Positions 1 to 64,000 of a stretch of DNA of 64,000 nucleotides are shown here, piece after piece. The notes under the pieces were generated by a model that was given only the letters and a program-made list of their open reading frames with translations, made no database searches and was not told the origin of the DNA. How positions within the stretch are numbered: position 1 is the first letter of the stretch; every line of letters starts with the position of its first letter. The DNA is from Candidatus Woesearchaeota archaeon (GTDB taxonomy: Archaea; Nanobdellota; Nanobdellia; UBA10117; ARS21): assembly GCA_038128845.1 (NCBI GenBank), contig JAYPKL010000001.1, positions 42,338 through 106,337 on the forward strand. The letters are read 5' to 3'. The translations under genes and the position numbers were made by a program.

Positions 1-40
1 AAGCTGTGAACTAATATAAAGATTTCTGGAAAAAAAGATA

Positions 41-601
41 TTAAACAATGTTTTTGAAAGTTCCGCCAGTTGATGCTTGACCTGAAAAGTCAATATCGAA
101 ATAGAATAATGTTCCCACTGGATATGTTGTAACATTAATTAGACATCCTGATGTTAAATTCATAACCAATGTTTTCTTTGCAGATACGCCTAAATCTGTT
201 CCGAATCCTGAAACTGCTGCTGCGTCAGAGGAGGAATTTACATTTTGAGTAGAACAAATTAATGCTTGGTCTTTATCTTTAAGCAATAAAGTTGTTGTTG
301 GAGAAGATGATCCTGAATCCATAGGAATTGGTTGAGCTCCTACGTTTGAAATAACTAAAGTTAAATTGCCACCAGTTTCACTTGTTTCACCTTCATATTG
401 AGCTAAATCAACTAAAATTTGAGAATTAAGATATTCATTTAATGAATCTCCGAATTGTTCTGAACTACCTGTGAAAGATGATTGTAATCTAAGTACCCAG
501 AAAAATGCTGCACCTGCTGCTGCAACAGTCATCATCATTAAAAGAATAATTGCAATAATAGGTGTAATTCCTTTTTTGCTTTTTATTCTTAAAAACTTCA
601 T
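41..601 (-). CDS. archaeal type IV pilin-like protein with class III (prepilin) signal peptide
   Basis: N-terminus MKFLRIKSKKG|ITPIIAIILLMMMTVAAAGAAFFW: a short basic leader ending in KG, then a ~22-aa hydrophobic helix. It is a paralog of the 2993 and 3543 ORFs, sharing the N-terminus and the C-terminal FSG(K/Q)xxTGGxF motif. It carries many N-x-S/T sequons. Confidence 0.6.
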   Translation of the reverse strand: MKFLRIKSKKGITPIIAIILLMMMTVAAAGAAFFWVLRLQSSFTGSSEQFGDSLNEYLNSQILVDLAQYEGETSETGGNLTLVISNVGAQPIPMDSGSSSPTTTLLLKDKDQALICSTQNVNSSSDAAAVSGFGTDLGVSAKKTLVMNLTSGCLINVTTYPVGTLFYFDIDFSGQASTGGTFKNIV

Positions 602-819
602 TTTAATCTTCTAATTAATCTTGCAAGTAAAATTGCTACAACTAATAAAACGACACTTGAGAATGCTGTAAAGAATGTTGTTAAAGATATCCAGCTTAAT
701 TCATTTAAAGATACTGCTGTAGATGCTTGATTGATTAAATAAAGAACTGAAACAATCCATACAGTTAAAACTGCTAATAATCCGCCTTCAACAAAATCAG
801 GTTTATCTTGTCGTCTCAT
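598..819 (-). CDS. small two-TM membrane protein (hypothetical); 4-bp overlap with downstream pilin gene
   Basis: 73-aa ORF with two hydrophobic segments. ATGA-type overlap with 41..601 suggests co-transcription. Confidence 0.35.
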   Translation of the reverse strand: MRRQDKPDFVEGGLLAVLTVWIVSVLYLINQASTAVSLNELSWISLTTFFTAFSSVVLLVVAILLARLIRRLK

Positions 820-860
820 ATAAATTAATTGTTTTATTGTTTATATAGTTTTTTGAAAAA

Positions 861-2465
861 TTACATTTGGTCAGGTAATTCTTGTTTCATTTGCTTTGCT
901 GCAATAATATCATCAATTCTTAAAAGCATGATTGAAACATCACTTGCAGATGAAATTGCTTGTTTTTTTATTTTACTTGGTTCTATAACACCATTTTTCC
1001 ACATATCTTCAACTTTTCCGTTGTAAACATTTAATCCAAAATATACATTTTTACTATCATGTTTTGACTTTAATGAAGCCAAAGTATCAATTGGATCTAG
1101 ACCTGCATTTTCTGCAAGAGTTACTGGAATAACTTCTAAAGAATCTGCAAATGCTCTTATTGCTAATTGTTCTCTTCCCGAAAAAGAATCTGCGTATTTT
1201 CTAATTCCACTCGATAAAGCTAGTTCAACAGCTGCTCCGCCTGCAACTATTTTTCCTGTGGATAATGCCGCCGAAAGATCGCCAATAGCATCAGTTAATG
1301 CTCTTTCGATTTCAGAAACAACATGTTCACTTCCGCCTCTTACAAAAAGAGTAACGGACTTTGGATTATTACATTTTTCAACAAAAGTCATATGTTCTCC
1401 GGAAATTTTTCTTTCTTCAACTAATCCTGCAGAACCTAAATCTTCTTCTGAAATTTCTTTAATTGAAGTTAAAATTTTTGCACCAGTTGCTTTTACTAAT
1501 CTTTTCATATCTGATTCTTTCATTCTTCTAATCGCGAAAATATTATTTTTGGCAAGATAATGTTGAGCAACATCGTCAATACCTTTTTGACAAAATACTG
1601 CATTTGCTCCAGAATCGGTAATTCTTTGAACCATTTCTTTTAACATTCTTTCTTCTTGTTCAATAAATTCTTGAACTTGAAGCGGAGAAGTTATTTGAAT
1701 TTTTGCGTCAATTTCGGTATCTTTAACTTCGATTGGAGTGTCTAATAACAATACTTTTACATTTTTGATTAATCTAGGCATTGAAGTATGAACTCTTTCT
1801 TTATCGATAACTAAACCGTCGATTAATTCAGAATTTTCAGTATCAGAACCTGCCTTTTTTTCTATTTTAATATCGTTCAGATCTATAATAATTTGATTAT
1901 CTGTTTCTTCTGCAACTTTTTTGATAGCAGAAACTGACATGGACGCTAATTTTTTCTTAGTTTCTAATTCTACATTTTTACCAGTCATAGCAGTTATTGA
2001 AATTTGTTCTAAAAGTTTAGTATCTTTTATTAAAATTGGATTTGAAATTTTATTCAATATTTCTTGAGCTTTTCTGGCTGCAAGTTCATAACCTTTAGAA
2101 ATTACTGTGGGGTGGATATTTTTTTCAATAAGTTTTTCTGCATTATTTAATAATTCTCCTGCTAAAATTACTGCAGTAGTTGTACCGTCACCAACTTCTG
2201 ATTCCTGTACTTTTGCAACTTCAACTAACATTTTTGCAGCCGGATGTTGTACTTCCATTTCATCAAGAATTGTAACTCCGTCATTTGTTATAGTTACGTG
2301 GCCCGAAGAACTTACAATCATTTTATCCATTCCTTTTGGACCTAAGGTAGTTCTAACGGTATCAGCTAAAGCTTTAGCTGCAGCAATATTTGATTTTTGT
2401 GCATTTTTTCCAGAATCTCGAGTAGATCCTTCTGGTAAAATATAAATAGGTTGCATATTATTCAT
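861..2465 (-). CDS. ths: thermosome subunit (group II chaperonin, Cpn60/TCP-1 family)
   Basis: 534 aa. Has the [11 protein letters not shown] signature, a GDGTTT ATP-binding motif and the overall group II chaperonin architecture. Confidence 0.9.
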
Positions 2466-2539
2466 TTCAAATCTTAGTGAGTAAGATTTTTAAGAGGTAG
2501 TTTTAGCAAGAATTTTAATATAAAACAACAATATAATTT

Positions 2540-2962
2540 ATGAACGATGAATTCGAATTAATTTCGGTTAAAGAACTTAAAAATTTGAAAGAAGAGTTAA
2601 TTGAATTGAAGAAATCTCCTAAGATTAAATCAAATTCAAATAATCCTAAAGAATATGTCAATATATTTAATTCAATATCTCGAATTGAAAATAAATTTGA
2701 GATTACAATAAAAAATTTGAATAAAATGATGAATAAACTTGATAAAATAAGTTCTATTTTTGATTCAGATATTCAAACCGAAGAAGAAGATATTAACAAA
2801 TTAAATGAGTTAATTTCCAGGCTGGAAAACTTAGAAAAATCAAACAAAGAGCTATCCGATAAAACTGAATCATTGCATAATTCGATAAAAAGAAAATCTT
2901 ATTTCAATGAAAGATTTCCTAATGGATTATCATTAAAATATAAACGTACAAAAACTCTGTAA
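2540..2962 (+). CDS. hypothetical coiled-coil protein
   Basis: 140 aa, K/E/L/N-rich heptad-like sequence with no recognisable catalytic motif. Divergent from the thermosome gene. Confidence 0.4.
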   Translation: MNDEFELISVKELKNLKEELIELKKSPKIKSNSNNPKEYVNIFNSISRIENKFEITIKNLNKMMNKLDKISSIFDSDIQTEEEDINKLNELISRLENLEKSNKELSDKTESLHNSIKRKSYFNERFPNGLSLKYKRTKTL

Positions 2963-2992
2963 AACTTATATACTAAGATAAACATTTTTTTT

Positions 2993-3550
2993 ATGAGAAA
3001 AGGACTTACTCCAGTTATAGCTATGATATTACTTCTTATGATGACCGTAGCTGCAGCGGGTGCAAGTTTTTATTGGTTACTTGGTCTTCAGGGCGAGCTT
3101 CAGGGCGGAACTCAGCAATTTCAAGAGCAAACATTTGAAAGAATGACTTCCGATGTTCAGTGGATGAGTGCAAGTTTTGAAAGAAATGGGACTGGCGACG
3201 ATAATGGAACATTGATGTTAACTATTATGAACACTGGAACAACCAAAATACCAATAAATAATGGTACAACAAGTCCGAAGGTTCAATGGACATTATATGA
3301 TTCTGAGCAAGATTTCATCTGTACTTCAGACTGGTCAAATACTGCAGACATAGTTATTTGTAATAGTGGATGTACATCCGAATTAGCACTAAAGGAAGTA
3401 AGAACAATCAATTTAACCGTTGATGGCAATAATTCATGTAGTTTAAATTCAACTACGACTTATCCGGATGACACATTAATTTATGTTGATATATCCTTTA
3501 GTGGTAAAACCACAACATCAGGAACTTTCAGGGTGGATACCGATGATTAA
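2993..3550 (+). CDS. archaeal type IV pilin-like protein (class III signal peptide)
   Basis: MRKG|LTPVIAMILLLMMTVAAAGASFYW N-terminus. Paralog of 41..601 and 3543..4052. C-terminal FSGKTTTSGTF motif. Multiple N-glycosylation sequons (NGT, NNGT, NLT, NNS, NST). Confidence 0.6.
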   Translation: MRKGLTPVIAMILLLMMTVAAAGASFYWLLGLQGELQGGTQQFQEQTFERMTSDVQWMSASFERNGTGDDNGTLMLTIMNTGTTKIPINNGTTSPKVQWTLYDSEQDFICTSDWSNTADIVICNSGCTSELALKEVRTINLTVDGNNSCSLNSTTTYPDDTLIYVDISFSGKTTTSGTFRVDTDD

Positions 3551-4052
3551 TAAAAAGGGACTTACTCCAATAATAGCAGTAATATTATTGATGATGATGA
3601 CGGTTGCTGCAGCAGGTGCAGGATTTTTCTGGTTTGTTAGAATTCAAGGAGAATTACAATCTGGAGGGGAAAATTATGCAACAGATTTAGGTGAAACTAT
3701 AAATTCCAATCTATATGTGGTTAATTCAGAATATGATTCCGGGGATTTAAAATTAATCGTAAGAAATACTGGAGGAGTAAACATACCTGTAAATAAAGGT
3801 CTTGATTCGCCTACTACTTCGATAATTCTGAATCAAGGAGATGGTCAAGTAATTTGTAATACTTTCTTAGGAAGTACAATTGCTGAGTGTACAAAAGGTT
3901 GTGGGAATGACATACTTGTTGGTGAAACTCAGGAAATTAACATAGATCTATCGGGAGATTGTTCTCTTACAAGTTATTCTGAAGATACTAGCATTTCATT
4001 TTCTATGGACTTTTCTGGTAAAGCTGGCACAGGCGGAGAATTCAGATTATAA
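3543..4052 (+). CDS. archaeal type IV pilin-like protein (class III signal peptide)
   Basis: Start chosen at MINKKG|LTPIIAVILLMMMTVAAAGAGFFW (internal Met of track ORF 3483..4052). Overlaps the upstream pilin stop by 8 bp (ATGATTAA). C-terminal FSGKAGTGGEF motif. Confidence 0.6.
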   Translation: MINKKGLTPIIAVILLMMMTVAAAGAGFFWFVRIQGELQSGGENYATDLGETINSNLYVVNSEYDSGDLKLIVRNTGGVNIPVNKGLDSPTTSIILNQGDGQVICNTFLGSTIAECTKGCGNDILVGETQEINIDLSGDCSLTSYSEDTSISFSMDFSGKAGTGGEFRL

Positions 4053-4085
4053 TAAGAGTTATATTAAAAAAATTAATATATTTTT

Positions 4086-5981
4086 ATGAAGGGTATATCT
4101 GAAATATTATCTATAACAATTGTAACATTAATTACTTTAACTGTATTTTCAGGTTTTTTTTATTGGTATTCGAATATTTCGGAAGATTCTAAAATTGGTT
4201 CAGAAGATTACACTAAAGAAATACAAAGTCAAATAATTACAACTTCAAATAAAATAATAGATGACTTGTATGATGTTTCAAAGGAAAAAAACATTAACAA
4301 TTTTGGAGAATTAACCTATACTATTGAAGCAGAAGATGGTCCAATTTCAATAGATTCAGAAGATTCAAGTTTTTCTCTATATGAAGGATATGGTTCGAAT
4401 ACTGAACTAATTTGTTCAGATTTTGGTTTAAATTGTAATTGTGAAAATGAAATACAAAAAATCTTTGGAGTTTTAGTTAATAATGATACTACTAAAGGAA
4501 TATACTTTTTAGAATATGATTCGATTAATGGCTTTTCTGAAAAACAATTGAAAATTTTTGGAAATTCAAATAATATTAGAAGATGCGATATAAGATATTT
4601 TGATCAATTTGTTGAGGGCGGAAATGATTGTAATGAGCCTAAAAACTTACTTGCAACAGGTTATTGTACTGATGATGATTCTTTTTATGAAAAAGCCACA
4701 TTCGTTTTAGATTCAAATTTAGATGGTAGTTACTATGATCTTTATGATACTGGAGATTTAGAAAAAATATTTGATGTTCAATTTGTAAATGATATTTTAG
4801 TTGATGATACATATCATTTATTCTCTGGTGCTTTTACAGATTATTTCAATGATTCAAATTACAATAAACAAGTTCTGTCTTTTAGCGATTTGATTTACGG
4901 AGATTATGAAAATCTAGGTTCATTTGGATTACTTCCAACTGAAACAGGAAATGCTGGATTGGCAGTAACTGCGATGGAACTTGTTTATCGAAATAATTAT
5001 CCTGCTTTACTCTTCGGAACCAGTCACGAAGAAGCAACTATAACAGGTGGAGCATATTTGGCAATTTCAGATGAACCTGAAAATAATGCAATATTCCAGG
5101 GAAATTTTAGGGCTTTTACTTCAGGATTTGATTGTCCATATGATATGGGTACTTTCTTAAGTGCAGGATTTGATATAGCTAAAATTGCCAATTGCGATAT
5201 TGATTTTAACTCAGTAGTAGAAATTGTTAAAACCGACTTGGTTGAAGATACTTATATTGATTCAGATCCTGTTATTTTAGGTTTAAATGAAGTTACAGAT
5301 GGAATCACAACTTTACCGATTGCAGTATTTTTTACAGATTATAATTACACTTCAACAAGAATTTATAACTTAGATTTAAGTACACTTGGTTTACCGCTTG
5401 ATGTAAAAATTACTCATATGTTTTATGATGATTCAAATGATAGAGTTTTTATTTTACTTGAGTCGACTATTCCTGGTTCTTTAACTACTCAAGTTATTGT
5501 GATTGATCATAATTTTGTTACATTAACTCCTCATTTAATCGAATTGAGTGGTGCAATAGACCCAAGTCTTGATGTGGAAAGTTTTACTGTAATAAATAAC
5601 ACTTTATTTTTTGGAGGGAATTATAATGATGGTATGGGAACCAATCAATCGGAAATATATACTGCCGTATTTGATGAAGAAACATTTGGATTATCTTCCG
5701 TTAATAGAGTGTATAGTAACAATACATTTTACTCTGTTTCAAATTTAGTTACTTTGAATTTATGTGAAGAAAAATCTCCATATTTAGAAACGGAATGTGA
5801 TATAAAACGAGGAGAATCTTGTGAAATAATTTTAAATATTGAAGATACTGATTGTGATATATCGGATTATCCTTCTGAAACTCAATTTTCTTCAACTTTA
5901 ACATTTGGAAAAAATAAAATCTATGAAATATTTAAGAAAGGGAGTGATCCGAGCGAGGAAACGGATTTAGTAGTTGTATGA
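4086..5981 (+). CDS. large secreted or pilus-associated protein with pilin-like N-terminal helix
   Basis: 631 aa. N-terminus MKG|ISEILSITIVTLITLTVFSGFFYW (hydrophobic helix after a KG leader). Asp/Cys-rich body. First gene of an overlapping operon (stop overlaps the next start). Confidence 0.5.
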   Translation: MKGISEILSITIVTLITLTVFSGFFYWYSNISEDSKIGSEDYTKEIQSQIITTSNKIIDDLYDVSKEKNINNFGELTYTIEAEDGPISIDSEDSSFSLYEGYGSNTELICSDFGLNCNCENEIQKIFGVLVNNDTTKGIYFLEYDSINGFSEKQLKIFGNSNNIRRCDIRYFDQFVEGGNDCNEPKNLLATGYCTDDDSFYEKATFVLDSNLDGSYYDLYDTGDLEKIFDVQFVNDILVDDTYHLFSGAFTDYFNDSNYNKQVLSFSDLIYGDYENLGSFGLLPTETGNAGLAVTAMELVYRNNYPALLFGTSHEEATITGGAYLAISDEPENNAIFQGNFRAFTSGFDCPYDMGTFLSAGFDIAKIANCDIDFNSVVEIVKTDLVEDTYIDSDPVILGLNEVTDGITTLPIAVFFTDYNYTSTRIYNLDLSTLGLPLDVKITHMFYDDSNDRVFILLESTIPGSLTTQVIVIDHNFVTLTPHLIELSGAIDPSLDVESFTVINNTLFFGGNYNDGMGTNQSEIYTAVFDEETFGLSSVNRVYSNNTFYSVSNLVTLNLCEEKSPYLETECDIKRGESCEIILNIEDTDCDISDYPSETQFSSTLTFGKNKIYEIFKKGSDPSEETDLVVV

Positions 5982-6601
5982 AAGGACAATCTCAAGTTGT
6001 TGGATTTACAGTAATAACACTAATAATGCTATCTATAACTTCAATTGTATTTCTTTGGGCACAGCCATTAATAGAAAGATCTGTTGATTTTAACAACATA
6101 GATAGAATGGAAAATCAAATGATTAAACTAGATAATGCAATTAAAGAAGTTGCATATGATAAATCTCAAAAAAGTATTAAATTTCAAATAGATTCTGGAA
6201 ATTTAATTTGGGAAAGAAATAATACAATTAACTATTATTCCGATCAGAATTTGCCTTTTTCTTCCGGTGAAAAGATATTAGTTAAGGGAACTTTAATAGG
6301 ATCGGATAATACAACTGCAACAAGTCCGTGTTATAATACTTCAATAAATGGTAGTGTTGGATTGGATGAATCTTCTTGTCTATATAAACAAGGTTCAAAT
6401 TTTCAATTATATTATCCGGTTTTAAACGACACATCGGGAAATTGTTTTGCAATAAGAGTTATACCTGGTAAAAATGCAGGAACTTCGGAAGGTACATATA
6501 CAATAGAATTAAAGTATAATCAAACAATAACAACAGCATATTCTATTGACAATGGATGTTCAACAATTTACAAACCAGAAATAATATTTAATATAAAATG
6601 A
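5978..6601 (+). CDS. minor pilin-like protein
   Basis: MKG|QSQVVGFTVITLIMLSITSIVFLW N-terminus. 207 aa. ATGA overlap on both sides. Confidence 0.5.
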   Translation: MKGQSQVVGFTVITLIMLSITSIVFLWAQPLIERSVDFNNIDRMENQMIKLDNAIKEVAYDKSQKSIKFQIDSGNLIWERNNTINYYSDQNLPFSSGEKILVKGTLIGSDNTTATSPCYNTSINGSVGLDESSCLYKQGSNFQLYYPVLNDTSGNCFAIRVIPGKNAGTSEGTYTIELKYNQTITTAYSIDNGCSTIYKPEIIFNIK

Positions 6602-9318
6602 AGGGGCAAATAAATATAATATACATTGGAATTTTAACTTTAATTAGTATCGCAGTTTTTGGAACTATTTTAATTTGGAACTTTTCTGTAAGCGAATCAA
6701 CTTCAAATGAATTTAACGAAAAACAAATGGAAATAATTGCAACTCAAATATCTGAAGACATAAACTATTTATCTACTTTTGATAAAAATTCAGTTTATAC
6801 GATTAAAAAAGATTTACCATCGACTATTGGTGAAGATGATTATTGTATTAGATTAAATCAAGATGAATTGGGAAACAAAAGAATATATGTTTCTAAAAAG
6901 GGGAATTCACTATCTTATAACTCTTTCAAAAAAACGGATTTTTACATAGATTTCAATAATAAAGAGTTAAATTTTGAAAATTCAATATCTTGTGGCGGTA
7001 AAACAAATATTGTAAAAACTCAAAACTCAATTGAATTAACAACGTCATTAACTTCGGCAGCAACTATTGTTGACGCTCCTCCGACTATATCTACAATAAT
7101 AGATACTTCGACTAACGAAGACACTTCAAAAGATATTACTTTTACTGTTTCGGATGAAAATTTAGCTTCTTTAGCACTTTCTGCAATTTCTGGAAACACT
7201 ACTTTAGTTAATCAAACTGCAAACGGAGGATTAATTATCCCATCTGCGTCAGGATCTTCAAGAACTCTTACAATTAATCCAAATAATAATCAAAATGGAA
7301 TAGTGGAAATAAATATAACTGCAACGGACGGATCTTCTCAAACAGATATCGAATCATTTAATTTGACAATAAATTCTGTTGATGATGGTCCAACAACGCC
7401 AACCGTAATTTATTCGCCTTCTTCAAATAGAAAAGTTGGTGATTCCTTAACTTGTGTCGCATCAAGTACTGATCCGGAAGGAGACTCAATAAGTTATTCA
7501 TATCAATTTAGAAATGGTTCTGAATCTGGAACCATAATTCAAGATTTTAGTTCAGATAATACCATTGACTCTATTTCTGCAACTTATGCTCATGAAGCAA
7601 TTTATTGTATTGCTTATGCAACTTCAAATTCAATTGATTCTTCTAGCAGTATTGCAACTATTACTATCTCCAATACTGATCCGAGTTCTGCAAGTCTATC
7701 TTCCAATACAATTAATGAAGGATCTAGTCCGGGTACTGCTGTGGGTGCAATAACTTGTACTGATGTGGATAATGATGTTTGCAGTTATACAGAGTATGCA
7801 CCAGGTCATAACGGATCTTCCATATTTGAAATAAGCGGTACATCTATTGTTCTATCTAGTGGTCAAAATTTAGATTTTGAAACGGATAATAGTTATAATT
7901 ATTCTGTGCTAGTAGATGACGGTTTTGGGGGGGATATATATCAAGAATTTAACATATCTGTTACTGATATAAATGAGGTACCGACGGATATAACTCCTAA
8001 CTCATTAACTATAAATGAAAATTCTCCAATTAATAGTGAAGTTGGTACTTTAACAGTAACAGATTCGGATTCTGGAGATTCTCATACTTTTACTGAATTA
8101 ACGGGTGGAACGGGGGAATCTTATTTTAATATTAGTTCTTCTGGTGTTGTTGAAGTTGAAGAAAATTCAATACTCAATTATGAATCAGGAACAACAAGCT
8201 ATACTTACGAAGTTAGAGTTACTGATTCAGGTTCTTTAACTTATAATGAAATAATTACAATTAATATTTTGGATGTTAATGAAGCTCCAGTAACTTTCGA
8301 AGATTCATATTCAATGGATCAAGATACAACATTGAATATTATTGAATCGGAAGGTGTTCTTGCTAATGATACGGACCCAGATTCCGATACTTTAACTGCA
8401 ACTTTAGTTAATGATGTATCCACGGGATCGTTGAGTTTGGCTTCAGATGGTTCATTTACTTATACTCCGGTTATTGGATTTACAGGAACGGTTGAATTTA
8501 ATTATTCGGCAGGAGATGGAGGAATAAGTTCATTGCCCGAAAATGTAACCATTACTGTAAATGCTGTATCAAATAATGCGCCGGTTGCTTCAGCAGATTC
8601 AGCCGCAGTAAATGAAGACACAACTCTTTCCGATACATTGACTGCTGCAGATATAGATGGAGACTCATTGACTTTTTCCATAGTTTCACAAGCATCAAAC
8701 GGAGTAGCTACAATTACAAACTCGACAACTGGGGCTTTCAACTATGTTCCGGGCGCAAATTATAATGGAGCGGATTCATTTACTTTCAAAGCAAATGATG
8801 GAACAGATAATTCAAATACAGCTACATTTTCAATAACAATTAATTCGGTAAATGATGCTCCAATTTGGTCTCCAGTAATTCCTGATAAAACAGTGGGAGT
8901 TTCGGAATCCACTAACATAGATTTATTTACATATCATTTGGATGTTGACGGTAGTGATTTAGCAACAAGTTTTTCAATAAATTCAATATCTCCGCCATCG
9001 CCAGATTTTACTTGTAGTATAACTTCAGATCAATATCTTGATTGTATTTGGAATTCTGCTCCTCCCGCTCTGCCTCAACTATTTGATGTTACTGTTAATG
9101 CAGATGATGGAAATGGTGGAAGTGCTACGGATACGGTTGCTATAACAGTAGATCCTTCTGCAGGTGGAAGCTGTCAACCTATTCCTGATCCGAGTCTTTG
9201 TGATCCTACTTATGATCCTGAAGAGTATCCTGAAGCAAGTCATGATGGAAGAAGTTGTTATAGAAGTCAAGATGATTGTGATAACAGTGTATCTCCAATT
9301 GGAGCATATTTAGGATAA
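6598..9318 (+). CDS. pilin-headed adhesin with tandem cadherin-like repeats
   Basis: 906 aa. MKG|QINIIYIGILTLISIAVFGTILIW N-terminus. Body has ~100-aa repeats ending in D-x-N-(D/E)-x-P linkers (SVDDGP, TDINEVP, LDVNEAP, SVNDAP) typical of cadherin or VCBS-like domains. Cys-rich C-terminus. Confidence 0.6.
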   Translation: MKGQINIIYIGILTLISIAVFGTILIWNFSVSESTSNEFNEKQMEIIATQISEDINYLSTFDKNSVYTIKKDLPSTIGEDDYCIRLNQDELGNKRIYVSKKGNSLSYNSFKKTDFYIDFNNKELNFENSISCGGKTNIVKTQNSIELTTSLTSAATIVDAPPTISTIIDTSTNEDTSKDITFTVSDENLASLALSAISGNTTLVNQTANGGLIIPSASGSSRTLTINPNNNQNGIVEINITATDGSSQTDIESFNLTINSVDDGPTTPTVIYSPSSNRKVGDSLTCVASSTDPEGDSISYSYQFRNGSESGTIIQDFSSDNTIDSISATYAHEAIYCIAYATSNSIDSSSSIATITISNTDPSSASLSSNTINEGSSPGTAVGAITCTDVDNDVCSYTEYAPGHNGSSIFEISGTSIVLSSGQNLDFETDNSYNYSVLVDDGFGGDIYQEFNISVTDINEVPTDITPNSLTINENSPINSEVGTLTVTDSDSGDSHTFTELTGGTGESYFNISSSGVVEVEENSILNYESGTTSYTYEVRVTDSGSLTYNEIITINILDVNEAPVTFEDSYSMDQDTTLNIIESEGVLANDTDPDSDTLTATLVNDVSTGSLSLASDGSFTYTPVIGFTGTVEFNYSAGDGGISSLPENVTITVNAVSNNAPVASADSAAVNEDTTLSDTLTAADIDGDSLTFSIVSQASNGVATITNSTTGAFNYVPGANYNGADSFTFKANDGTDNSNTATFSITINSVNDAPIWSPVIPDKTVGVSESTNIDLFTYHLDVDGSDLATSFSINSISPPSPDFTCSITSDQYLDCIWNSAPPALPQLFDVTVNADDGNGGSATDTVAITVDPSAGGSCQPIPDPSLCDPTYDPEEYPEASHDGRSCYRSQDDCDNSVSPIGAYLG

Positions 9319-9355
9319 CTAAAAAAACATATATAATAAAATAACAATAATAAAT

Positions 9356-11035
9356 ATGTTAAATAAGAGGGCAATCCGACTTTTAAATAAATATAAGAAT
9401 AATAATTCAAATATCAATAAAAAAGAGATTTTACAGAATAATTCTAACATAAAAATTGATGAAGAAGTTGAAACAAAACTAAAAGTAAAATTACCGCAAG
9501 ATCACATTTCACATAAGTCTGCAGAAGAAAATATATTGGAAGAATTAAGAAATGTTAATGAAAATTATCCTTTGATTACGGCAAATATAAATAATCAAAC
9601 TATAATTCTTGCAAGTGCCCATATTTATTTTGATGATGAAAATCAAACTCTGAAGTATAATGTAATTGAGCCAAAATTAAATGAATATATGCATGAGATT
9701 ATAAACAGAACAATTGAAGAATTACATGAGAATTTAGATTTAGAATTTGAAAATCTAAAAAATAAAGATGAAATTCAAAAATATTTACATAAAAAAATTG
9801 AAGATATATGGAATAAAATGAATTTACAACCATCGCCAGAAAATTCAATGATCTTGAAGTACTATACTGTGAGACAAGTTTCTGGATTGGAAATAATTGA
9901 TGCCATAATGCAAGATCCGAATATTGAAGATATATCTTGTGATGGGATAGGAATGCCTATTTTCATATTTCATAGAAATCCAGTTTATGGTGAAATGTCA
10001 ACCAATATTTCATTTAATTCTAAACAAGACTTAGATTCTTTTTGTATGAGACTTGCACAGAAGGCAAAAAGATCAATATCGGTTGCAAATCCGTTAATGG
10101 ATGGATCTTTAGAAGATGGATCAAGAGTACAAATTACTTATGGTACCGATATTTCCAGAAGAGGAAGTAATTTTACAATAAGAAAATTTTTCAAAAATCC
10201 CCTTAGTCCAATTGACTTAATGAAATTTGAAACAGTTGATGCAATAACTTTAGCTTACTTATGGTATGCAATTGAAATGGAAAAATCAATTCTAGTTGCA
10301 GGTTCAACTGCATCAGGTAAAACTACTTTCTTAAATTCAATTTCATTATTTATAAGGCCAAATGATAAAATTGTTTCAATTGAAGATACTTCTGAACTTC
10401 AAATACCTCGCGCTAATTGGATTCCTCAAGTAACTCGAACCGGTTTTGGTCCTGAAAAATATGGTGAAATCGATATGCACAATCTTCTAAAATCTTCTTT
10501 AAGACAAAGACCCGATTATTTAATTGTTGGAGAAGTTCGAGGTGTGGAAGCTGAAGTATTATTTCAGGCCATGGCTACAGGTCATCCGGGCTTATCTACA
10601 ATCCATGCAGACAATGTAGCGGCAGTAATAGATCGTTTGAGTACGCCTCCAATTCAATTGCCATTATCTGTACTTCAAAATTTGGATATTATTGTTTTCT
10701 TAGAAAAAATGAAGAAGGAAGGTAAATTTTTTAGAAAACTTAAGAAAGTAGTAGAAGTTGAAGGTTTTGATGCAAAGAATAAAGAACTAAAAATTAATGA
10801 TGCGATTGTATATGATCCAAAAACAAATCAATTAACTAAAAATGAAAGTTTTATTTTATCCACAATAGCTGAGTCAAATGCAAAAAATCATGAACATGTT
10901 CTGGATGAAATAATGAGAAGATCTAATATTTTGAAATGGATGTATGAAAAGGAGATTACTAGATTTGAGGAAGTTAACAAAATAATTACTACTTATTACG
11001 CCAATCCTGAATCAGTATTAAATATGATAAAATGA
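9356..11035 (+). CDS. type IV pilus/archaellum assembly ATPase (FlaI/PilB/TadA, VirB11-like family)
   Basis: Walker A VAGSTASGKTTFLNS, Walker B/Asp box DYLIVGEVRG, downstream His box TGHPG. 559 aa with an N-terminal extension typical of archaeal FlaI-like ATPases. Confidence 0.85.
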   Translation: MLNKRAIRLLNKYKNNNSNINKKEILQNNSNIKIDEEVETKLKVKLPQDHISHKSAEENILEELRNVNENYPLITANINNQTIILASAHIYFDDENQTLKYNVIEPKLNEYMHEIINRTIEELHENLDLEFENLKNKDEIQKYLHKKIEDIWNKMNLQPSPENSMILKYYTVRQVSGLEIIDAIMQDPNIEDISCDGIGMPIFIFHRNPVYGEMSTNISFNSKQDLDSFCMRLAQKAKRSISVANPLMDGSLEDGSRVQITYGTDISRRGSNFTIRKFFKNPLSPIDLMKFETVDAITLAYLWYAIEMEKSILVAGSTASGKTTFLNSISLFIRPNDKIVSIEDTSELQIPRANWIPQVTRTGFGPEKYGEIDMHNLLKSSLRQRPDYLIVGEVRGVEAEVLFQAMATGHPGLSTIHADNVAAVIDRLSTPPIQLPLSVLQNLDIIVFLEKMKKEGKFFRKLKKVVEVEGFDAKNKELKINDAIVYDPKTNQLTKNESFILSTIAESNAKNHEHVLDEIMRRSNILKWMYEKEITRFEEVNKIITTYYANPESVLNMIK

Positions 11036-11901
11036 ATTTATCAAATCGAGCAACTAGTTTATTTGGAAAATATGTAAATTCTGAAAATTTTTTATTTAAA
11101 AATTTGAAACAAAAATTAAAACAAGCTAAAATAAAATTACCCGTTGAAACATATGGTTCCATTATATTTTTAGTGCTATTTTCGTCATTTATAGTTTCTC
11201 TAATTTTTTTATTATTTCTTAGTATTTTAACTGTGGGTATTAATTTTTCAGCAATACTAATGAATTTTATTGTTGCAATTTTTGTAGGACTAATTTGCGG
11301 AACTTTTACGTATTTTTATCCTAATTTTATTATTAGTGAAAAGAAAGGAAAAATTGAAAATTCACTTGCATTTGTTTCAATTTATATGTCGACATTAACA
11401 AAGTCTGGTTTCCAACCTCAAAATATATTCAAAATGTTGAGCAAATTTGATGATTATCCTGCTGCAGCAAATGAAGCACGGAAAATTAATCATGAGGTAA
11501 ATAAATTGGGAATGGATTTACGTACATCAATCTCTAAAGCAATAGAAAGGTCTCCTTCTCCAGATTGGACGGAATTTTTATCGGGTATAAAAAATAGTAT
11601 TGAATCAGGCGGAAACTTAGATAAATATCTTGAAGAAAAAGCAAAAGGATATACGGGAGATTACAAACGAAAATTAGAATCTTTTGGAAAAACTTTAACT
11701 TTATTGATGAACTTATACATAACAGTAATAATTGTTGGTACAATTTTTTTCATAATAGTTTCTTCACTAATGGGTGCAGTCGGTGGTATCTCTGTGGGAA
11801 CTATAAAATTATTTCATTATATTACGGTATTTGGAGGTTTACCGCTTATAACAGCAATTCTAATAACTTTAGTTAAAAGTGCTTCGCCATGGTCAGAATA
11901 G
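11032..11901 (+). CDS. pilus platform membrane protein, N-terminal half (T2SS-F/TadB/FlaJ-like)
   Basis: 289 aa polytopic membrane protein immediately downstream of the ATPase and overlapping it (ATGA). Assigned by position and topology; it forms a split pair with the next ORF. Confidence 0.5.
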   Translation: MNLSNRATSLFGKYVNSENFLFKNLKQKLKQAKIKLPVETYGSIIFLVLFSSFIVSLIFLLFLSILTVGINFSAILMNFIVAIFVGLICGTFTYFYPNFIISEKKGKIENSLAFVSIYMSTLTKSGFQPQNIFKMLSKFDDYPAAANEARKINHEVNKLGMDLRTSISKAIERSPSPDWTEFLSGIKNSIESGGNLDKYLEEKAKGYTGDYKRKLESFGKTLTLLMNLYITVIIVGTIFFIIVSSLMGAVGGISVGTIKLFHYITVFGGLPLITAILITLVKSASPWSE

Positions 11902-13028
11902 AAGAACTAAAGAAACAAAAAAAATTATATTATACTCTACTGGCTCTGCCATTGCCTCTAATTTTGGGAGCTTTGGCTTTTGTATTTGGTGCATCTTCAA
12001 CATTTGCAATAGCTTTGATATCAATTGGGTTAATACTTGTTGTTCTTCCTTCAATGATTTTATCTTTTTTAGAATTTAGAGATATTAAATCTTCGGAAGA
12101 TAATTTTCCAAATTTTCTTGACGATTTGTCTCAATCTTCTTCTGCAGGGATGAATCTACCTCAGGCAATTTCGGTTGCAAGTAAAACTAGCTATGGTAAA
12201 TTGACTTCCCACATCAAACAATTGAATATATGGTTAACTTGGAACATGGCATTCCCGGCCGCATGGAAAAAATTTACAAAAAGATTGGATGCAAGTCCGC
12301 TTATAAGAAGAGTTAATGGTATAATTATTGAAGCGTTTAATGGAGGCGGAGACGTGAATAAAACTCTTGGATCTTTAGCTGCCGATGTTAATATAATAAA
12401 AGATATGGAGGCAGAAAGAAGATCAATAATGCAACAGCAAATAGTAATTATGTATATTATTTTCTTTGTATTTATTGGAGTAATCATCGCATTATACAAA
12501 ATTCTTTCTCCAATACTTTATGTTCAACAGATTGGTTCGTTTTCTGGAATTGGAATTCAAGGTTCTGGAACATTATCTATCGAATACTTTAGAAATTTAT
12601 TTTTTGTAATGACTTTAGTTGAGGCAGTTTGTGCAGGTCTAATTGCAGGTCAAATTGCGGAAGAAAAATTAGTTGCAGGAGTAAAACATATTGTAATAAT
12701 GACTGCAAGTACAATTTTAATTTTCTTTATTTTTGTATTTCCTACAACACTTTCCGTAGACATATCTGTTTATCCGAGTCAAACATTTACGGAAGGAAAA
12801 GTTACTTTTACAGGAAAAGCTTTTTCAGAGGGAGCTCCGGTAACGGGAGCAGATGTAACTATAATTGATTATGATAATACAATAATAAATTTATTTACGG
12901 ATAATGCAGGAGAATTTAGATATGTTTGGAACGCTCCTGAAGTACCGGGAAATTATACTGTCGGTTTAACAATTGAACATGAGGGGGAAGTTAAGAGCTT
13001 TAGACGAAGTATCTTTGTAGAAAATTGA
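11889..13028 (+). CDS. pilus platform membrane protein, C-terminal half (TadC/FlaJ-like) with C-terminal beta-sandwich extension
   Basis: 379 aa with multiple TM helices, then a soluble C-terminal ~90 aa (GKVTFTGKAF...VTGADVTIIDYDNTIINLFTDNAGEFRY...PGNYTV) resembling a carboxypeptidase-regulatory or Ig-like fold. Confidence 0.5.
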   Translation: MVRIEELKKQKKLYYTLLALPLPLILGALAFVFGASSTFAIALISIGLILVVLPSMILSFLEFRDIKSSEDNFPNFLDDLSQSSSAGMNLPQAISVASKTSYGKLTSHIKQLNIWLTWNMAFPAAWKKFTKRLDASPLIRRVNGIIIEAFNGGGDVNKTLGSLAADVNIIKDMEAERRSIMQQQIVIMYIIFFVFIGVIIALYKILSPILYVQQIGSFSGIGIQGSGTLSIEYFRNLFFVMTLVEAVCAGLIAGQIAEEKLVAGVKHIVIMTASTILIFFIFVFPTTLSVDISVYPSQTFTEGKVTFTGKAFSEGAPVTGADVTIIDYDNTIINLFTDNAGEFRYVWNAPEVPGNYTVGLTIEHEGEVKSFRRSIFVEN

Positions 13029-14080
13029 AAAAAGGGTATGCAGTAGGTGAATTTATTTTAGTATCATTTTTTTTTCTAATTTTAGTTGTTTTAATTATTA
13101 ACAGATTTACAGATTATACTTTGATTGAATTAAATAAATTTGAAGATTATCAAGAATGTGAAAATTCAATAAAAAATTTTGAGAAACTATTTGATGACGA
13201 ATTAGTAATGACTGCAAATTCAAATTTAAGTTCAATTATATCCAATTATACTTCTGAGGGAAATAACATCTCTATATTAAATTCCAATATTACTCAATTG
13301 GGATTTTCATCTGGGAAAAATAAACTAAATTATACCAGTTTAAATTTAATTTTTAATAATTTAAGAATATTTGATTGGAATGAATATGAAAATTCATATG
13401 ATAGTTTTTCAATAAATGTTGAACCGTATGCAGTTAATGTTGAATCTATTTATTCCGATGAGTCGAATATAACCGGATTCTATGGTGAAACTAGAGCGAA
13501 TATTTGGTTAAATGATTCGGTTACAAATTCGAACACAGTTCATTATACAATAGGATTAAGTGCATATGAAACTTCGGGCTACGATTCTATTTTTGAATTT
13601 GTTATTTTAATTCCAAATGCCACAGTATTGGGTTCATTAGATCCCGGATTGTCTAATTCTGGTTCTAATTCTCAATATCTGAAAATTAGTGGTTCAATTG
13701 AACCAAATACAAGCAGGGAAACAGTATATTTTTCATATTCTTCAGATACAACAAATTATATTGGATGGGGAGACGATTATGCAAACTATGGTTTAAATTA
13801 TGAAGAGATACAAAATATTACTAAAAAAAATAATCTAATTATTTTTGATAAAATAAAATTTTATGATCAAGAAACTAAAAAGGAATTAGACATAGTTTTT
13901 GGAAACAATACAAATTTAAATTTAAATTGGGGTCCGGAAAATGCAGAAGGTTGTAAATATAGTAGAATATATTTAATTGAAGATGATTCAAAAAGAATTA
14001 ATTACACAATAAACGGATTCGTTAAAGAAATAAATATTAATCCGAAAATTTATTCAAAGATTGAGGTTGTATCGAGATGA
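13025..14080 (+). CDS. minor pilin-like protein
   Basis: MKKG|YAVGEFILVSFFFLILVVLIINRF: KG leader, hydrophobic helix and Glu at about +6 as in type IV prepilins. N-x-S/T rich. Overlapping starts. Confidence 0.45.
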   Translation: MKKGYAVGEFILVSFFFLILVVLIINRFTDYTLIELNKFEDYQECENSIKNFEKLFDDELVMTANSNLSSIISNYTSEGNNISILNSNITQLGFSSGKNKLNYTSLNLIFNNLRIFDWNEYENSYDSFSINVEPYAVNVESIYSDESNITGFYGETRANIWLNDSVTNSNTVHYTIGLSAYETSGYDSIFEFVILIPNATVLGSLDPGLSNSGSNSQYLKISGSIEPNTSRETVYFSYSSDTTNYIGWGDDYANYGLNYEEIQNITKKNNLIIFDKIKFYDQETKKELDIVFGNNTNLNLNWGPENAEGCKYSRIYLIEDDSKRINYTINGFVKEININPKIYSKIEVVSR

Positions 14081-14463
14081 ATAAGAAAGGATATGTTTAT
14101 TTTATTGAAATTATTTTATCTTTAATATTTGTAGTTTTTTTATTTTTTTCTTTGAAACCGAGCACTGCGGAATACGAGTATGATGATAAATTTTCACAAG
14201 ATATTCTGTATATTTTATATTATCAAGATTTGATAAAATATGATCTTAATGATACTAATTCATTTGAGAGTTATGTAAATAATAGTATAGTCGGTCTTAT
14301 TGGATATACAAAAGATTTTGAAATTAATTATAATCTTGATGAAACTTCTTTTAGTGGTAACTCGAATAAAGTAAATAGTGATTTATCCAATGGATATATT
14401 CATTCTAAAAATTTGAATAATAATTGGTATACAATAAACCTGTATACTTGGAGTAAATTATGA
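14077..14463 (+). CDS. minor pilin-like protein
   Basis: MNKKG|YVYFIEIILSLIFVVFLFFSL N-terminus. 128 aa. Confidence 0.45.
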   Translation: MNKKGYVYFIEIILSLIFVVFLFFSLKPSTAEYEYDDKFSQDILYILYYQDLIKYDLNDTNSFESYVNNSIVGLIGYTKDFEINYNLDETSFSGNSNKVNSDLSNGYIHSKNLNNNWYTINLYTWSKL

Positions 14464-15089
14464 GAGGTCAATTTTTCTTAATAGGCATAATTGTTACTGC
14501 AGTAATATTATTGCTATCTCTAAATGTTTTATCCTCGAATGAAAAAATATTTTTATCAGACGATAAGGAAAAGTATTTTGATAATTTTAACTTTGCATAT
14601 GAATATTCGATTCCAGGAAATTGGGAATATTTTGATGAAGCGTATCGCAGCACAATTGGAATATGTATAAATCCGTCCAATCAAAGTATGACAAATTGGT
14701 GGAATACTTCTATTAAGTTAAATAGCGAAAATGATTGTGTTTTTACCTCAGAAAACTATCATGTGACGCAGGGTAATGAGTGTACTTTATTTATCAATGC
14801 ATCAAACTTATCTTCTTATTTAGATTCAGATACTAATTGTGGTAATTTTATTTTCTATTACAATTCGACTTCGGGTATTGAAGAAAGTAATGCGTCACAA
14901 GGAACAACTGGATTGAATATATCTTTGGTTTCAGAAGAATCAATTACTAATTCGCCTATAAATTCTTCAATAAATATAACTAAATTTTACTTAGAAAAAA
15001 ATATTCTGGTAGATGAGACTGCTTATTCTTCTGGTACATACACTATAAATTATAGTTCTGAAAACTTAGATTTTGAAGGAACAATTTAG
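14460..15089 (+). CDS. minor pilin-like protein
   Basis: MRG|QFFLIGIIVTAVILLLSLNVL N-terminus. 209 aa, many N-glycosylation sequons. Last gene of the operon. Confidence 0.45.
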   Translation: MRGQFFLIGIIVTAVILLLSLNVLSSNEKIFLSDDKEKYFDNFNFAYEYSIPGNWEYFDEAYRSTIGICINPSNQSMTNWWNTSIKLNSENDCVFTSENYHVTQGNECTLFINASNLSSYLDSDTNCGNFIFYYNSTSGIEESNASQGTTGLNISLVSEESITNSPINSSINITKFYLEKNILVDETAYSSGTYTINYSSENLDFEGTI

Positions 15090-15117
15090 TTATAAATGTA
15101 ATTAAATAAACAAATTT

Positions 15118-17226
15118 ATGTTAGTTTCAAGTATAAAAGATAAACTTCCTGAAAAGTTTTTCAAAACAATTGAATTTGAAGAATTTAGACCTTCTCAAAG
15201 CAAAGCAATAGATAGGGGACTTTTGGAAAGTAAAAATATGTTAATATGTTCTCCGACTGCTTCGGGTAAAACTTTTGTTGCAGAACTAGCCGGAATTAAA
15301 AGTATAATTGAAACTGGTGGTAAAATGATTTATATTGTTCCGCTTAAATCTCTTGCAACTGAAAAAGCAGAAGAATTCAAAAAGTATGAAGAAATTGGAA
15401 TTAAAACGGCAGTTTCAATAGGAGATCCAGAATCAAAAGATCCGTGGTTGGCAAATGCAGATATAATCGTATGTACTAGTGAAAAATTCGATTCATTATT
15501 AAGACATAATATTTCTTGGTTAAATAAAATTAAAGTAGCAGTATTTGATGAAATTCATTTAATAAACGATTCAAATAGGGGACCAACATTAGAAGTTATA
15601 ATAACTTTGTTGAAAACTTTGTTAAATAAAATTCAAATTATTGGACTTTCAGCAACAATTGGAAATCCAAAAGAACTTTCAGATTGGTTAGAGGGCGAAT
15701 TAATTCAAGATTCTTGGCGTCCAGTAAAACTTATTCAAGGAATTTATGCAGATGAAGAAATAAACTTTGAAAAAAAAGTAATACCTGTTGAAAAAATAAA
15801 AAATGATGCAACTTTATCTTTGGCATTAGATACAATAAATTTGGGTAAACAAGCACTAATATTCTGTCCAACAAAAAAATCTGCTCAATCAACTGCCAAA
15901 AAAATTTCAAATTTAATAAAATCTGAACTAAATAAAGACTTATCTTCTAAAATTAAATCTGCCGCAGGAGTTCCCACAATGCAATGTGAAGAACTTGGTG
16001 ATTGCGTAAGCAAAGGTATTGCATTTCATCATTCAGGTCTTTTATCAAAACAAAAAAAAATTGTTGAAGAAAATTTCAAAAATAATATAATAAAAATAAT
16101 TTGCTGTACGCCAACTCTTGCGATGGGAGTTAATCTTCCTGCATTTAGAGTTATTATGAAGAGTCTAAAAAGATATGGAAAAAGAGGAATGGATTGGATA
16201 CCCGTATTAGAATATCATCAAATGACGGGTAGAGCAGGAAGACCAAAATTTAATGATTCTCACGGAGAGGCAATTTCAATAGCAAAAGATAATTCTGAAT
16301 TTGATTACATAAATGAATCATATTTAAGAGGAAGTGCAGAAGATTTAACTTCAAAATTGGGAGTTGAACCGATACTAAGATCGGTTATATTGAGCTTAGT
16401 TGCATCAGGATTTGTTATAAAAGAAGAAAAATTAATTGAATTTTTTAGTAATACATTTTATGGTTCTCAATTTGGTAATGACTTTGGTTTTAAAATTAAA
16501 ATATTATCAGCATTATCTGATCTTGAAAAATTTAAATTTCTTAAAAGAACGGAAACATCTATAATTCCAACAGTGGTGGGAAAAAGAGTTTCTGAATTAT
16601 ATATTTATCCTGATGCTGCTTTTGAAATAATTAATAATTTTGAAAAGATGTCTAATATTTTTGAAGATTTACCTTTCTTACATTCAATAAGTTCAAATTT
16701 AGAAATGAGTCCGTGGTTATCTTTACAAAAAAAAGATTATGAATATATCGATATCTCTTTATCTGAAATTGAAGACAAATTAATAAATCCAATTCCATAT
16801 CAATGGGATTATGAATATGATGAATTTTTAAGAAAAACAAAAACTTGTTTTGTATTGAATGAATGGATAAATGAGAGTAATGAAAAAGAAATATTTGAAA
16901 ACTATAATGTTGCACCTGGATTGATGAGAGATATTTCTAATAAATGTGAATGGTTACTTTATGGTGCTGCTGAATTGGCCAAGGTGACTGGAAATTTAGA
17001 TAAAGTTAGCGATATAACTAAACTAAAAATAAGAATTAAAAATGGAATAAAATCTGAATTACTGCCGTTAATTAGATTGAAAGGTATTGGAAGAGTGAGG
17101 GCAAGAAGATTATTTGGATCGGGATTAAAATCTTTACAAAATTTAAAATCTGCAAATATAGAATTGCTTTCTGATATTCTCGGTGAAAAAACTGCAATAT
17201 CTGTTAAGAAACAATTGAATTTATAA
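15118..17226 (+). CDS. hel308: Hel308/Hjm-type Ski2-like DNA helicase
   Basis: Motif I SPTASGKT, motif II DEIH, motif IV HHSGL, and a C-terminal winged-helix/HhH region. 702 aa. Confidence 0.8.
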   Translation: MLVSSIKDKLPEKFFKTIEFEEFRPSQSKAIDRGLLESKNMLICSPTASGKTFVAELAGIKSIIETGGKMIYIVPLKSLATEKAEEFKKYEEIGIKTAVSIGDPESKDPWLANADIIVCTSEKFDSLLRHNISWLNKIKVAVFDEIHLINDSNRGPTLEVIITLLKTLLNKIQIIGLSATIGNPKELSDWLEGELIQDSWRPVKLIQGIYADEEINFEKKVIPVEKIKNDATLSLALDTINLGKQALIFCPTKKSAQSTAKKISNLIKSELNKDLSSKIKSAAGVPTMQCEELGDCVSKGIAFHHSGLLSKQKKIVEENFKNNIIKIICCTPTLAMGVNLPAFRVIMKSLKRYGKRGMDWIPVLEYHQMTGRAGRPKFNDSHGEAISIAKDNSEFDYINESYLRGSAEDLTSKLGVEPILRSVILSLVASGFVIKEEKLIEFFSNTFYGSQFGNDFGFKIKILSALSDLEKFKFLKRTETSIIPTVVGKRVSELYIYPDAAFEIINNFEKMSNIFEDLPFLHSISSNLEMSPWLSLQKKDYEYIDISLSEIEDKLINPIPYQWDYEYDEFLRKTKTCFVLNEWINESNEKEIFENYNVAPGLMRDISNKCEWLLYGAAELAKVTGNLDKVSDITKLKIRIKNGIKSELLPLIRLKGIGRVRARRLFGSGLKSLQNLKSANIELLSDILGEKTAISVKKQLNL

Positions 17227-17958
17227 ATTTCTTGAAAAAATTAAAAAAGCAGTATGACCGATTTGTTGGGATTTCGGTCGAGATATTTTTCCATCGAAAG
17301 TCCAAGGTCTTTCGGATATTTCGATGATTCTTTCGATCAATATATTATTTTTGTCTGCAAATGTTTTAAATTCTTGAATTTGAGAAACTTGCGGAAGATA
17401 GCAAATAATGTGTCCGCCAATCTTAACATTATTTTTTAATGTTTTAATTTTCCAAGGTTCTGCTAAATCTAAAATAATTGCATCAAAATTCTTTTCAGAA
17501 ATATTTTCATAAACGTCACCCAATTTACTTTTTATATTTTTAAGATTTAAAGATTTAAAATTTGTATTTGAAATATTATAATTTTGTTCAGATTTATCAT
17601 AAGTAACAACTTTACCTTTTGGTCCAACAACTTTAGAAAGAAAAGATGCCATCCATCCTGACCCGGTGCCTGCGTCAATTACTTTTGAACCAGAACCGAT
17701 ACCGGAATAAGAAATTATTGTACCTGCGTCTTTTGGTAAAATTATTTGAGGTCCTCTTTTTGATTTTTTAAGTAAATCAAAAAAATTTGGTTCAATTACT
17801 GTAAAGAGAGTTCCTCTAGATGATTCAATTTTATCTCCGAATTTTTTAATTTTTGATAAATCAACATTGCCTTCTTTAATGTGAAATAACTCTTTCTTAT
17901 AATTTGTTAAATATCTTGAATTTTCTGAAATTAATAATATTTTAGTATTTTTTTTCAT
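17221..17958 (-). CDS. trmI: tRNA (adenine-N1)-methyltransferase TrmI (Gcd14 family)
   Basis: IILPKDAGTIIS...VIDAGTGSGWMASFLSKVVGPKGKVVTYDKSEQ matches the TrmI pattern (IIYPKD..., GTGSG, VGPxGKVxTYE) on a SAM-dependent methyltransferase fold. Confidence 0.75.
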   Translation of the reverse strand: MKKNTKILLISENSRYLTNYKKELFHIKEGNVDLSKIKKFGDKIESSRGTLFTVIEPNFFDLLKKSKRGPQIILPKDAGTIISYSGIGSGSKVIDAGTGSGWMASFLSKVVGPKGKVVTYDKSEQNYNISNTNFKSLNLKNIKSKLGDVYENISEKNFDAIILDLAEPWKIKTLKNNVKIGGHIICYLPQVSQIQEFKTFADKNNILIERIIEISERPWTFDGKISRPKSQQIGHTAFLIFSRNL

Positions 17959-18034
17959 ATATTGAGATCAAAAACGCTATTATAAATCTATTGAAGTGGT
18001 TAGGTTTTAAAGTATTACTTACTCTAAATTTATT

Positions 18035-18850
18035 ATGAATATAAAAAAGATTTATACAAAAAATTGGAAAAAATTGATGATTATACCAATTATATTCTTT
18101 TTATTATCTTGTGGAATTTTATATAATAATTATCAGGAAACTGGAGAATACATAAACAAAGATGTTTCTTTGAAAGGCGGTTATCTTATTACAATTAAAA
18201 CAGATTCTCAAATATCTGATGAATATAATTCAAGAGAATTAGTCGCAGTTGGTTCTGGAAAAAGATTAGGATATACAGTAGAATATGGCGGAAATGAAAT
18301 TGATAATTTTATAACCAAATTGTCTTCTGAATTGAATTCCAATCAATACAGTATCGAAGAATTATCTCCTTCTATTGCAAATAGATTCTGGGAAGGAACA
18401 ATTAAAGCAATATCTATTGCAATACTTGCGATGTCTGGAGTTATGTTGTTGTATTTCAGAAGGTTTGTTCCGGCATTTGGAATTATTATTTCAGGTATAT
18501 CAAACATTGTTAATACTTTGGCAGTACTGACTTTACTCGGAATAAATTTATCTTCTTCGGGTATTGCAGCATTATTAATGTTATTAGGTTACTCCATTGA
18601 TTCAAATATTGTGCTGACTTCAAGAGTATTAAAAAATAAACATCAAAAACTAGAGGATAGAATCTTTTCAGCATTTGAAACAGGTATGACAATGACAATT
18701 ACCTCAATTGTTGCATTAACAATTTTATATTTAACAAGTTCTGCTGAGATTCTTAAAGTCATATCAGTTACATTAATAGTAGGTTTATTATTTGATATGG
18801 TTAATACTTGGATACAAAATGCAGGAATTTTGAGGTATAGTCTGAAATGA
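18035..18850 (+). CDS. secF: protein-export membrane protein SecF
   Basis: 271 aa. One N-terminal TM, a periplasmic domain, then a 5-TM bundle. Sits directly upstream of SecD with a 4-bp overlap. Confidence 0.7.
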   Translation: MNIKKIYTKNWKKLMIIPIIFFLLSCGILYNNYQETGEYINKDVSLKGGYLITIKTDSQISDEYNSRELVAVGSGKRLGYTVEYGGNEIDNFITKLSSELNSNQYSIEELSPSIANRFWEGTIKAISIAILAMSGVMLLYFRRFVPAFGIIISGISNIVNTLAVLTLLGINLSSSGIAALLMLLGYSIDSNIVLTSRVLKNKHQKLEDRIFSAFETGMTMTITSIVALTILYLTSSAEILKVISVTLIVGLLFDMVNTWIQNAGILRYSLK

Positions 18851-20346
18851 AAAAAATAATTTTATCCGGAAGAATGATTTTACTTATATTTTTCCTAATT
18901 ATGTCTTTGGTTGCAATTTCTCCTAAACCTTTTGCAGAAGGTTTTATGATATATAATGTTGAAAAAAATTCTTCTGCGGAGTTTGCGGGAATATCTGTCG
19001 GAGAGAAATTAATATCAATAAATGAAAATTTAATAATAACTTCAGATGATTTGAACAATCTTGATATTGATTATGGAGAAATAATTACAATCAAAACTTC
19101 TGAAAATAATTATAAAATTTTATACTACGGAGATTTTGGATTTGAATTGAGAGAACAAAAAACATCCAATATTCAGAAAGGTCTGGATTTGGTTGGAGGA
19201 GTAAGAGTTGTTCTAAAACCAACTGTGGATTTATCTGAAGAGCAAATTATTGACACTCTGGATTTACTTGAAAAAAGACTTAATGTTTTTGGAGTGAGTG
19301 ATTTAACAATAAGAAATTCTCAAGATTTGGAAGGTACAAATTATATTATTATCGAAATTGCAGGAGCAAATAAAGAAGACGTTTTGAATTTAGTGTCAAA
19401 AAAAGGAGTTTTTGAGGCAAAAATAGGTGAGGACGTAGTTTTTACTGGCGGTAAAGACATAAAATCGGTATGTAGAAGCGTAGAGTGTGCGGGAATTCCC
19501 GCTCAAAATGGATGTTATCCTACTGAAAACGGATACCAATGTAGAAACTTTTTCAGAGTAGATATAACTCCCGACTCTGCAGAATTACACGGTTCAATTA
19601 CAGAAAAATTATCTGTAACAAACGGATATTTGGATAAAAAATTAGATTTATTTTTGGATAATGAATTGATAAGTAGTTTATTTATATCTGAGAGTTTGAA
19701 AGGTTCTAGGTCAACATCATTCACTATTCAAGGTTCTGGAGAGGGAATTAATGAACAAGATGCAATCACAAATTCTTTGAATAATATGAAGGAAATGCAG
19801 ACTCTATTAATTTCAGGATCGCTGCCTTATGAAGTAGAAGTTGAAAGAGTCGATTTAATTTCTGCAGAATTGGGAGAAAGTTTTTTCTCATCTGCAATAT
19901 TGTCTATTATTCTGGCAATTTTTGGAGTTGCAGGGGCAGTATTTGTACGATATAGATCGTGGAAAGTTTCGGTTCCAATTATGATTACTGGAATTAGTGA
20001 AGTTGTGATAATTTTGGGATTTGCTTCTTTAATCAGATGGAATTTAGATTTGGCAGCAATTGCAGGAATTGTTGCAGCAGTTGGAACGGGGGTTGACGAT
20101 CAAATTGTTATAACTGACGAAGTTATGAAAGGAATTAAATTAGATACTACTTGGAGAGAGCGTATGGCAAAGGCGTTTGCAATTATTTTTGCAGCATATT
20201 TCACTATGATCGTTTCAATGTTGCCATTATGGTTCTTGGGTGCAGGTGTATTGAGAGGATTTGCGTTAACTACTATAGTTGGAGTAACAATTGGAGTATT
20301 TATTACAAGACCTGCATTTGCTAAAATGATTGAAACATTAAAATAA
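18847..20346 (+). CDS. secD: protein-export membrane protein SecD
   Basis: 499 aa. Large extracytoplasmic domain (LDLVGGVRVVLKPT...) followed by a 6-TM C-terminal bundle (RND-like). Confidence 0.7.
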   Translation: MKKIILSGRMILLIFFLIMSLVAISPKPFAEGFMIYNVEKNSSAEFAGISVGEKLISINENLIITSDDLNNLDIDYGEIITIKTSENNYKILYYGDFGFELREQKTSNIQKGLDLVGGVRVVLKPTVDLSEEQIIDTLDLLEKRLNVFGVSDLTIRNSQDLEGTNYIIIEIAGANKEDVLNLVSKKGVFEAKIGEDVVFTGGKDIKSVCRSVECAGIPAQNGCYPTENGYQCRNFFRVDITPDSAELHGSITEKLSVTNGYLDKKLDLFLDNELISSLFISESLKGSRSTSFTIQGSGEGINEQDAITNSLNNMKEMQTLLISGSLPYEVEVERVDLISAELGESFFSSAILSIILAIFGVAGAVFVRYRSWKVSVPIMITGISEVVIILGFASLIRWNLDLAAIAGIVAAVGTGVDDQIVITDEVMKGIKLDTTWRERMAKAFAIIFAAYFTMIVSMLPLWFLGAGVLRGFALTTIVGVTIGVFITRPAFAKMIETLK

Positions 20347-20348
20347 AA

Positions 20349-20374
20349 AGCAAGCCAAAGCTTGCTAATTTTTT
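20349..20374. terminator. perfect 7-bp stem/4-nt loop hairpin (AGCAAGC-CAAA-GCTTGCT) followed by a T-tract, between convergent genes
   Basis: Read directly from the sequence. Located 3 nt after the secD stop and 12 nt before the stop of the minus-strand 20386..20661 ORF. Confidence 0.35.
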
Positions 20375-20385
20375 GCAAAATTAAT

Positions 20386-20661
20386 TTATTTATTACTTCT
20401 TTTTGCAGTTGTTTTTCTAGCACCAGTTGATCTTCTTGAAGTAGTAGATCTGCCTGCTGCGACTCTTCTTGAAGATGAAGCTCTTGATCTTGTAGAAGTT
20501 GATCTTGATCTGGAATTAGATCTACTTGCAGAAGATTTACGGGCAGTAGTTGCTCTGCCTGTGGTTGTTCTTCTTGCAGCCGTAGTTGATCTTCTTCCAG
20601 AAGATCTACTTGAAGATCTTGTTGAACTTCTTCCAAGTAATCTTCTCAATAATGTTCGCAT
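20386..20661 (-). CDS. hypothetical highly basic Arg/Ser/Thr-rich low-complexity protein
   Basis: About 92 codons. MRTLLRRLLGRSSTRSSSRSSGRRSTTAARRTTTGRATTARKSSASRSNSRSRSTSTRSRASSSRRVAAGRSTTSRRSTGARKTTAKRSNK. The DNA is locally GC-richer than its surroundings, with repeated AGATCT/AAGATCTT palindromes. A second frame on the same strand is also open (acidic Q/E/L-rich). Confidence 0.3.
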   Translation of the reverse strand: MRTLLRRLLGRSSTRSSSRSSGRRSTTAARRTTTGRATTARKSSASRSNSRSRSTSTRSRASSSRRVAAGRSTTSRRSTGARKTTAKRSNK

Positions 20662-20729
20662 AATGAAAATATATATTGAAGTATATAAATATATCACTAA
20701 GTTTTTTAAGGAAAATTAACAAAAATAAT

Positions 20730-21575
20730 ATGGTTTTAGAAGCATTAGGAAATCCTTCGTATTTACAAAAAAATCCCAAGGAACTATTTATACTTTCTTT
20801 TTCATATACTGCCATTGCAGTTCTACTTTCTCTATGGATTTTTCCAGAATATGCGGGATTAACAATGGTATTTTTTTCAGTTATGGCAACAATTCCGTTA
20901 ATGTTAAAGATGATATTATTTGAAGAAAAAAAATATATGTCAAACCCTTATGATGAAAAACATATAGGTGCAATTAAGTTTTTTGTATTTATGTTTCTAG
21001 GTATGGTGGGTGCATATACTTTGTTTTTTGTAATGTTGCCTGAATCTTCTGTATCAAATCTATTTAGTATTCAATTAGAAACCATTAATCAAATCAATAC
21101 AGATATAAGTAAAACAATAACAGGAAAATATATTGGAGACTTATTTTCAATCATATTGATTAATAATCTCAAAGTGATGGTATTTGCATTACTTTTTTCA
21201 TTTATTTATGGATCTGGAGCAATATTTATTCTTACTTGGAATGCATCAGTAATTTCTGTTGCAATTGGTAGTTTAATTCGTAAAATGATTTATGTGGCGG
21301 GAAGTGCTACTGGATCCGTTTCTGTGACTGGATATTTTGGCGCCATTACTACAGGATTATCGAGATATTTATTGCACGGTATTCCGGAAATTGGTGCTTA
21401 TTTTGTAGCTGGTCTTGCAGGAGGATTAATATCTATAGCAACAATAAAATATCAAATGAATGATTCGAATTTTAGTAAAATTATGAGAGATGTTTTATTT
21501 TTAGTATTTATTTCGATTTTACTAATTGTTTTATCTGCGATTGTTGAAGTTTCAATATCTCCGATGATTGCGTAA
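20730..21575 (+). CDS. polytopic integral membrane protein (possibly SpoIIM/DUF95-like)
   Basis: Start placed at MVLEALG (internal Met of track ORF 20676..21575) to leave room for divergent promoters. At least 6 predicted TM helices. Family assignment is tentative. Confidence 0.45.
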   Translation: MVLEALGNPSYLQKNPKELFILSFSYTAIAVLLSLWIFPEYAGLTMVFFSVMATIPLMLKMILFEEKKYMSNPYDEKHIGAIKFFVFMFLGMVGAYTLFFVMLPESSVSNLFSIQLETINQINTDISKTITGKYIGDLFSIILINNLKVMVFALLFSFIYGSGAIFILTWNASVISVAIGSLIRKMIYVAGSATGSVSVTGYFGAITTGLSRYLLHGIPEIGAYFVAGLAGGLISIATIKYQMNDSNFSKIMRDVLFLVFISILLIVLSAIVEVSISPMIA

Positions 21576-21608
21576 TAGCTTTTTTAAATTTAAGTTTCTC
21601 TTAATAAT

Positions 21609-24098
21609 ATGAGCGAAGAATATATTGATTTTACAAAACAAATTGAATTTTTTAAAAATAAGATTACAAAAATTAAAAATTATAAAAATTTAGAATATAT
21701 GATTTTAGGATCAATTATGCTTTTTGCGTTTTATTTGAGAACGTTGAATTTGAAATTACTTCAAGGTAAATATTTGTTGGGTTTGGATCCATATTATTAT
21801 TTGAGACAATCTACTGAAATCTTAACTTATGGGAAATTGCCGTTTCCCGATTTGATGCGAAATGCTCCTTTCGGTATAGAAAAAAGTTTTGATTTGTTTC
21901 CTTATTTTTTAGCATATTTATCTAAATTTTTTGGATTGTTTGGATTTACTGTCACTGAAACGCACATTTTATATCCTTCAATTATAATGGTATTGTCTTT
22001 AATTCCGTTATATTTTGCAATTAAATTAATATTTGATAAGAATATTGCATTATTATCGGTATTTATTTTAAGTATACTTCCAGCATATTTATTTCGTACA
22101 ATGTCCGGTTTCTCAGATCATGAGTCAATATCTATGTTTTTCATCTTCTTGACATTCTATTTTTTAATTAAGTCTGAAAAAGAATCAAAAAATAAAGGGT
22201 ATATATTTTCGAGTTTGGCTGGATTTTGTACGTTTTTGATGGCCATATTATGGAATGCTTATCCATTTTTATTTATTATTATTGGAAGTTATTATCTGCT
22301 GCAGCTTTTTTTCTCAAAGATAGATTACAAAAAATATTTGATTTTCTTTATATCCTTACTTATTCCGTTTATTTTATTTAAACCGATCAACTTTGGAGAT
22401 ATAGGCCTATTATATTTAATTTTAATTTCTCTGGTTATTTTATTAAATGAAAAATTTAATTTTGAGAAAAGAATAAATATTCCGAATATTGTTTCAACTT
22501 TAATTATTTTGTTTTTTATGAGTATTATATTTATAATTTTCTCGGACATAATTTCAATTTCTGAAATTATGAACAAACTTTTGAATGCGGGCGGAGTTGC
22601 TAAAGTAGATTTTACTACTTCTGAAGCAATATCAACGAAAGTTATGGGATCGAATGGTTATTATTCTCAGTTTAATGAATTTATATTCATAAGTTTTATT
22701 GGTTTTATATTTTTATTAAATAATATATTTTCAAAACTCAATAAAAAGGAGAATATTATTCTCACCAGCATATTCTCATTATCCGTAGGTTTAGTTATTT
22801 TTGGTAATTGGAATTCTAATATTATTTTGATGAAAGACAATTATATTTATTTCTTATTTGCAATTTTTATATTATTTAATCTATATTACTCGCAAATATA
22901 TCGTAGAAAAGACCATCATAAAATAAATAAAATTAAAAATCCGGAAATTTTATTGTTTGTTTCATATTTTTTAATTTCAGGTTTACTTGCTCGAACGGCT
23001 GTAAGATTTTTATTTTTAATGAGTCCAATAGTTGCAATACTTTCCGGTTATGCGATTAATAAAATTTATATTAAACTAAAAAAGAATAAAATTTATTCTC
23101 TTGGATTAATTATAATTTTTGCAATACTTGCAGCAGGTTCAATTAACCAGTCAATATTAATGGGTAAATCTATGGGAAGTAATTTTCCTGGTCAATGGGA
23201 AACTTCTATGAATTGGATTTCAGATAATATAGAAGAAGATGCAATTTTTGCTCATTGGTGGGATTACGGATATTGGACTCAATATGCGGGGAAAAAGGCA
23301 ACGGTCAGCGACGGAGGAAGAGCAGGAGGAGATTTGGGAATATATACTTTGGCAAGATACGGTATGTTGGGATCTGATGAACAGGAAACATTATCTTATT
23401 TTAAATCAAGAAATGTAGAATATCTTTTGTATTCTGAAGAAGAATTATATAAGTATGGTGCATTTTCATATATTGGTTCTGATATTAACAACGATAAAAA
23501 GTCAAACATAGGTATGTTTATATTAACAGATATTAAAGAAATCAGAGAAGGAAATAAATTAACTTACTCGGGAAATTGGATATTAGATTCTGATATAATT
23601 GAAGGAAATAAATTAATTAATGAAGGTGCAGCTGCAATAAATAAAATCTCATTAAATTTAGACTATGAAGGAAATTTAATTGGTGAACCGAAACTAAATC
23701 TAATTTCAAAAAATTTCCAAAAAGAATATGATCTAGGTTGTGTGTATTTTAATGGAATTAAAATATTAAATAATGATAAACCTCTAAATTATTGCATAAC
23801 TTTAATACCTTCTATAAGCGCAAATGGTGCAACTCAAGAACTGGGTGCAATACTTTTGCAATCAAATAAAGTACATGGTACTTTATTTTCTGAATTATAT
23901 ATAAACGATAAAAAAACTTCAAATTACGTAAAAGTTTATCAAGACAATACTCCTTTGGCAATGTATAACGGAAGATTAATTGGTCCAATAAAAATTTGGA
24001 AAATTAATTATACGGGTAATGAAAATAATTTTGATAGATTTTTAGAACAAGGAGTCCATGAAAAATATTATCCAAATAACGGAATATATAGCATTTAA
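21609..24098 (+). CDS. aglB: archaeal oligosaccharyltransferase AglB (STT3 family)
   Basis: 829 aa. About 13 N-terminal TM helices, then a soluble domain containing the diagnostic WWDYG motif (FAHWWDYGYWTQY). Confidence 0.85.
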   Translation: MSEEYIDFTKQIEFFKNKITKIKNYKNLEYMILGSIMLFAFYLRTLNLKLLQGKYLLGLDPYYYLRQSTEILTYGKLPFPDLMRNAPFGIEKSFDLFPYFLAYLSKFFGLFGFTVTETHILYPSIIMVLSLIPLYFAIKLIFDKNIALLSVFILSILPAYLFRTMSGFSDHESISMFFIFLTFYFLIKSEKESKNKGYIFSSLAGFCTFLMAILWNAYPFLFIIIGSYYLLQLFFSKIDYKKYLIFFISLLIPFILFKPINFGDIGLLYLILISLVILLNEKFNFEKRINIPNIVSTLIILFFMSIIFIIFSDIISISEIMNKLLNAGGVAKVDFTTSEAISTKVMGSNGYYSQFNEFIFISFIGFIFLLNNIFSKLNKKENIILTSIFSLSVGLVIFGNWNSNIILMKDNYIYFLFAIFILFNLYYSQIYRRKDHHKINKIKNPEILLFVSYFLISGLLARTAVRFLFLMSPIVAILSGYAINKIYIKLKKNKIYSLGLIIIFAILAAGSINQSILMGKSMGSNFPGQWETSMNWISDNIEEDAIFAHWWDYGYWTQYAGKKATVSDGGRAGGDLGIYTLARYGMLGSDEQETLSYFKSRNVEYLLYSEEELYKYGAFSYIGSDINNDKKSNIGMFILTDIKEIREGNKLTYSGNWILDSDIIEGNKLINEGAAAINKISLNLDYEGNLIGEPKLNLISKNFQKEYDLGCVYFNGIKILNNDKPLNYCITLIPSISANGATQELGAILLQSNKVHGTLFSELYINDKKTSNYVKVYQDNTPLAMYNGRLIGPIKIWKINYTGNENNFDRFLEQGVHEKYYPNNGIYSI

Positions 24099-24123
24099 TA
24101 AAATATATAAATAAAAATAAAAT

Positions 24124-24825
24124 TTGAATAAAATGAAAAAAGGGATATTAATTACGCTCTATAACGAAGCACCAAGAATAGAAAAAGTTTTGAGTAGATT
24201 AAAAAATTACAATTTAATATTAGTAAATGATGGTTCAACAGATGATACTCTGAAAATAATTAAAAATCATAAAAATGCCCACATAATAACTTATAAAAAA
24301 AATAAAGGAAAAGGCTATGCTTTACAAAAAGGAATATCCTATGCAAAAAATAATAATTATGATGCTTTGATTTTAATGGATGGGGATGGGCAACATAACT
24401 CTCTCGATATTAAAAAATTTGAAAAAAAATTGTCGGAAGGATACGATATAGTAATTGGATCTCGATTTTTAAAAAATAATAGTAATGTTCCGTTTATGAG
24501 AAAAATTATTTTATTTGGAGGTAAAATAATTGAAAGAATAATAATTGGAATAAATTTAACTGATGCACATAATGGTTTTAGGGCAATGAATAAACGTGCT
24601 ATGAAAAAAATAAAATTGACTGAAAATCGAATGTCTTATGCGTCTCAATTGATGTTTGAAGTTAAAAAACATAAATTAAATTATTGCGAAGTGCCAGTAA
24701 AAATAAAATACACAAAAGAAACGTTGGAAAAAGGTACGGGATCATTGTTTACCGGATTTAAAATAATATTTAGATTAATTCCATTAAAAATAAGATATTT
24801 AAAGTTTAATGGAGTGAAGAAATAG
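24124..24825 (+). CDS. GT2-family glycosyltransferase (dolichyl-phosphate sugar transferase-like)
   Basis: ILITLYNEAPRI, DGSTDDT (DxD) and LILMDGDGQH motifs of GT-A fold Dpm1-like transferases. Confidence 0.75.
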   Translation: MNKMKKGILITLYNEAPRIEKVLSRLKNYNLILVNDGSTDDTLKIIKNHKNAHIITYKKNKGKGYALQKGISYAKNNNYDALILMDGDGQHNSLDIKKFEKKLSEGYDIVIGSRFLKNNSNVPFMRKIILFGGKIIERIIIGINLTDAHNGFRAMNKRAMKKIKLTENRMSYASQLMFEVKKHKLNYCEVPVKIKYTKETLEKGTGSLFTGFKIIFRLIPLKIRYLKFNGVKK

Positions 24826-25139
24826 TGGTATCAAAAAAAAGTTTAGCTCTAAGTAAAATGTTTATGTCTAGAACTGCAGGCTATTTAGGTCTTATTAATG
24901 CAGGAATGATTCTTTTTTTGGTATTAAGTCGATTTGAAGACTATGGTTTTGATATAGAGATTGAGAGATATTTCTTTTTAATAGTGCTTTTTGGACTGGT
25001 TATTCTTGCAATATTTGGCTGGTTAGATGATAAATTGGGTTTTCATCAATTGGAAAGAGAGCATATTGAAAATAGAAATCCTTACATGAAAAAAATTCTA
25101 TTACGTCTAGATGAAATTGAAAAAAAATTAAATAAATAA
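24825..25139 (+). CDS. small two-TM membrane protein (hypothetical), translationally coupled to GT2 gene
   Basis: 104 aa with two hydrophobic helices. Its start overlaps the GT2 stop. Confidence 0.35.
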   Translation: MVSKKSLALSKMFMSRTAGYLGLINAGMILFLVLSRFEDYGFDIEIERYFFLIVLFGLVILAIFGWLDDKLGFHQLEREHIENRNPYMKKILLRLDEIEKKLNK

Positions 25140-25142
25140 TAA

Positions 25143-25805
25143 CTATTTTTTTAATTCAAATATTCTTGTTGGAGCAAACGCAGGTTTAATCAATGAAATT
25201 AAATATTCCAAATAATAAAGCGGCTTTATTGTATGGATAAAAGTATAAGCGGAATTTTTTATCTTAAGACCATTGTTTTCAATTAATCTTTTTAGAGTAA
25301 TTGGATCAAAATACATAGTATGTTCTGAATTTACGGGAGGATCTACAAACAATAAACTAAAAATAAGATTTCTGAATGAAAAAGTATTTGGAGTTGTTAT
25401 TATAATGCTGCCATTTTTTTTAATTGATTTTTTTGCAGATTTTAAAAAATTTCCGGGATTATTTAAATGTTCAATTAGTTCTCCTGCAATGATTAAATCA
25501 TATTTATTATTGAAATCAAAATCTTCCGCATTTCCATAAATTACGTCATGTCCTTTTTTTCGTAAAATAGAAACTTCCTTCTTAAGATAATCCATTCCGG
25601 TAACTTTTTTTGAATGTTTTTTTAAGAAACTATGTAGGCTTGAATCAGAATTAAAATGTTTTATTTTATGTCCTATACATCCAATGTCCAATATTTTTTT
25701 ATTTTTTATCTTATCTAATAAAAAATCATTACGGTACCTAACCTTAGTAGTTATTATTTTTTTTAATGTTAGTGAAGCGCCATTTCCAATTTGATTAATT
25801 TCCAT
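25143..25805 (-). CDS. class I SAM-dependent methyltransferase
   Basis: ILDIGCIGHKIKHF (motif I) and DLIIAGELIEHLNNP (motif II/III). Confidence 0.6.
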   Translation of the reverse strand: MEINQIGNGASLTLKKIITTKVRYRNDFLLDKIKNKKILDIGCIGHKIKHFNSDSSLHSFLKKHSKKVTGMDYLKKEVSILRKKGHDVIYGNAEDFDFNNKYDLIIAGELIEHLNNPGNFLKSAKKSIKKNGSIIITTPNTFSFRNLIFSLLFVDPPVNSEHTMYFDPITLKRLIENNGLKIKNSAYTFIHTIKPLYYLEYLISLIKPAFAPTRIFELKK

Positions 25806-25886
25806 ATTATTAATTTAAATTTATTTTTATAAACTTATCATTATATAATAAAACAAAGCTTAAAAATAGAGAATATAGAGAAATCT

Positions 25887-26825
25887 ATGAAATATGTTAT
25901 TACTGGCGGTGCCGGTTTTATTGGAAGTAATATTTGTAAAAAAATCGTAGAAAATGGCGATTTTGTTAAAGTAATAGATAATTTGAGCACCGGATACAAA
26001 AAAAATATATCTGAGTTGTTTGAACATAAAAATTTTGAATTTATAAAAATGGATCTAGTAGATTATAGTAAATTAGTTGATGAATTGAAAGGATACGATT
26101 GCGTAATACATTTGGCCGCTTTGAATTCAGTTCCCAGAAGTTTTAAATATCCTCGAGAAACTTTTATAAATAATTTAATGAGTTGCATAAATATTTTGGA
26201 GGCTTCAAGAATAAATAATATAAAAAATATTGTAATCTCGTCCTCTAGTTCTGTTTATGGAGATTCAGAATTACTTCCTAAATCTGAAGATATGATTAAA
26301 AATCCAAAATCCATGTATGCTCAACAAAAAAGTTCAATGGAAGACTTTTGTGAACAATATGCTAAAAATTATGAAATGAATATAACTTGTCTCAGATATT
26401 TTAATGTTTTTGGACCGCATCAAGATCCCGATTCAGAATATTCTGCAGTTATACCTCTTTTTATTAAAAAAATAAAGTCTAACGAAGAGATTATTGTTAA
26501 TGGATCAGATCAAATAAGTAGAGATTTTACTTATGTTGATAATGTGGTTAATGGAACGATCGGCATAACCAAATCAGAGCTACGTGGATTTAATTTTTTT
26601 AATATGGCCGGAGGAGATCGAATAACTCTAAAAAAAATGATTGAATTAATTGGTAAAAACCTAGGAGTTGAACCTATAGTAAAAATTGGACCGTATAGAG
26701 TGGGAGATATTATGCACAGCATGGCTTCAACAATTAAACTAAGTAAGGCTTTGAAAATGGATGAACTTATTTCATTTGAAGACGGAATAAAAAATACGGT
26801 TAAGTATTTTCAAGATAGAATATGA
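25887..26825 (+). CDS. NAD-dependent nucleotide-sugar epimerase/dehydratase (SDR family, UDP-sugar 4-epimerase-like)
   Basis: ITGGAGFIGSN Rossmann motif and the catalytic SMYAQQK (YxxxK). 312 aa. Confidence 0.75.
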   Translation: MKYVITGGAGFIGSNICKKIVENGDFVKVIDNLSTGYKKNISELFEHKNFEFIKMDLVDYSKLVDELKGYDCVIHLAALNSVPRSFKYPRETFINNLMSCINILEASRINNIKNIVISSSSSVYGDSELLPKSEDMIKNPKSMYAQQKSSMEDFCEQYAKNYEMNITCLRYFNVFGPHQDPDSEYSAVIPLFIKKIKSNEEIIVNGSDQISRDFTYVDNVVNGTIGITKSELRGFNFFNMAGGDRITLKKMIELIGKNLGVEPIVKIGPYRVGDIMHSMASTIKLSKALKMDELISFEDGIKNTVKYFQDRI

Positions 26826-27982
26826 AAATTGCAGTAATTGGCATGGGTTATGTGGGTATACCGCTGGCTTATAATTTATCTAAGAATTTTGAAACAATTG
26901 GATACGATATTGATAAGAATAAAATTAATGAATTAAAATCTGGAAATGATTGCATAGGAGAATATACAAAAAAGGAAATAAATGAATCGAGTATAAAATT
27001 TACTTATGACTCAGATGAGCTAAAAAACGCAGAAGTATTTATTGTATGTGTACCCACTCCAATCGATATAGATAAAAAACCCAATTTATCTCACCTCGAA
27101 TCTGCAACCAAATTAATTTCTAAAAAAATGAATAAAAATAGTTTAGTTATTTATGAAAGCACAGTATATCCAGGATTAACAGAAGATTTTTGCGGTAAGA
27201 TTATTGAAGAAGCAGGATTTAAATTAAATAAAGACTATTATTTAGGATACAGTCCGGAAAGAGTTAATCCGGGGGATAAAATAAATAAAATAGATAAAAT
27301 TGTAAAATTAATTTCATGTTCTGACTCAAATAAATTAGATTTAATGGAAAAAATATATGGTAGTTTCACTAAAACACATAGAGTTGAATCAATTAAAATT
27401 GCAGAAGCATCTAAGGCAATTGAAAATGCCCAAAGAGATATCAACATAGCATTTATGAATGAGTTAAAAAATTTATTTAAAAAAACGGATTTGGATTTTA
27501 ATAAAATTTTATCTGCTGCAAAAACAAAATGGAATTTCTTAAATTTTTATCCGGGTCTAGTTGGCGGTCATTGTATTCCGGTTGATCCGTATTATTTAGC
27601 AGAATATGCTAAATTGAATAATTTTAAAACAGATTTAATTCTTTCAGGAAGAAAAATAAATGATGAAATGTACTTGAATTATAAAAAATATATTAAAAAT
27701 AAAATAAAGGGGGAAAAATTAATATTGCTGGGTTTGACTTTTAAAGAAAATGTTAATGATTTTAGATCGAGTCAGGCAATTAAATTGGCAAAAACATTGA
27801 ATTCTGAATACGAAATAAAATGTTATGATCCTTACGCTTCCGAAGAATTTTATTTATCTAATGGTCTGTCTAAGGCTTCTGAATCTGAACTTTCTAATGA
27901 TGAAATACCTAAAATAATATTGGTAAATCATTCAATGCTATTAAATAAATTTAAAAATGCAATTTTATTGAATGAATTATGA
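26822..27982 (+). CDS. UDP-sugar/nucleotide-sugar 6-dehydrogenase (UDP-glucose/GDP-mannose dehydrogenase family)
   Basis: MKIAVIGMGYVGIPLA N-terminal NAD-binding motif, a catalytic Cys region (GGHCIP) and a C-terminal UDP-binding domain. 386 aa. Confidence 0.75.
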   Translation: MKIAVIGMGYVGIPLAYNLSKNFETIGYDIDKNKINELKSGNDCIGEYTKKEINESSIKFTYDSDELKNAEVFIVCVPTPIDIDKKPNLSHLESATKLISKKMNKNSLVIYESTVYPGLTEDFCGKIIEEAGFKLNKDYYLGYSPERVNPGDKINKIDKIVKLISCSDSNKLDLMEKIYGSFTKTHRVESIKIAEASKAIENAQRDINIAFMNELKNLFKKTDLDFNKILSAAKTKWNFLNFYPGLVGGHCIPVDPYYLAEYAKLNNFKTDLILSGRKINDEMYLNYKKYIKNKIKGEKLILLGLTFKENVNDFRSSQAIKLAKTLNSEYEIKCYDPYASEEFYLSNGLSKASESELSNDEIPKIILVNHSMLLNKFKNAILLNEL

Positions 27983-29040
27983 AAAAAGTATTAATTATAT
28001 CTCCGTACTATGATGATGTGAATCACTGGATGGTTTCTACAATAAAGTATGCTGAAAATCTTTCAAAAATTTCAAAAGTTATTGTTTTTGCAGGAGGAAA
28101 TAAAACGGCAGTTAGGAAAAAAAATAATCTTAAAATATATACTTTTAAGGATTTTTTTATAAGAGATCCTGCAAATTATGGAATAATACCTTTTCAATTT
28201 ATTAAATTAAGTAAAATATTAAAAAAAGAAAAACCAGACCACGTGTTAATAAATAAACATATGTTTCATACTGCTTTATGTTCCATTTATTTAAAATACA
28301 AAAAAATACCTTTTACAATTTCAACAGATACTTTTCCAGGTTATGTTTGGTGGAGTGAAAATAGATTTGTTAATCTAGTTATATATTTTTATTCAAGAAC
28401 AATAGGTAATCTTGCTTTGAAACTTTCAGATAAAGTAATTCTCTTTCACGAAGGTTTGATACCTACTGCAAAAAAATTAAAACTTAATTATAAAGTTATA
28501 CATAATGGAATAGATTTAACAAAAATTAAAAAATATAAAAAGAAAAAATCAAATAAAATCATTATTGGATATGTTGGACGTTTAGAATCTGTAAAAAGAT
28601 ATCAAGATATAATAGAAGTTTCAAAAAGATTTTCAGATGATGTTGAATTTCACTTTATTGGTGAAAATAAAAAATATATTTCTAATAAAAATTTAAAATT
28701 TTTGGGTCACAAAAAAAATGTTTATCCGTTTATTTCAAAGTTTGATATTTTTTTAATAACATCTAAATCAGAAGGTTTACCTAATGCTTTGATGGAAGCA
28801 ATGTCTTTAGGAGTTGCTCCAATAGTTACAGACGTAGGTGGAAATAAAATACTTGTAAAAAATATGAAAAACGGTATAAACTATCCTGTCGGGGATATCA
28901 ATAAATTAGAAAAAGCAATAAAATATTTAATTAAGAATGAAAGAAAAAGAGAAGAATTTGGTTCAAAAAGTAAAAAAATTATTGAAGATAAATTTAATTG
29001 GAAAATGATTTCAAAAAAAATTTTAAATTATTTAGCGTAA
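27979..29040 (+). CDS. GT4 (GT-B fold) glycosyltransferase
   Basis: C-terminal EGLPNALMEAMSLGVAPIVTDVGG (the E-x7-E region of retaining GT4 enzymes). Confidence 0.7.
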   Translation: MKKVLIISPYYDDVNHWMVSTIKYAENLSKISKVIVFAGGNKTAVRKKNNLKIYTFKDFFIRDPANYGIIPFQFIKLSKILKKEKPDHVLINKHMFHTALCSIYLKYKKIPFTISTDTFPGYVWWSENRFVNLVIYFYSRTIGNLALKLSDKVILFHEGLIPTAKKLKLNYKVIHNGIDLTKIKKYKKKKSNKIIIGYVGRLESVKRYQDIIEVSKRFSDDVEFHFIGENKKYISNKNLKFLGHKKNVYPFISKFDIFLITSKSEGLPNALMEAMSLGVAPIVTDVGGNKILVKNMKNGINYPVGDINKLEKAIKYLIKNERKREEFGSKSKKIIEDKFNWKMISKKILNYLA

Positions 29041-29088
29041 TCAATTCAGTATAGAAAAGTATTTAATTAAAATTTAGCTTTAATTCTT

Positions 29089-29343
29089 ATGTCTAAATCA
29101 AAATCAAGCGAATTGTTGGGTAAAACAGTAGTTTCTAAATCTGGAAAAAGATTCGGATCATTATCTGATCTAATTTTTGAATCTCGGACTGGTGAATTAA
29201 TTTATTTAGCAATAAAAAGTCCAACAGATTATTGTAGAAGTTTGGAACTTGAAAACGATAAATTATCAGGTCTTTTAATTCCTTTTTCTGCAGTTATATC
29301 TACTGGAGATTTTGTAATTGTTGCAGAAGAAGATATTGTTTAA
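29089..29343 (+). CDS. small PRC-barrel-like protein (hypothetical)
   Basis: 84 aa. Pattern LLGKTVVSKSGKRFGSLSDLIF...GELIYL. A paralog lies at 40707..40967. Confidence 0.35.
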   Translation: MSKSKSSELLGKTVVSKSGKRFGSLSDLIFESRTGELIYLAIKSPTDYCRSLELENDKLSGLLIPFSAVISTGDFVIVAEEDIV

Positions 29344-29780
29344 AAAACGTTTAATATATCTTTGGATTGTTTTAGTAAGTAATCCGATCCATAATCAGAT
29401 AAATAAAATAATTTTGGTCGTCCATCAATTGAAGATACGTGTCCAGTTGTTTCTAATTCATTTAACTTATTACGTATAGTTCTCTCCGATTTTTTCAAAT
29501 TAAATGCTGCCTTAATTTGAATAGAAGATACAGCATAATTTGCATTTATTGCTTGACCTTGCTTCAACATTAATAATAATTGATTTGAACTGATACTTAA
29601 ATTTCTTGCCGCAAGAGGAGTTTCTTTCTTTTGAGGTTTTGAATTTAATTCAAGAATTTTTTCTAATAAAAATTGATATTTTGATTTCATGGTTTCTAAT
29701 TCTGAATTGGTTTTATCGAGTTTAGATTTTAATTTTTCAATATCTGACTTATGGTTATTAAGTATCTCGTAAACATCCAT
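29340..29780 (-). CDS. coiled-coil protein with C-terminal winged-helix-like domain (putative DNA-binding)
   Basis: 146 aa. N-terminal heptad-rich region and a C-terminal segment (ERTIRNKLNELETTGHVSSIDGRPKLFYLSDYG) resembling a wHTH. Shares the MDVYE N-terminus with 61685..62128. Confidence 0.4.
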   Translation of the reverse strand: MDVYEILNNHKSDIEKLKSKLDKTNSELETMKSKYQFLLEKILELNSKPQKKETPLAARNLSISSNQLLLMLKQGQAINANYAVSSIQIKAAFNLKKSERTIRNKLNELETTGHVSSIDGRPKLFYLSDYGSDYLLKQSKDILNVF

Positions 29781-29830
29781 AAAAAATCAGTTAATAAAAT
29801 TATTAAAATTGTTCCATTATTTCCAAAATA

Positions 29831-29853
29831 TACCCCTTTGTTTCCTATGGAAA
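29831..29853 (-). promoter_or_regulatory. origin-recognition-box (ORB)-like element, copy 1
   Basis: TACCCCTTTGTTTCCTATGGAAA. The minus strand reads TTTCCATAGGAAACAAAGGGGTA, which is a TCCA-N3-GGAAAC dyad followed by a G-string. Confidence 0.5.
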
Positions 29854-29893
29854 TACCTTTATTTCCTTTTTTGTGCCTAAAAATTTAATTAGT

Positions 29894-29907
29894 GGAAAAT
29901 TTTTTCC
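29894..29907. repeat. perfect 14-bp palindrome GGAAAATTTTTTCC between the two ORB copies
   Basis: Read directly from the sequence. Confidence 0.5.
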
Positions 29908-29913
29908 AATAAT

Positions 29914-29936
29914 TACCCCTTTGTTTCCTATGGAAA
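29914..29936 (-). promoter_or_regulatory. ORB-like element, copy 2 (identical 23-mer; 83-bp spacing; direct repeat)
   Basis: Identical to 29831..29853. Contains the TAG stop (minus strand) of the Cas4-like gene within its TCCTATGG core. Confidence 0.5.
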
Positions 29937-30620
29937 GTCTTTATCTCGATTGAAACATATGTCTTTAAATTCGCAGTAATTGCAAGCAAATGACTCTTGT
30001 CTTTCGGGAGGCGATTCAGTCTTTAGTGCATATGCCAAAGTGGTTCCTCTTGCTTCCAAATAATTTATCATATCTCTTTTTTCGATCTCATAAACTCTAA
30101 CTTCTTTAAGAGAAAAATAAACTATCTTTAATGCTTTAATTTGTGATTGTCTTAATGGATCAATCATACTGAAATAAGACTGAAGTTGTTTAACGTGTTC
30201 TTCTTTTGGTTCATTGGGAATTCTTTCAATAGTCTTAAATTCATACATAATATTGTCAGATAATACATCTACAAATCCTATTGCGGAAAAAAGTCCAAAA
30301 TCTTTCTTAAGAAAAACTTCGTTTTCATGTTCTTCCAAATGATCTTGAAAAAAATTATGAATTGCATGACCTCTCGAAAAAATCCATAATTTTTCCAAAG
30401 GAAGAGGTATTTCTTCAACTAAGTCGTAATAAGATCGCCTTATGCACGGTCCAGTTAATCGAGTAACTCCAAATCTAGGATTTCCTTCTCTTTTTTTCTT
30501 ACTTTTATTTCTTCCTGCAAGAAGCGCTTTTAATACAACAGGAGGGTAGTGTTCAAAATCTTGTGTTAAGACATCTTCAACGTCTCTTTCAACACCGTCA
30601 GGACACAATATTTTTGTCAT
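29928..30620 (-). CDS. Cas4/RecB-family PD-(D/E)xK nuclease with 4-Cys Fe-S cluster motif
   Basis: 230 aa. N-terminal Cys (ILCPDG), nuclease motifs IGFVDVL / EFK / QLQSY, and C-terminal C-x2-C-x5-C (CNYCEFKDIC). Overlaps the PolD DP2 stop by 4 bp. Confidence 0.6.
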   Translation of the reverse strand: MTKILCPDGVERDVEDVLTQDFEHYPPVVLKALLAGRNKSKKKREGNPRFGVTRLTGPCIRRSYYDLVEEIPLPLEKLWIFSRGHAIHNFFQDHLEEHENEVFLKKDFGLFSAIGFVDVLSDNIMYEFKTIERIPNEPKEEHVKQLQSYFSMIDPLRQSQIKALKIVYFSLKEVRVYEIEKRDMINYLEARGTTLAYALKTESPPERQESFACNYCEFKDICFNRDKDFP

Positions 30621-33600
30621 ATAAATTCACCGAGTCCTTTTTGTTTAGTTAATTCTTTTCCAAATACAGAATCTATTCTTTTTTGTAATAAAACTATGGT
30701 TTCTCTCAAATAAGGCGATACTCCTTCTATTTTCATTAATTCGTGTGTAGCTTCAATATATTTTTTTATTGATCCTTCGCTTATTGTGTAAATTAATTTT
30801 GGATTTTTACATGAATTACATATTCCTGATAAAGGCATTCTTCGATATTTTTCGTTGCATTTTGGACATCTAAATTGTTGCATAGTAAATTTACGTAAAT
30901 TTCCTTTTGTATCTCTTATGAAGTGTCCGTTTACTATTAATTCTGCTAATTTTGGTAAACTAACTGCTCGGATTAATTTGGCCAATTCCACTTGTCCAGC
31001 CATTTTTTCTGTCATAGTGGGCAATGTTTTATATGCAGAAACTAAGACTCCTTCATTCAGATTTGAAACCGGATGTGTGAATAGATGATTTTCGTATTGA
31101 TCAATTGTATCCAGTGTGTCTTTTATTGTTCTTATATTTATATCCCATGGTTCTTTCATTGCTCTAGCACATTCATAAAATTCTAAAGGATATGAATCAA
31201 CAATATTGAGATCGTAAACTTCATCATCAACTTCCTTTGAATTCAAGATTGTTGTAATAACTAAAGGTGCATCCATTGAACGCGAACCTCTTTGATCCGG
31301 TAAAAAATCTCTTGAAAAATTTAAGAATGCATCTAACATGAGCATAATCGAAGTTTCTTCTCCGTCTAAATCTCTTCTCTGTGCGGCATGCCAATATGGA
31401 TGTGCAAGTAAAGCAGAAATTTTAGAAAATCCAATGATCCTTCCGGCAATACCTGCAGAAGTATGTGGCGCGAGTCCGATAATCATTCTGCCAATTAAAT
31501 CTTCTTTTACGGCAATATTATAGTATGCTTTTTGATTATAGAGTCTTGTTAATTCTTCATCAACAAAGTTTGCAGTTCGTAATAAAACTTCAGATCCTGA
31601 TTCAGATCCTAGTTGATCTCCGTCCGGTATTATGACATCTTGCGGAAATATTTCAATTAACTGATTGGCGTCTGTTATTGGGTTTCCTAAATAATCTGAT
31701 TCATAACCTAATTTTTTTAATTTTTTTAGAGTTAATCCTATCTCTATTGGTTTAAAATGAGTAACGCCAAGTTCAGTTCCATCATATCTTATTGTTCCGT
31801 CTTTATTAACTCTTAAAGAAAATTTAGCTCTCAATATGCCTTTAAGAGGGTGTTCTGCATATCTGTGTTTATTTAACGTTCTCTCAACACCTTTTATTAG
31901 TTGAGGTATTTCGTCATCCCATTCGGATATTGTTTTTTTATATAATTCAGATATTTGATATTTGCGTTTTTCAAATGCCCGGACGCGAATGTCTTTCGGA
32001 GGTTGATCGTATTTTATTTTTGTTTTTGGATCAACATATTTTTGTGAAGTATTAAACGAGTCGCAATTTTCACATTTTTTATATAACGACTGTTTATTAC
32101 AATCCAAACAATATAGTAAAGGAAAATCCGAATAAACGTATCCCTTCTTGACTACATCTACAAAATTGTTCATTCTACCTCCTTCCTTCCCTACTGGAAA
32201 TAAAAAATTTGGCGATCCTTTAAGATCTCTCATTTTTGCTTTCTCCGGTCTGCCCATTCTTGCGCCTATTGCTGTACCCCATAAATCTTCGATAGTATAT
32301 TCTGAAAAATCATTAATTAAATTCAAAGAATTTGTATAATTTTCTACATTTGCATCAGTTAGATTTTCATTTAGATTTAATTTTAATGTTTTTAGAATTT
32401 TTTCATCAAATTCAATCTCCGAATTTATATTTCTATGTTCGGCGCCAATTAATTCAATTGATCTTTTTATTGAATCAGTTAACTCCTTTTTTTTGTATAA
32501 GTATTTTGTTAAATCGACCACTTCTTTTGGTGAAATTTCATTCCAGTAAAATATTAATTCTGGATGTAAAGGAATATTGTAGTTTTTTGAAATATTTAAT
32601 AATAATTCATATTCTATTTTTTGTGGTAAAAATGAATCAAAAAAATTTGAATTTAAATTATTTTTTTGTATAAACTCGCTTTTGTTGTCTATTTTTGATT
32701 TTAATATATTGAACCACCATTCCGGACAAAATCCCGGTGGAGCAAGGAAATGATTATTTTCTAAAAATTCTCCTTGGGAAATTAAAATATCTCCCAAAAA
32801 TAAAATCTCAGATATTTCTTTAGTAATTTCGTTTGCTTCCGAAACTGTTTTTGGTTTTACAACAGAACCGTCTTTAAGTTTCAATATTGGTCCTTCGATT
32901 GAATCGCATGCAGTTAAGGATGTTGATTTTCCGGGTCTTTCGACTCTTAATTGAGTTCCTATTGCTAAGTAATCTTTACAAACTGCCATAGTTATCGGAG
33001 ATATTGCCCAAGAACCATGTCCTGTCAATCTAGATCTACCATAACGTAATCTAAATCCTCCTTTTCGCAGAGGGTGAGTAAATATTGGACGTCCCGCAAC
33101 TATTTCAGAGATATAAGAATAGTTTGGTTTTAATTTTGACTCGTCTTTTTTTGAATCAGATCTTGAGTGTATTTTTTTCTTTAATTCCAAGAATTCTTCC
33201 AGCCAATTCCAATCCGATAAATTAAAATCGGAGCCCCATTCCTTTATTTTTTTAAGTACTTTTGCACCTTTTAGAGGAATACAATCCGTTAATAATAATG
33301 CCATTCCGCCTCTTATTCTATCTGTCTCTATACGATCTAAGTTCTTGAAATTTGAAACAGATAATTTTGATGTTGGATCTCCGTTTAGTTCGACAGATAA
33401 GTTTGAAATGATAAATTTCATTTCTTCTTCGGTAGGCTTGTATTGTTTTCGCTCAACTCGATCATAATAATCGGTAACTTCCGTATAAAATCTTCTTATT
33501 TCGTCTTCCGAAGGATCGTATTTATCGATGTTATGTATTTTTCTAACGTAATCAGTTATTACTACTGTTACTGCAGATGCAGTTGCACCTCCCCCTCGAA

Positions 33601-34060
33601 TTGGACCTGCAAAATACATTGCTAAGTATTTTTTTCCATCTCTTCTTTTTTTAAAACGAATATCGATTAAACCCTCTAAGGGTGCTGAAACTGTGCCTTG
33701 CGTTATGTATGCAAATCCTGTTCTTATTCCAATATTTATTGCAGTTATTTGATCATCAAATTTGCAAAATTGTTCCGTAGATATTTCTTCCGCTAATTTT
33801 AGTGCAACTCTCCAATCTCCAAAACCAAATTCGGTTTCTAATTCGTTAATTCTTTTTGGGATTCCTTTTCCGATGATATTGGGAGATATTGATCCCATAA
33901 TTGCTTCAACTCTTTCTGAAACAGATGCTGCTATAGGAATATCTGATTCAAGTTGTGGATCTATTCCTGTTTTTTTAGCTAAGTTTGCAAGACTGTTGAG
34001 TTCGTGTGTTTTTTCATTCATAAAATTAAAATATTTTTGAATAGGTTGTGATGCAATCAT
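30617..34060 (-). CDS. DNA polymerase II (PolD) large subunit DP2
   Basis: 1147 aa with no intein. Assigned by length and architecture, C-terminal Zn-finger cysteines (CPKCN...CNSCK), and position next to orc1/cdc6 and DP1. Confidence 0.85.
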   Translation of the reverse strand: MIASQPIQKYFNFMNEKTHELNSLANLAKKTGIDPQLESDIPIAASVSERVEAIMGSISPNIIGKGIPKRINELETEFGFGDWRVALKLAEEISTEQFCKFDDQITAINIGIRTGFAYITQGTVSAPLEGLIDIRFKKRRDGKKYLAMYFAGPIRGGGATASAVTVVITDYVRKIHNIDKYDPSEDEIRRFYTEVTDYYDRVERKQYKPTEEEMKFIISNLSVELNGDPTSKLSVSNFKNLDRIETDRIRGGMALLLTDCIPLKGAKVLKKIKEWGSDFNLSDWNWLEEFLELKKKIHSRSDSKKDESKLKPNYSYISEIVAGRPIFTHPLRKGGFRLRYGRSRLTGHGSWAISPITMAVCKDYLAIGTQLRVERPGKSTSLTACDSIEGPILKLKDGSVVKPKTVSEANEITKEISEILFLGDILISQGEFLENNHFLAPPGFCPEWWFNILKSKIDNKSEFIQKNNLNSNFFDSFLPQKIEYELLLNISKNYNIPLHPELIFYWNEISPKEVVDLTKYLYKKKELTDSIKRSIELIGAEHRNINSEIEFDEKILKTLKLNLNENLTDANVENYTNSLNLINDFSEYTIEDLWGTAIGARMGRPEKAKMRDLKGSPNFLFPVGKEGGRMNNFVDVVKKGYVYSDFPLLYCLDCNKQSLYKKCENCDSFNTSQKYVDPKTKIKYDQPPKDIRVRAFEKRKYQISELYKKTISEWDDEIPQLIKGVERTLNKHRYAEHPLKGILRAKFSLRVNKDGTIRYDGTELGVTHFKPIEIGLTLKKLKKLGYESDYLGNPITDANQLIEIFPQDVIIPDGDQLGSESGSEVLLRTANFVDEELTRLYNQKAYYNIAVKEDLIGRMIIGLAPHTSAGIAGRIIGFSKISALLAHPYWHAAQRRDLDGEETSIMLMLDAFLNFSRDFLPDQRGSRSMDAPLVITTILNSKEVDDEVYDLNIVDSYPLEFYECARAMKEPWDINIRTIKDTLDTIDQYENHLFTHPVSNLNEGVLVSAYKTLPTMTEKMAGQVELAKLIRAVSLPKLAELIVNGHFIRDTKGNLRKFTMQQFRCPKCNEKYRRMPLSGICNSCKNPKLIYTISEGSIKKYIEATHELMKIEGVSPYLRETIVLLQKRIDSVFGKELTKQKGLGEFI

Positions 34061-34098
34061 ATTGGTATTTTTTTATCAGTAGTTTTTAAAAATCATTA

Positions 34099-34428
34099 TT
34101 GAAAAATATACATATGAGAGGTAGACCTACGTTTAGTCCAATAAGAAATAATTTAGTTGAATTAATTTATTTTATGGGTAGTTCATATGGCTATGATATA
34201 TATAAAAAGTATATTGAAATTTTTCCAAAAACAACTATGCGTTCAATTTATTATCATTTAAATAAAGGATCCAAATTAGGTGTATTTGTAGTTTCTAAAG
34301 TCGAAGAAGTAAAGGGCGATTATTCTTGGGGCATTGGCGTAAGAAGAGTAAATTTCAAATTAGGTCCTAATGCTCAACCTAAAAAAGATTTGATGATTTT
34401 GAAAAAATTAAAATCAATTAAAAAATAA
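34099..34428 (+). CDS. small hypothetical protein, possible winged-helix DNA-binding protein, abutting oriC
   Basis: 109 aa. Basic, with an HTH-like segment (GYDIYKKYIEIFPKTTMRSIYYHLNKG). The stop is 2 nt before the left ORB. Confidence 0.35.
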   Translation: MKNIHMRGRPTFSPIRNNLVELIYFMGSSYGYDIYKKYIEIFPKTTMRSIYYHLNKGSKLGVFVVSKVEEVKGDYSWGIGVRRVNFKLGPNAQPKKDLMILKKLKSIKK

Positions 34429-34430
34429 CT

Positions 34431-34456
34431 CTCACCCTTGCGTTTCTTGTGGAAAA
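34431..34456 (-). promoter_or_regulatory. ORB (origin recognition box), left, inverted orientation
   Basis: The minus strand reads TTTTCCACAAGAAACGCAAGGGTGAG. Confidence 0.5.
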
Positions 34457-34558
34457 TTATTTTATTTATTATAATTTTATAATAAAATATATTAATTAAT
34501 TACTATATTGAAAATAAATAAAATAAAAAATTTTTTTGATATATTATATACAATATAA

Positions 34559-34585
34559 TTCCATAAGAAACAAAAGGGTAGGGGG
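34559..34585 (+). promoter_or_regulatory. ORB, right, forward orientation
   Basis: TTCCATAAGAAACAAAAGGGTAGGGGG. Confidence 0.55.
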
Positions 34586-34645
34586 TTAAAAATTAAAAAA
34601 TTAAGTTTAATATCAAATTAATCAACTAAAATTTTATAAGGTACA

Positions 34646-34658
34646 TTTCCTATGGAAA
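34646..34658. promoter_or_regulatory. mini-ORB dyad TTTCC-TAT-GGAAA overlapping the orc1/cdc6 start codon
   Basis: Same 13-mer core as the ORB copies at 29.8 kb. The ATG at 34652 lies inside it. Confidence 0.45.
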
Positions 34659-35863
34659 TTATGGATTCAGATTTAGACAATTTATTTGATGAATATATTT
34701 CAAAAAAATCTATCTTTTCAAATAAAGAAGCATTGCTTTTACGTTATTTTCCAGAAAATATACCTCATCGATCCGAACAAATAAAAAAACTAGGTATGAT
34801 TTTAGCACCAGCATTAAAAAATAACAAACCATCAAATTTATTTATATATGGAAAAACTGGAACAGGTAAAACTCTGTGTACACAATTCACTATACAAAAA
34901 TTGTTAGAAAAAAGTAAATTAACTGGAGCCAAAATAAAGTATGCTTACTTAAATTGTAAATTAAAAAAAATTGCAGATACCGAATACAGAGTAATCGCCA
35001 GCTTAGCAAAAGAATTGGGCGAAGACGTTCCAGTTACGGGATTACCTACTGACGAAGTTTACAACATATTTATTAATAAAATAGATTCAGAAGATCAAAT
35101 TATTTTTCTTGTGTTGGATGAAATTGACAGATTAGTTAAAAAAAGCGGCGACGAAATACTTTACTCTTTGACTCGAATTAATTCGGAATTAAAAAAGTCA
35201 AAAATATGTTTAATTGGAATATCAAACGATGTTCGTTTTATTGAAGATGTTGATCCGCGGGTAAAAAGCTCTCTTGGTGAAGAAGAATTAATTTTTCCGC
35301 CTTATAATGCGCTGGAATTAAAAGACATCTTAAAAGAAAGAAGCGAAATTGCATTTTCAGAAGATTCTTTGGACTCAGCAGTTTTAGCAAAATGTGCCGC
35401 ATATGCTGCAAAAGAACACGGAGATGCAAGACGTGCACTAGATTTACTCAGAGTTGCAGGTGAAGTTGCAGAAAGAAGTAATGAAGAAATTGTAAAAATG
35501 GAACATATCAAAAAAGCAGAAGAAAAAATAGAAATTAATCGTATTTTTGAATTAGTTAAAACATTACCATCACAATCAAAATTAATTTTATATTCCATAT
35601 TTAATTTATCTGAAACAATAACAAAACTTGAAACGGGCGAAATTTATGAAGAATATAAGAACTTATGCAATATAAACAATAGTGCAATATTAACTCAACG
35701 AAGAATATCTGATTTAATCTCCGAGTTAGATATGCTCGGCCTAATAAATGCAAGATTAATCAGCAAAGGCAGACACGGAAGAACCAGAGAAATTTATTCA
35801 ACAATACCTTCAGATCTAAAAGAAATTTTAATGAAAGATTTAAAATCCGAACTAATGTTATGA
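34652..35863 (+). CDS. orc1/cdc6: Orc1/Cdc6 replication initiator (AAA+ plus winged helix)
   Basis: Walker A IYGKTGTGKT, Walker B LVLDEIDRL, sensor residues, and a C-terminal wH (LGLINARLISKGRHGRTREI). Confidence 0.9.
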   Translation: MEIMDSDLDNLFDEYISKKSIFSNKEALLLRYFPENIPHRSEQIKKLGMILAPALKNNKPSNLFIYGKTGTGKTLCTQFTIQKLLEKSKLTGAKIKYAYLNCKLKKIADTEYRVIASLAKELGEDVPVTGLPTDEVYNIFINKIDSEDQIIFLVLDEIDRLVKKSGDEILYSLTRINSELKKSKICLIGISNDVRFIEDVDPRVKSSLGEEELIFPPYNALELKDILKERSEIAFSEDSLDSAVLAKCAAYAAKEHGDARRALDLLRVAGEVAERSNEEIVKMEHIKKAEEKIEINRIFELVKTLPSQSKLILYSIFNLSETITKLETGEIYEEYKNLCNINNSAILTQRRISDLISELDMLGLINARLISKGRHGRTREIYSTIPSDLKEILMKDLKSELML

Positions 35864-37194
35864 ATTACAAAGATTTAATTAAAACTGCTCAAGAAAACAC
35901 AAAAAAAGAAGTTGTTATTGTAAAAAATAATATCGACGATTTAAAATCAAATCTAAAAGTAGTTAAAGAGTTTGACTATAAACCCAAAAAAGTAGAACCG
36001 TCCGATTTCACACAACACTTCAGAGAAAGATTTAAATTTTTAAGAAACACATTATTCAATCGACCGGAAGCTGCTTCAACAATTTCAATAAATCAAGCAA
36101 AAAAATCTTTTGAAAAAAACATTACAGTAATTGCAATGGTAAATGATGTAACGAGGCTTCCAACTGGAACAATGCTCGTATCTGTAGAAGATCTAACTGA
36201 TCAACTCGAAATAATTATTTCATCAAAAAACAAAGAACTAATAGAAAAATTACAATTTCTTACATTGGATGAAGTACTAATTTTCAAAGGCAACATAGTA
36301 AACGAAAAAATGTTTTTATCAGATATAATTTGGCCAGACGTTCCTGCCAAAAATCCAGAATATGCACCTGATGACGTTTATGCAGTTTTCTCAGGAGACA
36401 TTCATATAGGAAGTAAACAATTTTTACCAAAACAATTCGACACATTTATCGATTGGCTATCTGGAAAAATTGGAAACGAAAGACAAAAAGAAATTGCAAA
36501 AAAAACCAAATATTTCTATATTCCAGGAGATTTAGTTGACGGAATAGGTATATATCCAAATCAAGAAAAAGAGTTAGATATAAAAGATTTGAGAGGACAA
36601 TATGACGCTCTTGCAAGATATCTCGAAAAAGTTCCAGATGACAAACATATAATTATTTGTCCAGGTAATCATGATACTGCGGTCCGTTTAGAAGAACCAC
36701 AACCAAAAATGTACGAATACGCAGAAAAAATTTCAGAATTACCAAATGTAACTATGGTAACAAACCCGTCTTATACAAATATTCATTCATTTGATAATTA
36801 TTCGGGGCAAGATGTTCTAATGTATCACGGATATTCCTTTGATAATTTAATCGATCAAGTTGAAGGATTAAGATTATCCGGCGGTTATGAGTCTGCAGAT
36901 GAAATACATAAATTTTTACTTAAGCGGCGACATTTATCTCCTACTCACAATTTAAACTTAACTTTACCAATAAAAAAAGATCCAATGGTTATAGACAAAA
37001 TTCCCGATATAATGGTGACGGGACATATACACAAAGCAAAAATCGGATCATATAAATCAACCATATCTATTTCAGGAAGTTGTTGGCAATCTATTACGTC
37101 ATTCCAAGAAAAATTGGGACATAAACCGGATCCAGGGATGATACCAATTACCAATCTTAAAACAAGACAAAGCAAGATGTTATCTTTCAAATAA
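35860..37194 (+). CDS. DNA polymerase II (PolD) small subunit DP1 (Mre11-like phosphoesterase)
   Basis: Calcineurin-like motifs FSGDIHIGS, PGDLVD, CPGNHD and GHIH. N-terminal OB-like region. Overlaps orc1/cdc6 by 4 bp. Confidence 0.85.
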   Translation: MNYKDLIKTAQENTKKEVVIVKNNIDDLKSNLKVVKEFDYKPKKVEPSDFTQHFRERFKFLRNTLFNRPEAASTISINQAKKSFEKNITVIAMVNDVTRLPTGTMLVSVEDLTDQLEIIISSKNKELIEKLQFLTLDEVLIFKGNIVNEKMFLSDIIWPDVPAKNPEYAPDDVYAVFSGDIHIGSKQFLPKQFDTFIDWLSGKIGNERQKEIAKKTKYFYIPGDLVDGIGIYPNQEKELDIKDLRGQYDALARYLEKVPDDKHIIICPGNHDTAVRLEEPQPKMYEYAEKISELPNVTMVTNPSYTNIHSFDNYSGQDVLMYHGYSFDNLIDQVEGLRLSGGYESADEIHKFLLKRRHLSPTHNLNLTLPIKKDPMVIDKIPDIMVTGHIHKAKIGSYKSTISISGSCWQSITSFQEKLGHKPDPGMIPITNLKTRQSKMLSFK

Positions 37195-37223
37195 TTTTTT
37201 ATTTAATCAATAACTCCTTTAAA

Positions 37224-37976
37224 ATGATATTATTATTTTATTTAATTTTTTCAGTATTCATCCTACAATTTCTTGCAAAAATAATATCTTCAAATTATGA
37301 TTTAATTTCTTTATTTAACATATTGACTCAAAAAGAATTTTTTCTAATCTCAATATTATTAATTTATTTGCTTTATAGTACATTAACTAAAAAAAATATT
37401 TTTTCAAATTTATTTAAAATAACCATACTTTATGCTATTTTCATATTATTCTCAATTTTTTTCGACGAATTAATTTCAATAATTTTTTCGATTATTCTTA
37501 TTCGTCTGTATTACTTAAAGAAAAATTTAGTTTTACATAATTTTGTTATATTAATGGCATCATTAGGTGTCAGTCTTTTTTTCGGATCTACAATAAAACC
37601 AATGAATGCTTTGATTCTTGCCGGAATTTTTGCAATTTATGATTTTTATGCAGTATATAGATCAAAATTAATGGTAGATATGTTCAATAAATTTTCAAAA
37701 AACAATGCAATTTTTGCAATTATTTTAAGAAGTAAATTAAGACCAAATAATCAATTCATTATGGGTTCAGGAGATTTAATATTTCCAACATTAATTACAG
37801 TATCTTTCAATACATATTTACCGCATCTAACTAATGCGTCCATCTTAGGATCAATCCTGGGATATAGTTTTGTTTTTTATTTAATAAAAAATCAGAAATC
37901 TCATAATCCGGTTCCAGCACTACCACCAATATTATTTTGTATATTTACTTCATTGATTTTCAGACTCTTGTTCTAG
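37224..37976 (+). CDS. presenilin/signal-peptide-peptidase homolog (GxGD intramembrane aspartyl protease, A22 family)
   Basis: Polytopic 250-aa protein with the ordered triad of family motifs: YD (AIYDFYAV), GxGD (MGSGDLIFP) and PAL (PALPPILF). Confidence 0.65.
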   Translation: MILLFYLIFSVFILQFLAKIISSNYDLISLFNILTQKEFFLISILLIYLLYSTLTKKNIFSNLFKITILYAIFILFSIFFDELISIIFSIILIRLYYLKKNLVLHNFVILMASLGVSLFFGSTIKPMNALILAGIFAIYDFYAVYRSKLMVDMFNKFSKNNAIFAIILRSKLRPNNQFIMGSGDLIFPTLITVSFNTYLPHLTNASILGSILGYSFVFYLIKNQKSHNPVPALPPILFCIFTSLIFRLLF

Positions 37977-38597
37977 AACAGATTTTATTTTTTCGGCCTT
38001 CTTTTTACCAATTTTTTCAACATTCTGTAAATCCTTTTCTGAGGCATTAAATATATTTTTTGGAGTTTTAAATTCATCGAGTAAAGCATTTGCCAATTTT
38101 GGACCTACACCAGGCAGACCTTCGATCAAATATTTCTGTTCTTCTTCAAGCGTCCAGAATCTTTTACCAACTCTAAAAGACAAAATATCATTTTTTTCGC
38201 GATATTCTCTCCGCAATAAATTTTTCAATATAATCGAAGTAAATTCTATATCTTCGGAATATATGACAGATATTCCATAATCTAATTTGAGAGAAAGTAA
38301 TGCAGAAATTATTGCATTTTCAGAAATATCTCTAGACCAATATAACTCTGACGAATCACCTTCAACAATAATTAATACTTTATCAAAATTATCTTTCAAA
38401 TTTTTTGCCTGATTAAACAATCTACCGTCAATAAGAGAAGCCAGAAAATCTGAAATTGTTTTTCTTTCAACTATACATTTTTCGGATAACAGATAATCAC
38501 CTATATCTAATTTACAAAACTCATAATCTATTTTTAATTTATTTAAATCAAAACCTATTCCTGATTTTTTTTCACGATTATCTATAAATATTTTCAT
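37950..38597 (-). CDS. hef: Hef/XPF-type ERCC4 nuclease domain plus HhH2, encoded as a separate ORF
   Basis: ERK nuclease motif (VERKTISD), GDYLL, and a C-terminal (HhH)2 motif GLPGVGPKLANALL. The start overlaps the stop of the upstream helicase ORF by 4 bp. Confidence 0.7.
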   Translation of the reverse strand: MKIFIDNREKKSGIGFDLNKLKIDYEFCKLDIGDYLLSEKCIVERKTISDFLASLIDGRLFNQAKNLKDNFDKVLIIVEGDSSELYWSRDISENAIISALLSLKLDYGISVIYSEDIEFTSIILKNLLRREYREKNDILSFRVGKRFWTLEEEQKYLIEGLPGVGPKLANALLDEFKTPKNIFNASEKDLQNVEKIGKKKAEKIKSVLEQESENQ

Positions 38598-40015
38598 TTT
38601 TTCAACAAGTTATACATATTTTCTTCTTTCTTCTTTGAAACCCAATAGTATTTTTCATCAATTGAATCTTTTGTCATAAGCATATATACTTTACCGACGT
38701 TTACTCTTCCTATACGACCTCTTCTCTGTATACTACGCAAAGCAGAAGGAACACATTCAAAAAATATTCCTATGTCTGCATCATCTACATGAATTCCTTC
38801 TTCTGAAACACTGGTGGCAACTAAAATATCAAATTTACCTTCTTTAAATTCTTCTAAAATTTTTTTTTGATTTTTCTGAGTAAATCCTTTTCTCTGACCA
38901 GTGAATTTGGAAGCAGAATAATCTCCAGATTGATTTATCCGTGTCACCAATTCATCAACAGATTGAACATACTGACAAAAAATTATAATTTTTTTATTTT
39001 TTTCAATCAAATCAAAAACTTTGTTAATCTTAAAATTATCAGAAAGATTTGTAATTAGTTTTTTTATTCTAATCATTCGAAAATCCTCTAAAATACTTTT
39101 TGAAGATTTTGCACTTTCTTTTTCCAATTTATCTAATGCTTTGATAAACGAAGAATTGGTTTGAGTTTCCAACATTTCAAGCAAGTGTAGCAATTTTATT
39201 ACTTTTGTATTTGTCATAATAAATCGATAATATGAAGAGTCTTCTTTAACTTTACCAAAAAGAATTTTATTTAGTTTAATTAATTCTCCTTTGCTCAAGT
39301 ATTCAAATTTACGATAAACCAATCTATTTTTATGTAAAATATTATAACTTTCTCTCAACATATCGACAATCATTTTCTTAATCTCCAGATGAATTTTTGA
39401 AAGATTTAAAGATATAACTTCAATATCTCTTTTTGGTAAATATTCTAACATTTCTTCTTTATTTACTATATGAAAAATATCCAACTTCAGTAGATCTTTC
39501 AACTCATCCAATCTTTCTTTCTCTGTTGCAGGACTAGCACTCATTGCCAAAATTTGAGAATTGTTTATTTTGTTTGCAATTTTTGTATATGCATATTCGC
39601 CACTTGTTCGATGAGCTTCATCAAATATAACTAAAGAAAAATCATCAAAACTAAAAAAACCTCGTTCATAATCTGAAATTATTGTTTGAGGAGTACCAAT
39701 TATTATATCTGATTCAAACCAAATATTTTTCCTTATTTCGGGATTAATAGTACCATCAACAATATTAATCAATTCGGGATCATTAAAGAAAACGTCATAA
39801 CTTTTTTTATGTTGTTGAACTAACGGTTTGGTTGGAGCCATTAATAAAATTTTACCAGAATTTAATTTTATTCCGGAAAGCGCAATGGCAATAATTGTTT
39901 TACCTGCACCCGTTGGTAAAACTATAAATGAATTTTTTTCTATTATTTTTCCCAAAGTTTTTTCCTGATATGGACGTAATTTAATTTTATCTTTATTTAA
40001 TTTCAACATTTTCAA
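38594..40015 (-). CDS. hef: Hef-type SF2 helicase domain protein (XPF/FANCM-like helicase), separate ORF
   Basis: Motif I VLPTGAGKT, motif II FDEAHR, and a C-terminal helicase domain (QRRGRIGR). 473 aa. Confidence 0.75.
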   Translation of the reverse strand: MKMLKLNKDKIKLRPYQEKTLGKIIEKNSFIVLPTGAGKTIIAIALSGIKLNSGKILLMAPTKPLVQQHKKSYDVFFNDPELINIVDGTINPEIRKNIWFESDIIIGTPQTIISDYERGFFSFDDFSLVIFDEAHRTSGEYAYTKIANKINNSQILAMSASPATEKERLDELKDLLKLDIFHIVNKEEMLEYLPKRDIEVISLNLSKIHLEIKKMIVDMLRESYNILHKNRLVYRKFEYLSKGELIKLNKILFGKVKEDSSYYRFIMTNTKVIKLLHLLEMLETQTNSSFIKALDKLEKESAKSSKSILEDFRMIRIKKLITNLSDNFKINKVFDLIEKNKKIIIFCQYVQSVDELVTRINQSGDYSASKFTGQRKGFTQKNQKKILEEFKEGKFDILVATSVSEEGIHVDDADIGIFFECVPSALRSIQRRGRIGRVNVGKVYMLMTKDSIDEKYYWVSKKKEENMYNLLKK

Positions 40016-40658
40016 TAAATTTTTCTACCTTCTCTTTATGACCTGCACCAATTACAACAAGTATTTTTGAATCAGGAAATTTATTTTTTAATAACTTTAT
40101 TTGATTTTTCATATAATTGTCCCTATCTTTAACCAAACAAGAATAAATATTTGGAAAATCCGATTTAAATTCACTAATTAATTCTTTTATTTTCTTTTGA
40201 CTTGGAACTTTTTTAACATCAAATTGAGCTTTACTTGAATTTTTCTTAAAAGCAAAAGTAAATAATTTTAATTTCTCTTTTAATGGAACTTCTTTTGACA
40301 ATTTTCTTAATGTAATTCTTATATCTTGATCAATTAATGCAATTTTTGCACCAGATTTTTTACCAAAAATTATTGCAGATTTCATATCATTTCCTGCAGA
40401 AGATCCGGTTTTTTTACCAATTATTTTTTGACTTATTGAACCGAATAATAGAAACAGGAATCCAAAAAATCCAATCTCGTAAATTAATTTTAAATTTATT
40501 TTTCTCTTACGATTTTTATTAAATAAATTCTTGTATCTATTTATATCTAATTCTACTGCGACTATATCTGGTTTAAATTCAATTATTGCAGATTTAATTT
40601 CTTTTACGCTGTTTTTTGAAACATGACTTGTTCCAATTACTAAAAACTGATTATCCAT
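39993..40658 (-). CDS. TraB/PrgY/GumN-family protein
   Basis: N-terminal LVIGTSHVS and VAVELD motifs, a central hydrophobic segment, and C-terminal GAGH. Confidence 0.5.
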   Translation of the reverse strand: MDNQFLVIGTSHVSKNSVKEIKSAIIEFKPDIVAVELDINRYKNLFNKNRKRKINLKLIYEIGFFGFLFLLFGSISQKIIGKKTGSSAGNDMKSAIIFGKKSGAKIALIDQDIRITLRKLSKEVPLKEKLKLFTFAFKKNSSKAQFDVKKVPSQKKIKELISEFKSDFPNIYSCLVKDRDNYMKNQIKLLKNKFPDSKILVVIGAGHKEKVEKFIENVEIK

Positions 40659-40706
40659 ATAGTATTTTGTAGAAATGTTTATATTTAAAAAAACTATTTC
40701 ATTTGT

Positions 40707-40967
40707 ATGTTAATTACAAAAAATCTTAACAGCGTACACGGTATAGATGTTTATACAGATTCTGGCGAATATTTTGGTAAAATTGAAGAAGCAATTTTAC
40801 TTCACAATAAAATCGATTCATGGAAAGTAAGAGCAACCCCGAGATCATACTTATCAAAAGCAATGCCAACTGCAAAAGGAGTAATTTTACCACACCACCA
40901 TGTTAAGGCCATCGGTGATGTAATGCTTGTATCAAGATCCGCAGCACCAGCATTCATTGAAGATTAA
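40707..40967 (+). CDS. small PRC-barrel-like protein (paralog of 29089..29343)
   Basis: 86 aa, GIDVYTDSGEYFGKIEEAIL pattern. Confidence 0.35.
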   Translation: MLITKNLNSVHGIDVYTDSGEYFGKIEEAILLHNKIDSWKVRATPRSYLSKAMPTAKGVILPHHHVKAIGDVMLVSRSAAPAFIED

Positions 40968-41009
40968 GTCATTACGATTTATTTATAAAATTTTATTATA
41001 GTATTTTTT

Positions 41010-42818
41010 ATGAATTTTAAAGATACATCCGAAATAAATGTTCCTAAAAAAGTCATTGATAAAATAATAGGACAAGCTCATGCAGTTAAAATCATTAAAA
41101 AAGCTGCAAACCAAAGACGTCATGTTCTATTGATTGGATCTCCTGGAACCGGAAAATCCATGCTGGGTAAAGCGCTATCCCAATTATTACCAAAATCTGA
41201 ACTTGAAGACGTCATGGTATTAAATAACCATAAAGACGAGAATAATCCTATTGTTAAAACTTTGACCTCAGGAAGAGGTTCGGAGATATTACAAATTGCA
41301 AGACAAAATTCAATTAAAAATTTAAAAAAACAATCAATATTTTTCTTAATTTTTTCAATATTGGTTTTACTTTTTCCTTGGTGGATTAGATCAATTTACG
41401 GCGATGTAATGGCTGCAGCATCAATGGTGTCAGGAGTAATGTTTCTTGTTTTATACGGGGTTGCAATAAATATGTCATCAAGAAAAAAACAAAGTAATGA
41501 ACCAAAATTATTAATTGATACAAATTTAAAAAATTCTTCACCATATATTGATGCAACTGGATCTCATGCAGGATCTCTTTTAGGAGATGTTAGACATGAT
41601 CCTTTCCAATCGGGAGGTCTTGGAACTCCCGCTCATTTAAGAGTCGAACCAGGTATGATTCATCGAGCAAATAAAGGTGTTTTATTTATCGATGAAATTG
41701 CAACAATCGACATTCCAACTCAACAAGAACTTTTAACCGCAATGCAAGAAAAGAAATCTTCCATAACAGGAAAATCTGATAAATCTGCTGGCGCCATGGT
41801 AAGAACTCAACCAGTGCCTTGCGATTTTATATTGGTGGCGGCAGGAAATATGGATACAATCGAAAAAATGCACCCTGCTCTTCGATCAAGAATAAGAGGG
41901 TACGGTTATGAAGTATTTATGGATAAAGACATAGATGAAACAAAAGAAAATTTGGAACTATTTTATCAATTCATTGCACAGGAAATAAGAAAAGACGGAA
42001 AAATTCCACATATGACAAAAAAAGCATGTGACGAAGTTTTAAGAATTGCAAAAAAAATGTCTGGCAAAAAGAAGAAATTAACCCTTAGATTGAGAGAACT
42101 CGGCGGATTAATTCGGGCAGCAGGAGATTTGGCAATAGAAGAAAAATCAAAACTAATCGAGTTAAAACATGTAATTTCTGCAGAAAAAGATCCACGTACC
42201 CTTGAAAATCAAATTGCAAAAAAACATATCAAGAATGTAACAGACTATCAAATAATTAGAAATAACGGTTATGAAGTTGGAAGAGTAAATGGTCTTGCAG
42301 TTATCGGAGATTCCGGAATAGTTTTACCAATTGAAAGTGAACTTGCCCCGGGCGGAAAAAGAAAACAAATTATTGCAACAGGTAAACTTGGAACAATTGC
42401 AAAAGAAGCAATACACAATGTGTCTGCAATTATCTTGAAAAATTTTGGAAAAGACATTAACGAAAAATATGACGTTTTCGTGCAATTTATTCAAACTTAT
42501 GAAGGAGTAGAAGGAGATTCTGCATCTGTTTCAGTTGCAACTGCGATAATATCTGCTCTAACTAACAATCCTATTAATCAAAGTTTTGCAATGACTGGTA
42601 GTTTATCTGTCAGAGGAGAGGTACTTCCTGTGGGAGGAGTAACTAACAAGATTGAAGCTGCAATTTCAGCAGGAATATCGGATGTAATAGTTCCTTTTTC
42701 AAATAAAGACGATATCGTTTTAGATAAATCTCAAATTAAAAAAATAAATATTCACTATGCAAAAAATATAGAAGACGTATTAAACCTTGCACTAAAGAAA
42801 AAAATAAAATGGAAATAA
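41010..42818 (+). CDS. lonB: archaeal membrane-bound Lon protease (LonB)
   Basis: AAA+ Walker A GSPGTGKS, two TM helices inserted within the ATPase domain, and a C-terminal Ser-Lys protease domain ([11 protein letters not shown]...PVGGV). Confidence 0.85.
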
Positions 42819-42970
42819 ATATTGAAAATTCAAAGCTCGAAAGAATAAAATCTGTATTGAAAAATTCAGAATTTAACACAGTTGATGATTTTATAAATCA
42901 TTCAATTGAATTATTACTTTTTGCTGAAGAAAATAAAGATAAGTTTAAAGACTTAGTTAGCAACTCTTAA
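42809..42970 (+). CDS. small ORF (53 aa), possible ribbon-helix-helix/CopG-like protein, overlapping lonB 3' end
   Basis: Below the ORF-track size cutoff; translated by hand as [54 protein letters not shown] beta-strand-helix-helix pattern is plausible. Confidence 0.25.
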
Positions 42971-42993
42971 AAATTTAGGATAATTAATTCACT

Positions 42994-44265
42994 ATGTTAG
43001 ATATTACTTTATTTAGAGAAAATCCAGAAATAATTAAAGACTCAGAAAAAAAACGTTTCAAAAAAACAGATACTGTTGATTTAGTTATAGAATTTGATAA
43101 TAAATGGCGAAAAGAAGTATCAAAATTGCAAAAATTAAAAAGCCAAAGAAATTCATTTTCTAAAGAAATAAACGATTTAAAAAAACAAAAAAAATCTTTC
43201 AAATCAAAAATACTTGAAGTGCAAGAAATTAATAAAAAGATTAAAGCTTCTGAAGAAAAATCAAACAAATTAATAGAAAAAAGAGATTCATATCGATATA
43301 AAGTTGGCAATATTCTTAATAAAAAAGTCCCAATTTCAAAAGATGAATCTGGAAATAAAATTGAACGGACGTGGGGAAAACCAAAAAAATTTTCATTTAA
43401 ACCAAAACATCAGGCAGATATCATTTTAGATATAGATGGTGCAGACTTAGATCGAGCTGCAAAATATTCTGGAGCACGTTTCTATTATTTAAAAAATGAG
43501 TTGGCCATACTTAATATGTCCATTTTGAGATACGCCATAGATGAATTAATTAAAGAAGGTTTTACGCCTATGCAAACTCCTGTATTTCTTCGACATGAAC
43601 CAATGAGCGCTGCAGCAGAACTTGCCGATTTTCAAGATCAACTATATAAGATTGAGGGCGAAGATAATTATCTTATTGCCACATCGGAACAAACTCTTGC
43701 ATCATATCATATGAATGAAGTGTTAAATTGGAAGGATTTACCAATTAAATACACTGCACATTCTTTATGTTTTAGAAAAGAGGCCGGAAGCCATGGCAAA
43801 GATACAAAAGGAATTTTTAGAGTTCACCAATTTGACAAAATTGAACAATTTATTTTTTCAAAACCCGAAGATAGCGAAAAACTTCATGAAAAAATGATCG
43901 AAATAACGGAAAATATATTCAAAGGACTTGAAATACCATACAGAGTTGTTAATGTTGCATCTGGAGAAATGAATGATAATGGTTCATTAAAATATGATAT
44001 TGAGGGATGGTTTCCTGCACAAAATGCGTATAGAGAATTATGTTCCGGAACTAATTGTGGAGATTACCAAGCAAGAAAATTAAATATTAAATTTGACTCA
44101 AATGAAGGTAATCAAAAAACAATACATACTCTAAATTGTACTGCGATGGCATCACAAAGAACAATAGCATGTCTTTTAGAAAATCATCAGAATAAAGACG
44201 GTTCTATCAATATTCCAAAAAAATTAATTAAATATACTGGATTTAAAAAAATCAAGCTTAAATGA
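42994..44265 (+). CDS. serS: seryl-tRNA synthetase
   Basis: N-terminal coiled-coil arm, class II motif 2 FRKEAGSHGKDTKGIFRVHQFDKIEQF, and motif 3 near the C-terminus. Confidence 0.9.
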   Translation: MLDITLFRENPEIIKDSEKKRFKKTDTVDLVIEFDNKWRKEVSKLQKLKSQRNSFSKEINDLKKQKKSFKSKILEVQEINKKIKASEEKSNKLIEKRDSYRYKVGNILNKKVPISKDESGNKIERTWGKPKKFSFKPKHQADIILDIDGADLDRAAKYSGARFYYLKNELAILNMSILRYAIDELIKEGFTPMQTPVFLRHEPMSAAAELADFQDQLYKIEGEDNYLIATSEQTLASYHMNEVLNWKDLPIKYTAHSLCFRKEAGSHGKDTKGIFRVHQFDKIEQFIFSKPEDSEKLHEKMIEITENIFKGLEIPYRVVNVASGEMNDNGSLKYDIEGWFPAQNAYRELCSGTNCGDYQARKLNIKFDSNEGNQKTIHTLNCTAMASQRTIACLLENHQNKDGSINIPKKLIKYTGFKKIKLK

Positions 44266-44870
44266 AACTATTGGCTTTTACAGACACACACGGAAAAAAA
44301 TCAAATATTGACGAAATTAAATTAATTGCAAAAAAATATAAACCCGATATTTTAATTTCTGCAGGAGATTTTACAAATTTTGGAAAAAATATAGATGATA
44401 AATTAAAAGAATTTGATTTCGGATTCAAACTTTTATATATACTCGGAAACCACGAAGAAGAAAGCGAAATATCTTATTCACCAAAAAATTTTTTTAACAT
44501 CCATATGAATTCTAAAATAATTAAAGATATTTTATTTCTGGGATGCGGAGGAGGACTATTTGGTGAAATTGAAAATAATTTTGAAAAGTGTAAAAATGAA
44601 TTTAAAAAAATAATATCCAATTTCAAAAAAAATAATCCTACTGGAAAAGTTGTATTAATAACTCATCGGCCGCCAAAAAATACTAAATTAGATTATATGA
44701 AAAAATATTCTTCAGGAGTTGGAGCAAAAAATATATCTGATTTTATTCAAGATAATGCAATTGACATAGCTATTTCAGGACATATACATGAAAATTTCGG
44801 AAAAGTAGATTTATTAAATAAAACAAAATTATATAATCCGGGACCAAAAGGTAGAATTATCAAAATATAA
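44262..44870 (+). CDS. calcineurin-like metallophosphoesterase
   Basis: FTDTHG, GDFTNFG, GNHE and GHIH motifs. Overlaps serS by 4 bp. Confidence 0.6.
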   Translation: MKLLAFTDTHGKKSNIDEIKLIAKKYKPDILISAGDFTNFGKNIDDKLKEFDFGFKLLYILGNHEEESEISYSPKNFFNIHMNSKIIKDILFLGCGGGLFGEIENNFEKCKNEFKKIISNFKKNNPTGKVVLITHRPPKNTKLDYMKKYSSGVGAKNISDFIQDNAIDIAISGHIHENFGKVDLLNKTKLYNPGPKGRIIKI

Positions 44871-46882
44871 TGGAATTAATTATTGCCGAAAAACCAAGTG
44901 CTGCAAAAAAAATATCTGAAGCCTTGGGAAATTTCAAAGTTAATAAATTTCGAAACGTAACTTATTTTGTTTCAAAAGATAATTCGATAGTAATTCTTCC
45001 AGCAGTAGGACATTTATTCAATTTAAAAAAAAACAAAAGATTTTATCCGGTTTTTGATTTAATTTGGATTCCAAATCATGAAATTTCAAAATCTTCTTCA
45101 TTCACTAAACCTTATTTAGATTTATTTAAATCATTTAAAAATAAAATATCAAAAATTACAATTGCAACAGATTATGATTCAGAAGGCGAAGTTATTGGTT
45201 ACAACATTTTACGAAATATTTACAATAAAGAAAATGCAAATCGAATGAAATTCTCATCTATGACTTTGGACGAATTAAAAAATTCTTATAAAAATAAAAA
45301 TAATTCAATCAATTTACCTCAAGTAAATGCAGGTTTATTAAGACATTACCTTGACTGGTATTATGGAATAAATTTGTCTCAGATTTTGTCAAAATCTGTT
45401 TCAAATAAAATAAATCGTTATCAACCAATGAGTATTGGAAGAGTACAAGGACCAATATTAGCCATACTATCTGAAAGAGAAATAGAAATAGAAAATTTCA
45501 AATCTAAATTTTTTTGGCAAATATTTGCAAATATTTATCTAAATAAAAATTCGATCAAAGCATCACATAAAAAAGATAAATTTTTTGATGAAGTTAATGC
45601 AAAAAATATTTATAATAAAGTTATTAATCAAGATGCAAAAGTTTCAAAGATAGATAAAATTGCAAAAAAAATACCTCCTCCTTTTCCGTTCAATTTAACA
45701 AATTTACAATTAGAAGCTTATAAATTATTTAAATACACTCCTTCGATGACACTAAAACTCGCACAATCACTTTATTCAAAGGGTTATATTTCTTATCCTC
45801 GTACTTCTTCCCAAAAATTACCCAAATCCATCGGATACGAAAAAATCTTCAACAAACTATCTAAAAATATAGAGTATTCAAATTTAATTAAACAATTAAA
45901 TTTAATTAATTCCAGTCCAAATAATGGACCAAAAAGCGATCCCGCTCATCCGGCAATTTATCCCACTGGAAATCTACCGAAAAAAATATCACCTTATGAA
46001 ATTAAAATTTATGATTTGATTGTAAAAAGATTTTTGTCCTCATTTGGAAAAGAAATGATTCGAGAGAATACTTATGTAGAGATTGATATAAATTCCGAAA
46101 AATTTCAATTTTCAACCTCAAAAACTCTAGCAGAAGGTTGGTCAAAATTATATACTAATTATTTAAGACTAAAAAATACAGTTTTACCTGATTTAAATGT
46201 GGGTGACATTATTAATCAAAATTCATCAATAGAGAAAGGCGAAACAAAACATCCACCGAGATATACTCCTGCGTCACTAATAAAGTTATTAGATAGAGAG
46301 GGAATCGGAACAAAAGCCACTCGATCATCCATAATTGAAATTTTAGAAAATAGAAAATATATTTCAGGAAATCCAATTAAAGTAACTAAATTTGGCATGA
46401 ATTTATTTTATACTTTAAAGAAATTTTGCCCCGAAATAATCTCAGTAAGTTTAACTAAAAAATTAGATAACTCAATGCAACAAATATTAGAAAAAAAATT
46501 AGACAAAAATAAAATCCTAAGTATTGCAGAAAATAACGTTTCAGAATATTACTCTAAGTTAAAAAATAATTCTGAAAAAATCGGAGATATACTGGCTAAT
46601 TCATTTAAAGATACAAAATCAAAACTCATCGAATTATATTTGCATGATTGTGGAAATATGCTTATTATTAGAAATTCAAAAAAATCAAAAAAGAGATTTA
46701 TTGCATGTTCTAATTACCCCGAATGTAAATTTACATTACCGTTACCTCAGAGAGGAAAAATTTCTGTGGAAAATAAAAAGTGTAATAAGTGTAACAATCC
46801 AATTTTAAGTACAACTAATAAAAAGAAAAAATGGACTTTTTGTCCAAATCCTGCGTGCAAATCAGAAAATGAAACTACCTGA
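44870..46882 (+). CDS. topA: type IA DNA topoisomerase (TopA/Topo III-like) with C-terminal Zn ribbons
   Basis: Toprim N-terminus (ELIIAEKPSAAKKI), catalytic Tyr region (SYPRTSS), and C-terminal C4 zinc ribbons (CSNYPECKF..., CNKCN...CPNPAC). Confidence 0.8.
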   Translation: MELIIAEKPSAAKKISEALGNFKVNKFRNVTYFVSKDNSIVILPAVGHLFNLKKNKRFYPVFDLIWIPNHEISKSSSFTKPYLDLFKSFKNKISKITIATDYDSEGEVIGYNILRNIYNKENANRMKFSSMTLDELKNSYKNKNNSINLPQVNAGLLRHYLDWYYGINLSQILSKSVSNKINRYQPMSIGRVQGPILAILSEREIEIENFKSKFFWQIFANIYLNKNSIKASHKKDKFFDEVNAKNIYNKVINQDAKVSKIDKIAKKIPPPFPFNLTNLQLEAYKLFKYTPSMTLKLAQSLYSKGYISYPRTSSQKLPKSIGYEKIFNKLSKNIEYSNLIKQLNLINSSPNNGPKSDPAHPAIYPTGNLPKKISPYEIKIYDLIVKRFLSSFGKEMIRENTYVEIDINSEKFQFSTSKTLAEGWSKLYTNYLRLKNTVLPDLNVGDIINQNSSIEKGETKHPPRYTPASLIKLLDREGIGTKATRSSIIEILENRKYISGNPIKVTKFGMNLFYTLKKFCPEIISVSLTKKLDNSMQQILEKKLDKNKILSIAENNVSEYYSKLKNNSEKIGDILANSFKDTKSKLIELYLHDCGNMLIIRNSKKSKKRFIACSNYPECKFTLPLPQRGKISVENKKCNKCNNPILSTTNKKKKWTFCPNPACKSENETT

Positions 46883-46939
46883 GACTGTTGAAGAAGATTT
46901 AGAAAATATATCTGAACAAGAATTATCAATAAAAAAAGA

Positions 46940-46972
46940 GCGAAAATGGCTCAGGTTTTTCGCGTATTTTAT
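46940..46972. terminator. weak inverted repeat (GCGAAAA...TTTTCGC, 10-nt loop) between convergent topA and radB
   Basis: Read directly from the sequence. A loosely structured candidate only. Confidence 0.2.
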
Positions 46973-47002
46973 GATAACTATTGTAATAATCTATTACGTT
47001 TT

Positions 47003-47695
47003 TTAATAAGAAAATTCAAATTTTTTAGTTCCACTTGATTCAATTATATTTTTGGAAGTTATTTCAAAATTTACTTTTTTCGGAGGAATGGATCTATGCT
47101 TAACTAATTTTAATTTTCTACCTGTAATATCCGTCCTCAATTGAATTATGCATTTTGAAGTATATTTCATCAAATCTCCTCCGACCATCTTAATATTTGA
47201 ACTATTTTCAAAATCCGCATAAACTTGATTTGTTAATAATATTGGTATTTTTTTATCATGAGAAATTTTTCTTAAGATACTTAATTGTCTTGCAAGTTCT
47301 TTATTAACATCATATGCTTCACGTTCACCTTTCTCCAATCGATATAACATAGATATTGAATCTACAATAATTAATCCAACATCATTTTTATTTGATATCT
47401 CTTCAAGATTGTTGAATATTTCTGATTGTTCAAAAAAACTATTTGGTTTACTTATTATCAAATTTTCAATTCTTTTTTCATAATCTGAAAACAATTGTTT
47501 TGCTCTTTCAATTGAAAAACCACCTTCTGTATCAATAAATATAACTTTTTTATCTTTCGAATTATTCAATGCAATTAATATTGCAATATTTGTTTTACCG
47601 CTGCCACTTGGACCATAAATTGTTGTTGTAACTTCTGGCTCAAGACCACCTTCTAAAATATCATCAATAAGTTCAGAACCAGTACTGACTCGCAT
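47003..47695 (-). CDS. radB: RadB recombinase paralog (RecA/RadA superfamily)
   Basis: 230 aa. Walker A GPSGSGKT, Walker B LIIVDSI. It lacks the N-terminal HhH domain present in the RadA encoded at 57833..58837. Confidence 0.75.
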   Translation of the reverse strand: MRVSTGSELIDDILEGGLEPEVTTTIYGPSGSGKTNIAILIALNNSKDKKVIFIDTEGGFSIERAKQLFSDYEKRIENLIISKPNSFFEQSEIFNNLEEISNKNDVGLIIVDSISMLYRLEKGEREAYDVNKELARQLSILRKISHDKKIPILLTNQVYADFENSSNIKMVGGDLMKYTSKCIIQLRTDITGRKLKLVKHRSIPPKKVNFEITSKNIIESSGTKKFEFSY

Positions 47696-47712
47696 TTCAA
47701 AATATTTTTATA

Positions 47713-47961
47713 GTGATATTTAAGGTATTGTATATGTCACAATCAAGAAAAGAGTATATGAAAGAGTATAATCAGAGACCTTATGTAAAGCGAAAAAAAG
47801 CAGATTATATGAGAAAATTACGTTCCAAATTGGATCAAAAAAATTCAGAAAAGCTTGTTGAGCTATTACTTAATTACGGATTTGAAGATTGGGCAGAATC
47901 TATTGCAGAAGCAAGAGCGCCACATATGCTTATAAAAAACACATTACGAAGAAGAAAATAA
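47713..47961 (+). CDS. small basic hypothetical protein
   Basis: 82 aa, K/R-rich, with no recognisable motif. Confidence 0.3.
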   Translation: MIFKVLYMSQSRKEYMKEYNQRPYVKRKKADYMRKLRSKLDQKNSEKLVELLLNYGFEDWAESIAEARAPHMLIKNTLRRRK

Positions 47962-48018
47962 ATTTTTTTGAAAGTTTCCACTAATTTCCTTTTTAAAATT
48001 TAATGTTTTAATCAATTC

Positions 48019-50274
48019 ATGGCCAAAGAAATCAAATTAAAAGTTCAAGAAGCAATACAAGACGATATTGACAAAGGTGTTGTAAGAATTGAACAGACTT
48101 ATTTGAAAGAATTAGGCATAGAGCAAGGTGATTTTGTCGAAATACAAGGAGATAAAAAAACGGTTGCAATAGTCGGCAGGGCATTTCCAGCAGATCTAGG
48201 TTTAGGCACCATACGAATGGATCCTTCAACGCGTAAAAATGCGGGAACAAGCATTTCTGAAAAAGTAACAATTCGAGCAATTGATATAACTCCTGCAAAA
48301 AAAATAATTTTAGCACCATATCAACAAGGTCTCAGAATTAAAGCATCTCCAAGTATATTTAAGAAAGCTCTTTTAGGCCGAGCAGTTACAAAAGGCGATA
48401 TTGTTTCCCCGACAAACTTAGGTAGACCAAGATCGCGTTCAAGAAGTTATGATCCCTTTGAAGAATTATCAGAAATGTTGGGTGCGTCATTAAATATAGG
48501 AATACCTTTCATGTCAGGAATTAAATTTGTTGTTGTTAATACAAATCCAAAAACAGCAGTTTTGATAACTGAAGACACTCAAATTGAATTAAAAGAAGAA
48601 GCAGTAGAAATTCAAGAAGAAAGCGTACCTGATGTGTCTTATGAAGATATTGGCGGACTAACTGAAGAAGTTAAAAAAGTAAGAGAGATGATTGAAATTC
48701 CGCTAAAAAAACCAGAATTATTTGAAAGATTAGGAATACAGCCTCCAAAAGGAGTTTTATTGTACGGACCTCCTGGAACTGGAAAAACATTATTGGCAAA
48801 AGCAGTTGCTTCAGAATCACAAGCATCATTCCATTTAATCAATGGTCCAGAAGTTATGAGTAAATTTGTTGGAGATGCAGAAAAGAAATTGCGAGGAATC
48901 TTTGATGAGGCAGAAAAAAATTCACCTGCAGTAATATTTATTGACGAAATTGATGCAATAGCACCAAAAAGAGAAGATTCATTTGGAGAAGTCGAGAGAA
49001 GAGTTGTTGCTCAACTTTTAACTCTGATGGATGGAATGAAATCCAGAGGAAAAGTAATTGTAATTGCAGCCACAAATCGTCCAGATGCAATAGATCCGGC
49101 ATTAAGGCGAGGCGGAAGATTCGATAGGGAAATTGAGATCGGAGTTCCGAATAAAGAAGGAAGATTACAAATTCTTAAAATTCAAACAAGAAATATGCCT
49201 TTACAAAAAAACGTTGATATAGCCGAGTTATCTCGAATCACTCACGGTTATGTTGGCGCAGACTTGGAAGCACTATGCAAAGAAGCTGCTATGAATGTAA
49301 TCCGGAGATTGGATGGTAAATATTCAATTAAAGACGACGCACCAATATCAGAAGAAGTTATGAAAAAATTAATAGTTACAAAAAAAGACTTTGAAGAAGC
49401 TTTCAGAAATGTTACACCGAGTGCAATGAGAGAAGTTTTAGTTGAAACGCCCAACGTAAAATGGGAAAGAATCGGAGGTCTTGATGAGATTAAAGAAAGA
49501 TTAAAAGAATCAGTAGAATGGCCACTAAAAAATCCGGATATTTTTACTAGAATGGGGATCAAAGCACCAAAAGGAATATTGCTTTACGGACCTCCCGGAA
49601 CGGGAAAAACATTATTGGCAAAAGCAGTTGCAACAGAATCCGAAGCAAATTTTATTTCAGTAAAAGGTCCAGAATTATTAAATAAATATGTTGGAGAATC
49701 AGAAAAAGGCGTACGAGATATATTTAGAAAAGCAAAACAAGTTGCTCCATCCATTATTTTCTTTGATGAAATCGATTCAATCGGATCTGCAAGAGGAAGT
49801 TCAGATACTGCAAAAGTCAGAGAGGGCGTAATAAATCAAATTTTAACTGAAATAGATGGCGTAGAAGATTTATCTGATGTAATTATTATTGGCGCCACAA
49901 ATCGTCCAGAACTAATGGATCCGGCATTATTAAGGCCCGGAAGATTCGATAGACATCTTCTAGTTGGACCGCCAAATAAGAAAGGAATTGAAGAAATACT
50001 TCAAGTTCATTTAAATAAAGATATTATGCCGCGAGGAATGACTTACAAAAATTTAGCAGAAAAATTAAAAGGTTATACTGGGGCAGACATAGAAGCAATT
50101 GTTAGAGAATCTGTTATTGCAGCATTAAGAGAAGATAAAAAGGCTACAAAAATTAAAGATAAACATATGACTGACGCAATCAAAAAAATAAAACCTTCAA
50201 TCAATAAGAATGCTTTAGATGCATACGAAGGAGCATTAAAGGAAGTTGAAAAAGGACCAGATTACCTTGGATAA
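48019..50274 (+). CDS. cdc48: CDC48/VCP-like AAA+ ATPase (two AAA domains)
   Basis: N-domain, then two Walker A motifs (both GPPGTGKT), two Walker B motifs (IIFIDEID / IIFFDEID) and second-region-of-homology motifs. Confidence 0.9.
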
Positions 50275-50277
50275 TTA

Positions 50278-51153
50278 TTAACCAAGTATTATTGGTTTAT
50301 CTTCGACAATTATTGTGTGTTCAAATTGAGAAACAACCGAACCTCTTTTTTCTAAAAGTACTTGATGATCAGTTAATAATTCATTTCTAACTAAGTATGC
50401 AATTGAAGATTTTGCTTTTGCATATCCAAACTTGTCTTGTATATCTCTAATATTAAACGGCAATGTTAAGAATTCCTTCTTAATAAAATTAAGAACATCC
50501 CTATAAAGTCTAACTGGTTTATCAGATTCCAATTGATAAATTCCGGAACTTTTTCCTGATTTTATCATACCGTCTCCGTCCGTTAAGAACGGTTCAACCG
50601 CAATAACCATTCCTCTTTCCAGTATATCGTTTGTTTTAGTATCATAATTGGGAATACCAAATCCGCTGTGAATATCATACTGCTCGATTCCGTGACCGGT
50701 TAAGTTTTTGATTATTTTATATTTTGAACCCTTTACTACTTTTTCTACTGCTTTACCAATTTCAGAAACCTTTACACCGGGTTTTATAACTTTCAGCGCT
50801 TCATCCAAAGCTCGTCTATTCAAATTTATTAATTCAGCATGATTATCTGTTTCTATTTCAAAAGTAATTGCACTATCCACAATAAATCCGTCAATATGAA
50901 CTCCTATGTCCAATTTAACTAAATCTCCTTTTTCAAAAACACGAGTGTCATCAATCTGAGCAATATCATGCGCAGCAGTATCGTTAACAGAAATATTTAC
51001 TGGAAATGCAATTCCTCCTCCCAATTCTAAAATTTTATTTTCAATTTTCTTAGAAAATTCAAGATAATTCATTCCCGATTTAGCAATAGATTTTCCATAT
51101 TCCTTACATTTCTTAGATATTTCACTTGCTTTTTGATATTTTTTTACATCCAT
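50278..51153 (-). CDS. map: methionine aminopeptidase, type 2 (archaeal MAP)
   Basis: Pita-bread fold motifs (VKLDIGVHIDGFIVDSA, HGIEQY). 291 aa, typical of archaeal MetAP-2. Confidence 0.85.
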   Translation of the reverse strand: MDVKKYQKASEISKKCKEYGKSIAKSGMNYLEFSKKIENKILELGGGIAFPVNISVNDTAAHDIAQIDDTRVFEKGDLVKLDIGVHIDGFIVDSAITFEIETDNHAELINLNRRALDEALKVIKPGVKVSEIGKAVEKVVKGSKYKIIKNLTGHGIEQYDIHSGFGIPNYDTKTNDILERGMVIAVEPFLTDGDGMIKSGKSSGIYQLESDKPVRLYRDVLNFIKKEFLTLPFNIRDIQDKFGYAKAKSSIAYLVRNELLTDHQVLLEKRGSVVSQFEHTIIVEDKPIILG

Positions 51154-53393
51154 GATGATAGCCCTGAATTAAGATTTTTTAATTGTTCTTCTTTGTAATT
51201 AAATAATTCAAATATTTTATAGGTTGCTGCAATTAATTGTTTATCGATATAATAGTCCTTATCAATATCTTCTTTTTTTGCATTCTTTGAAAGGATTACT
51301 TTATCTCTTATCAACTTACTTTTTTTATTACTAACTACGTATTCAACAATTGTTCCAGGTTCTACAACCAAGTTTTCTTTTTCCATTAATCTTCCTGCTG
51401 CCACCTGCGGTCCAATTGATTTATAATCATTCAATCTTCTTGTTAATTTATTTTTTAAAACAAATTTTTCGATATCGATTTTATTATTTCTTATATCTTC
51501 AATAATTTGTTTTATTATTTTTTCTGCAGATTTTATTGATTTCGTTTCTAAAACACTCTTTAATATCTTTAATTGAGATTCTTTTGATAATTTACTCCAA
51601 TCTCCTCTTTTGGATTCAAGACCCTTTATTATTAAATTGCCATCCTTTTTTAACAAAGCATATCTCTTTTTTGCACCCGCACTCGAGTTACGCTTTTCCA
51701 AAAAAATTCCCGAAGCGTAGTCTCCCTCATCCTCCAATTCCATTGGATCGGGAAGAGTCTTATTTATATTTTCAATAAAAGAATCCACATTAGGATTGTT
51801 AATTAAAAATATGGAGTCGGTATCTCCATAAATTACTTTTATTTTTTCTTTATTTGCTTGCTCAATTAAATTTTCTATATATTTTCTACCGTATGCAGTT
51901 ATACTTCTTGCACAATCAAACGAATACCAACGAGCACCATAAAAACCCATATATCCATAAAATGAATTTGCCAGAATTTTAAGAGCATAAGATTCACCAT
52001 CCAATTTTTTAACATTTATAATATCGGTTTCATTTTTCAATTTATTTTTCACCTTTATTCTTTGATTAATAATTTGCTTCAAAATATTTGGTAAAAAACT
52101 ATTTTTATTTTCAAAAAAAACTTTTTTATCTGGAAGATTAATTTCATTATTTCCCGATTCGTAAGACATACTATACGGCTCAATATTATGTGCAATAATT
52201 ATTGAAGGATATAGACTTCTAAAATCAAAAACTCTAACGTTCTCGTATAGACCAGGTTTAGGTTGATAAACAAAAGCACCTTCATATTTTGCATACATTC
52301 TTTCAGAGATTTCTTTGTTATTTGGTTTTCTTTCTATAACTCTATTCTCTAAATAAGCATTTTTTAAAATAAATAATTCTACAAGTTTACCAAATTTCAT
52401 TCTCGTAACCTCATTCAGCGGCATATTAATTAAATTGCTAAATTCTATTGCAATATCTAAAACTTTTAACATTAAATCATGAGTTAATTTAGAATCTTGT
52501 AAATTATATTTACATATTTCATCTAATTTTTCTTTTTCATTCGATTCAAAGTAGTTTTGTATCTTTGCTCCAAGATCCGAAGTCTTAACTTCTCCCAACA
52601 TTGCTTCAGCAACATCGTTCAATTTTAGAGATTTAGATCCAATGCTTTGAGATAAAACATTTCGAATAAATATGTATACATCTATATTCGTGATTCCATT
52701 TATTTCAATTTTATTTTCTCTTCCTGCTCTTTTTTCTATTAATTCTGAATTTAGCGTACCCAGTTTAAGATTCATGTTATTTTTTTTCATTCTATCTAGT
52801 ATAAATTTTAGATCAAATCTATCGGAATTATATCCACAAATTATATCTGGATTAAATTCATTTATTGTATTTGCAAAATCCCATAATAATTCTTCTTCAT
52901 TTTCAAAATTTTTTACATAGTCAAGATCCGAATTAAATTTTTTAGAAATCGAAACTTTACTATAATTTTTAGAATAATAAGAAATAGATAAAATTTTGTC
53001 ATATTTTGAATCCGGAAATCCATAATTTGATTCAGTTTCTATATCGAATGCCAATATTTTTGGTTCTTTATCAAAAAATTTTATTTTATTTTTTACCAAA
53101 GACTTATGTATTAGATTAATATCGTGCTCAAATACATCTTCTTCATTAAAATTGGTTAGTGCATCCTTCAGATCTTTTTTATTTTCAAACTCTATTTTAG
53201 CAAGTTTTGTTTTTATATTTCTAAAATTTTTTTCAACCAAAGTGTAAGAATATTCTTTAAGATCATAATTTGTAAAATTATTCAATAATAAATAATATTT
53301 TTCTAGTTCAAATTTATTTGTTTTATTACTTTCGTTATTAATTAAATAAAATTTCCGAGAATTAATCTCGGAATAATCTACTGCAGTATTCAT
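51144..53393 (-). CDS. polB: family B DNA polymerase (PolB)
   Basis: Exo I FDIETE, Exo II YNSDRFD, Pol motif A region, and motif C YGDTDS (KVIYGDTDSIFL). 749 aa. Confidence 0.85.
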   Translation of the reverse strand: MNTAVDYSEINSRKFYLINNESNKTNKFELEKYYLLLNNFTNYDLKEYSYTLVEKNFRNIKTKLAKIEFENKKDLKDALTNFNEEDVFEHDINLIHKSLVKNKIKFFDKEPKILAFDIETESNYGFPDSKYDKILSISYYSKNYSKVSISKKFNSDLDYVKNFENEEELLWDFANTINEFNPDIICGYNSDRFDLKFILDRMKKNNMNLKLGTLNSELIEKRAGRENKIEINGITNIDVYIFIRNVLSQSIGSKSLKLNDVAEAMLGEVKTSDLGAKIQNYFESNEKEKLDEICKYNLQDSKLTHDLMLKVLDIAIEFSNLINMPLNEVTRMKFGKLVELFILKNAYLENRVIERKPNNKEISERMYAKYEGAFVYQPKPGLYENVRVFDFRSLYPSIIIAHNIEPYSMSYESGNNEINLPDKKVFFENKNSFLPNILKQIINQRIKVKNKLKNETDIINVKKLDGESYALKILANSFYGYMGFYGARWYSFDCARSITAYGRKYIENLIEQANKEKIKVIYGDTDSIFLINNPNVDSFIENINKTLPDPMELEDEGDYASGIFLEKRNSSAGAKKRYALLKKDGNLIIKGLESKRGDWSKLSKESQLKILKSVLETKSIKSAEKIIKQIIEDIRNNKIDIEKFVLKNKLTRRLNDYKSIGPQVAAGRLMEKENLVVEPGTIVEYVVSNKKSKLIRDKVILSKNAKKEDIDKDYYIDKQLIAATYKIFELFNYKEEQLKNLNSGLSSWM

Positions 53394-53773
53394 TCGGATC
53401 CTTTGATTTGATCAAAGAATCTTCTCATATCTCTTTGTATTTGGTCAGCATCCGCTTTTAGTTTTTCAAGACTTACGTGCAATCTTTGCTCGTCTTTAAC
53501 CAAATTAGATATTTGATCGTAAGGATTTACTGCTCTTTGAAAGTCTGCAATACCGATAGACCCATAAGGTGATTTATTCATCTCCCGGGATACTTTTGCA
53601 AGTAAATTTCCCAACCAAAGATTTAAGGCATCCTTTACTTCGGATCTAATTTGTTTACCTTCAGTTATATGATCTCTCATCAAGTTAACAACTCTTGCTC
53701 GAGGAAATGGTAGTGAATCATCTTCATCTTGCATTATTTCGTCATTAGTATGCATATTTTGTTCGTTTTCCAT
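53390..53773 (-). CDS. hypothetical protein with possible histone-fold (NF-YB/Dpb4-like) core; translationally coupled to polB
   Basis: 127 aa. LPFPRARVVNLMRDHI...KQIRSEVKDALNLWLGNLLAKVSRE...GSIGIADFQRAV aligns by eye with histone-fold helices a1-L1-a2-L2-a3 (compare HMfB LPIAPIGRIIK...GRKTIKAEDIELAV). The stop overlaps the polB start. Confidence 0.35.
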   Translation of the reverse strand: MENEQNMHTNDEIMQDEDDSLPFPRARVVNLMRDHITEGKQIRSEVKDALNLWLGNLLAKVSREMNKSPYGSIGIADFQRAVNPYDQISNLVKDEQRLHVSLEKLKADADQIQRDMRRFFDQIKGSE

Positions 53774-53821
53774 AAAAATTATTCAAATTTAAGCTTATAA
53801 AGATTAGTATTTGCAACAATA

Positions 53822-54145
53822 TCAGTCTCTAAAATGAAAACCATACTCTTCTTTTATTATATGGTCGCATATTTGAGATATTCCATAAGTAACCAAATCT
53901 TGTTCAGGATTATTTATTATTGCATCACAAACTAAATTTAATAATCTAGTTGTTTCCGAATTTAGTTCATAAGTAGTTCCCCTGGTTCCTCCAATATATT
54001 GAGATATTGTTGATGTTTGAGAATCAAATAAAATTGCTATGTCTTTCTGTGTCATTCCTCTATTAACTAATTCTTTTGCCAGATTTGCTTTGACCGAATG
54101 AATTGCAGTTTTTGCAATGAATTCGTGAGGAAAAATTAATGCCAT
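53822..54145 (-). CDS. putative HTH-type transcriptional regulator
   Basis: 107 aa with an HTH-like segment GMTQKDIAILFDSQTSTISQYI. Confidence 0.45.
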   Translation of the reverse strand: MALIFPHEFIAKTAIHSVKANLAKELVNRGMTQKDIAILFDSQTSTISQYIGGTRGTTYELNSETTRLLNLVCDAIINNPEQDLVTYGISQICDHIIKEEYGFHFRD

Positions 54146-54177
54146 TACTAAGTAATACTCTTTTATTTTAAATAATT

Positions 54178-54456
54178 TTATGAAAACGTCTTAACAAATC
54201 TTCTTGTAAGCAAGCCTGAAAACAATAATAATCCAAATCCAAGCGCCAAAGAATCACCCATTGTAAGATTTGCTTCCGCATATCGTGCAATTGCACTCCA
54301 AATAAATATAGTTCCAGTTATGCCAATAAATGCAAGACCTACTTGTTTAATTAATCTCTTTTGCTCTCTTAATTTTTTTCTTCTCAATCTTCTTCTTCGT
54401 TGAGCATAAATAGAATTACGAATTTTAATCATTCTTGAGCTAAGATGACGATACAT
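54178..54456 (-). CDS. small basic membrane protein (hypothetical)
   Basis: 92 aa, Arg/Lys-rich N-terminus, two hydrophobic helices. Confidence 0.3.
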   Translation of the reverse strand: MYRHLSSRMIKIRNSIYAQRRRRLRRKKLREQKRLIKQVGLAFIGITGTIFIWSAIARYAEANLTMGDSLALGFGLLLFSGLLTRRFVKTFS

Positions 54457-54528
54457 ATTATGAAAAAGAATTAACTTTATTTAAATATATCAAAATAATT
54501 ATAAATCAATCAAATTAGAGAATAATGT

Positions 54529-54602
54529 GGGCGGATGGCCAAGTCCGGTAAGGCAACGGGTTGCAGTCCCGTCATTCGGGGGTTCAAATCCCTCTCCGCC
54601 CT
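54529..54602 (+). tRNA. tRNA-Cys (GCA)
   Basis: Hand-folded cloverleaf. 7-bp acceptor stem GGGCGGA/TCCGCCC, anticodon stem ACGGG/CCCGT with loop TTGCAGT (anticodon GCA), T-arm GGGGG-TTCAAAT-CCCTC, discriminator U. Confidence 0.8.
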
Positions 54603-54771
54603 TAAGTTTAAAAATATTAGTCGAATAGCATAGTATGAAATTTAATTTACTCTTACATGATGAAGAATTTTTACCTAGAAAGTCAAAATTAGATCATAAA
54701 AGTAAATTTGAAGATGTTATGCATTCGGATTTAAAATCGGAATATAAATTATTGAACAAATTGATCAAAGA

Positions 54772-56139
54772 TTAATTTTTTTTATATACATACGTTTTTT
54801 CAATCTCGTCCATAATTATATAATTATTTTTTTCAAGATCTTCTCTTATTTTATCTGCCTCTTGAAATTTTCGATTTAACCTAAATTTGTCTCGCATTTT
54901 GATTTTATCCATAATTTCTTTAGGAATTTTTACTGATTCCCTAATTCCTAATTTGAATAAATCATCAATAAATTCAATAATTTTTTTCTTATCAAATTCA
55001 GAAGTTTTTTCATTATTCAGGCTTAAATTCATTATACCTAGAGCCTTCGGAAAATTAAAATCGTCAAGCAAAGACTCTTTTATTTCGTCGATATATGTTT
55101 CATACAGATTATCCTTTTTTATATCATCCAGTTTTACATATTGCTCTATTAAATTTTTTCTAGATAATTTTGCGGACTTAATTCCATCATCCGTAAAATT
55201 CATATTTTTACGATAGTGTGTTCCCAAACAATAATATCTAAAATCCAAGGGACTATAATCAGATTGTTTAATATCTTCCAAAGTTACAAAATTATTTTTC
55301 GATTTCGACATTTTTTCAGAGTTTATATTAAGAAAAGAAATATGAGTCCAATAATTTACCCATCTATTAATGCCATAATAAGCCTCCGATTGACAAATTT
55401 CATTGTTATGATGTATTGGTAATAAGTCTTCGCCCCCAGTATGTATATCAATATTTTTTCCAAGATATTTACTTGCCATCGCAGAACATTCTATATGCCA
55501 ACCCGGATACCCTTCGCCCCACGGAGAATCCCATTTCATATCTTGATCATCAAATTTTGATTTTGTAAACCATAAAACAAAATCATGTTTATTTTTTTTA
55601 TTCAAGTCTAAACCAACTCTAGATTTAGAATCTTCAACAATTCCGCCAAGTTTCCCATACTTAACTTTAGATGTATCAAAATAAACATTTCCGCCCGCAG
55701 AATACGCATACTCTTTTTCTTCCAATTTTTTTATCATAAGTATTTGTTCTTTTATGTGATCTGTTGCTTTGGGAAATTTATTTGGTAATTCTATATTCAA
55801 TTCTTTCAAATTCTTCTTAAAAATGTCCGTATATTTTTTTGCAATATCCCATACGGTAATTTTTTCCTTTTTTGATGCCAGCTTAATTTTATCTTCTCCT
55901 TCGTCCGAATCAGAAACTAAATGACCAACATCCGTTATGTTCATTATATGATTTATTTTATATTTATTTAATTTAAAAGTGGATTTCATAAAATCAACTA
56001 TTATGAAATTTCTTAAATTACCTATATGCGGTGTATTGTAAACAGTTGGACCACACGAATAAATATTAACATTTCCTTTCTCTTTTGGAATAAATTTTTC
56101 TTTTCCCTTACTCAATGAATTATATAAATGCAGATCCAT
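54772..56139 (-). CDS. cysS: cysteinyl-tRNA synthetase
   Basis: HIGH motif (TPHIGNLRNF), Zn-binding Cys (IYSCGPTVY), KMSKS motif, and a C-terminal anticodon-binding domain. Confidence 0.9.
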   Translation of the reverse strand: MDLHLYNSLSKGKEKFIPKEKGNVNIYSCGPTVYNTPHIGNLRNFIIVDFMKSTFKLNKYKINHIMNITDVGHLVSDSDEGEDKIKLASKKEKITVWDIAKKYTDIFKKNLKELNIELPNKFPKATDHIKEQILMIKKLEEKEYAYSAGGNVYFDTSKVKYGKLGGIVEDSKSRVGLDLNKKNKHDFVLWFTKSKFDDQDMKWDSPWGEGYPGWHIECSAMASKYLGKNIDIHTGGEDLLPIHHNNEICQSEAYYGINRWVNYWTHISFLNINSEKMSKSKNNFVTLEDIKQSDYSPLDFRYYCLGTHYRKNMNFTDDGIKSAKLSRKNLIEQYVKLDDIKKDNLYETYIDEIKESLLDDFNFPKALGIMNLSLNNEKTSEFDKKKIIEFIDDLFKLGIRESVKIPKEIMDKIKMRDKFRLNRKFQEADKIREDLEKNNYIIMDEIEKTYVYKKN

Positions 56140-56200
56140 AGTTAATTATAATTTTATTTTATAAAAATAAGACTTATAATTATTTATATCATTATTTAAT

Positions 56201-56704
56201 ATGACTTCAATTTTTTCAAAGATAATTTCCGGGGAGATACCCTCTTACAAATTATATGAAGATTCAAAATGTATTGCAATTTTGGATATAAATCCAATAA
56301 ATATTGGACATACTTTACTTATTCCAAAAAAAGAATATGTTACTTATATGGATGTTCCTGATTCAGATTTAAAGCATATGTCTATAATTTTAAAATTTCT
56401 TTCTAAAGAATTAATTCGTATAGTTGGATGCACAGGAATAAATATATACCAAAATAATGGACCTTCCGCAGGACAAGAAGTTCCACATGTCCATTTTCAT
56501 ATTATTCCTAGGTTTGATTCCGACAATGCCATTGCTCAACCAAATAGAAAAAATATGAAACCTGAGGAAATTAAGGAAAGTTATGAATTAATAATCAAAA
56601 ATTTAGCTGAATTTAAAAAAGTTAAAAGATCCGTTTTACCTAGAAAAATAAAAAAACAGAAAACTCAAACTCTCAAAATTAAAGTTAAAAAAAGAAGAGA
56701 TTAA
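56201..56704 (+). CDS. HIT-family (histidine triad) nucleotide hydrolase
   Basis: HVHFHIIPR histidine triad. Lys-rich C-terminal tail. Confidence 0.8.
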
Positions 56705-57000
56705 TAATTTCTAAAGAAATGGTAAACATCATGATTTATTCTTGCAGATTCTAAAGCATGATTTATTTCTCCTCTGTGTAAATGAGCTCTAGCTTGATCT
56801 CGATGTTCTGCCGGGATTTGTTCTAAATAATTATAAGTTGATTCAATTGTTTTAACTGCTTGACTTATGAATGCATTTTTTTCTGCATGTAATGAATGAT
56901 CTCTAGTTTTTATAACACCCATTGAAACTAAACTCCATACAACTGCAAAAAAACCAACAATTGCAATTAAAACGAAATGCGGAGCCGTTATTATACCCAT
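56701..57000 (-). CDS. hypothetical single-TM protein
   Basis: 99 aa, one N-terminal TM helix and a His-rich soluble tail. Confidence 0.3.
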
Positions 57001-57035
57001 TTTAATAATAATCGCCGGTCCTTTTTATATTTTAC

Positions 57036-57809
57036 TTAGATTTGAGCTAGAAATACTCTAAAGATAATGTCGGGATAATTTAAACTAAAAATTATTGCAA
57101 TAAAAAATGCCGGAGCAAAAGCAATTCCACCTTTAACTTTAACATATTGTTTGTGTTTTTTAATAAGTTCAATATCCTTTTTTAACACTCCAATCTTTCT
57201 TGGAGAATATATTAATTTGTTTTTATGGTAAATTTTCTCGGTAACCCAATCTCCTTCCACCAGATCTTTTGTACTTATTTTTTTATCAAAATAATTAAGT
57301 TGAATTATATAACTTAAATACATAGTTAGAATTATTAAAAAAATAAATCCAATTGGGTAAAATAATATTAATGAAATTATGCTAATCAAAAATAATTCTT
57401 TAACATATTTTTTATTTTTAATTTCGTTTAAATTTTTAAAAGTGTTAAATAAAACAATTAGTATTGAATAAATTCCTCCAGCTAAAATTAAATTTATACT
57501 AAATTCTAAAATAAATGGAATTGTATTTTTTAATATTGCTCCGGCAGATGATATACCAATTAATAATTTTGCATCACCTCCGCCCCAATTTCCGCTAAAA
57601 AATAGTCCCAGACCAATTATGCTTCCTAAAAACATTGAAACTAAATAATCTGTAAAAAGTAATTGTTTAGTTATTGCAAAATAAATGTGAAAAATTAAAC
57701 CTATTAAAATTAAACCATTCGTTAGTATATCTGGAATTTCATATTTGTATAAGTCTATTGGCAAAGATAATACTATTGCGAATATTATTAATCCAATTAA
57801 AAAGTCCAT
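57036..57809 (-). CDS. archaeal prepilin/preflagellin peptidase (A24 family, PibD/FlaK/EppA-like)
   Basis: Polytopic 257 aa with an NWGGGDAKLL motif (GxGD-KLL second catalytic Asp box of type IV prepilin peptidases). The window encodes more than 9 class-III-signal-peptide substrates. Confidence 0.6.
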   Translation of the reverse strand: MDFLIGLIIFAIVLSLPIDLYKYEIPDILTNGLILIGLIFHIYFAITKQLLFTDYLVSMFLGSIIGLGLFFSGNWGGGDAKLLIGISSAGAILKNTIPFILEFSINLILAGGIYSILIVLFNTFKNLNEIKNKKYVKELFLISIISLILFYPIGFIFLIILTMYLSYIIQLNYFDKKISTKDLVEGDWVTEKIYHKNKLIYSPRKIGVLKKDIELIKKHKQYVKVKGGIAFAPAFFIAIIFSLNYPDIIFRVFLAQI

Positions 57810-57832
57810 ATTTATTTTGGTTATTATTTTAT

Positions 57833-58837
57833 TTAAGCTTCTTCAATTCCCTTTTCAGTTATATTGAATAATATTTCACCTTCCGGTAAATAAGGAGAAT
57901 CTACAAGTTTTGCAACTCTTTTACCGCCTTTTCCTTTTCTTAAGAAAAGTCTAAATTGTGAAGCGTGACCTAATATGTGACCGCCTATTGCAGTTGTAGG
58001 ATTACCAAAGAAGATAGCAGGATTTGCTTGAACTTGATTTGTTAAATAAACTGCCATATTATGTTTATCCGCGACACTTTGTAATGCATGCAAGTGTCTA
58101 TTTAATTTTTGTTGACGAGTAGCAAGAGTTCCTCTTCCTGCATATTCTGATCTGAATAAACTCATTAATGAGTCGACTATGATTAGTCCAAACTTTCTTG
58201 GATGTTTTCCAATTACTTCATCCAGTTTATCTACAAGAAGCATTTGATGGTCAGACGTATATGCTCTTGCAACCATGATTCTGCTTAAAATTTCATTAGG
58301 ATCTAAACCTCTCGATTCACAAATTTGCTTTATTCTTTCCGGCCTAAATGTATTTTCAGTATCTATATATATTACATCTTTATTCAGACCGCCCTGATCT
58401 TCAGGCAATTGACAATTAACGGACAACATCATCCCGAGCTGACTTTTACCGGAACCAAATTCTCCAAATGCTTCAGTTATACTTTGAGTTTCAATTCCTC
58501 CTCCAAGTAAGCCGTCAAAATCTTCAGAACCTGTTTTTATTCTTTGCACAATTGTTTTTCTTTCTACAAGTTCAGTTCCACTAATGAAGCCCATGTCTAG
58601 TGCATTTCTTGCAGCAATTTGCGCCTTCATCGCGGAAGCAACAGTCATACCGCTCGAATCGGATAATTCTTGAGTTGGAGCCACAGCTATTGCCATTATA
58701 GTATCATAACCTGCTTCTCTTAATTTTTCGGCAGTCATCGGACCAACTCCCGGTAAGTCTTCAAGTTCTAATTGTTTTTCTTCTTCATTTTCTTGAGATT
58801 CTTCGTTTACAATTTCTTCAGTTTTCTTACGAGCCAT
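57833..58837 (-). CDS. radA: RadA recombinase
   Basis: N-terminal HhH ([12 protein letters not shown]), Walker [10 protein letters not shown], Walker B IIVDSLM. 334 aa. Confidence 0.9.
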
Positions 58838-59762
58838 TTTTCAACATTAAAATTACTTCCTCCGCTTTTAATCTATTTATATTATTGACTGTCATTTCCG
58901 TTCTATCATAAGAAGTATTGTGCCGAATTATTCCTTCTACAGAAATATAATCTCCCACATAATTCGGTTCAGATTCTGAGGTCAATTCTGCACCATAGAA
59001 ATTATTTGCAACATCTCCGAAGCAAGTTATTCTACAATTTCCTTTTCCATCATCTAAAACCATACTCAAAATAGGTATATTTTTTGATTCATTTCCATGT
59101 TCAGCACATCCGTTTTCCGTTATTTTCCGGTTACACTTTATACAACCTTGATAGAATCTAGGTTCATTTCCTGCAACAATTGTTCCATGTACTTTCACCG
59201 GCAAATTTAATGTAGGATTATCTAAATTGGTTAGTTGTTTTTTATTTACATCCACATTAACTTCGTCTTGATTAATTATTATTTGTGTATTCGCTATAAG
59301 TTGTAAATCTTTTCCGCTGTATTTATTTTCTCTTATTGAACAATTCTTAATCCTTAATGAATCTCCTTCTTTTATTCTACTTTCAGTAACCAATGATGCA
59401 CGTTTATCCCAAAGAGTAGTTCTAATTGTTCCAGATTCATCAATCAATTCAATACCAATGTATTCAATTTTTCTACCTTCTTTTTCAAAAAATCTAGAAG
59501 GATATATCTTTTTTATCTTACAAATTATTTCAACACCAGTCATTCCAGGATGTAATTCATTTATTTTTAGAATTTTTGTTGAAGGATCATCCAGAATTTT
59601 AATATTCAAATCTGTAGCAACCATAAATGCTGCACCTTCTTCGGATACTAAGCCATCAAATTTTTTAGTTTTTTCAGAAATTTTATTTTTAATTTCGGTT
59701 TCACTTAAACCACTTTGCTCAATTAATTTTTGAATTAGATTTTCAATAGGTACCTTAATCAT
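58827..59762 (-). CDS. rpa: replication protein A-like ssDNA-binding protein (OB folds plus C4 zinc ribbon)
   Basis: N-terminus ...[36 protein letters not shown] typical of archaeal RPA. OB-fold regions, a Zn ribbon [17 protein letters not shown], and a second OB fold. Overlaps the radA start by 11 bp. Confidence 0.65.
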
Positions 59763-59783
59763 AGTCTAGTTTTAATAGTTTAA

Positions 59784-61124
59784 TTATAAATTTTTGTTCT
59801 CTGAATCCAATTCATTCTTTATTGAGTTAGACATAGACTCCAACAATTTTCCTCTAATAAGTTTTGGATTTTCTCCACCGTGCCACGAATACCGAGGTCT
59901 TATTCTCATAGGATATATTTTTTCATTTGTATCATCCAATACGATTCCTGCACCATTTTCTCTTGGTAGCGCATCAATATATTGATTTAATTCAGAGGTT
60001 GTATATGATTGCATCATTTGATTCATTGCATCAAGATCAAATTTAGAAGTTAATCTATGGGATATAAGAATATCTGATTGCGTAATAACGTCCGTATTGA
60101 TTTTACCAGGTTGTTGAGTTGCCAAAATTAAAGAAATTCCGGGTTGACGACCCTCTCTCAATATCTGCATTAAAGGATAAGATGCAAGAGTTTTACCTTT
60201 TTCCGGAAGAAATTCATGTGCCTCGTCAATAAATAAATTCATCAAAGGAATATTTGAATGATTTTCAGAGAATAGATTATTATCTTTCAGAATTGCGAGT
60301 TCTTCTTCCTTTCTTGCCATCATTCTTTTTTTCATAATATAATCACATAAGAATCCAATAACTAATGCTTTTATTTTTTCACCATTCTCAACTTGCGCAT
60401 ACTCAGATAAGTCAATAATAATATTTTTTCCGCCAACTAAGAATTCATCGAGATCAGTTCCCTTTTCATCAAAAATTCCCCATTTTTTAATAAATTTTAA
60501 TTTATTCTCTAAAATTAATTTTTCATCTTTACTCGCATCTTTATCTTTTTCTATTTTTTCTAAAATATTTTTTATGGAATAATTTTCTCCAGAAGATTCT
60601 AAACTTCTTTCAAGAAGTAATCCTTCTTTACTAACTAAATCAATGTCGAATAATTCACACCAATTTTCAAAAGTAATTTGATTCGGTCTTATAGAAAAGG
60701 AACTATCCACGGGTATACCTTTTTTCAACAAACTATCATAAGATCCGGCAGGAGAATAAACTGTTATATTGCAAGCTTTGGGTTTTATATTCGATTTTGT
60801 TAACAAATCTGCATCTTTAAAGTTAGGATATTTCATTGTCCAATAAATACCCATGGTATCAAAAAATATTGATGTTATATTATTTCTCAAATCTGATTCT
60901 AAATCAGAAATTCCTTCTATCATAACTCCAAGAGTATAAGATTTACCCGTACCTCTCTTACCCGAAACTAAAATTGCATGAGGTTGATTAAAGTCAAGAT
61001 ACACCGGATTTGCTAAAACCTTATTTCTTTCCATAGTTACATAATGTCTACCAATTAAAATTGAACCCTTTGTTCCGTATTTTTTGACATCAGATGGCTT
61101 TCTACCAAGAACTATTTCATACAT
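59784..61124 (-). CDS. HerA/FtsK-superfamily ATPase (DUF87-type), possible HerA helicase
   Basis: Walker A VSGKRGTGKSYTLGVMIEG and a Walker B of DEAH type (LFIDEAHEFLP). 446 aa. No NurA, Mre11 or Rad50 is seen adjacent within the window. Confidence 0.5.
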   Translation of the reverse strand: MYEIVLGRKPSDVKKYGTKGSILIGRHYVTMERNKVLANPVYLDFNQPHAILVSGKRGTGKSYTLGVMIEGISDLESDLRNNITSIFFDTMGIYWTMKYPNFKDADLLTKSNIKPKACNITVYSPAGSYDSLLKKGIPVDSSFSIRPNQITFENWCELFDIDLVSKEGLLLERSLESSGENYSIKNILEKIEKDKDASKDEKLILENKLKFIKKWGIFDEKGTDLDEFLVGGKNIIIDLSEYAQVENGEKIKALVIGFLCDYIMKKRMMARKEEELAILKDNNLFSENHSNIPLMNLFIDEAHEFLPEKGKTLASYPLMQILREGRQPGISLILATQQPGKINTDVITQSDILISHRLTSKFDLDAMNQMMQSYTTSELNQYIDALPRENGAGIVLDDTNEKIYPMRIRPRYSWHGGENPKLIRGKLLESMSNSIKNELDSENKNL

Positions 61125-61197
61125 GAATATTTGTGTATTTTATAATATATATATTATTTCGTAATATTTATTAATTATTTAAAAAAAATTAATTTAG

Positions 61198-61279
61198 GCC
61201 AACGTCGCATAATCTGGTATTGCGCTCGCCTCGAAAGCGAGTTCCTTTGGAATTGCAGGTTCAAATCCTGCCGTTGGCG
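61198..61279 (+). tRNA. tRNA-Ser (CGA), class II with long variable arm
   Basis: Acceptor GCCAACG/CGTTGGC, anticodon stem CTCGC/GCGAG with loop CTCGAAA (anticodon CGA), 13-nt variable arm TTCCTTTGGAATT, T-arm GCAGG-TTCAAAT-CCTGC, discriminator G. Confidence 0.75.
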
Positions 61280-61653
61280 TCATTATTTAAATAAACATAA
61301 TGGGTTCCAGGTAAATAAGTTATATTTTCAAATTCACCGGATAAATCTTCTTCAATTTTTCTAGATAAACCAACATATCTTACTTTACCTAACTTACTTA
61401 TACAAGCTTCTTTCAAAGGTACATGACTTTGATACAAAGACAATTCTGAGCTATTTTCTATTTTTTTTAATAAAGTTCTTTGACTAATGGTTCTGCTCGG
61501 AGAATTATTTCTTAATTGATTTTGTAAATCTCTTAAAGATAATGGAGCAAATTCAATTTTATCTAAAATCATTTCTTCCAAAGTTTTAGTATTTCTTCGA
61601 TTTAACAATTTTTGTCTCTGTTGGCTGTTTTTCCAAGAATCATTAGACGACAT
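61261..61653 (-). CDS. hypothetical protein; its 3' end overlaps tRNA-Ser by ~19 nt on the opposite strand
   Basis: 130-aa ORF with no motif. The overlap with an RNA gene lowers confidence in the exact 3' end. Confidence 0.3.
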   Translation of the reverse strand: MSSNDSWKNSQQRQKLLNRRNTKTLEEMILDKIEFAPLSLRDLQNQLRNNSPSRTISQRTLLKKIENSSELSLYQSHVPLKEACISKLGKVRYVGLSRKIEEDLSGEFENITYLPGTHYVYLNNDANGRI

Positions 61654-61684
61654 TTATTCTTATAAAAGAATATAATATTTAAAT

Positions 61685-62128
61685 TTAGTCCAATAAATTT
61701 ATATTATTTGTTTCTAAAACATAATTTGCTAATTCATTTAGCCTATATGACAAAATTAAACATTTTTCATCAATCTTTGACGAAGAAGTTTTATTCAATA
61801 AACTTTTCTCGATATTTAATGCATAGACTAAATCGCTATCTGCAACATAAGTATTTCCAAGAATTTTAGAAGAGTTATTTATTAAAGTTATACAATTTTC
61901 CAATGATTCATTTGCTCTTTGAAATCTAAATTGGTCCGACATTTCATTAGCAGTATTATTGGGATGATTACTCCTTATCAAGGATCTTAATTGACTTGAA
62001 GCAATTCTCAAATCCTTTTCAATGTTTTCATAAGCAGTGGATTCCGAATTTCTCTTTATTTCAAAAATTCTTTTATCTGTTTCTTCCAAAAAAGAGTTTA
62101 TATCTTTTAATCTTTCATAAACATCCAT
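61685..62128 (-). CDS. hypothetical coiled-coil protein (shares MDVYE N-terminus with 29340..29780)
   Basis: 147 aa. The N-terminus MDVYERLKDINSFLEE can be compared with MDVYEILNNHKSDIEK. Confidence 0.35.
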   Translation of the reverse strand: MDVYERLKDINSFLEETDKRIFEIKRNSESTAYENIEKDLRIASSQLRSLIRSNHPNNTANEMSDQFRFQRANESLENCITLINNSSKILGNTYVADSDLVYALNIEKSLLNKTSSSKIDEKCLILSYRLNELANYVLETNNINLLD

Positions 62129-62138
62129 TTTTTTAAAG

Positions 62139-62213
62139 CGCCCCTTCCGGGATTTGAACCCGGGTCACCAGCTCGAAAGGCTGGGATGATTGACCGAACT
62201 ACACCAAAGGGGC
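62139..62213 (-). tRNA. tRNA-Glu (UUC)
   Basis: The minus strand reads GCCCCTT-TG-GTGTAGTTCGGTCAATCAT-C-CCAGC-CTTTCGA-GCTGG-TGAC-CCGGG-TTCAAAT-CCCGG-AAGGGGC-G. Anticodon TTC. The D-arm is typical of archaeal tRNA-Glu. Confidence 0.8.
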
Positions 62214-62295
62214 GTAAAATTTGCTATTTTTTCATATTTTTAAATGTTTCTTTAAAGGTTACTTTTTTAAATAATTTCTTTAAAGTATATTTAAT

Positions 62296-62399
62296 GGGCG
62301 TATAGCTTAGTCTGGTAGAGCGCTGGTCTTATAAGGCCACTTCCGAAATGGAAGATCTGAGTATACCAGAGGTCCCAGGTTCAAATCCTGGTTCGCCCA
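62296..62399 (+). tRNA. intron-containing tRNA with anticodon UAU (tRNA-Ile, AUA-reading); ~30-nt intron at canonical 37/38 position (about 62334..62363)
   Basis: Acceptor GGGCGTA/TTCGCCC (one U-U mismatch), D-arm GCTT...GAGC, anticodon stem CTGGT/ACCAG with loop CTTATA^(intron)T, T-arm CCAGG-TTCAAAT-CCTGG, discriminator A. The intron contains the hairpin CTTCC-GAAAT-GGAAG. Confidence 0.6.
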
Positions 62400-62437
62400 T
62401 TTCACAATTATTTTATACTTTATTTTTAAACTTATAT

Positions 62438-64000
62438 ATGGATTATTTTAGAAAATTAGTTGCAAAATCAATATCAGAATCTGCCAATTTGGATGAAAAA
62501 AAAATATATCAACTTTTAGAATATAATGACAAAAATGATCGAGGAGACATATGTTTACCTTGTTTTACTCTCGGAAAAAAAATTAATCCTGGAAATATCG
62601 CATTAAATCTTAGAAAAAAAATAGTTTTACCAAAACAAATTGAAAGAGCAGAAGTTATGGGACCTTATATTAATTTTTTTATAAAAAAAGAATTTCTTGT
62701 AAATTTTGTTTCAAAAGATGTAATAAAAAATAAAAATAAATTTGGATCAAAAAATATTGGTAGAAATAAAAAAATTGTAATCGAACATACTTCAATAAAT
62801 CCAAATGCATCCCCGCATATTGGTCGTGCAAGAAATGCAATAATTGGAAATTCAATATCTAAACTTTATGAATTTTTTAATTATAATCCTGAAATTCATT
62901 ATTTTGTTAACGACATAGGAAAACAAATTGCAATGTTGGTTTATGCAGCCGGAGGAAAATCATACAAATTTGAAGAGTTACTTGATTTATACAAAAGTAT
63001 AAATGATAAAGTTAAAGAAAATGAAAATTTAGAAAAAGAAATTCTTATGCTATTATATAAATTTGAAAACGGAGATAAAAAAGTAATTAAAGAATTTAAT
63101 AAAATTGTTAAAGTTGCAGTTAAAGGTATTACAAATATTCTTGGAAAATTAAATATAAACTATGATAGTTTTGATTATGAGAGCGAGTATTTACAGAACA
63201 ATAAAGTTTCTCGAGTTATATCAAAATTAAATAAAACTGGAAAACTTTTCGAAGACGAAGAAGGAAGATTTGCATTAGATCTTTCTGAATATAATTTACC
63301 AATGAAGAATCCAGTTATGATTTTAACCCGAAGTGATAAAACATCTTTATACGGATTAAGAGATATTGCTTATGCTATTGATAAACAAAAAATATCAAAA
63401 ACAAACATCGCAGTTATTGGCGAAGAACAAAAATTATATACAAAACAAGTTAACTCTGCATTGGACATATTAAATAAATCTCCCATTGAAATTATTCATT
63501 ATTCTTTAGTTTTAGGTAAAGATGGAAAATTATCAACCCGAAAAGGAAATGTACCTTTATTGAGCGATTTACTTGATGAAGTTTATGAACTTGCAAAAAA
63601 AGAAATTAGTTATAGATCAAAAGGTAAAAGATCTAACTCCAATAAAATTGGTAATGCTGCAATTATTTATTCTATGCTCAGAGTTTCACCTGAAAAAAAT
63701 GTTGTTTTCAATCCCGAACAAGCAGTTAAATTCGAAGGAGATACAGGACCTTATCAACTCTATACTTATGCAAGAATTAATTCTTTATTAAAAAAATCAT
63801 CTAATGGAAACGTTAATTCAAAGTTAGTTAATGAAGCAGAACTAGATTTAATTAAATTCATTGCAAAATTCCCAAATATAACTGAAAAAGCAATGTTAAC
63901 TAAAAAAACAAATTTAGTTCCAAATTATTGTTCTGAACTTTGTCAAAAATTCAATTCATATTATTCTCAGAATATTATTATTTCCGATGATAAAAATTTA
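62438..64000 (+). CDS. argS: arginyl-tRNA synthetase (3'-truncated by window end)
   Basis: Hand-translated frame open from ATG 62438 to the window end (521 codons) and absent from the ORF track. Class I HIGH-type motif INPNASPHIGRARNAIIGN, and later GPYQLYTYARINS. The track ORF 63573..63791 is in another frame and is spurious. Confidence 0.85.
   Translation, partial: MDYFRKLVAKSISESANLDEKKIYQLLEYNDKNDRGDICLPCFTLGKKINPGNIALNLRKKIVLPKQIERAEVMGPYINFFIKKEFLVNFVSKDVIKNKNKFGSKNIGRNKKIVIEHTSINPNASPHIGRARNAIIGNSISKLYEFFNYNPEIHYFVNDIGKQIAMLVYAAGGKSYKFEELLDLYKSINDKVKENENLEKEILMLLYKFENGDKKVIKEFNKIVKVAVKGITNILGKLNINYDSFDYESEYLQNNKVSRVISKLNKTGKLFEDEEGRFALDLSEYNLPMKNPVMILTRSDKTSLYGLRDIAYAIDKQKISKTNIAVIGEEQKLYTKQVNSALDILNKSPIEIIHYSLVLGKDGKLSTRKGNVPLLSDLLDEVYELAKKEISYRSKGKRSNSNKIGNAAIIYSMLRVSPEKNVVFNPEQAVKFEGDTGPYQLYTYARINSLLKKSSNGNVNSKLVNEAELDLIKFIAKFPNITEKAMLTKKTNLVPNYCSELCQKFNSYYSQNIIISDDKNL

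Follow-up and report, generated by a model that had tools for sequence, protein, structure and literature searches.

The window, i.e. the whole 64-kb stretch of DNA that was analyzed, carries an archaeal cdc6/PolD island. The sequence-only reading of it had singled out a pair of 23-bp repeats at 29.8 kb, between a small uncharacterized gene and a Cas4-like gene. The features of this region are as follows.

29340..29780, minus strand: gene of a 146-residue coiled-coil/winged-helix protein (AF2 mean pLDDT 78.6)
29800..29808, minus strand: TATA-like element TTTTAATAA; the ATG at 29780 is 20-28 nt downstream
29811..29825, minus strand: TGGAAATAATGGAAC, a direct pair of TGGAA half-sites that begins 5 nt past ORB-B
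29831..29853, minus strand: ORB-B, the promoter-proximal box, an exact repeat that reads TTTCCATAGGAAACAAAGGGGTA on the minus strand
29893..29908, no strand: everted near-palindrome TGGAAA-N4-TTTCCA, 5 nt beyond the ORB-A G-string
29914..29936, minus strand: ORB-A, a second box identical to ORB-B, 83 bp further upstream
29928..30620, minus strand: Cas4-like PD-(D/E)XK nuclease, last gene of the DP2 operon (Pfam Cas_Cas4, 1.5e-07)
30617..34060, minus strand: PolD large subunit DP2 (Pfam)

The Cas4-like and DP2 ORFs overlap by 4 nt, which is consistent with the operon already proposed for them. The 146-residue protein, previously described as a coiled-coil/winged-helix product, is indeed predicted by AF2 to comprise a long N-terminal helix (residues 11-47), a disordered linker, a MarR/TubR-like winged helix (residues 65-127) and a C-terminal helix. 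Foldseek analysis reports PDB matches with the TubR, MarR and PadR families and with pNOB8 AspA; the top 50 fold matches are generic (MarR, PadR, TubR) and include no Orc1-type winged helix. The protein does not return any Pfam hit, and its family is narrow, with 5 clusters.

The repeat TACCCCTTTGTTTCCTATGGAAA occurs as two exact copies on the plus strand, at 29831-29853 and 29914-29936, as had been stated, and 0 matches with up to 3 mismatches are expected from 100 dinucleotide-preserving shuffles. A third copy with 3 mismatches is found on the minus strand at 34558-34580. The repeat is the core, still conserved, of a longer unit that has diverged (59 nt, 76% identity, 83-bp spacing). ORB-B is a perfect TTCCA-N2-GGAAA dyad followed by a G-string; both copies exhibit the perfect dyad core TTCC-A-N2-GGAA(A) as TTCCATAGGAAA, with the asymmetric G-string a few nt 3' of it (GGAAAC-AAA-GGGG). 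The boxes are located at about -51..-73 (ORB-B) and -134..-156 relative to the start codon of the 146-residue protein gene, and the dyad centre of ORB-A is the TAG stop (29928-29930) that ends the Cas4-like ORF, in line with the claim that this stop lies inside the second copy. The TGGAA half-site pair abuts the TATA-like element TTTTAATAA, which would be the promoter of a leaderless or short-leader mRNA. Between the boxes, GGAAAATTTTTTCC (29894-29907) had been called a perfect palindrome; its reverse complement being GGAAAAAATTTTCC, it is imperfect. The element TGGAAA-AATT-TTTCCA has 6-bp arms and a 4-bp spacer, and palindrome-like elements are also present in the related loci L007 (TGGAAGAATTTTTCCG) and L011 (TGGAAAGATTTTTCCA). 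Taken alone, the near-palindrome at 29893-29908 is statistically not unusual and was dismissed as a signal in its own right; a dimeric protein may use it as an operator.

The ORBs of Sulfolobus oriC1, Pyrococcus oriC and Aeropyrum ori1 share the same TTCCA-N2-GGAAA dyad and ensuing G-string, and a TTCC/GAA core is common to the Pyrococcus ORBs and mini-ORBs, e.g. TTCCAGTGGAACT (PMC1904270). A genome scan with the degenerate pattern TTCCATNGGAAAYRANGGGGT matched at least 120 loci. The matches listed are almost exclusively archaeal, and about 30 of the 120 have a cdc6 gene at most a few hundred bp away; these come from Methanomassiliicoccales, Methanosarcinales, Bathyarchaeia, Thaumarchaeota, DPANN and other groups. 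Boxes of this class flank an AT-rich element beside orc1/cdc6 in the window and in many phyla, with an initiator of the Orc1-1 clade. Judged by sequence, the repeats are thus genuine perfect-consensus ORBs, and their earlier assignment as such stands.

The same core was said to recur next to orc1/cdc6, and its 13-mer is found there three times (34443-34455, 34558-34570 and 34646-34658), among the following features.

34433..34455, minus strand: origin ORB on the side away from cdc6, reading TTTCCACAAGAAACGCAAGGGTG, with an imperfect dyad and the orientation of the 29.8-kb pair
34456..34557, no strand: AT-rich duplex unwinding element, 96% AT
34558..34580, plus strand: cdc6-side origin ORB, ATTCCATAAGAAACAAAAGGGTA, opposite in orientation to the three others
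34629-34636: TATA-like TTTTATAA, upstream of the mini-ORB
34646..34658, no strand: palindromic mini-ORB TTTCCTATGGAAA, spanning the first ATG of orc1/cdc6
34652..35863, plus strand: Orc1/Cdc6 initiator of the Orc1-1 clade (Pfam)

The segment 34456-34557, flanked by inverted imperfect ORBs and next to orc1/cdc6, is the true origin, and of all 80-mers in the window the least stable falls on it (34454-34533, z = 3.8). With the generic consensus TTCCANNGGAAAYNNNGGGG and up to 2 mismatches, exactly four ORBs are detected in the 64-kb window against 0.12 expected, all within 4.8 kb; both 29.8-kb boxes have 0 mismatches, each origin box 2. The box pair is 4.6 kb from the origin, and the Orc1/Cdc6 encoded 4.7 kb away, which belongs to the ORB-binding clade (PDB 2QBY_A, 8e-109; 2V1U, 8e-102) and has the conserved winged-helix region, is the protein that most likely binds it.

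Comparison with close relatives suggests that the boxes are under selection in the window lineage. In three relatives, the boxes are 91, 83 and 80% identical to those of the window, whereas the remaining spacer reaches 63, 50 and 48%, and the 146-residue protein itself 66, 51 and 52%. The ORB-B core is invariant in 7/7 related intergenic regions, and so is, in the seven-sequence alignment, a TGGAA 6-7 nt after it; a TTTTAT motif is kept at the TATA-like position. ORB-A is present in 5/7, and arrays of TGGAAA half-sites take its place in L011 and L084. The pair is kept in 4 lineages of the window's clade, and its two copies co-vary within lineages. In the lineage with 66% protein identity (P0062), the proximal box shares the reading frame of the gene.

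Such an in-frame box is the rule in a large uncharacterized coiled-coil/winged-helix family of the replication island that spans Woese-, Pace- and Nanoarchaeota, 38 of the 120 scan matches listed being in frame within a gene of this type. The association of box and gene is ancient and runs through the phylum. The metagenome scan for the family was queried with an alignment of 9 closer sequences; the family comprises at least 1,811 protein clusters. Its C-terminal domain returns weak DnaD_N/HTH_36 matches, and its winged helix carries L[TS][EQ]SSIRDY and related motifs. A box at the homologous position is found in 117 family loci, always on the sense strand and in most lineages within the region that codes for the disordered linker. 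In a box-blind sample of 80 loci, found only via peptides of the winged-helix domain, NTT TCC ANN GGA AAY NNN GGG GYT is present in 77 of the 78 testable genes. The serine codon is always TCC, the first glycine always GGA, and the second glycine GGG in 76/77, while residues 2 and 5 of the encoded motif vary freely: codons are frozen at the fixed positions of the ORB, and the amino acid changes at its degenerate ones. This pattern places the constraint on the in-gene box at the DNA level. A conserved SxGNxGV peptide was considered as the cause of the motif and rejected on account of the frozen synonymous positions and of the amino acids that vary at degenerate ORB positions; the non-coding copies of the same DNA in the window lineage also contradict a protein-level cause. 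A sense-strand box may act at the RNA level; an Rfam scan of the window returned tRNAs only, and no RNA family at the 29.8-kb site.

The 146-residue protein is only a possible homologue of this family. A tblastn search with it against the large family found no match, and two hhalign runs align only the N-terminal coiled coil, weakly (25-54% probability). The two share their architecture and the MarR-like fold class, a PRC-barrel gene as neighbour, and the association with the box. The in-frame linker-coding position, a trait of the large family, is absent from the window, where the boxes precede the start codon and are out of frame, the TCC codon and the ATG being 71 nt apart. The recognition helices of the 146-residue protein and of the wider family are not alignable and the box is unchanged, which speaks for a conserved binder, namely Orc1, rather than the product of the gene itself.

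In DPANN, the canonical layout is Cdc6, then the AT-rich element with its ORB, then PRC-p140-p88 and the box-bearing gene; the canonical lineages also have a conserved TTAAAA. Whether cdc6 is ~2 kb or ~12 kb off, the box remains within the gene. Box rarity was measured on the 64-kb window and on related loci of 13-21 kb, each of which holds 2-4 ORBs, all at the origin or the gene except for one 2-mismatch site in L216. On this sample, the box is scarce away from origin regions and does not behave as a general promoter motif. In every multi-kb context examined, the sole zero-mismatch ORB is the gene-associated one; all these contexts lie within ~12 kb of the cdc6/PolD island, so that a tie to the gene and a tie to the origin region are not fully separated.

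The sequence-only reading had offered a second Orc1-binding cluster or an Orc1-regulated promoter as possible roles of the repeats. Both are reasonable, and of the options proposed then the promoter is the better supported. The reading that we favour, at about even chances, is that these are off-origin Orc1 boxes tied to the coiled-coil/winged-helix gene, coupling its expression to initiator occupancy; as part of the same joint reading, and with the same even odds, the window pair would be the local, duplicated and intergenic form of the family's off-origin ORB. Orc1 would occupy the 29.8-kb boxes as its highest-affinity sites and, once bound, would gate transcription of the winged-helix gene, as a promoter-proximal operator in the window and as an intragenic roadblock in the relatives, so that expression of the winged-helix protein would track the level or state of the initiator. 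That Orc1 binding affects transcription, and in which direction, we infer from the DNA sequence. The position inside the gene, odd for a transcriptional operator, argues against such gating.

The frozen in-frame box in the equivalent gene of the relatives points to an undescribed link between initiator and gene. Tentatively, and at rather less than even chances, this link may be a dedicated initiator-regulator circuit, in which Orc1, bound within or ahead of the gene, controls the output of a DNA-binding factor acting on replication or the cell cycle, or else a cis-acting replication-control unit of the lambda ori type, of which the window would hold a rearranged form. The ori of phage lambda lies inside gene O, its iterons being in the linker-coding region. 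Likewise, the putative initiator site of the DPANN family is in frame in the part of a winged-helix protein gene that codes for a flexible linker; however, the DPANN box has no adjacent AT-rich region, and an origin role or binding by the encoded protein is unsupported. Another parallel is Sulfolobus Orc1-2, which uses a different short promoter motif. In both cases an Orc1-family protein acts, or is predicted here to act, at promoters beyond origins, but Orc1-2 is a non-initiator paralogue, whereas the box found here is a full initiator-type ORB. In Sulfolobus, Orc1-2 regulates transcription upon DNA damage (PMC9738581).

In the literature searched, no mention of ORBs in DPANN archaea was found. 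To our knowledge, no such module of an initiator box and a regulator gene has been described for archaea. Replication control in DPANN is essentially unstudied since these organisms are uncultured and have tiny genomes, and the box provides an anchor predictable from sequence: each lineage examined has one best-consensus initiator site off the origin, tied to one regulator gene. The strength of selection on this box can be read straight from the frozen codons, and the coupling of the initiator to a winged-helix factor becomes a testable hypothesis.

An origin-linked role fits equally well, since most in-gene boxes lie 1.5-2 kb from the origin and are oriented like the nearest origin ORB, in 14/14 loci in which that ORB is detected. 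The main rival to the favoured reading is therefore an origin-accessory site: the boxes would serve the nearby origin, as a datA-like reservoir that titrates Orc1 or as the anchor of a looped higher-order origin complex, roles suggested before for the dp1 ORB cluster of the Thermococcales and for the downstream ORB cluster of Haloarcula oriC2, and their position in the gene would be a frozen accident. We consider this possible but on the unlikely side. The canonical layout speaks for it, as does the gene-associated box, which in every locus matches the consensus best, and precedents have been established by ChIP, EMSA and genetics (PMC1904270; PMC4010727). In the Thermococcales, the dp1 gene harbours a second cluster of ORBs and mini-ORBs, to which Cdc6/Orc1 binds both in vivo and in vitro (Matsunaga et al. 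2007, PMC1904270). Similar to the boxes described here, this cluster belongs to the cdc6/PolD island, is off the origin at a distance of a few kb from oriC, and can be coding; it is kept across an order, and the window pair is also conserved among relatives. The observation of ORBs within coding sequence is thus extended from the Thermococcales to a second, distant clade. The differences are that the host gene here encodes a coiled-coil/winged-helix protein, on the other side of the origin and in a DPANN clade, and that the dp1 cluster is made of one ORB and many mini-ORBs, versus one or two full ORBs here, which are predicted sites and are intergenic in the window. A downstream ORB cluster of Haloarcula hispanica oriC2 exerts negative regulation (Wu et al. 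2014, PMC4010727); like this cluster and E. coli datA, the present boxes are extra initiator sites near an origin without being one themselves. Titration has been partly tested in those two systems, whereas only two putative sites, tightly linked to one gene, are present here. Three points weigh against the accessory role: the distance to the origin ranges from 1.5 to ~12 kb and the side can switch, while the position in the linker is constant (77/78); over such deep divergence, a site that served only for titration should have drifted elsewhere; and there are only one or two boxes.

Improbable, although the protein has a predicted MarR/TubR-like dimeric DNA-binding fold, is that the site is the winged-helix protein's own operator. 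The coiled-coil/winged-helix dimer would bind the box and/or the TGGAAA elements and autoregulate its gene, and the likeness to an ORB would stem from competition with Orc1 or from a recognition mode common to both. TGGAAA half-sites and the everted palindrome do accompany the boxes in the window lineage, but the palindrome alone is not significant. Moreover, an identical box lies beside cdc6 in archaea that are devoid of this gene family, and the box is the same across lineages with non-alignable recognition helices. Self-regulation may well hold for the TGGAAA elements even if it does not for the ORBs.

A second, accessory origin firing at ~29.8 kb, also proposed from the letters alone, is very improbable. 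Some archaea do have multiple origins, and the site has two high-quality ORBs. However, a search by AT content and duplex stability found no unwinding element at 29.8 kb: AT content is 76% in the intergenic region and 78% in the inter-box spacer, versus 96% at 34456-34557, the duplex is more stable (about -1.13 versus -0.90 kcal/mol per bp), and the best 80-mer nearby reaches only the 95th percentile of instability in the window. Both boxes lie on the same strand, so that there is no inverted, convergent pair, and in relatives the box is within coding sequence. Direct orientation and the lack of an unwinding element thus argue that the pair is not a second origin; compared with the ORBs of oriC1-type origins, it is 4.6 kb off and in the promoter of an unrelated gene. 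GC skew, which had been suggested as a check, was computed; it mirrors the coding strand, with a skew of +0.14 on coding strands, and cannot separate 29.8 from 34.5 kb. Origin-prediction tools would call such sites origins, which invites caution.

Scarcely credible is that Orc1 acts as a roadblock or terminator of the PolD-DP2/Cas4-like operon, an earlier suggestion that draws on the overlap of ORB-A with the Cas4-like stop in the window and L007: this overlap is not kept in L015 and L135, where the box comes after the stop, ORB-A is absent from L011 and L084, and most DPANN have the box well away from DP2/Cas4. At the other end of the island, the mini-ORB at 34646..34658 is probably an autoregulatory site of orc1/cdc6.

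The sequence-only reading of an exact 23-bp direct repeat at 29.8 kb is confirmed: TACCCCTTTGTTTCCTATGGAAA occurs on the + strand at 29831-29853 and 29914-29936, and these are its only exact copies in the window. With up to 3 mismatches allowed, no match is expected from dinucleotide-preserving shuffles, and the sole further match in the window is 34558-34580 (-), with 3 mismatches. The 23-mer is the identical core within a repeat unit of 59 nt that has otherwise diverged (76% identity, 83-bp spacing). On the - strand it reads TTTCCATAGGAAACAAAGGGGTA, a perfect TTCCA-N2-GGAAA dyad followed by a G-string. Both copies, here called origin recognition boxes (ORBs), lie upstream of a 146-aa gene coding for a long helix and a winged helix (wHTH). 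The features of the region are:

29340-29780, - strand: 146-aa gene
Between ORB-B and the ATG of the 146-aa gene: TGGAA half-sites and a TATA-like TTTTAATAA
29831-29853: ORB-B, the gene-proximal box, -51..-73 relative to the ATG of the 146-aa gene
29893-29908: palindromic element TGGAAA-N4-TTTCCA
29914-29936: ORB-A, on the Cas4-like side, -134..-156 relative to the same ATG
29928-30620, - strand: Cas4-like gene, overlapping PolD DP2 (30617-34060) by 4 nt

The "perfect palindrome" described earlier, GGAAAATTTTTTCC, differs from its reverse complement, GGAAAAAATTTTCC; the true palindromic element is TGGAAA-N4-TTTCCA, which taken alone has no statistical significance.

Searched with a generic ORB consensus (TTCCANNGGAAAYNNNGGGG) at up to 2 mismatches, the 64 kb contain exactly 4 sites versus 0.12 expected. 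Both 29.8-kb copies match the consensus without mismatch; the sites at 34435 (-) and 34559 (+) have 2 mismatches each and are mutually inverted. Between these two, segment 34456-34557 is 96% AT and holds the window's least stable 80-mer (z = 3.8), and orc1/cdc6 (34652-35863) lies directly downstream. Judged by its sequence, this arrangement of inverted ORBs and an AT-rich element upstream of orc1/cdc6 is a textbook archaeal origin. The window Orc1 is nearest to S. solfataricus Cdc6-1 (2QBY_A, 8e-109) and A. pernix ORC1 (2V1U, 8e-102), both crystallised on ORB DNA, and its winged-helix region is conserved. Across species-representative genomes, the pattern TTCCATNGGAAAYRANGGGGT matches at least 120 loci; the matches listed are nearly all archaeal and span many phyla (bacterial titles account for 6 of 80 listed). 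At 43 of the at least 120 loci cdc6 is inside the 8-kb stretch, and at ~30 the box is within a few hundred bp of it. The Pyrococcus ORB and mini-ORB have a TTCC/GAA core, e.g. TTCCAGTGGAACT, in common with the window boxes (PMC1904270). The consensus match, the archaeal cdc6-adjacent occurrence, the Orc1 type and the published core thus identify the repeats as ORBs, as first proposed, of the same class as the boxes flanking the cdc6-side AT-rich element, and we infer that Orc1 binds them.

At the cdc6 gene itself, a palindromic mini-ORB (TTTCCTATGGAAA) spans the first ATG (window 34629-34661 region), with a TATA-like TTTTATAA (34629-34636) on one side and another ATG of the same frame (34661) on the other. 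The placement points to Orc1 repressing its own gene, with the start at the second ATG; two related loci, L001 and L011, also have a mini-ORB at the cdc6 start. A 104-aa protein without Pfam family (34114-34428), encoded between DP2 and the origin, has relatives in loci L135 (74% identity) and L115 (41%), and its gene always abuts the origin in the window's clade.

Pace-, Woese- or Nanoarchaeota account for 38 of the at least 120 genome matches, and in nearly all 38 the box is sense-oriented, in one reading frame, within a 200-300-aa ORF that comprises, in order:

N-terminal coiled coil, MDxIKEAFxKVKxDI...
Low-complexity linker
Box, translated SxGNxGV
C-terminal winged helix

Against ascertainment bias, a second sample was drawn by searching metagenomes with the winged-helix-domain alignment only (seeds L[TS][EQ]SSIRDY and [KE][ED][IVL]R[LFS][KT][FV]K[RKQ]L), which yielded at least 524 relatives, 80 loci being kept. 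In this sample, 77/78 testable genes contain NTT TCC ANN GGA AAY NNN GGG GYT, 33-87 codons upstream of the winged-helix domain. Ser is TCC in 77/77, the first Gly GGA in 77/77 and the second Gly GGG in 76/77, whereas residue 2 can be I, T, S, K or N and residue 5 E, Q, G, R, K or D. Since synonymous sites are frozen at fixed ORB positions and amino acids are free at degenerate ones, the sequence pattern indicates that the in-gene box is constrained at the DNA level. The encoded peptide falls in a disordered linker (AF2, pLDDT <50). At 90% identity the family comprises at least 1,811 clusters, none of them with a name beyond automatic HTH labels, and its C-terminal domain matches HTH_11, HTH_24, DnaD_N and HTH_36, with MarR-like fold matches.

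Directly after the in-gene G-string, 60/74 unique sequences (e.g. L110) have (ACAG)n, n at least 3. Tetranucleotide microsatellites occur at in-gene boxes of loci L136-L215 and L016-L135, others being (CACT)n in L070, (AGCA)n in L107 and further repeats elsewhere. As the encoded peptides differ (TDRQ, SLTH, SKQA), the repeat seems to be a feature of the DNA. Gain or loss of one unit would shift the reading frame, as seems to have happened in L139. In one canonical family gene (L095:5578-5670) the in-frame box is present twice, at a distance of 72 bp (...SIGNEGVPTDNYAFYGLKGSFIEGSIGNEGVPTDRQTD...), the in-gene counterpart of the intergenic duplication (83 bp in the window, 74-75 bp in L135/L015).

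The canonical family layout is Cdc6(-), ~500 bp with a stretch of 93-100% AT and an ORB(+), then PRC-barrel(+), the small genes p140(+) and p88(+), and the box-carrying gene(+). The in-gene box repeats the nearest origin ORB in the same orientation, 1.5-2 kb further out; its dyad is perfect in every case and usually imperfect in origin boxes. Some lineages have insertions that bring the origin-to-box distance to 4-6 kb, and the GW2011_AR13-type lineage has the gene downstream of DP1-DP2, ~11-12 kb away from where cdc6 is expected; the box remains within the gene in all these layouts. The window derives from this layout by rearrangement: DP2-Cas4-like and one small gene separate the origin from the boxes, p140 and p88 are absent, and the boxes are duplicated and upstream of a shorter protein. 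The PRC-barrel gene still adjoins, and box polarity is kept relative to the origin and the winged-helix gene. The 146-aa protein has the family's architecture and fold class (long helix, linker, MarR/TubR-like winged helix), sequence homology being unproven.

Relatives of this protein form only 5 clusters (95, 66, 66, 52 and 37% identity). Their contigs keep the order Cas4-like, gap, 146-aa gene, PRC-barrel gene, with SPP-DP1-Cdc6-small protein-DP2 upstream where long enough. The Cas4/wHTH gap holds two boxes exactly 83 bp apart in the 66% lineage and 74-75 bp apart in the 51-52% lineages, and the gene-proximal box alone with TGGAAA half-site arrays in the 36-37% lineages. The boxes are 91, 83 and 80% identical to those of the window, the remaining spacer 63, 50 and 48%. 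ORB-B is invariant in 7/7 aligned sequences, which likewise conserve a TGGAA 6-7 nt past it and a TTTTAT ~25 nt before the ATG. ORB-A and ORB-B co-vary within lineages, and the proximal box of the 66% lineage continues to share the gene's reading frame (predicted protein P0062).

The best-supported reading of these sequence comparisons is a predicted off-origin Orc1 site of highest affinity, functionally tied to the coiled-coil/wHTH gene. Orc1 boxes would act as a promoter-proximal operator of the 146-aa gene in the window, and the in-gene box as an intragenic roadblock in the relatives. If this initiator-regulator circuit is real, the finding has a moderately high ceiling. Off-origin ORB clusters are already known, coding sequence included; in the literature searched, no description was found of an ORB that is frozen, across DPANN, in the linker of one particular regulator gene, nor of an intergenic duplicated variant as in the window. 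The main rival, not exclusive of the gene-linked role, is an origin-accessory role via titration or looping, for which a Cdc6-bound ORB cluster within the Thermococcales dp1 gene (PMC1904270) and a negative-regulatory cluster at Haloarcula oriC2 (PMC4010727) are precedents. That the winged-helix protein itself binds the ORBs is less likely, since the box is unchanged despite differing recognition helices and serves origins in archaea devoid of the gene; its binding to the TGGAAA elements is plausible. The proposal of an accessory origin at 29.8 kb is not borne out: both boxes have the same orientation, and no unwinding element is present there (intergenic region 76% AT, inter-box spacer 78%, window overall ~72%). 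The GC-skew inspection suggested with it was run, and the skew tracks the coding strand (+0.14) and carries no origin information. Lastly, the Cas4-like stop codon does fall in the second copy, its TAG being the dyad centre of 29914-29936, but the overlap is not kept among the relatives, which argues against a roadblock or terminator for the polD operon.

Nearly every gene of 2540-29040 is on the + strand, hence transcribed toward the 34.5-kb origin, from which forks would meet these genes head-on; the GC skew of this stretch (+0.1 to +0.2) merely mirrors the strand bias. The gene string beside the origin is strongly conserved in Pace-/Woese-/Nanoarchaeota (L018, L030, L137-L215, L218, L219): PRC-barrel (~86 aa), a 140-aa protein (MxxIGFNFxK...), a ~90-aa small winged-helix-like protein (MKISxxKKxKISEQI...), then the box-carrying gene. 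The string proteins are uncharacterised, p140 and p88 having no Pfam family. In some lineages (L039, L048, L077, L090, L097, L126; L216, L218, L219) the box gene recurrently has as neighbours a helicase of 840-880 aa (...LHPLVKEWFFSxF...), a protein of 200-226 aa that begins MFxWLFGKKKE and has a family-like coiled coil, and, a few kb downstream, a serine resolvase/recombinase pair. One of the 4 tRNA matches in the window (62296-62399) spans 104 nt versus a 71-position model, which suggests an intron-containing tRNA gene.

Follow-up and report, generated by a model that had tools for sequence, protein, structure and literature searches.

A gene for a 230-residue protein with the motifs of a Cas4-type nuclease lies directly behind the gene for the large subunit of the replicative polymerase PolD (DP2) in a Woesearchaeota archaeon. 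The question is what such a protein does beside a polymerase. The window (the whole 64-kb stretch of DNA that was analysed) is a replication and repair island, with orc1, DP1, DP2, Hef/XPF, Hel308, PolB, RadA, RadB-like and HerA-like genes; the features that bear on the question are collected in Table 1.

Table 1. Features of the nuclease locus and its surroundings, in window coordinates
Feature	Position	Strand	Basis
146-aa coiled-coil and winged-helix protein, downstream of the ORB pair	29340..29780	-	weak HTH matches
ORB-like 22-mer TTCCATAGGAAACAAAGGGGTA, copy 1, in the intergenic spacer downstream of the nuclease gene	29831..29852	-	exact repeat
ORB-like 22-mer, copy 2, overlapping the nuclease stop codon	29914..29935	-	exact repeat
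Solo Cas4-family Fe-S PD-(D/E)xK nuclease gene, 230 aa	29928..30620	-	Pfam and conserved motifs
C213-x2-C216-x5-C222, C-terminal three cysteines of the predicted Fe-S set	29955..29984	-	in every intact homolog
Catalytic core motifs D118, E127-x-K129, Q145-x3-Y149	30174..30269	-	invariant in 30 homologs
Cys59 codon, first cysteine of the Cas4-type four-cysteine set	30444..30446	-	unchanged throughout alignments A1 and A2
N-terminal module, residues 1-45 (MTKILCPDG...), degenerate zinc-ribbon-like	30486..30620	-	comparison with relatives
ATGA overlap of DP2 stop and nuclease start	30617..30620	-	read from sequence
PolD large subunit DP2, 1147 aa, no intein	30617..34060	-	Pfam and NCBIfam
Small conserved 109-aa gene that separates DP2 from the origin	34099..34428	+	conserved position
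Predicted oriC core, inverted ORB-like pair around an AT-rich stretch	~34433..34580	.	repeats and layout
Orc1/Cdc6 initiator, divergent from DP2	34652..35863	+	NF001625 (522 bits), Cdc6_C, Cdc6_lid
PolD small subunit DP1, overlapping the orc1 stop codon	35860..37194	+	Pfam Metallophos and DNA_pol_E_B
RadB-like gene	47003..47695		

Family assignment of the nuclease

The preliminary description called the protein a Cas4/RecB-like nuclease, and that reading stands. Both Pfam models against which the assignment was to be checked match above their gathering scores, Cas_Cas4 (PF01930) with 32.0 bits against 22.7 and PDDEXK_1 (PF12705) with 25.9 against 22, and the best PADLOC matches are Cas4 models. 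Precomputed Pfam matches for 67 homologs give PF01930 in 54, PF12705 only in eight and no match in five. The PD-(D/E)xK residues that had been picked out in the ORF (D in IGFVD, ExK, Q-x3-Y) are all invariant: D118, E127, K129, Q145 and Y149 are unchanged in 30 homologs that are 42-86% identical to the window nuclease (alignment A1), and among distant relatives (alignment A2) D118, K129 and Q145 remain so, with D or E at position 127. A profile alignment places these motifs in register with GRADA, EIKT and QLQIY of SSO0001, the Saccharolobus solfataricus Cas4 (PDB 4IC1). The AF2 model (pLDDT 82) has a Cas4/RecB-like fold, and its top PDB matches are SSO0001, a Cas4/Cas1 fusion and a type I-C Cas4. 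The HMM matches, the conserved motifs and the predicted fold, which is nearest to that of SSO0001, thus support the assignment as a Cas4/RecB-like Fe-S nuclease. The subfamily is narrow, only eight clusters (50% identity) reaching E<1e-30 among 1.8 billion representatives. A helicase-nuclease of the AddB or RecB type was rejected, as these enzymes are UvrD-like helicase subunits with a C-terminal nuclease and the window protein is not built in this way. An identity as Dna2 was also rejected, the fusion to an SF1B helicase being absent.

The marks of a CRISPR-associated Cas4 (a score above the TIGR00372 cut-off, a cas1, cas2 or other cas neighbour, an array) are all missing from the window nuclease. 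Its TIGR00372 equivalog score is 40.7 bits, below the cut-off of 65, which argues against a bona fide CRISPR Cas4 but does not bear on any other role. Across the 64-kb window we found no CRISPR array (Tandem Repeats Finder, Rfam) and no other cas gene (Pfam scans of essentially all larger ORFs), in agreement with what had been noted for the immediate surroundings, and no cas gene was seen beside the nuclease gene in related loci, whose flanking genes were recognised through their similarity to genes of the window. The protein is in these respects like the solo-Cas4 group (COG1468/PF01930; PMC5704561), that is, a single-domain PD-(D/E)xK protein with C...CxxCx5C and without cas neighbours or array; it differs from the surveyed members in its extra N-terminal module and its conserved operon with PolD DP2. 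Most DPANN archaea encode a solo-Cas4 of unknown function, some of them two distinct kinds (Hudaiberdiev et al. 2017, PMC5704561), and the text of that survey and the supplements examined mention no polymerase.

The predicted iron-sulphur site and the N-terminal module

A four-cysteine set of the Cas4 type had been proposed to consist of Cys6 and three C-terminal cysteines. The latter (C213, C216 and C222) are conserved, but the first member is C59. In the profile alignment CNYCEFKDIC of the window nuclease aligns with CKYCIFSVIC of SSO0001, while C59 (in GPCIRRSYY) pairs with the cysteine of VRCPRRVRY, the N-terminal cluster cysteine of SSO0001, and residue 59 is also where the TIGR00372 and PADLOC Cas4 models begin to align; on these grounds C6 was ruled out as the first Fe-S cysteine. 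We therefore predict, from their conservation and their match to the SSO0001 cluster cysteines, that C59, C213, C216 and C222 (the C-x(n)-C-x2-C-x5-C pattern) are the cluster ligands. SSO0001 itself is a [4Fe-4S] enzyme, a 5'->3' single-stranded DNA exonuclease; its gene lies in a CRISPR-cas locus and, unlike the window nuclease, it has no N-terminal CPDG module.

C6 is invariant too, yet it is part of this separate module, some 45 residues long. The pattern of the module in relatives is C-x10-12-C-x2-C-x3-4-C, and in the subclade of the window only the first cysteine (C6) is left, within an invariant CPDG. The module is best explained as what remains of a four-cysteine zinc ribbon after degeneration. 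The same module and Cas4 core, at 22-28% identity, occur in the ZnR-Cas4 proteins of type I restriction-modification (R-M) operons (P0098, P0113, P0219). These keep all four cysteines (C-x11-C-x2-C-x3-C) where the window clade keeps one, and their genes sit between hsdM/S and hsdR, whereas the window nuclease gene sits behind DP2.

Pairing with DP2

DP2 is complete (PolC_DP2_N, central and catalytic Pfam domains at E 1e-78 to 1e-109; TIGR00354 score 1087 bits). The 4-bp overlap reported at its stop codon is borne out by the sequence: the nuclease ATG (30620-30618) shares 4 bp with the DP2 TGA, as ATGA, and a GGTGA Shine-Dalgarno-like element (30631-30627) precedes the nuclease start. The two genes form a tight unit that is probably co-translated; we infer both co-transcription and translational coupling from this arrangement.

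Of 27 related Woesearchaeota/Pacearchaeota genome loci, 24 have DP2 immediately upstream of the nuclease gene and in the same orientation, and the junction overlaps or spans at most 6 bp in 18 of these 24, although such locus counts, like the tail counts below, overstate independent support because the homologs are phylogenetically related. The pairing persists in relatives down to about 42% identity, and a search starting from DP2 found it in 11 further metagenome loci. It was seen in 11 of 72 informative DP2 loci, all with DP2 divergent from orc1-DP1, and in none of the 57 loci with colinear orc1-DP1-DP2 was there a Cas4-like gene within 4 kb; PolD therefore generally needs no such nuclease partner. 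Co-occurrence with polD, put forward as a check on the preliminary description, thus holds among the relatives and fails among the colinear loci, and the DP2-cas4 coupling is clade-specific rather than a general feature of PolD. These observations are best explained by a narrow nuclease subfamily of one Nanoarchaeota-type DPANN clade (MAGs labelled Woesearchaeota or Pacearchaeota), in which polD-L (DP2) has the gene fixed directly behind it, the two in an operon that points away from orc1-DP1 at the chromosomal origin. The gene is detached from DP2 in three of the 27 genome loci (L008, L015, L016), where it keeps to the origin-proximal island and adjoins Hef, and probably in four metagenome loci.

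Across 23 loci the identities of the nuclease and of DP2 to the window proteins are correlated (r = 0.97, mean difference -1.8 points), so that the divergence of the nuclease has kept pace with that of an essential replicase, a pattern that fits vertical descent of the two genes together and strong constraint. This bears on whether the protein is a defence nuclease, cutting or processing foreign DNA, that came to lie behind DP2 by chance, a neutral or expression-driven hitch-hiker on a strongly expressed operon. The nearest outgroup relatives (the ZnR-Cas4 proteins) do sit within type I R-M operons, the Cas4 family as a whole is defence-associated, and a defence role has been suggested for DPANN solo-Cas4 genes beside R-M genes (Hudaiberdiev et al. 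2017, PMC5704561). Defence genes, however, are typically patchy and turn over fast, in contrast to the in-step divergence seen here; no defence gene adjoins the nuclease gene, whether in the window or at the 27 + 11 loci surveyed, and where the gene has been displaced it remains inside the replication island. We consider a defence role unlikely.

The origin and the neighbouring genes

The operon had been described as lying directly at the origin, which is approximately right, except that the predicted core lies upstream of DP2, some 400 bp from its start, and a small gene intervenes. Two ORB-like sites (about 34435-34455 on the minus strand and 34559-34580 on the plus strand) enclose some 100 bp of extremely AT-rich sequence, the layout of the usual archaeal origin next to orc1/cdc6 (PMC4010727). 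The intervening 109-aa gene occupies the same position in related loci (41-75% identity), its product giving no Pfam match above threshold, and DP1 adjoins orc1 in related loci as well. The Pyrococcus replication island at oriC also holds cdc6, DP1 and DP2 (PMC2643942). Compared with the Pyrococcus order cdc6-DP1-DP2-radB, the window is split into divergent orc1-DP1 and DP2-cas4 units, and the passenger behind DP2 is a nuclease instead of a RadA paralog. The recombination gene radB reportedly lies downstream of DP2 in Pyrococcus, and its product is said to interact with PolD (Uemori 1997; Hayashi 1999); in the window the RadB-like gene is elsewhere.

An island of this kind could also house a general recombination and repair nuclease, acting for example in double-strand break end resection with RadA and the HerA-like ATPase, whose position is historical and uncoupled from PolD. 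RadA, the HerA-like ATPase, Hef and Hel308 are all in the window, archaeal islands near oriC often gather replication and repair genes whose products do not form complexes (PMC2643942), and the nuclease gene is retained in the three genome loci where it has left DP2. Overlapping or near-abutting junctions, kept over deep divergence, nevertheless exceed what loose island membership would give, and clades whose PolD operon is colinear lack the gene, so that we hold such an uncoupled role to be doubtful.

The 3' end of the nuclease gene carries two perfect copies of the ORB-like 22-mer (0 chance matches expected), and equivalent pairs are found in 12 related loci (L001-L009, L015, L016, L018), some of them without an adjacent DP2. 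A homolog of the 146-aa protein, which has only weak LexA/Csa3-type HTH matches (E 1e-2 to 5e-5), follows the nuclease gene in L001-L008, L013, L015, L016 and L018, also at loci where DP2 is no longer adjacent. The functional unit could on this evidence be the nuclease gene, the ORB pair and the winged-helix gene under Orc1, with the nuclease acting on or close to the origin (in processing at initiation or termination, for instance) or within an Orc1-regulated module, and not at forks generally. However, the ORBs are upstream of the HTH gene, whose regulation may be their only task, the distant orthologs (L010-L014, L017, L019-L027) have no ORB-like match near the nuclease gene, and we know of no precedent for Cas4 acting at origins. 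We regard this arrangement as highly improbable.

Proposed function

We suggest, with rather more belief than doubt, that the protein is an active solo Cas4-family nuclease, made together with DP2, that serves replication-associated repair of DNA ends or flaps, the role being read from gene context. Nuclease and DP2 would share a transcript, and translation would re-initiate at the ATGA overlap. The nuclease would then thread and degrade DNA ends or 5' flaps, by analogy with characterised Cas4, Dna2 and Exo5 enzymes, and would do so in replication-associated repair (stalled or broken forks, long flaps) rather than in CRISPR adaptation. Dna2 and Exonuclease 5, the eukaryotic Fe-S nucleases, process 5' flaps or ends in replication and repair, and it is their role that gene context leads us to propose by analogy; the window nuclease differs in having no helicase domain and in being nearer to Cas4 in sequence and structure.

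The C-termini offer a possible means of recruitment. DP2 ends in KQKGLGEFI, and the motif KQxxLxx[FW][ILF], conserved in 24 loci, is one that we take, from what is established for PolD, to be a PCNA-interaction (PIP) box. Many nuclease orthologs have a flexible C-terminal tail with a conserved terminal Q-x-[TSK]-L, like the first half of a PIP box; Qxx[LIMV] occurs within the last 12 residues of 28 of 39 distinct long tails, a count inflated by relatedness, against 3.4 +/- 1.7 in shuffles. The canonical aromatic pair is absent from most of these tails, the window nuclease has no Q-x-x-L tail, and the DP2 of genomes with the tail motif has a full PIP-box-type C-terminus. The ortholog tail may tether the nuclease to PCNA or another fork protein. 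Carried further, the nuclease of this clade might be a component of the replisome itself, a minimal, helicase-less counterpart of Dna2, stoichiometric with DP2 and recruited to forks through DP2 or PCNA (by Q-x-x-L), where it would supply PolD with 5'-flap or end processing for Okazaki maturation or fork restart. We think this quite improbable; if true, the nuclease would be the first member of the Cas4 family to have a core function in replication and a living bridge from defence-type Cas4, represented by the relatives in R-M operons, to replication nucleases such as Dna2.

Implications

Among the DPANN archaea and CPR bacteria, with their small genomes, solo-Cas4 nucleases are over-represented; their role was left "to be characterized" by Hudaiberdiev et al. 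2017 (PMC5704561). Were the genomic context a mere hitch-hike, the finding would shrink to a well-annotated solo-Cas4. An origin-side operon shared with the replicative polymerase, together with divergence in step, yields a specific hypothesis open to test, namely a nuclease coupled to replication or repair, and the sister genes in restriction-modification operons provide a natural comparison for the DP2-linked enzyme. The finding touches on the ways in which archaea that depend on PolD and have reduced genomes may deal with flaps and broken forks, and on how Cas4 is related to Dna2 and Exo5.

Identity of the nuclease

The preliminary description read the 230-residue protein encoded beside DP2, the large subunit of PolD, as a Cas4/RecB-like nuclease and proposed a comparison with the Cas4 and PDDEXK_1 models. 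The protein scores above the gathering score of both Pfam families (Cas_Cas4, 32.0 bits, gathering score 22.7; PDDEXK_1, 25.9 bits, gathering score 22), every best match in PADLOC is a Cas4 model, and the score against the TIGR00372 equivalog model is under its cut-off (40.7 versus 65). The cysteines, whose absence from homologs was to count against the assignment, are conserved: in an alignment of 30 homologs with 42-86% identity to the window nuclease, C6, C59, H88, D118, E127, K129, Q145 and Y149 are invariant, and C213, C216 and C222 are found in all intact homolog sequences. The profile of this alignment matches Cas4 of Saccharolobus solfataricus (SSO0001, PDB 4IC1), and its register pairs C59 with the cysteine of VRCPRRVRY, IGFVD with GRADA, EFKT with EIKT, QLQSY with QLQIY and CNYCEFKDIC with CKYCIFSVIC. 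The AlphaFold2 model made from the alignment has a mean pLDDT of 82. Used alone as the query against the PDB, the protein sequence gave only a marginal match (4R5Q, E 0.095), and profile and fold searches were required. Based on the HMM matches, the conserved residues, the profile match to SSO0001 and the AlphaFold2 model, we conclude that the protein is very probably a Cas4-family Fe-S nuclease whose active site is intact, a strength of conclusion that applies to its identity alone.

The PD-(D/E)xK motifs and C-terminal cysteines were correctly called in the preliminary description, but its inclusion of Cys6 in the Fe-S set was not upheld. We rejected Cys6 as the first ligand since C59 is where the alignments with SSO0001 and with the Cas4 HMMs begin, and the predicted Cas4-type set is C59 with C213, C216 and C222. 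Ahead of the Cas4 core lies an N-terminal module (residues 1-45), which in the alignments of most relatives has the pattern C-x10-12-C-x2-C-x3-4-C, for example KCPDGSEKEIEECLECSKCYP; these four cysteines appear zinc-ribbon-like (ZnR). The marine subclade of the window has kept only the first cysteine of the module, in an invariant CPDG, and has lost the other three.

Linkage to the polymerase

Reading of the sequence bears out the reported 4-bp overlap of the nuclease ORF with the DP2 stop codon: the shared bases are ATGA, with the nuclease ATG on the DP2 TGA, and a GGTGA element (30631-30627) lies 6 nt 5' of the ATG. DP2 is complete, having the Pfam PolC_DP2_N, central and cat domains (E 1e-78 to 1e-109) and 1087 bits against TIGR00354, and its C-terminus, KQKGLGEFI, fits a PIP box, the terminus KQxxLxx[FW][ILF] being shared with 24 related loci. 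The G+C content of the window is about 25-33%, and the metagenome-assembled genomes closest to it bear the labels Woesearchaeota, Pacearchaeota, Nanoarchaeota or Nanoarchaeia, which makes the source a DPANN archaeon, probably a marine one. Fusions of DP2 with Cas4 were considered and discarded, the longer distant matches (proteins P0091, P0083, P0087, P0079, P0103 and P0175) carrying PDDEXK_1 or nothing, without DP2 domains.

Coordinates of features in the window and, where a locus (L) is named, in related genomes
Feature	Position	Strand	Remark
Hel308-like helicase	15118..17226
ORB-like 22-mers, TTCCATAGGAAACAAAGGGGTA	29831-29852, 29914-29935	-	two perfect copies, 83 bp apart; 0 expected by chance
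Nuclease gene	29928..30620	-	230-aa ORF, 3' of the DP2 ORF
Cys6 codon	30603-30605		invariant in the close-homolog alignment and in that with distant relatives
PolD DP2	30617..34060	-	1147-aa ORF
Small conserved gene	34099..34428		between DP2 and orc1; no family match
Predicted oriC core	34433-34580		directly upstream of orc1; inverted ORB-like pair
orc1	34652..35863		overlaps DP1
DP1 (PolD small subunit)	35860..37194
Split Hef, ERCC4-HhH nuclease ORF	37950..38597	-	215 aa
Split Hef, helicase ORF	38594..40015	-	473 aa
Small metallophosphoesterase and topoisomerase IA	44262-46882		topoisomerase IA, 44870..46882
RadB-like gene	47003..47695
PolB	51144..53393
RadA, OB-fold protein and HerA-like ATPase	57833-61124		RadA, 57833..58837; HerA-like ATPase, 59784..61124
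ZnR and Cas4 distant relatives	L028 1354-2070, L029 2209-2922, L030 742-1407		in or beside type I restriction-modification clusters
Long C-terminal tail of nuclease	L004 10673-10741		further examples in L018, L008 and proteins P0016 and P0049

A scan that started from the nuclease, with one genome per species, gave 27 loci at 42-68% identity. DP2 is directly upstream on the same strand in 24 of the 27, and the two ORFs overlap or are at most 6 bp apart in 18 of these 24 pairs. The longest spacer (624 bp) is in L019, where an insertion of about 1.4 kb in DP2 near residue 900 (L019 2425-3848) breaks the alignment and may be an intein. In L008 and L015, DP2 is encoded on the opposite strand and lies beyond orc1-DP1, some 7.7 kb upstream of the nuclease gene, and in L016 no DP2 was found within the 3.5 kb upstream examined. 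At all three loci the nuclease gene adjoins a peptidase gene and the gene for a full-length Hef helicase-nuclease, and the origin repeat (ORB)-like elements and the same small HTH gene are still 3' of it. It is beside these loci that we place one rival reading, in which the protein is a general repair nuclease and its linkage to DP2 merely historical. Over 23 loci, the identities of nuclease and DP2 to the window proteins run in parallel (r = 0.97, mean difference -1.8 points), which fits vertical inheritance of the two together and a constraint like that on an essential gene.

The converse scan, which started from DP2 in metagenomes, gave 80 loci (L031-L110) with 50-70% identity over the C-terminal 400 residues, 72 of them with enough downstream DNA. 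The nuclease gene is directly 3' of DP2 in 11 of the 72, and all nine of the 11 that include upstream DNA have the divergent layout of the window, orc1 and the small gene opposing the DP2-nuclease strand. Four further divergent loci have no nuclease gene within 4 kb and are similar to the rearranged L008/L015 type. For the remaining 57, an HMM search at E<=0.01 found no Cas4-like ORF within 4 kb; nearly all of those with upstream DNA have DP1 before DP2 on the same strand, and orc1 before DP1 where the locus reaches that far. In many colinear loci, DP2 is instead followed by a conserved ORF of some 135 aa on the opposite strand. Two PolD layouts thus occur among L031-L110, the colinear orc1-DP1-DP2 (the majority) and the divergent orc1-DP1 / DP2 of the window type, and the nuclease gene is restricted to the latter. 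The co-occurrence with polD that was to be checked across related genomes is found from the side of the nuclease, and from that of DP2 in the divergent layout only, and the 57 colinear loci rule out the pairing as a general feature of PolD. From the counts of the two scans, we conclude that the association of DP2 and nuclease is real and old but confined to one clade, and that its occurrence coincides with the splitting of an ancestral-looking colinear operon.

Among the distinct C-termini of the nuclease orthologs, about half are long, variable tails of low complexity. Q-x-x-[LIMV], typically Q-[TSAK]-[TSK]-L, as in the ortholog tail ...QTSLEISGN, is present in the last 12 residues of 28 of 39 long tails compared to 3.4 +/- 1.7 after shuffling, and 28 was reached in 0 of 2000 shuffles, a count that is not a probability as the 39 tails are related by descent. 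Short linear interaction motifs typically take this form, a conserved end on a variable linker. Q-x-[TSK]-L is similar to the opening half of a PIP box, and PCNA is an obvious candidate partner; a few tails have a full canonical PIP box (EQKTLATIF) or an LxxFF end, and the aromatic pair is missing from most. The window nuclease has a short tail, FNRDKDFP, without the Q-x-x-[LIMV] motif.

CRISPR context and relation to restriction-modification

The earlier statement that no CRISPR array or other cas genes are nearby holds. Tandem Repeats Finder detected no array in the window, its Rfam matches are four tRNAs only, with no CRISPR family, and Pfam scans of essentially all larger window ORFs gave no cas1, cas2, cas3 or effector genes; these results rule out a CRISPR remnant. 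With neither array nor cas genes in the window, the nuclease is a solo-Cas4 as Hudaiberdiev et al. 2017 use the term (PMC5704561). A 146-aa coiled-coil/winged-helix protein (29340-29780, minus strand) co-travels with the nuclease gene, and its HTH has a weak similarity to the Csa3/CasR CRISPR regulators (E 5e-5 to 2e-4, far under the cut-offs) that probably reflects no more than the common winged-helix fold.

When 1.8 billion cluster representatives were scanned in full with HMMER, 1307 proteins were recovered at E<=1e-3 and only 8 at E<=1e-30; the orthologous group is small and stands apart from the remaining Cas4 family. Next in similarity, at 22-28% identity, come proteins with the same ZnR and Cas4 architecture, and a second word-indexed protein search with a broader alignment gave only three further distant relatives with context. 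Of the three, two are flanked by the type I methylase/specificity genes (hsdM/S) on one side and by hsdR on the other; beside the third, an hsdR-like gene downstream was the only one identified. Most DPANN archaea carry solo-Cas4, some of them two distinct kinds, and some of these genes adjoin restriction-modification genes, their function having been left open (PMC5704561); our distant relatives agree with these restriction-modification-associated forms. The comparison suggests that the DP2-linked and defence-linked forms are sister lineages. The relatives embedded in restriction-modification operons also favour a second rival reading, a defence nuclease that hitch-hikes on the DP2 operon. 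The solo-Cas4 of M. mazei reportedly cuts dsDNA or supercoiled DNA indiscriminately (PMC12501428).

Predicted origin elements and wider neighbourhood

The two 22-mers are in the spacer that separates the nuclease gene from its downstream neighbour, at a distance of 4.6 kb from the origin core, and the copy at 29914-29935 overlaps the nuclease stop codon. We take them to be close in sequence to the ORB consensus of archaea, TCCA-N-GGAAAC...GGGG. Twelve related loci (L001-L009, L015, L016 and L018) have similar elements 3' of the nuclease gene, among them loci that have lost the adjacent DP2; an Orc1/ORB-centred module is the third rival reading to be considered here. Through the extra pair, Orc1 could regulate the downstream HTH gene; alternatively, the pair could be an auxiliary origin element. 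In the predicted core, the ORB-like pair (about 34435-34455, minus strand, and 34559-34580, plus strand) surrounds approximately 100 bp of nearly pure A+T, matching the general archaeal layout (PMC4010727). A dyad, TTTCCTATGGAAA, is located over the orc1 start codon (34646-34658).

The window is unusually rich in genes of replication, repair and recombination; recombination and repair genes in oriC-proximal PolD islands have precedents, and a PolD-RadB interaction is cited in the same work (PMC2643942). The two Hef ORFs overlap by 4 bp in the window and correspond to a single fused protein of about 730 aa in relatives (L008 6850-9036, L016 369-2597), and the difference could reflect a frameshift or a genuine division of the gene. 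A tRNA match at 62296-62399 covers 104 nt compared to a 71-position model, which suggests a tRNA gene with an intron. Positions 1-14500 hold a thermosome gene, archaellin/pilin-like genes, a gene for a 906-aa cadherin/Ig-repeat surface protein, and a type IV pilus/archaellum assembly ATPase with membrane genes, which fit the cell-attachment apparatus of an episymbiotic DPANN archaeon.

Proposed function

Our preferred reading, a nuclease coupled to replication and repair, joins the direct observations of intact catalytic and cluster residues, a lack of CRISPR context, and close, conserved linkage to DP2 at the origin. The nuclease and DP2 would be co-transcribed, with translational re-initiation at the ATGA. 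SSO0001, Dna2 and Exo5 serve as models for activity on ends and 5' flaps, and by analogy the nuclease may act on DNA ends or 5' flaps and so serve replication-associated repair. We consider this reading somewhat better than evenly probable; the dedicated role put forward in the preliminary description is a reasonable interpretation but exceeds the evidence.

The Cas4 protein family and the occurrence of solo-Cas4 in DPANN are already known. Literature searches that paired Cas4 with PolD returned no description of a DP2-nuclease operon, and the word 'polymerase' is absent from the text of Hudaiberdiev et al. 2017 and from the supplements searched (PMC5704561). Within the literature searched, the conserved clade-specific DP2 operon, the N-terminal ZnR relic and the tail motif appear to be undescribed, as does the putative sister relationship to the forms embedded in restriction-modification operons. 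The DP2-linked nuclease offers a clear experimental route into what solo-Cas4 enzymes do.

Follow-up and report, generated by a model that had tools for sequence, protein, structure and literature searches.

Analysis of a 64-kb stretch of DNA (hereafter the window) from a Woesearchaeota (DPANN) archaeon led us to the conclusion that positions 34431..34585 very probably form the chromosomal oriC of this organism, of the Orc1-1/oriC1 type. Judged from the letters and from comparison with related loci, all sequence-level features by which an archaeal Orc1-dependent oriC is recognised are present, including the minimal pattern of archaeal origins, in which a minus-strand ORB, a DUE and a plus-strand ORB follow each other. 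A first-pass annotation had proposed an archaeal oriC upstream of orc1/cdc6, and this proposal is supported by the ORBs, the AT-rich DUE, the type of Orc1 and the conservation in about 50 related genomes. The predicted origin follows the standard archaeal plan and is ordinary in kind, with a few details that were previously unreported; since the design is standard and automated pipelines already predict such origins across Nanobdellota, the main claim is unsurprising. While the architecture is established by sequence and comparison, the mechanistic steps proposed below are drawn by analogy from Sulfolobus, Aeropyrum and Pyrococcus. This locus is contained in the Logan runs SRR26337526, SRR26337528, SRR26337537 and DRR729384.

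The left box, ORB-L, occupies 34431..34454 and reads TTCCACAAGAAACGCAAGGGTGAG on the minus strand (PWM 24.8 bits), with its dyad end toward the DUE and its G-rich end outward; the first-pass annotation had recognised this box but extended it 2 nt too far, to 34456. The right box, ORB-R, reads TTCCATAAGAAACAAAAGGGTAGGGGG on the plus strand (34559..34585, PWM 24.6 bits), as had been described before, and carries an extended G-string. Between these two inverted boxes lies the predicted AT-rich duplex unwinding element (DUE, 34455..34558), which comprises 104 nt with 4 G/C and 96% A+T. It had been reported as about 102 bp of almost pure A+T at 34457..34558, of which the AT-richness holds and the extent is corrected here to 104 nt starting at 34455. 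Of all 100-bp windows in the 64 kb, 34461..34560 has the highest A+T content (96% vs 89% for the next best). With sizes of 22-27 nt, the boxes agree with the archaeal ORB consensus (CTTCCAGTGGAAACGAAAGGGGT, quoted in PMC4153887) in having the dyad TTCCA-N3-GAAA followed by a G-rich element. A PWM scan of the 64 kb returned four ORBs at 24.6-32.6 bits and everything else below 10 bits. Allowing up to 3 mismatches, TTCCAYAAGAAACRMAAGGGT matched the window four times, compared with 0.02 matches expected from shuffles, and all five occurrences of the 12-nt core TTCCAYARGAAA in the window fell within two ORB clusters, the one described here and a distal one described below.

The orc1/cdc6 initiator gene adjoins the boxes on the right (34661..35863, plus strand; Pfam AAA, Cdc6_lid and Cdc6_C), its ORF opening at 34652. 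The best solved relatives of its product are S. solfataricus Cdc6-1 (2QBY_A, E 8e-109) and A. pernix ORC1 (2V1U, E 8e-102), both of which were solved on ORB DNA, and by these sequence matches the protein is assigned to the initiator (Orc1-1) type. One Orc1 monomer would be expected to bind each ORB, placing its winged helix on the TTCCA-N3-GAAA dyad and its AAA+ initiator-specific motif on the G-rich end. Given the inverted arrangement of the ORBs, two Orc1 would face each other across the 104-bp AT-rich spacer and, as a facing pair, would load two MCM hexamers head-to-head at the spacer, which would then melt and allow bidirectional replication.

In a comparison set of 80 related Woesearchaeota/Nanoarchaeota loci, approximately 60 have at least 500 bp of upstream sequence, and in 53 of these a minus/plus ORB pair encloses an AT-rich spacer upstream of orc1; a minus-strand ORB at the position equivalent to ORB-L was also found in relatives. 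The inter-ORB spacers of these 53 loci have a median length of 212 nt and a mean A+T content of 82%, vs 64% for the loci themselves. PWM matches of at least 14 bits numbered 212, with 150 of them (84 plus, 66 minus) located within 500 bp upstream of orc1. In five loci at 75-96% Orc1 identity (L001-L005), conservation extends to ORB-L, ORB-R with its extension GGGTAGGGGG, the motif in the middle of the DUE, the promoter ORB and the TATA box, while the rest of the spacer drifts between these loci and the window. The ORB architecture upstream of orc1 recurs in about 50 genomes with differing flanks. Plus-strand ORB-like matches (14-19 bits) at +2.4..+2.5 kb in DP1 of distant relatives look like a conserved coding segment and were set aside; DP1 of the window contains no ORB at a PWM score of at least 10 bits. 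The notion that ORBs point away from the origin even at a distance of several kb was dismissed as a general rule, because most upstream distal matches come from a single syntenic gene family or from the window clade and are not independent.

The exact centre of the spacer is occupied by a single copy of the motif TTACTATATTGAAAATAAATAA (34500..34521, plus strand), with the core CTATATTGAAAA at 34503..34514, which had been overlooked in the middle of the AT stretch during the first reading. This is its sole exact match within the 64-kb window. The motif is kept in the window and L001-L005 and is present, always in the same orientation, in 34 of the 53 inter-ORB spacers, where it takes the consensus form CTATAT(A/T)GAAAA at the spacer centre; among 84 loci, it is nearly confined to origins. 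A conserved spacer-centre motif of 12-20 nt would probably serve as the site of a further factor, as ucm does in Sulfolobus, for which both the inverted ORBs and the mid-DUE ucm were reported to be essential (PMC12141716). The two motifs are alike in position, each being a single short motif midway between inverted ORBs, but differ in sequence: Sulfolobus ucm reads ATTATACAAACT (Table S1 of PMC12141716), and only a TATA(C/G)AAA-like stretch is common to both, with agreement at 7 of 8 positions in the relatives and 6 of 8 in the window, a likeness that could be due to chance in AT-rich DNA. We put forward only as a tentative and rather doubtful proposal that TTTCTATAT(A/T)GAAAATAA represents the Woesearchaeota equivalent of ucm, to which a lineage-specific factor required for MCM activation or exit would bind, with a PadR-like protein as one candidate binder in the window clade. 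If this protein does bind the motif, the question of Dhanaraju et al. 2025 on origin-bound accessory proteins outside Sulfolobales would find an answer.

The PadR-like candidate, small104, is a small basic winged-helix protein of 104 aa encoded at 34114..34428 on the plus strand; its gene ends 3 nt before ORB-L and runs divergently from DP2, the two start codons being 53 nt apart. The protein showed no Pfam match and no PDB sequence match, and its fold is predicted to be a PadR-like wHTH, the AlphaFold model (pLDDT 91) giving PadR-family proteins as top Foldseek matches. Its family comprises 67 clusters, all from Woesearchaeota/Nanoarchaeota, which is far narrower than the occurrence of the motif in 34 of 53 loci, and the gene also co-occurs with the divergent DP2 arrangement. 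Both observations speak against small104 as the motif binder, and because of them a role as a local DP2/self regulator was rated more likely. A screen for UBP covered this origin-adjacent small protein, and its identification as a UBP homologue was rejected: no UBP entry was among the matches listed for small104 by the PDB sequence search and Foldseek, and its PadR-like winged-helix fold does not fit the beta-hairpin DNA-binding fold of UBP, which has been reported in Desulfurococcales and Sulfolobales only (PMC12141716).

On the right, orc1 is followed by the gene for the PolD small subunit DP1 (35860..37194, plus strand; Pfam Metallophos and DNA_pol_E_B), and the 4-nt overlap of the two genes indicates a single operon; orc1-DP1 synteny was found in all relatives. 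On the left, the PolD large subunit DP2 (30617..34060, minus strand; Pfam PolC_DP2 N-terminal, central and catalytic domains) is transcribed away from the origin. Its end overlaps by 4 nt with the gene for a Cas4-like PD-(D/E)XK nuclease (29928..30620, minus strand; Pfam Cas_Cas4 and PDDEXK_1), which again points to one operon, and the cas4-like gene is co-located with DP2 in L002-L005, L008 and L013. The locus had been described as bracketed by a divergent DP2 operon and orc1-DP1; the divergence was confirmed, but DP2 does not border the origin directly, because the conserved 104-aa ORF lies between DP2 and ORB-L. The related claim that the PolD replicase is organised around the origin also holds, yet the placement of DP2 to the left is common only to L001-L005, L007, L008 and L013 and represents a derived rearrangement; most relatives have the order oriC>orc1>DP1>DP2. 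An Rfam scan of the window returned tRNAs only.

The orc1 promoter contains a TATA-like box, TTTATAAG (34632..34639, plus strand), about 25 nt upstream of the ATG at 34661, a spacing that would give a leaderless orc1 mRNA; a TATA-type box of the form TTATAAGG/TTTTAAGG is found at equal spacing in L001-L005. Between this box and the start codon lies a promoter-proximal mini-ORB (34646..34658, minus strand), which reads TTTCCTATGGAAA on the plus and TTTCCATAGGAAA on the minus strand, consists of the dyad only, without a G-string, and is kept in L001-L005. The first-pass annotation had correctly located this mini-ORB and had placed it over the orc1/cdc6 ATG. However, the ATG at 34652 inside the mini-ORB is probably not the start codon, because the equivalent ATG is out of frame in L002-L005 and the conserved start corresponds to 34661, and the mini-ORB would lie just upstream of it. 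In 30 of 79 loci, a minus-strand ORB core was detected directly beside a TATA-like box, at -70..+25 relative to the orc1 start, and in distant relatives the promoter ORB adjoins boxes of the type TTATA(A/T)ACC. The arrangement of mini-ORB, TATA box and start codon fits auto-repression by Orc1, a suggestion made at first reading that is strengthened by the recurrent geometry. With the G-string side of the mini-ORB over the TATA box, bound Orc1 would exclude TBP/TFB or RNA polymerase and would thereby repress its own orc1-DP1 operon. The strength of such auto-repression is uncertain, because a lone mini-ORB is only weakly bound by Cdc6 in Pyrococcus (PMC1904270).

The ORB overlapping the orc1 promoter also bears on the alternative that the locus is an Orc1-binding regulatory region only, governing transcription of orc1-DP1, DP2 and p146, much as proteins of the Orc1 type regulate transcription in other systems, with initiation taking place elsewhere or without a fixed origin. 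In line with this, the distal ORBs fall in the promoter region of p146, and ORB pairs closely precede the TBP gene in related loci. Sulfolobus Orc1-2 is reported to be a pure regulator (PMC9738581), and T. kodakarensis is reported to possess an intact oriC/cdc6 that is nevertheless dispensable (PMC5663688), for which reason an oriC architecture alone does not imply its use as an origin. Control of transcription, however, leaves unexplained the inverted ORB pair, the extreme AT-rich spacer of conserved length and the central motif. In addition, the orientation-independent composition switch found at the locus in the window and in L002-L005, as well as the assignment of Orc1 to the initiator type, argue against a purely regulatory function, which we consider improbable in comparison with an oriC.

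This switch was evident from the G/C asymmetry at neutral sites, which changes sign no more than a few kb from the locus. For 4-fold degenerate sites, an effect of 0.007+/-0.04 was obtained for gene strand and of -0.25+/-0.04 (t=-6.4) for side of the locus, and their change point at 31997 (support interval 30285..32996) falls between the two ORB clusters; in the window, the cumulative G-C maximum lies at 29762 and the MK disparity minimum at 34340. A skew switch mapping elsewhere had been named beforehand as evidence against an origin, and within the 64-kb window the only strong strand-composition switch was found at ~30-34.5 kb, independent of gene orientation. Single genes contain too few G/C sites for their 4-fold skew to discriminate between oriC and the distal ORBs as the position of the switch. 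Pooled GC3 skew gave a weak and mixed signal across all 80 loci, and a 4-fold-site regression per clade was used in its place. This revealed a side-of-locus effect of equal sign and size in L002-L005 (-0.21, t=-5.4) and a weak switch in the distant relatives (-0.025, t=-1.8; 23 loci negative vs 10 positive).

The sign of the skew is that of a terminus in bacteria and Pyrococcus, as the G- and keto-rich strand runs 5'->3' toward the locus on both sides; if the locus is the origin, its leading strand would be C-rich. Moreover, about 76% of the flanking genes (21 of 26 in the left flank, 17 of 24 in the right flank) point toward the locus and would therefore be transcribed head-on to forks leaving the origin. 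The skew sign, the facing genes and the weak switch in distant relatives were counted against the origin reading. Read by the bacterial rule, the skew, with its cumulative G-C maximum rather than minimum, and the convergent genes would instead mark the locus as a replication terminus or fork-convergence zone. We know, however, of no case in which orc1, inverted ORBs and a DUE are situated at a terminus, and the recurrence of this architecture upstream of orc1 among differing flanks likewise speaks for an origin. Two of the three tRNA genes predicted by ARAGORN in the right flank point away from the locus, and a fourth tRNA, returned by Rfam, likewise lies on the plus strand. An inverted skew has furthermore been described at experimentally proven origins of four haloarchaea (PMC1868953). 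A terminus thus appears highly improbable, and an oriC remains the preferred interpretation of the locus. A search of the accessible literature on GC skew in Woesearchaeota returned nothing relevant.

The second ORB cluster, situated 4.6 kb from the origin, consists of two further full ORBs that had escaped the first-pass annotation. The box d2 (29914..29935, minus strand, TTCCATAGGAAACAAAGGGGTA) overlaps the stop codon of the cas4-like gene and, at 32.6 bits, scores above both oriC ORBs. The box d1 (29831..29852, minus strand) is identical in sequence and equal in orientation, lies 83 bp from d2 and about 50 nt upstream of the p146 start, and is followed by TGGAAA half-site repeats. L002 and L003 retain both boxes in tandem, L004 and L005 only one. 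The gene p146 (29340..29780, minus strand) encodes a coiled-coil protein with a C-terminal winged helix that is kept in L002-L005 and has no Pfam match. Proteins of p146-like architecture in other loci have an ORB inside their coding sequence; homology of p146 to these coiled-coil/wHTH proteins was not established, with BLASTP giving E 0.013 once and no match once. The distal ORBs would most likely form an auxiliary Orc1-binding cluster, serving initiator titration or looping and/or control of p146. That 29831..29935 marks a second origin, possibly dormant or ancestral, could be argued from the best-scoring ORBs of the window, from the raw cumulative G-C maximum at 29762 and from the neighbour gene p84, which lies directly beside oriC in most relatives and could make the pair a remnant of an ancestral left half, but this is very unlikely, as the boxes are direct repeats on one strand without an inverted partner, a DUE, a mid-DUE motif or an adjoining initiator gene, their 147-bp intergenic region has only 76% A+T vs a genome mean of 71%, and other relatives carry tandem pairs (58-87 bp spacing) beyond DP2, three of them upstream of TBP, likewise without a DUE.

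Among known systems, the proposed oriC resembles, at the level of sequence, oriC1 of Sulfolobus/Saccharolobus (ORB3-DUE-ORB2 with ucm/UBP) in its inverted ORBs, its AT-rich DUE and the adjoining orc1-1. Sulfolobus Cdc6-1/Orc1-1 is also the closest sequence relative of the window Orc1 (2QBY_A), and the Sulfolobus ORB has the same layout of dyad plus G-rich element. The third ORB of Sulfolobus, ORB1, lies near the origin, whereas the extra ORBs of the window are located at the promoter and 4.6 kb away. With the oriC-cdc6-dp1-dp2 order of Pyrococcus/Thermococcales, in which the origin lies upstream of orc1/cdc6 and the PolD genes follow, most Woesearchaeota relatives agree; in the window clade, DP2 has moved to the other side of the origin, and the skew polarity is opposite to that of Pyrococcus. 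Both Pyrococcus and the window combine ORBs and mini-ORBs with a common TTCC...GAA core, although the Pyrococcus ORBs are 34 bp long and have a longer spacer between dyad and G-string. In both, a further ORB cluster is found at a distance of a few kb; that of Pyrococcus is bound by Cdc6 in vivo (PMC1904270) and lies inside dp1, 1.5 kb away, and that of the window lies beyond DP2-cas4 at 4.6 kb.

The distal ORBs further recall oriC2D of Haloarcula hispanica, an ORB-rich region that lacks origin features and lies apart from oriC2, at a distance of a few kb; it provides a tested precedent for negative regulation through initiator titration, in a datA-like manner (PMC3936714). The high box density of oriC2D, with 11 ORBs in 722 bp, was not found at the distal site of the window, which holds two full ORBs and a few TGGAAA half-sites. 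Furthermore, oriC2D lies directly downstream of cdc6E, whereas the distal ORBs of the window are separated from the proposed origin by DP2-cas4 and lie in the p146 promoter region. Haloarchaeal oriC1 and the window have in common ORBs with an extended second G-run (GGGTAGGGGG) and, if the locus is the origin, the inverted GC-skew polarity; the window genome differs from the haloarchaeal systems in its 29% G+C and its DPANN lineage.

Members of the DPANN archaea either have not been cultured or are difficult to grow, and to our knowledge none of their origins has been mapped experimentally. For a Woesearchaeote, the locus provides a precise and comparatively validated oriC prediction, in which the positions of the two ORBs and the DUE, of the central motif, and of the promoter and distal ORBs are all defined. 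Such positions can serve to anchor genome maps, to interpret coverage-based estimates of growth rates from metagenomes and to design biochemical work with recombinant Orc1 and MCM. Of interest to specialists are the mid-DUE motif as a possible analogue of ucm, the placement, kept in relatives, of an ORB over the orc1 TATA box, the ORBs in or beside a coiled-coil/wHTH gene family, and a strong skew opposite to the bacterial rule.

Inspection of the region upstream of orc1 in this AT-rich window (29% G+C) confirmed the inverted origin recognition boxes (ORBs) around an AT-only stretch proposed in the first-pass annotation, with ORB-L at 34431..34454 (TTCCACAAGAAACGCAAGGGTGAG, read on the minus strand) and ORB-R at 34559..34585 (TTCCATAAGAAACAAAAGGGTAGGGGG, plus-strand reading) enclosing a 104-nt spacer (34455..34558) that contains four G/C positions. 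No other 100-bp window of the 64 kb is as rich in A+T as 34461..34560 (96% vs. 89% for the next). A degenerate 21-mer derived from both boxes has four matches in the window, whereas shuffled sequence gives an expectation of 0.02; the additional ones are two identical distal copies (TTCCATAGGAAACAAAGGGGT; 29832..29852 and 29915..29935, both minus strand). Of the five occurrences of the 12-nt core TTCCAYARGAAA, none lies outside the oriC and distal ORB clusters, and the fifth is the previously noted third box or mini-ORB (34646..34657). With a position weight matrix (PWM) built from regex matches in relatives, for which the near-identical closest relative L001 was left out and the positions fixed by the regex were softened, only the four ORBs reached at least 10 bits in the window (24.6–32.6 bits).

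The window boxes share the TTCCA-N3-GAAA dyad, the 4-nt spacer and the GGGGT run with the published archaeal ORB consensus CTTCCAGTGGAAACGAAAGGGGT (PMC4153887), ORB-R carrying a second G-run; the Methanomassiliicoccales ORB, GTTCCAGTGGAAATGG-AGGGGTA, is at times extended by GGGGGT (PMC4153887). The Orc1 winged helix reads the dyad, and the AAA+ initiator-specific motif reads the G-rich part. ORB(−)/DUE/ORB(+), the DUE being the AT-rich spacer, has been described as the minimal functional pattern (Ori-Finder-Arch preprint; Sulfolobus genetics, PMC12141716). The Orc1/Cdc6 protein of the window (Pfam; ORF 34652..35863, +) is most similar to the pair of initiators known from co-crystals with ORB DNA, S. 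solfataricus Cdc6-1 (2QBY_A, E 8e-109) and A. pernix ORC1 (2V1U, E 8e-102).

Orc1 relatives number in the thousands, the closest named ones stemming from metagenome-assembled genomes of Candidatus Woesearchaeota, Nanoarchaeota and Nanobdellota, and 80 orc1 loci from these groups (L-numbers below), one genome per species, were scanned. At a threshold of at least 14 bits, 150 of 212 PWM matches in about 1 Mb fell within 500 bp upstream of orc1 (84 plus strand, 66 minus strand). A minus-strand ORB and, after it, one on the plus strand were found in 53 of the about 60 loci with at least 500 bp upstream. In these 53 the median spacer is 212 nt long and the mean A+T content 82% (vs. 64% for the loci); in most spacers A+T reaches at least 90% over some 60-nt stretch. 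Within the clade to which the window belongs (L001–L005, Orc1 75–96% identical) the spacer measures 95–107 nt. Six elements are each kept here against a background of drifting AT-rich sequence: ORB-L, a motif at the spacer centre (the central motif), ORB-R with GGGTAGGGGG, a TATA-like box, the mini-ORB and the start codon. As SerRS, CysRS, topoisomerase IA, LonB, CDC48, PolB, RadA and tRNAs are encoded within it, the window is chromosomal DNA. Taken together, the sequence features mark the locus as an authentic oriC of the archaeal Orc1-1/oriC1 type, well conserved and belonging to a DPANN archaeon, at which Orc1 would be expected to bind and replication to initiate in vivo.

Nucleotide skew, named in the first-pass annotation as a test, switches at the ORB/orc1 locus: the raw cumulative G−C curve climbs from 2 kb, peaks at 29762 and then drops, the M−K disparity has its minimum at 34340, and the pooled 4-fold degenerate sites place the change point at 31997 (support interval 30285..32996), between both ORB clusters, with per-gene counts too small for a finer placement. 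At these sites the gene-strand effect was nil (0.007±0.04), while the effect of lying left or right of the locus was strong (−0.25±0.04, t=−6.4); the asymmetry is therefore of the replication type rather than a transcription artefact. L002–L005 showed the same side-of-locus effect (−0.21, t=−5.4), and more distant loci a mere trend (−0.025, t=−1.8; 23 negative vs. 10 positive). The asymmetry zones extend over 2000..29000 and 37000..62000, at about ±0.25 at 4-fold sites. However, the sign of the switch is of the bacterial-terminus type, as the strand that runs toward the locus is enriched in G and in keto bases, and 38 of 50 flanking genes (about 76%) are oriented toward it. If 34.5 kb is the origin, this polarity reverses the rule that bacteria and Pyrococcus follow, and it is the main evidence, from 64 kb of the replicon, at odds with the textbook picture. 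Inverted polarity with a C-rich leading strand is found at experimentally mapped haloarchaeal origins (PMC1868953), and the sign does not, for this reason, refute an origin; no literature on skew in Woesearchaeota was found.

The mini-ORB was present as described, overlapping an ATG that had been taken as the orc1 start. Homologues of 80% identity begin with MSDELDNLF, whose counterpart in the window ORF starts at Met4, and in L002–L005 the mini-ORB ATG is out of frame and reads into a stop; both point to ATG 34661 as the real start, the upstream ATG being a mere part of the dyad. This start is preceded by a TATA-like box (TTTATAAG, 34632..34639) whose centre lies about 25 nt away, the usual TATA-to-start distance in archaea, so we infer a leaderless orc1 mRNA. 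Read on the minus strand (TTCCATAGGAAA), the mini-ORB has the polarity of ORB-L, with the TATA box occupying its would-be G-string position. A minus-strand TTCCA-N3-GAA core lies at −70..+25 of the orc1 start in 30 of 79 loci, and TTATA(A/T)ACC typically stands 6–8 nt upstream of this promoter core in relatives. TBP/TFB or RNA polymerase would have to compete with any Orc1 bound here, and the conserved overlap of ORB core and TATA supports the earlier suggestion that Orc1 may repress its own gene. In Pyrococcus, Cdc6 binding to a lone mini-ORB is weak.

The central motif (TTACTATATTGAAAATAAATAA, 34500..34521) occupies the exact centre of the spacer and occurs once in the window. Its consensus in relatives, TT(T/A)CTATAT(A/T)GAAAATAA, often the palindrome TTTCTATATAGAAA, was found as a single copy in a single orientation in 34 of 53 spacers and almost never outside origins (84 loci). 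Its position is analogous to that of the Sulfolobus ucm (ATTATACAAACT), which lies midway between ORB2 and ORB3 and is essential for origin firing, whereas the sequence differs; ucm is bound by the 111-aa protein UBP, restricted to Sulfolobales and Desulfurococcales, and the authors ask whether analogues exist in other lineages (PMC12141716).

PolD DP2 (30617..34060, −; Pfam) is not the direct neighbour of the origin, since a 104-aa ORF (small104; 34114..34428, +), initially overlooked, lies between DP2 and ORB-L. Its fold, predicted with high confidence (pLDDT 91), is a winged helix in which the wing forms a long beta-hairpin and a further helix ends the chain at the C-terminus; PadR-family regulators were the best structural matches, ahead of the winged-helix domains of Orc1 and B. 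subtilis RTP, and no match to PDB sequences was obtained. The family (67 clusters) is exclusive to Woesearchaeota/Nanoarchaeota. That it binds the central motif is the less likely reading: its small family and its co-occurrence mainly with divergent DP2 (8 of 11 loci; start codons 53 nt apart) favour local regulation of DP2-cas4 and of its own gene.

The Cas4-like PD-(D/E)XK nuclease gene (29928..30620, −; Pfam) overlaps the end of DP2 by 4 nt, apparently being co-transcribed and translationally coupled with it, and stays with DP2 in L002–L005, L008 and L013; no CRISPR context was seen around it in the window. The majority order in relatives is the Pyrococcus-like oriC>orc1>DP1>DP2, DP1 (35860..37194, +; Pfam) overlapping orc1 by 4 nt in the window. 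In the window, L001–L005, L007, L008 and L013, DP2 is shifted to the opposite side and inverted, the Cas4-like gene having moved along where the contig covers that stretch. Comparing gene order across relatives thus bears out the divergent PolD arrangement around the origin for the window clade, and marks it as derived.

The two distal ORBs are repeated in the same orientation at a distance of 83 bp and lack an inverted partner; each is followed by repeated TGGAAA half-sites. They lie in an intergenic region of 76% A+T, with the end of the Cas4-like gene on one side and the p146 promoter on the other, p146 being a protein with a coiled coil and a winged helix. The pair is kept in L002 and L003 and reduced to one copy in L004 and L005; other relatives carry tandem plus-strand pairs beyond DP2, 84–87 bp apart in four loci and 58 bp in L075. 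Separate ORB clusters have two precedents: Pyrococcus has a Cdc6-bound one in dp1, and the ORB-rich Haloarcula oriC2D restrains initiation, probably via initiator titration. We regard the pair as a putative accessory Orc1 site (titration, looping and/or p146 regulation) and disfavour a second origin. The PRC-barrel protein p84 (29089..29343, +) adjoins p146 and the distal ORBs in the window clade, and in many majority-type relatives is the immediate neighbour of oriC, in divergent orientation to orc1. This is a hint that the distal ORBs may be descended from what was once the left edge of the origin region.

ORBs also occur elsewhere. In several Woesearchaeota, tandem plus-strand pairs with a spacing of 84–87 bp, beyond DP2 and directly ahead of the TBP gene (L037:7840-7927, L061:7821-7929, L068:7640-7724), suggest that Orc1 may bind this promoter too. 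In 10 loci, a full ORB-like 22-mer lies inside the coding linker of a ~200-aa coiled-coil protein with a C-terminal winged helix, encoded 3–7 kb upstream of orc1 (e.g. L012:2689-3300, L017:1245-1889, L043:1550-2131, L062:1698-2315 and L063:4618-5313, all minus strand). There TCC-ACA-GGA-AAT-GAA-GGG-GTC codes for S-T-G-N-E-G-V (L063: SIGNRGVPTDRQTNQQTDRQT), and because the nucleotides are kept in 10/10 homologues while the peptide varies, constraint at the DNA level is suggested. The similarly built p146 lacks the embedded motif but is preceded, close to its start, by two ORBs (29340..29935). Weak plus-strand matches (14–19 bits) inside DP1, +2.4..+2.5 kb from the orc1 start, in distant relatives (L023, L033, L034, L035, L045, L049, L057, L076) recall the Pyrococcus dp1 cluster and may simply be a conserved coding segment; the PWM scan found none in the window's DP1.

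The right flank of the origin (37950..62128) forms a replication and repair island encoding an XPF-type ERCC4 nuclease, a separate Hef-like helicase, an Mre11-like phosphoesterase, HerA, topoisomerase IA, a RadB-like ATPase, an OB-fold RPA-like protein, a family-B DNA polymerase (51144..53393) and RadA (57833..58837). A 104-nt tRNA (62296..62399, +), found by Rfam and absent from the ARAGORN output, is probably an intron-containing archaeal tRNA.

As automated tools already annotate such origins across thousands of assemblies, Nanobdellota included, this origin is of a known kind. Modestly novel are the central motif, the ORB-over-TATA design, the association of ORBs with a coiled-coil/winged-helix gene family, and the inverted skew.
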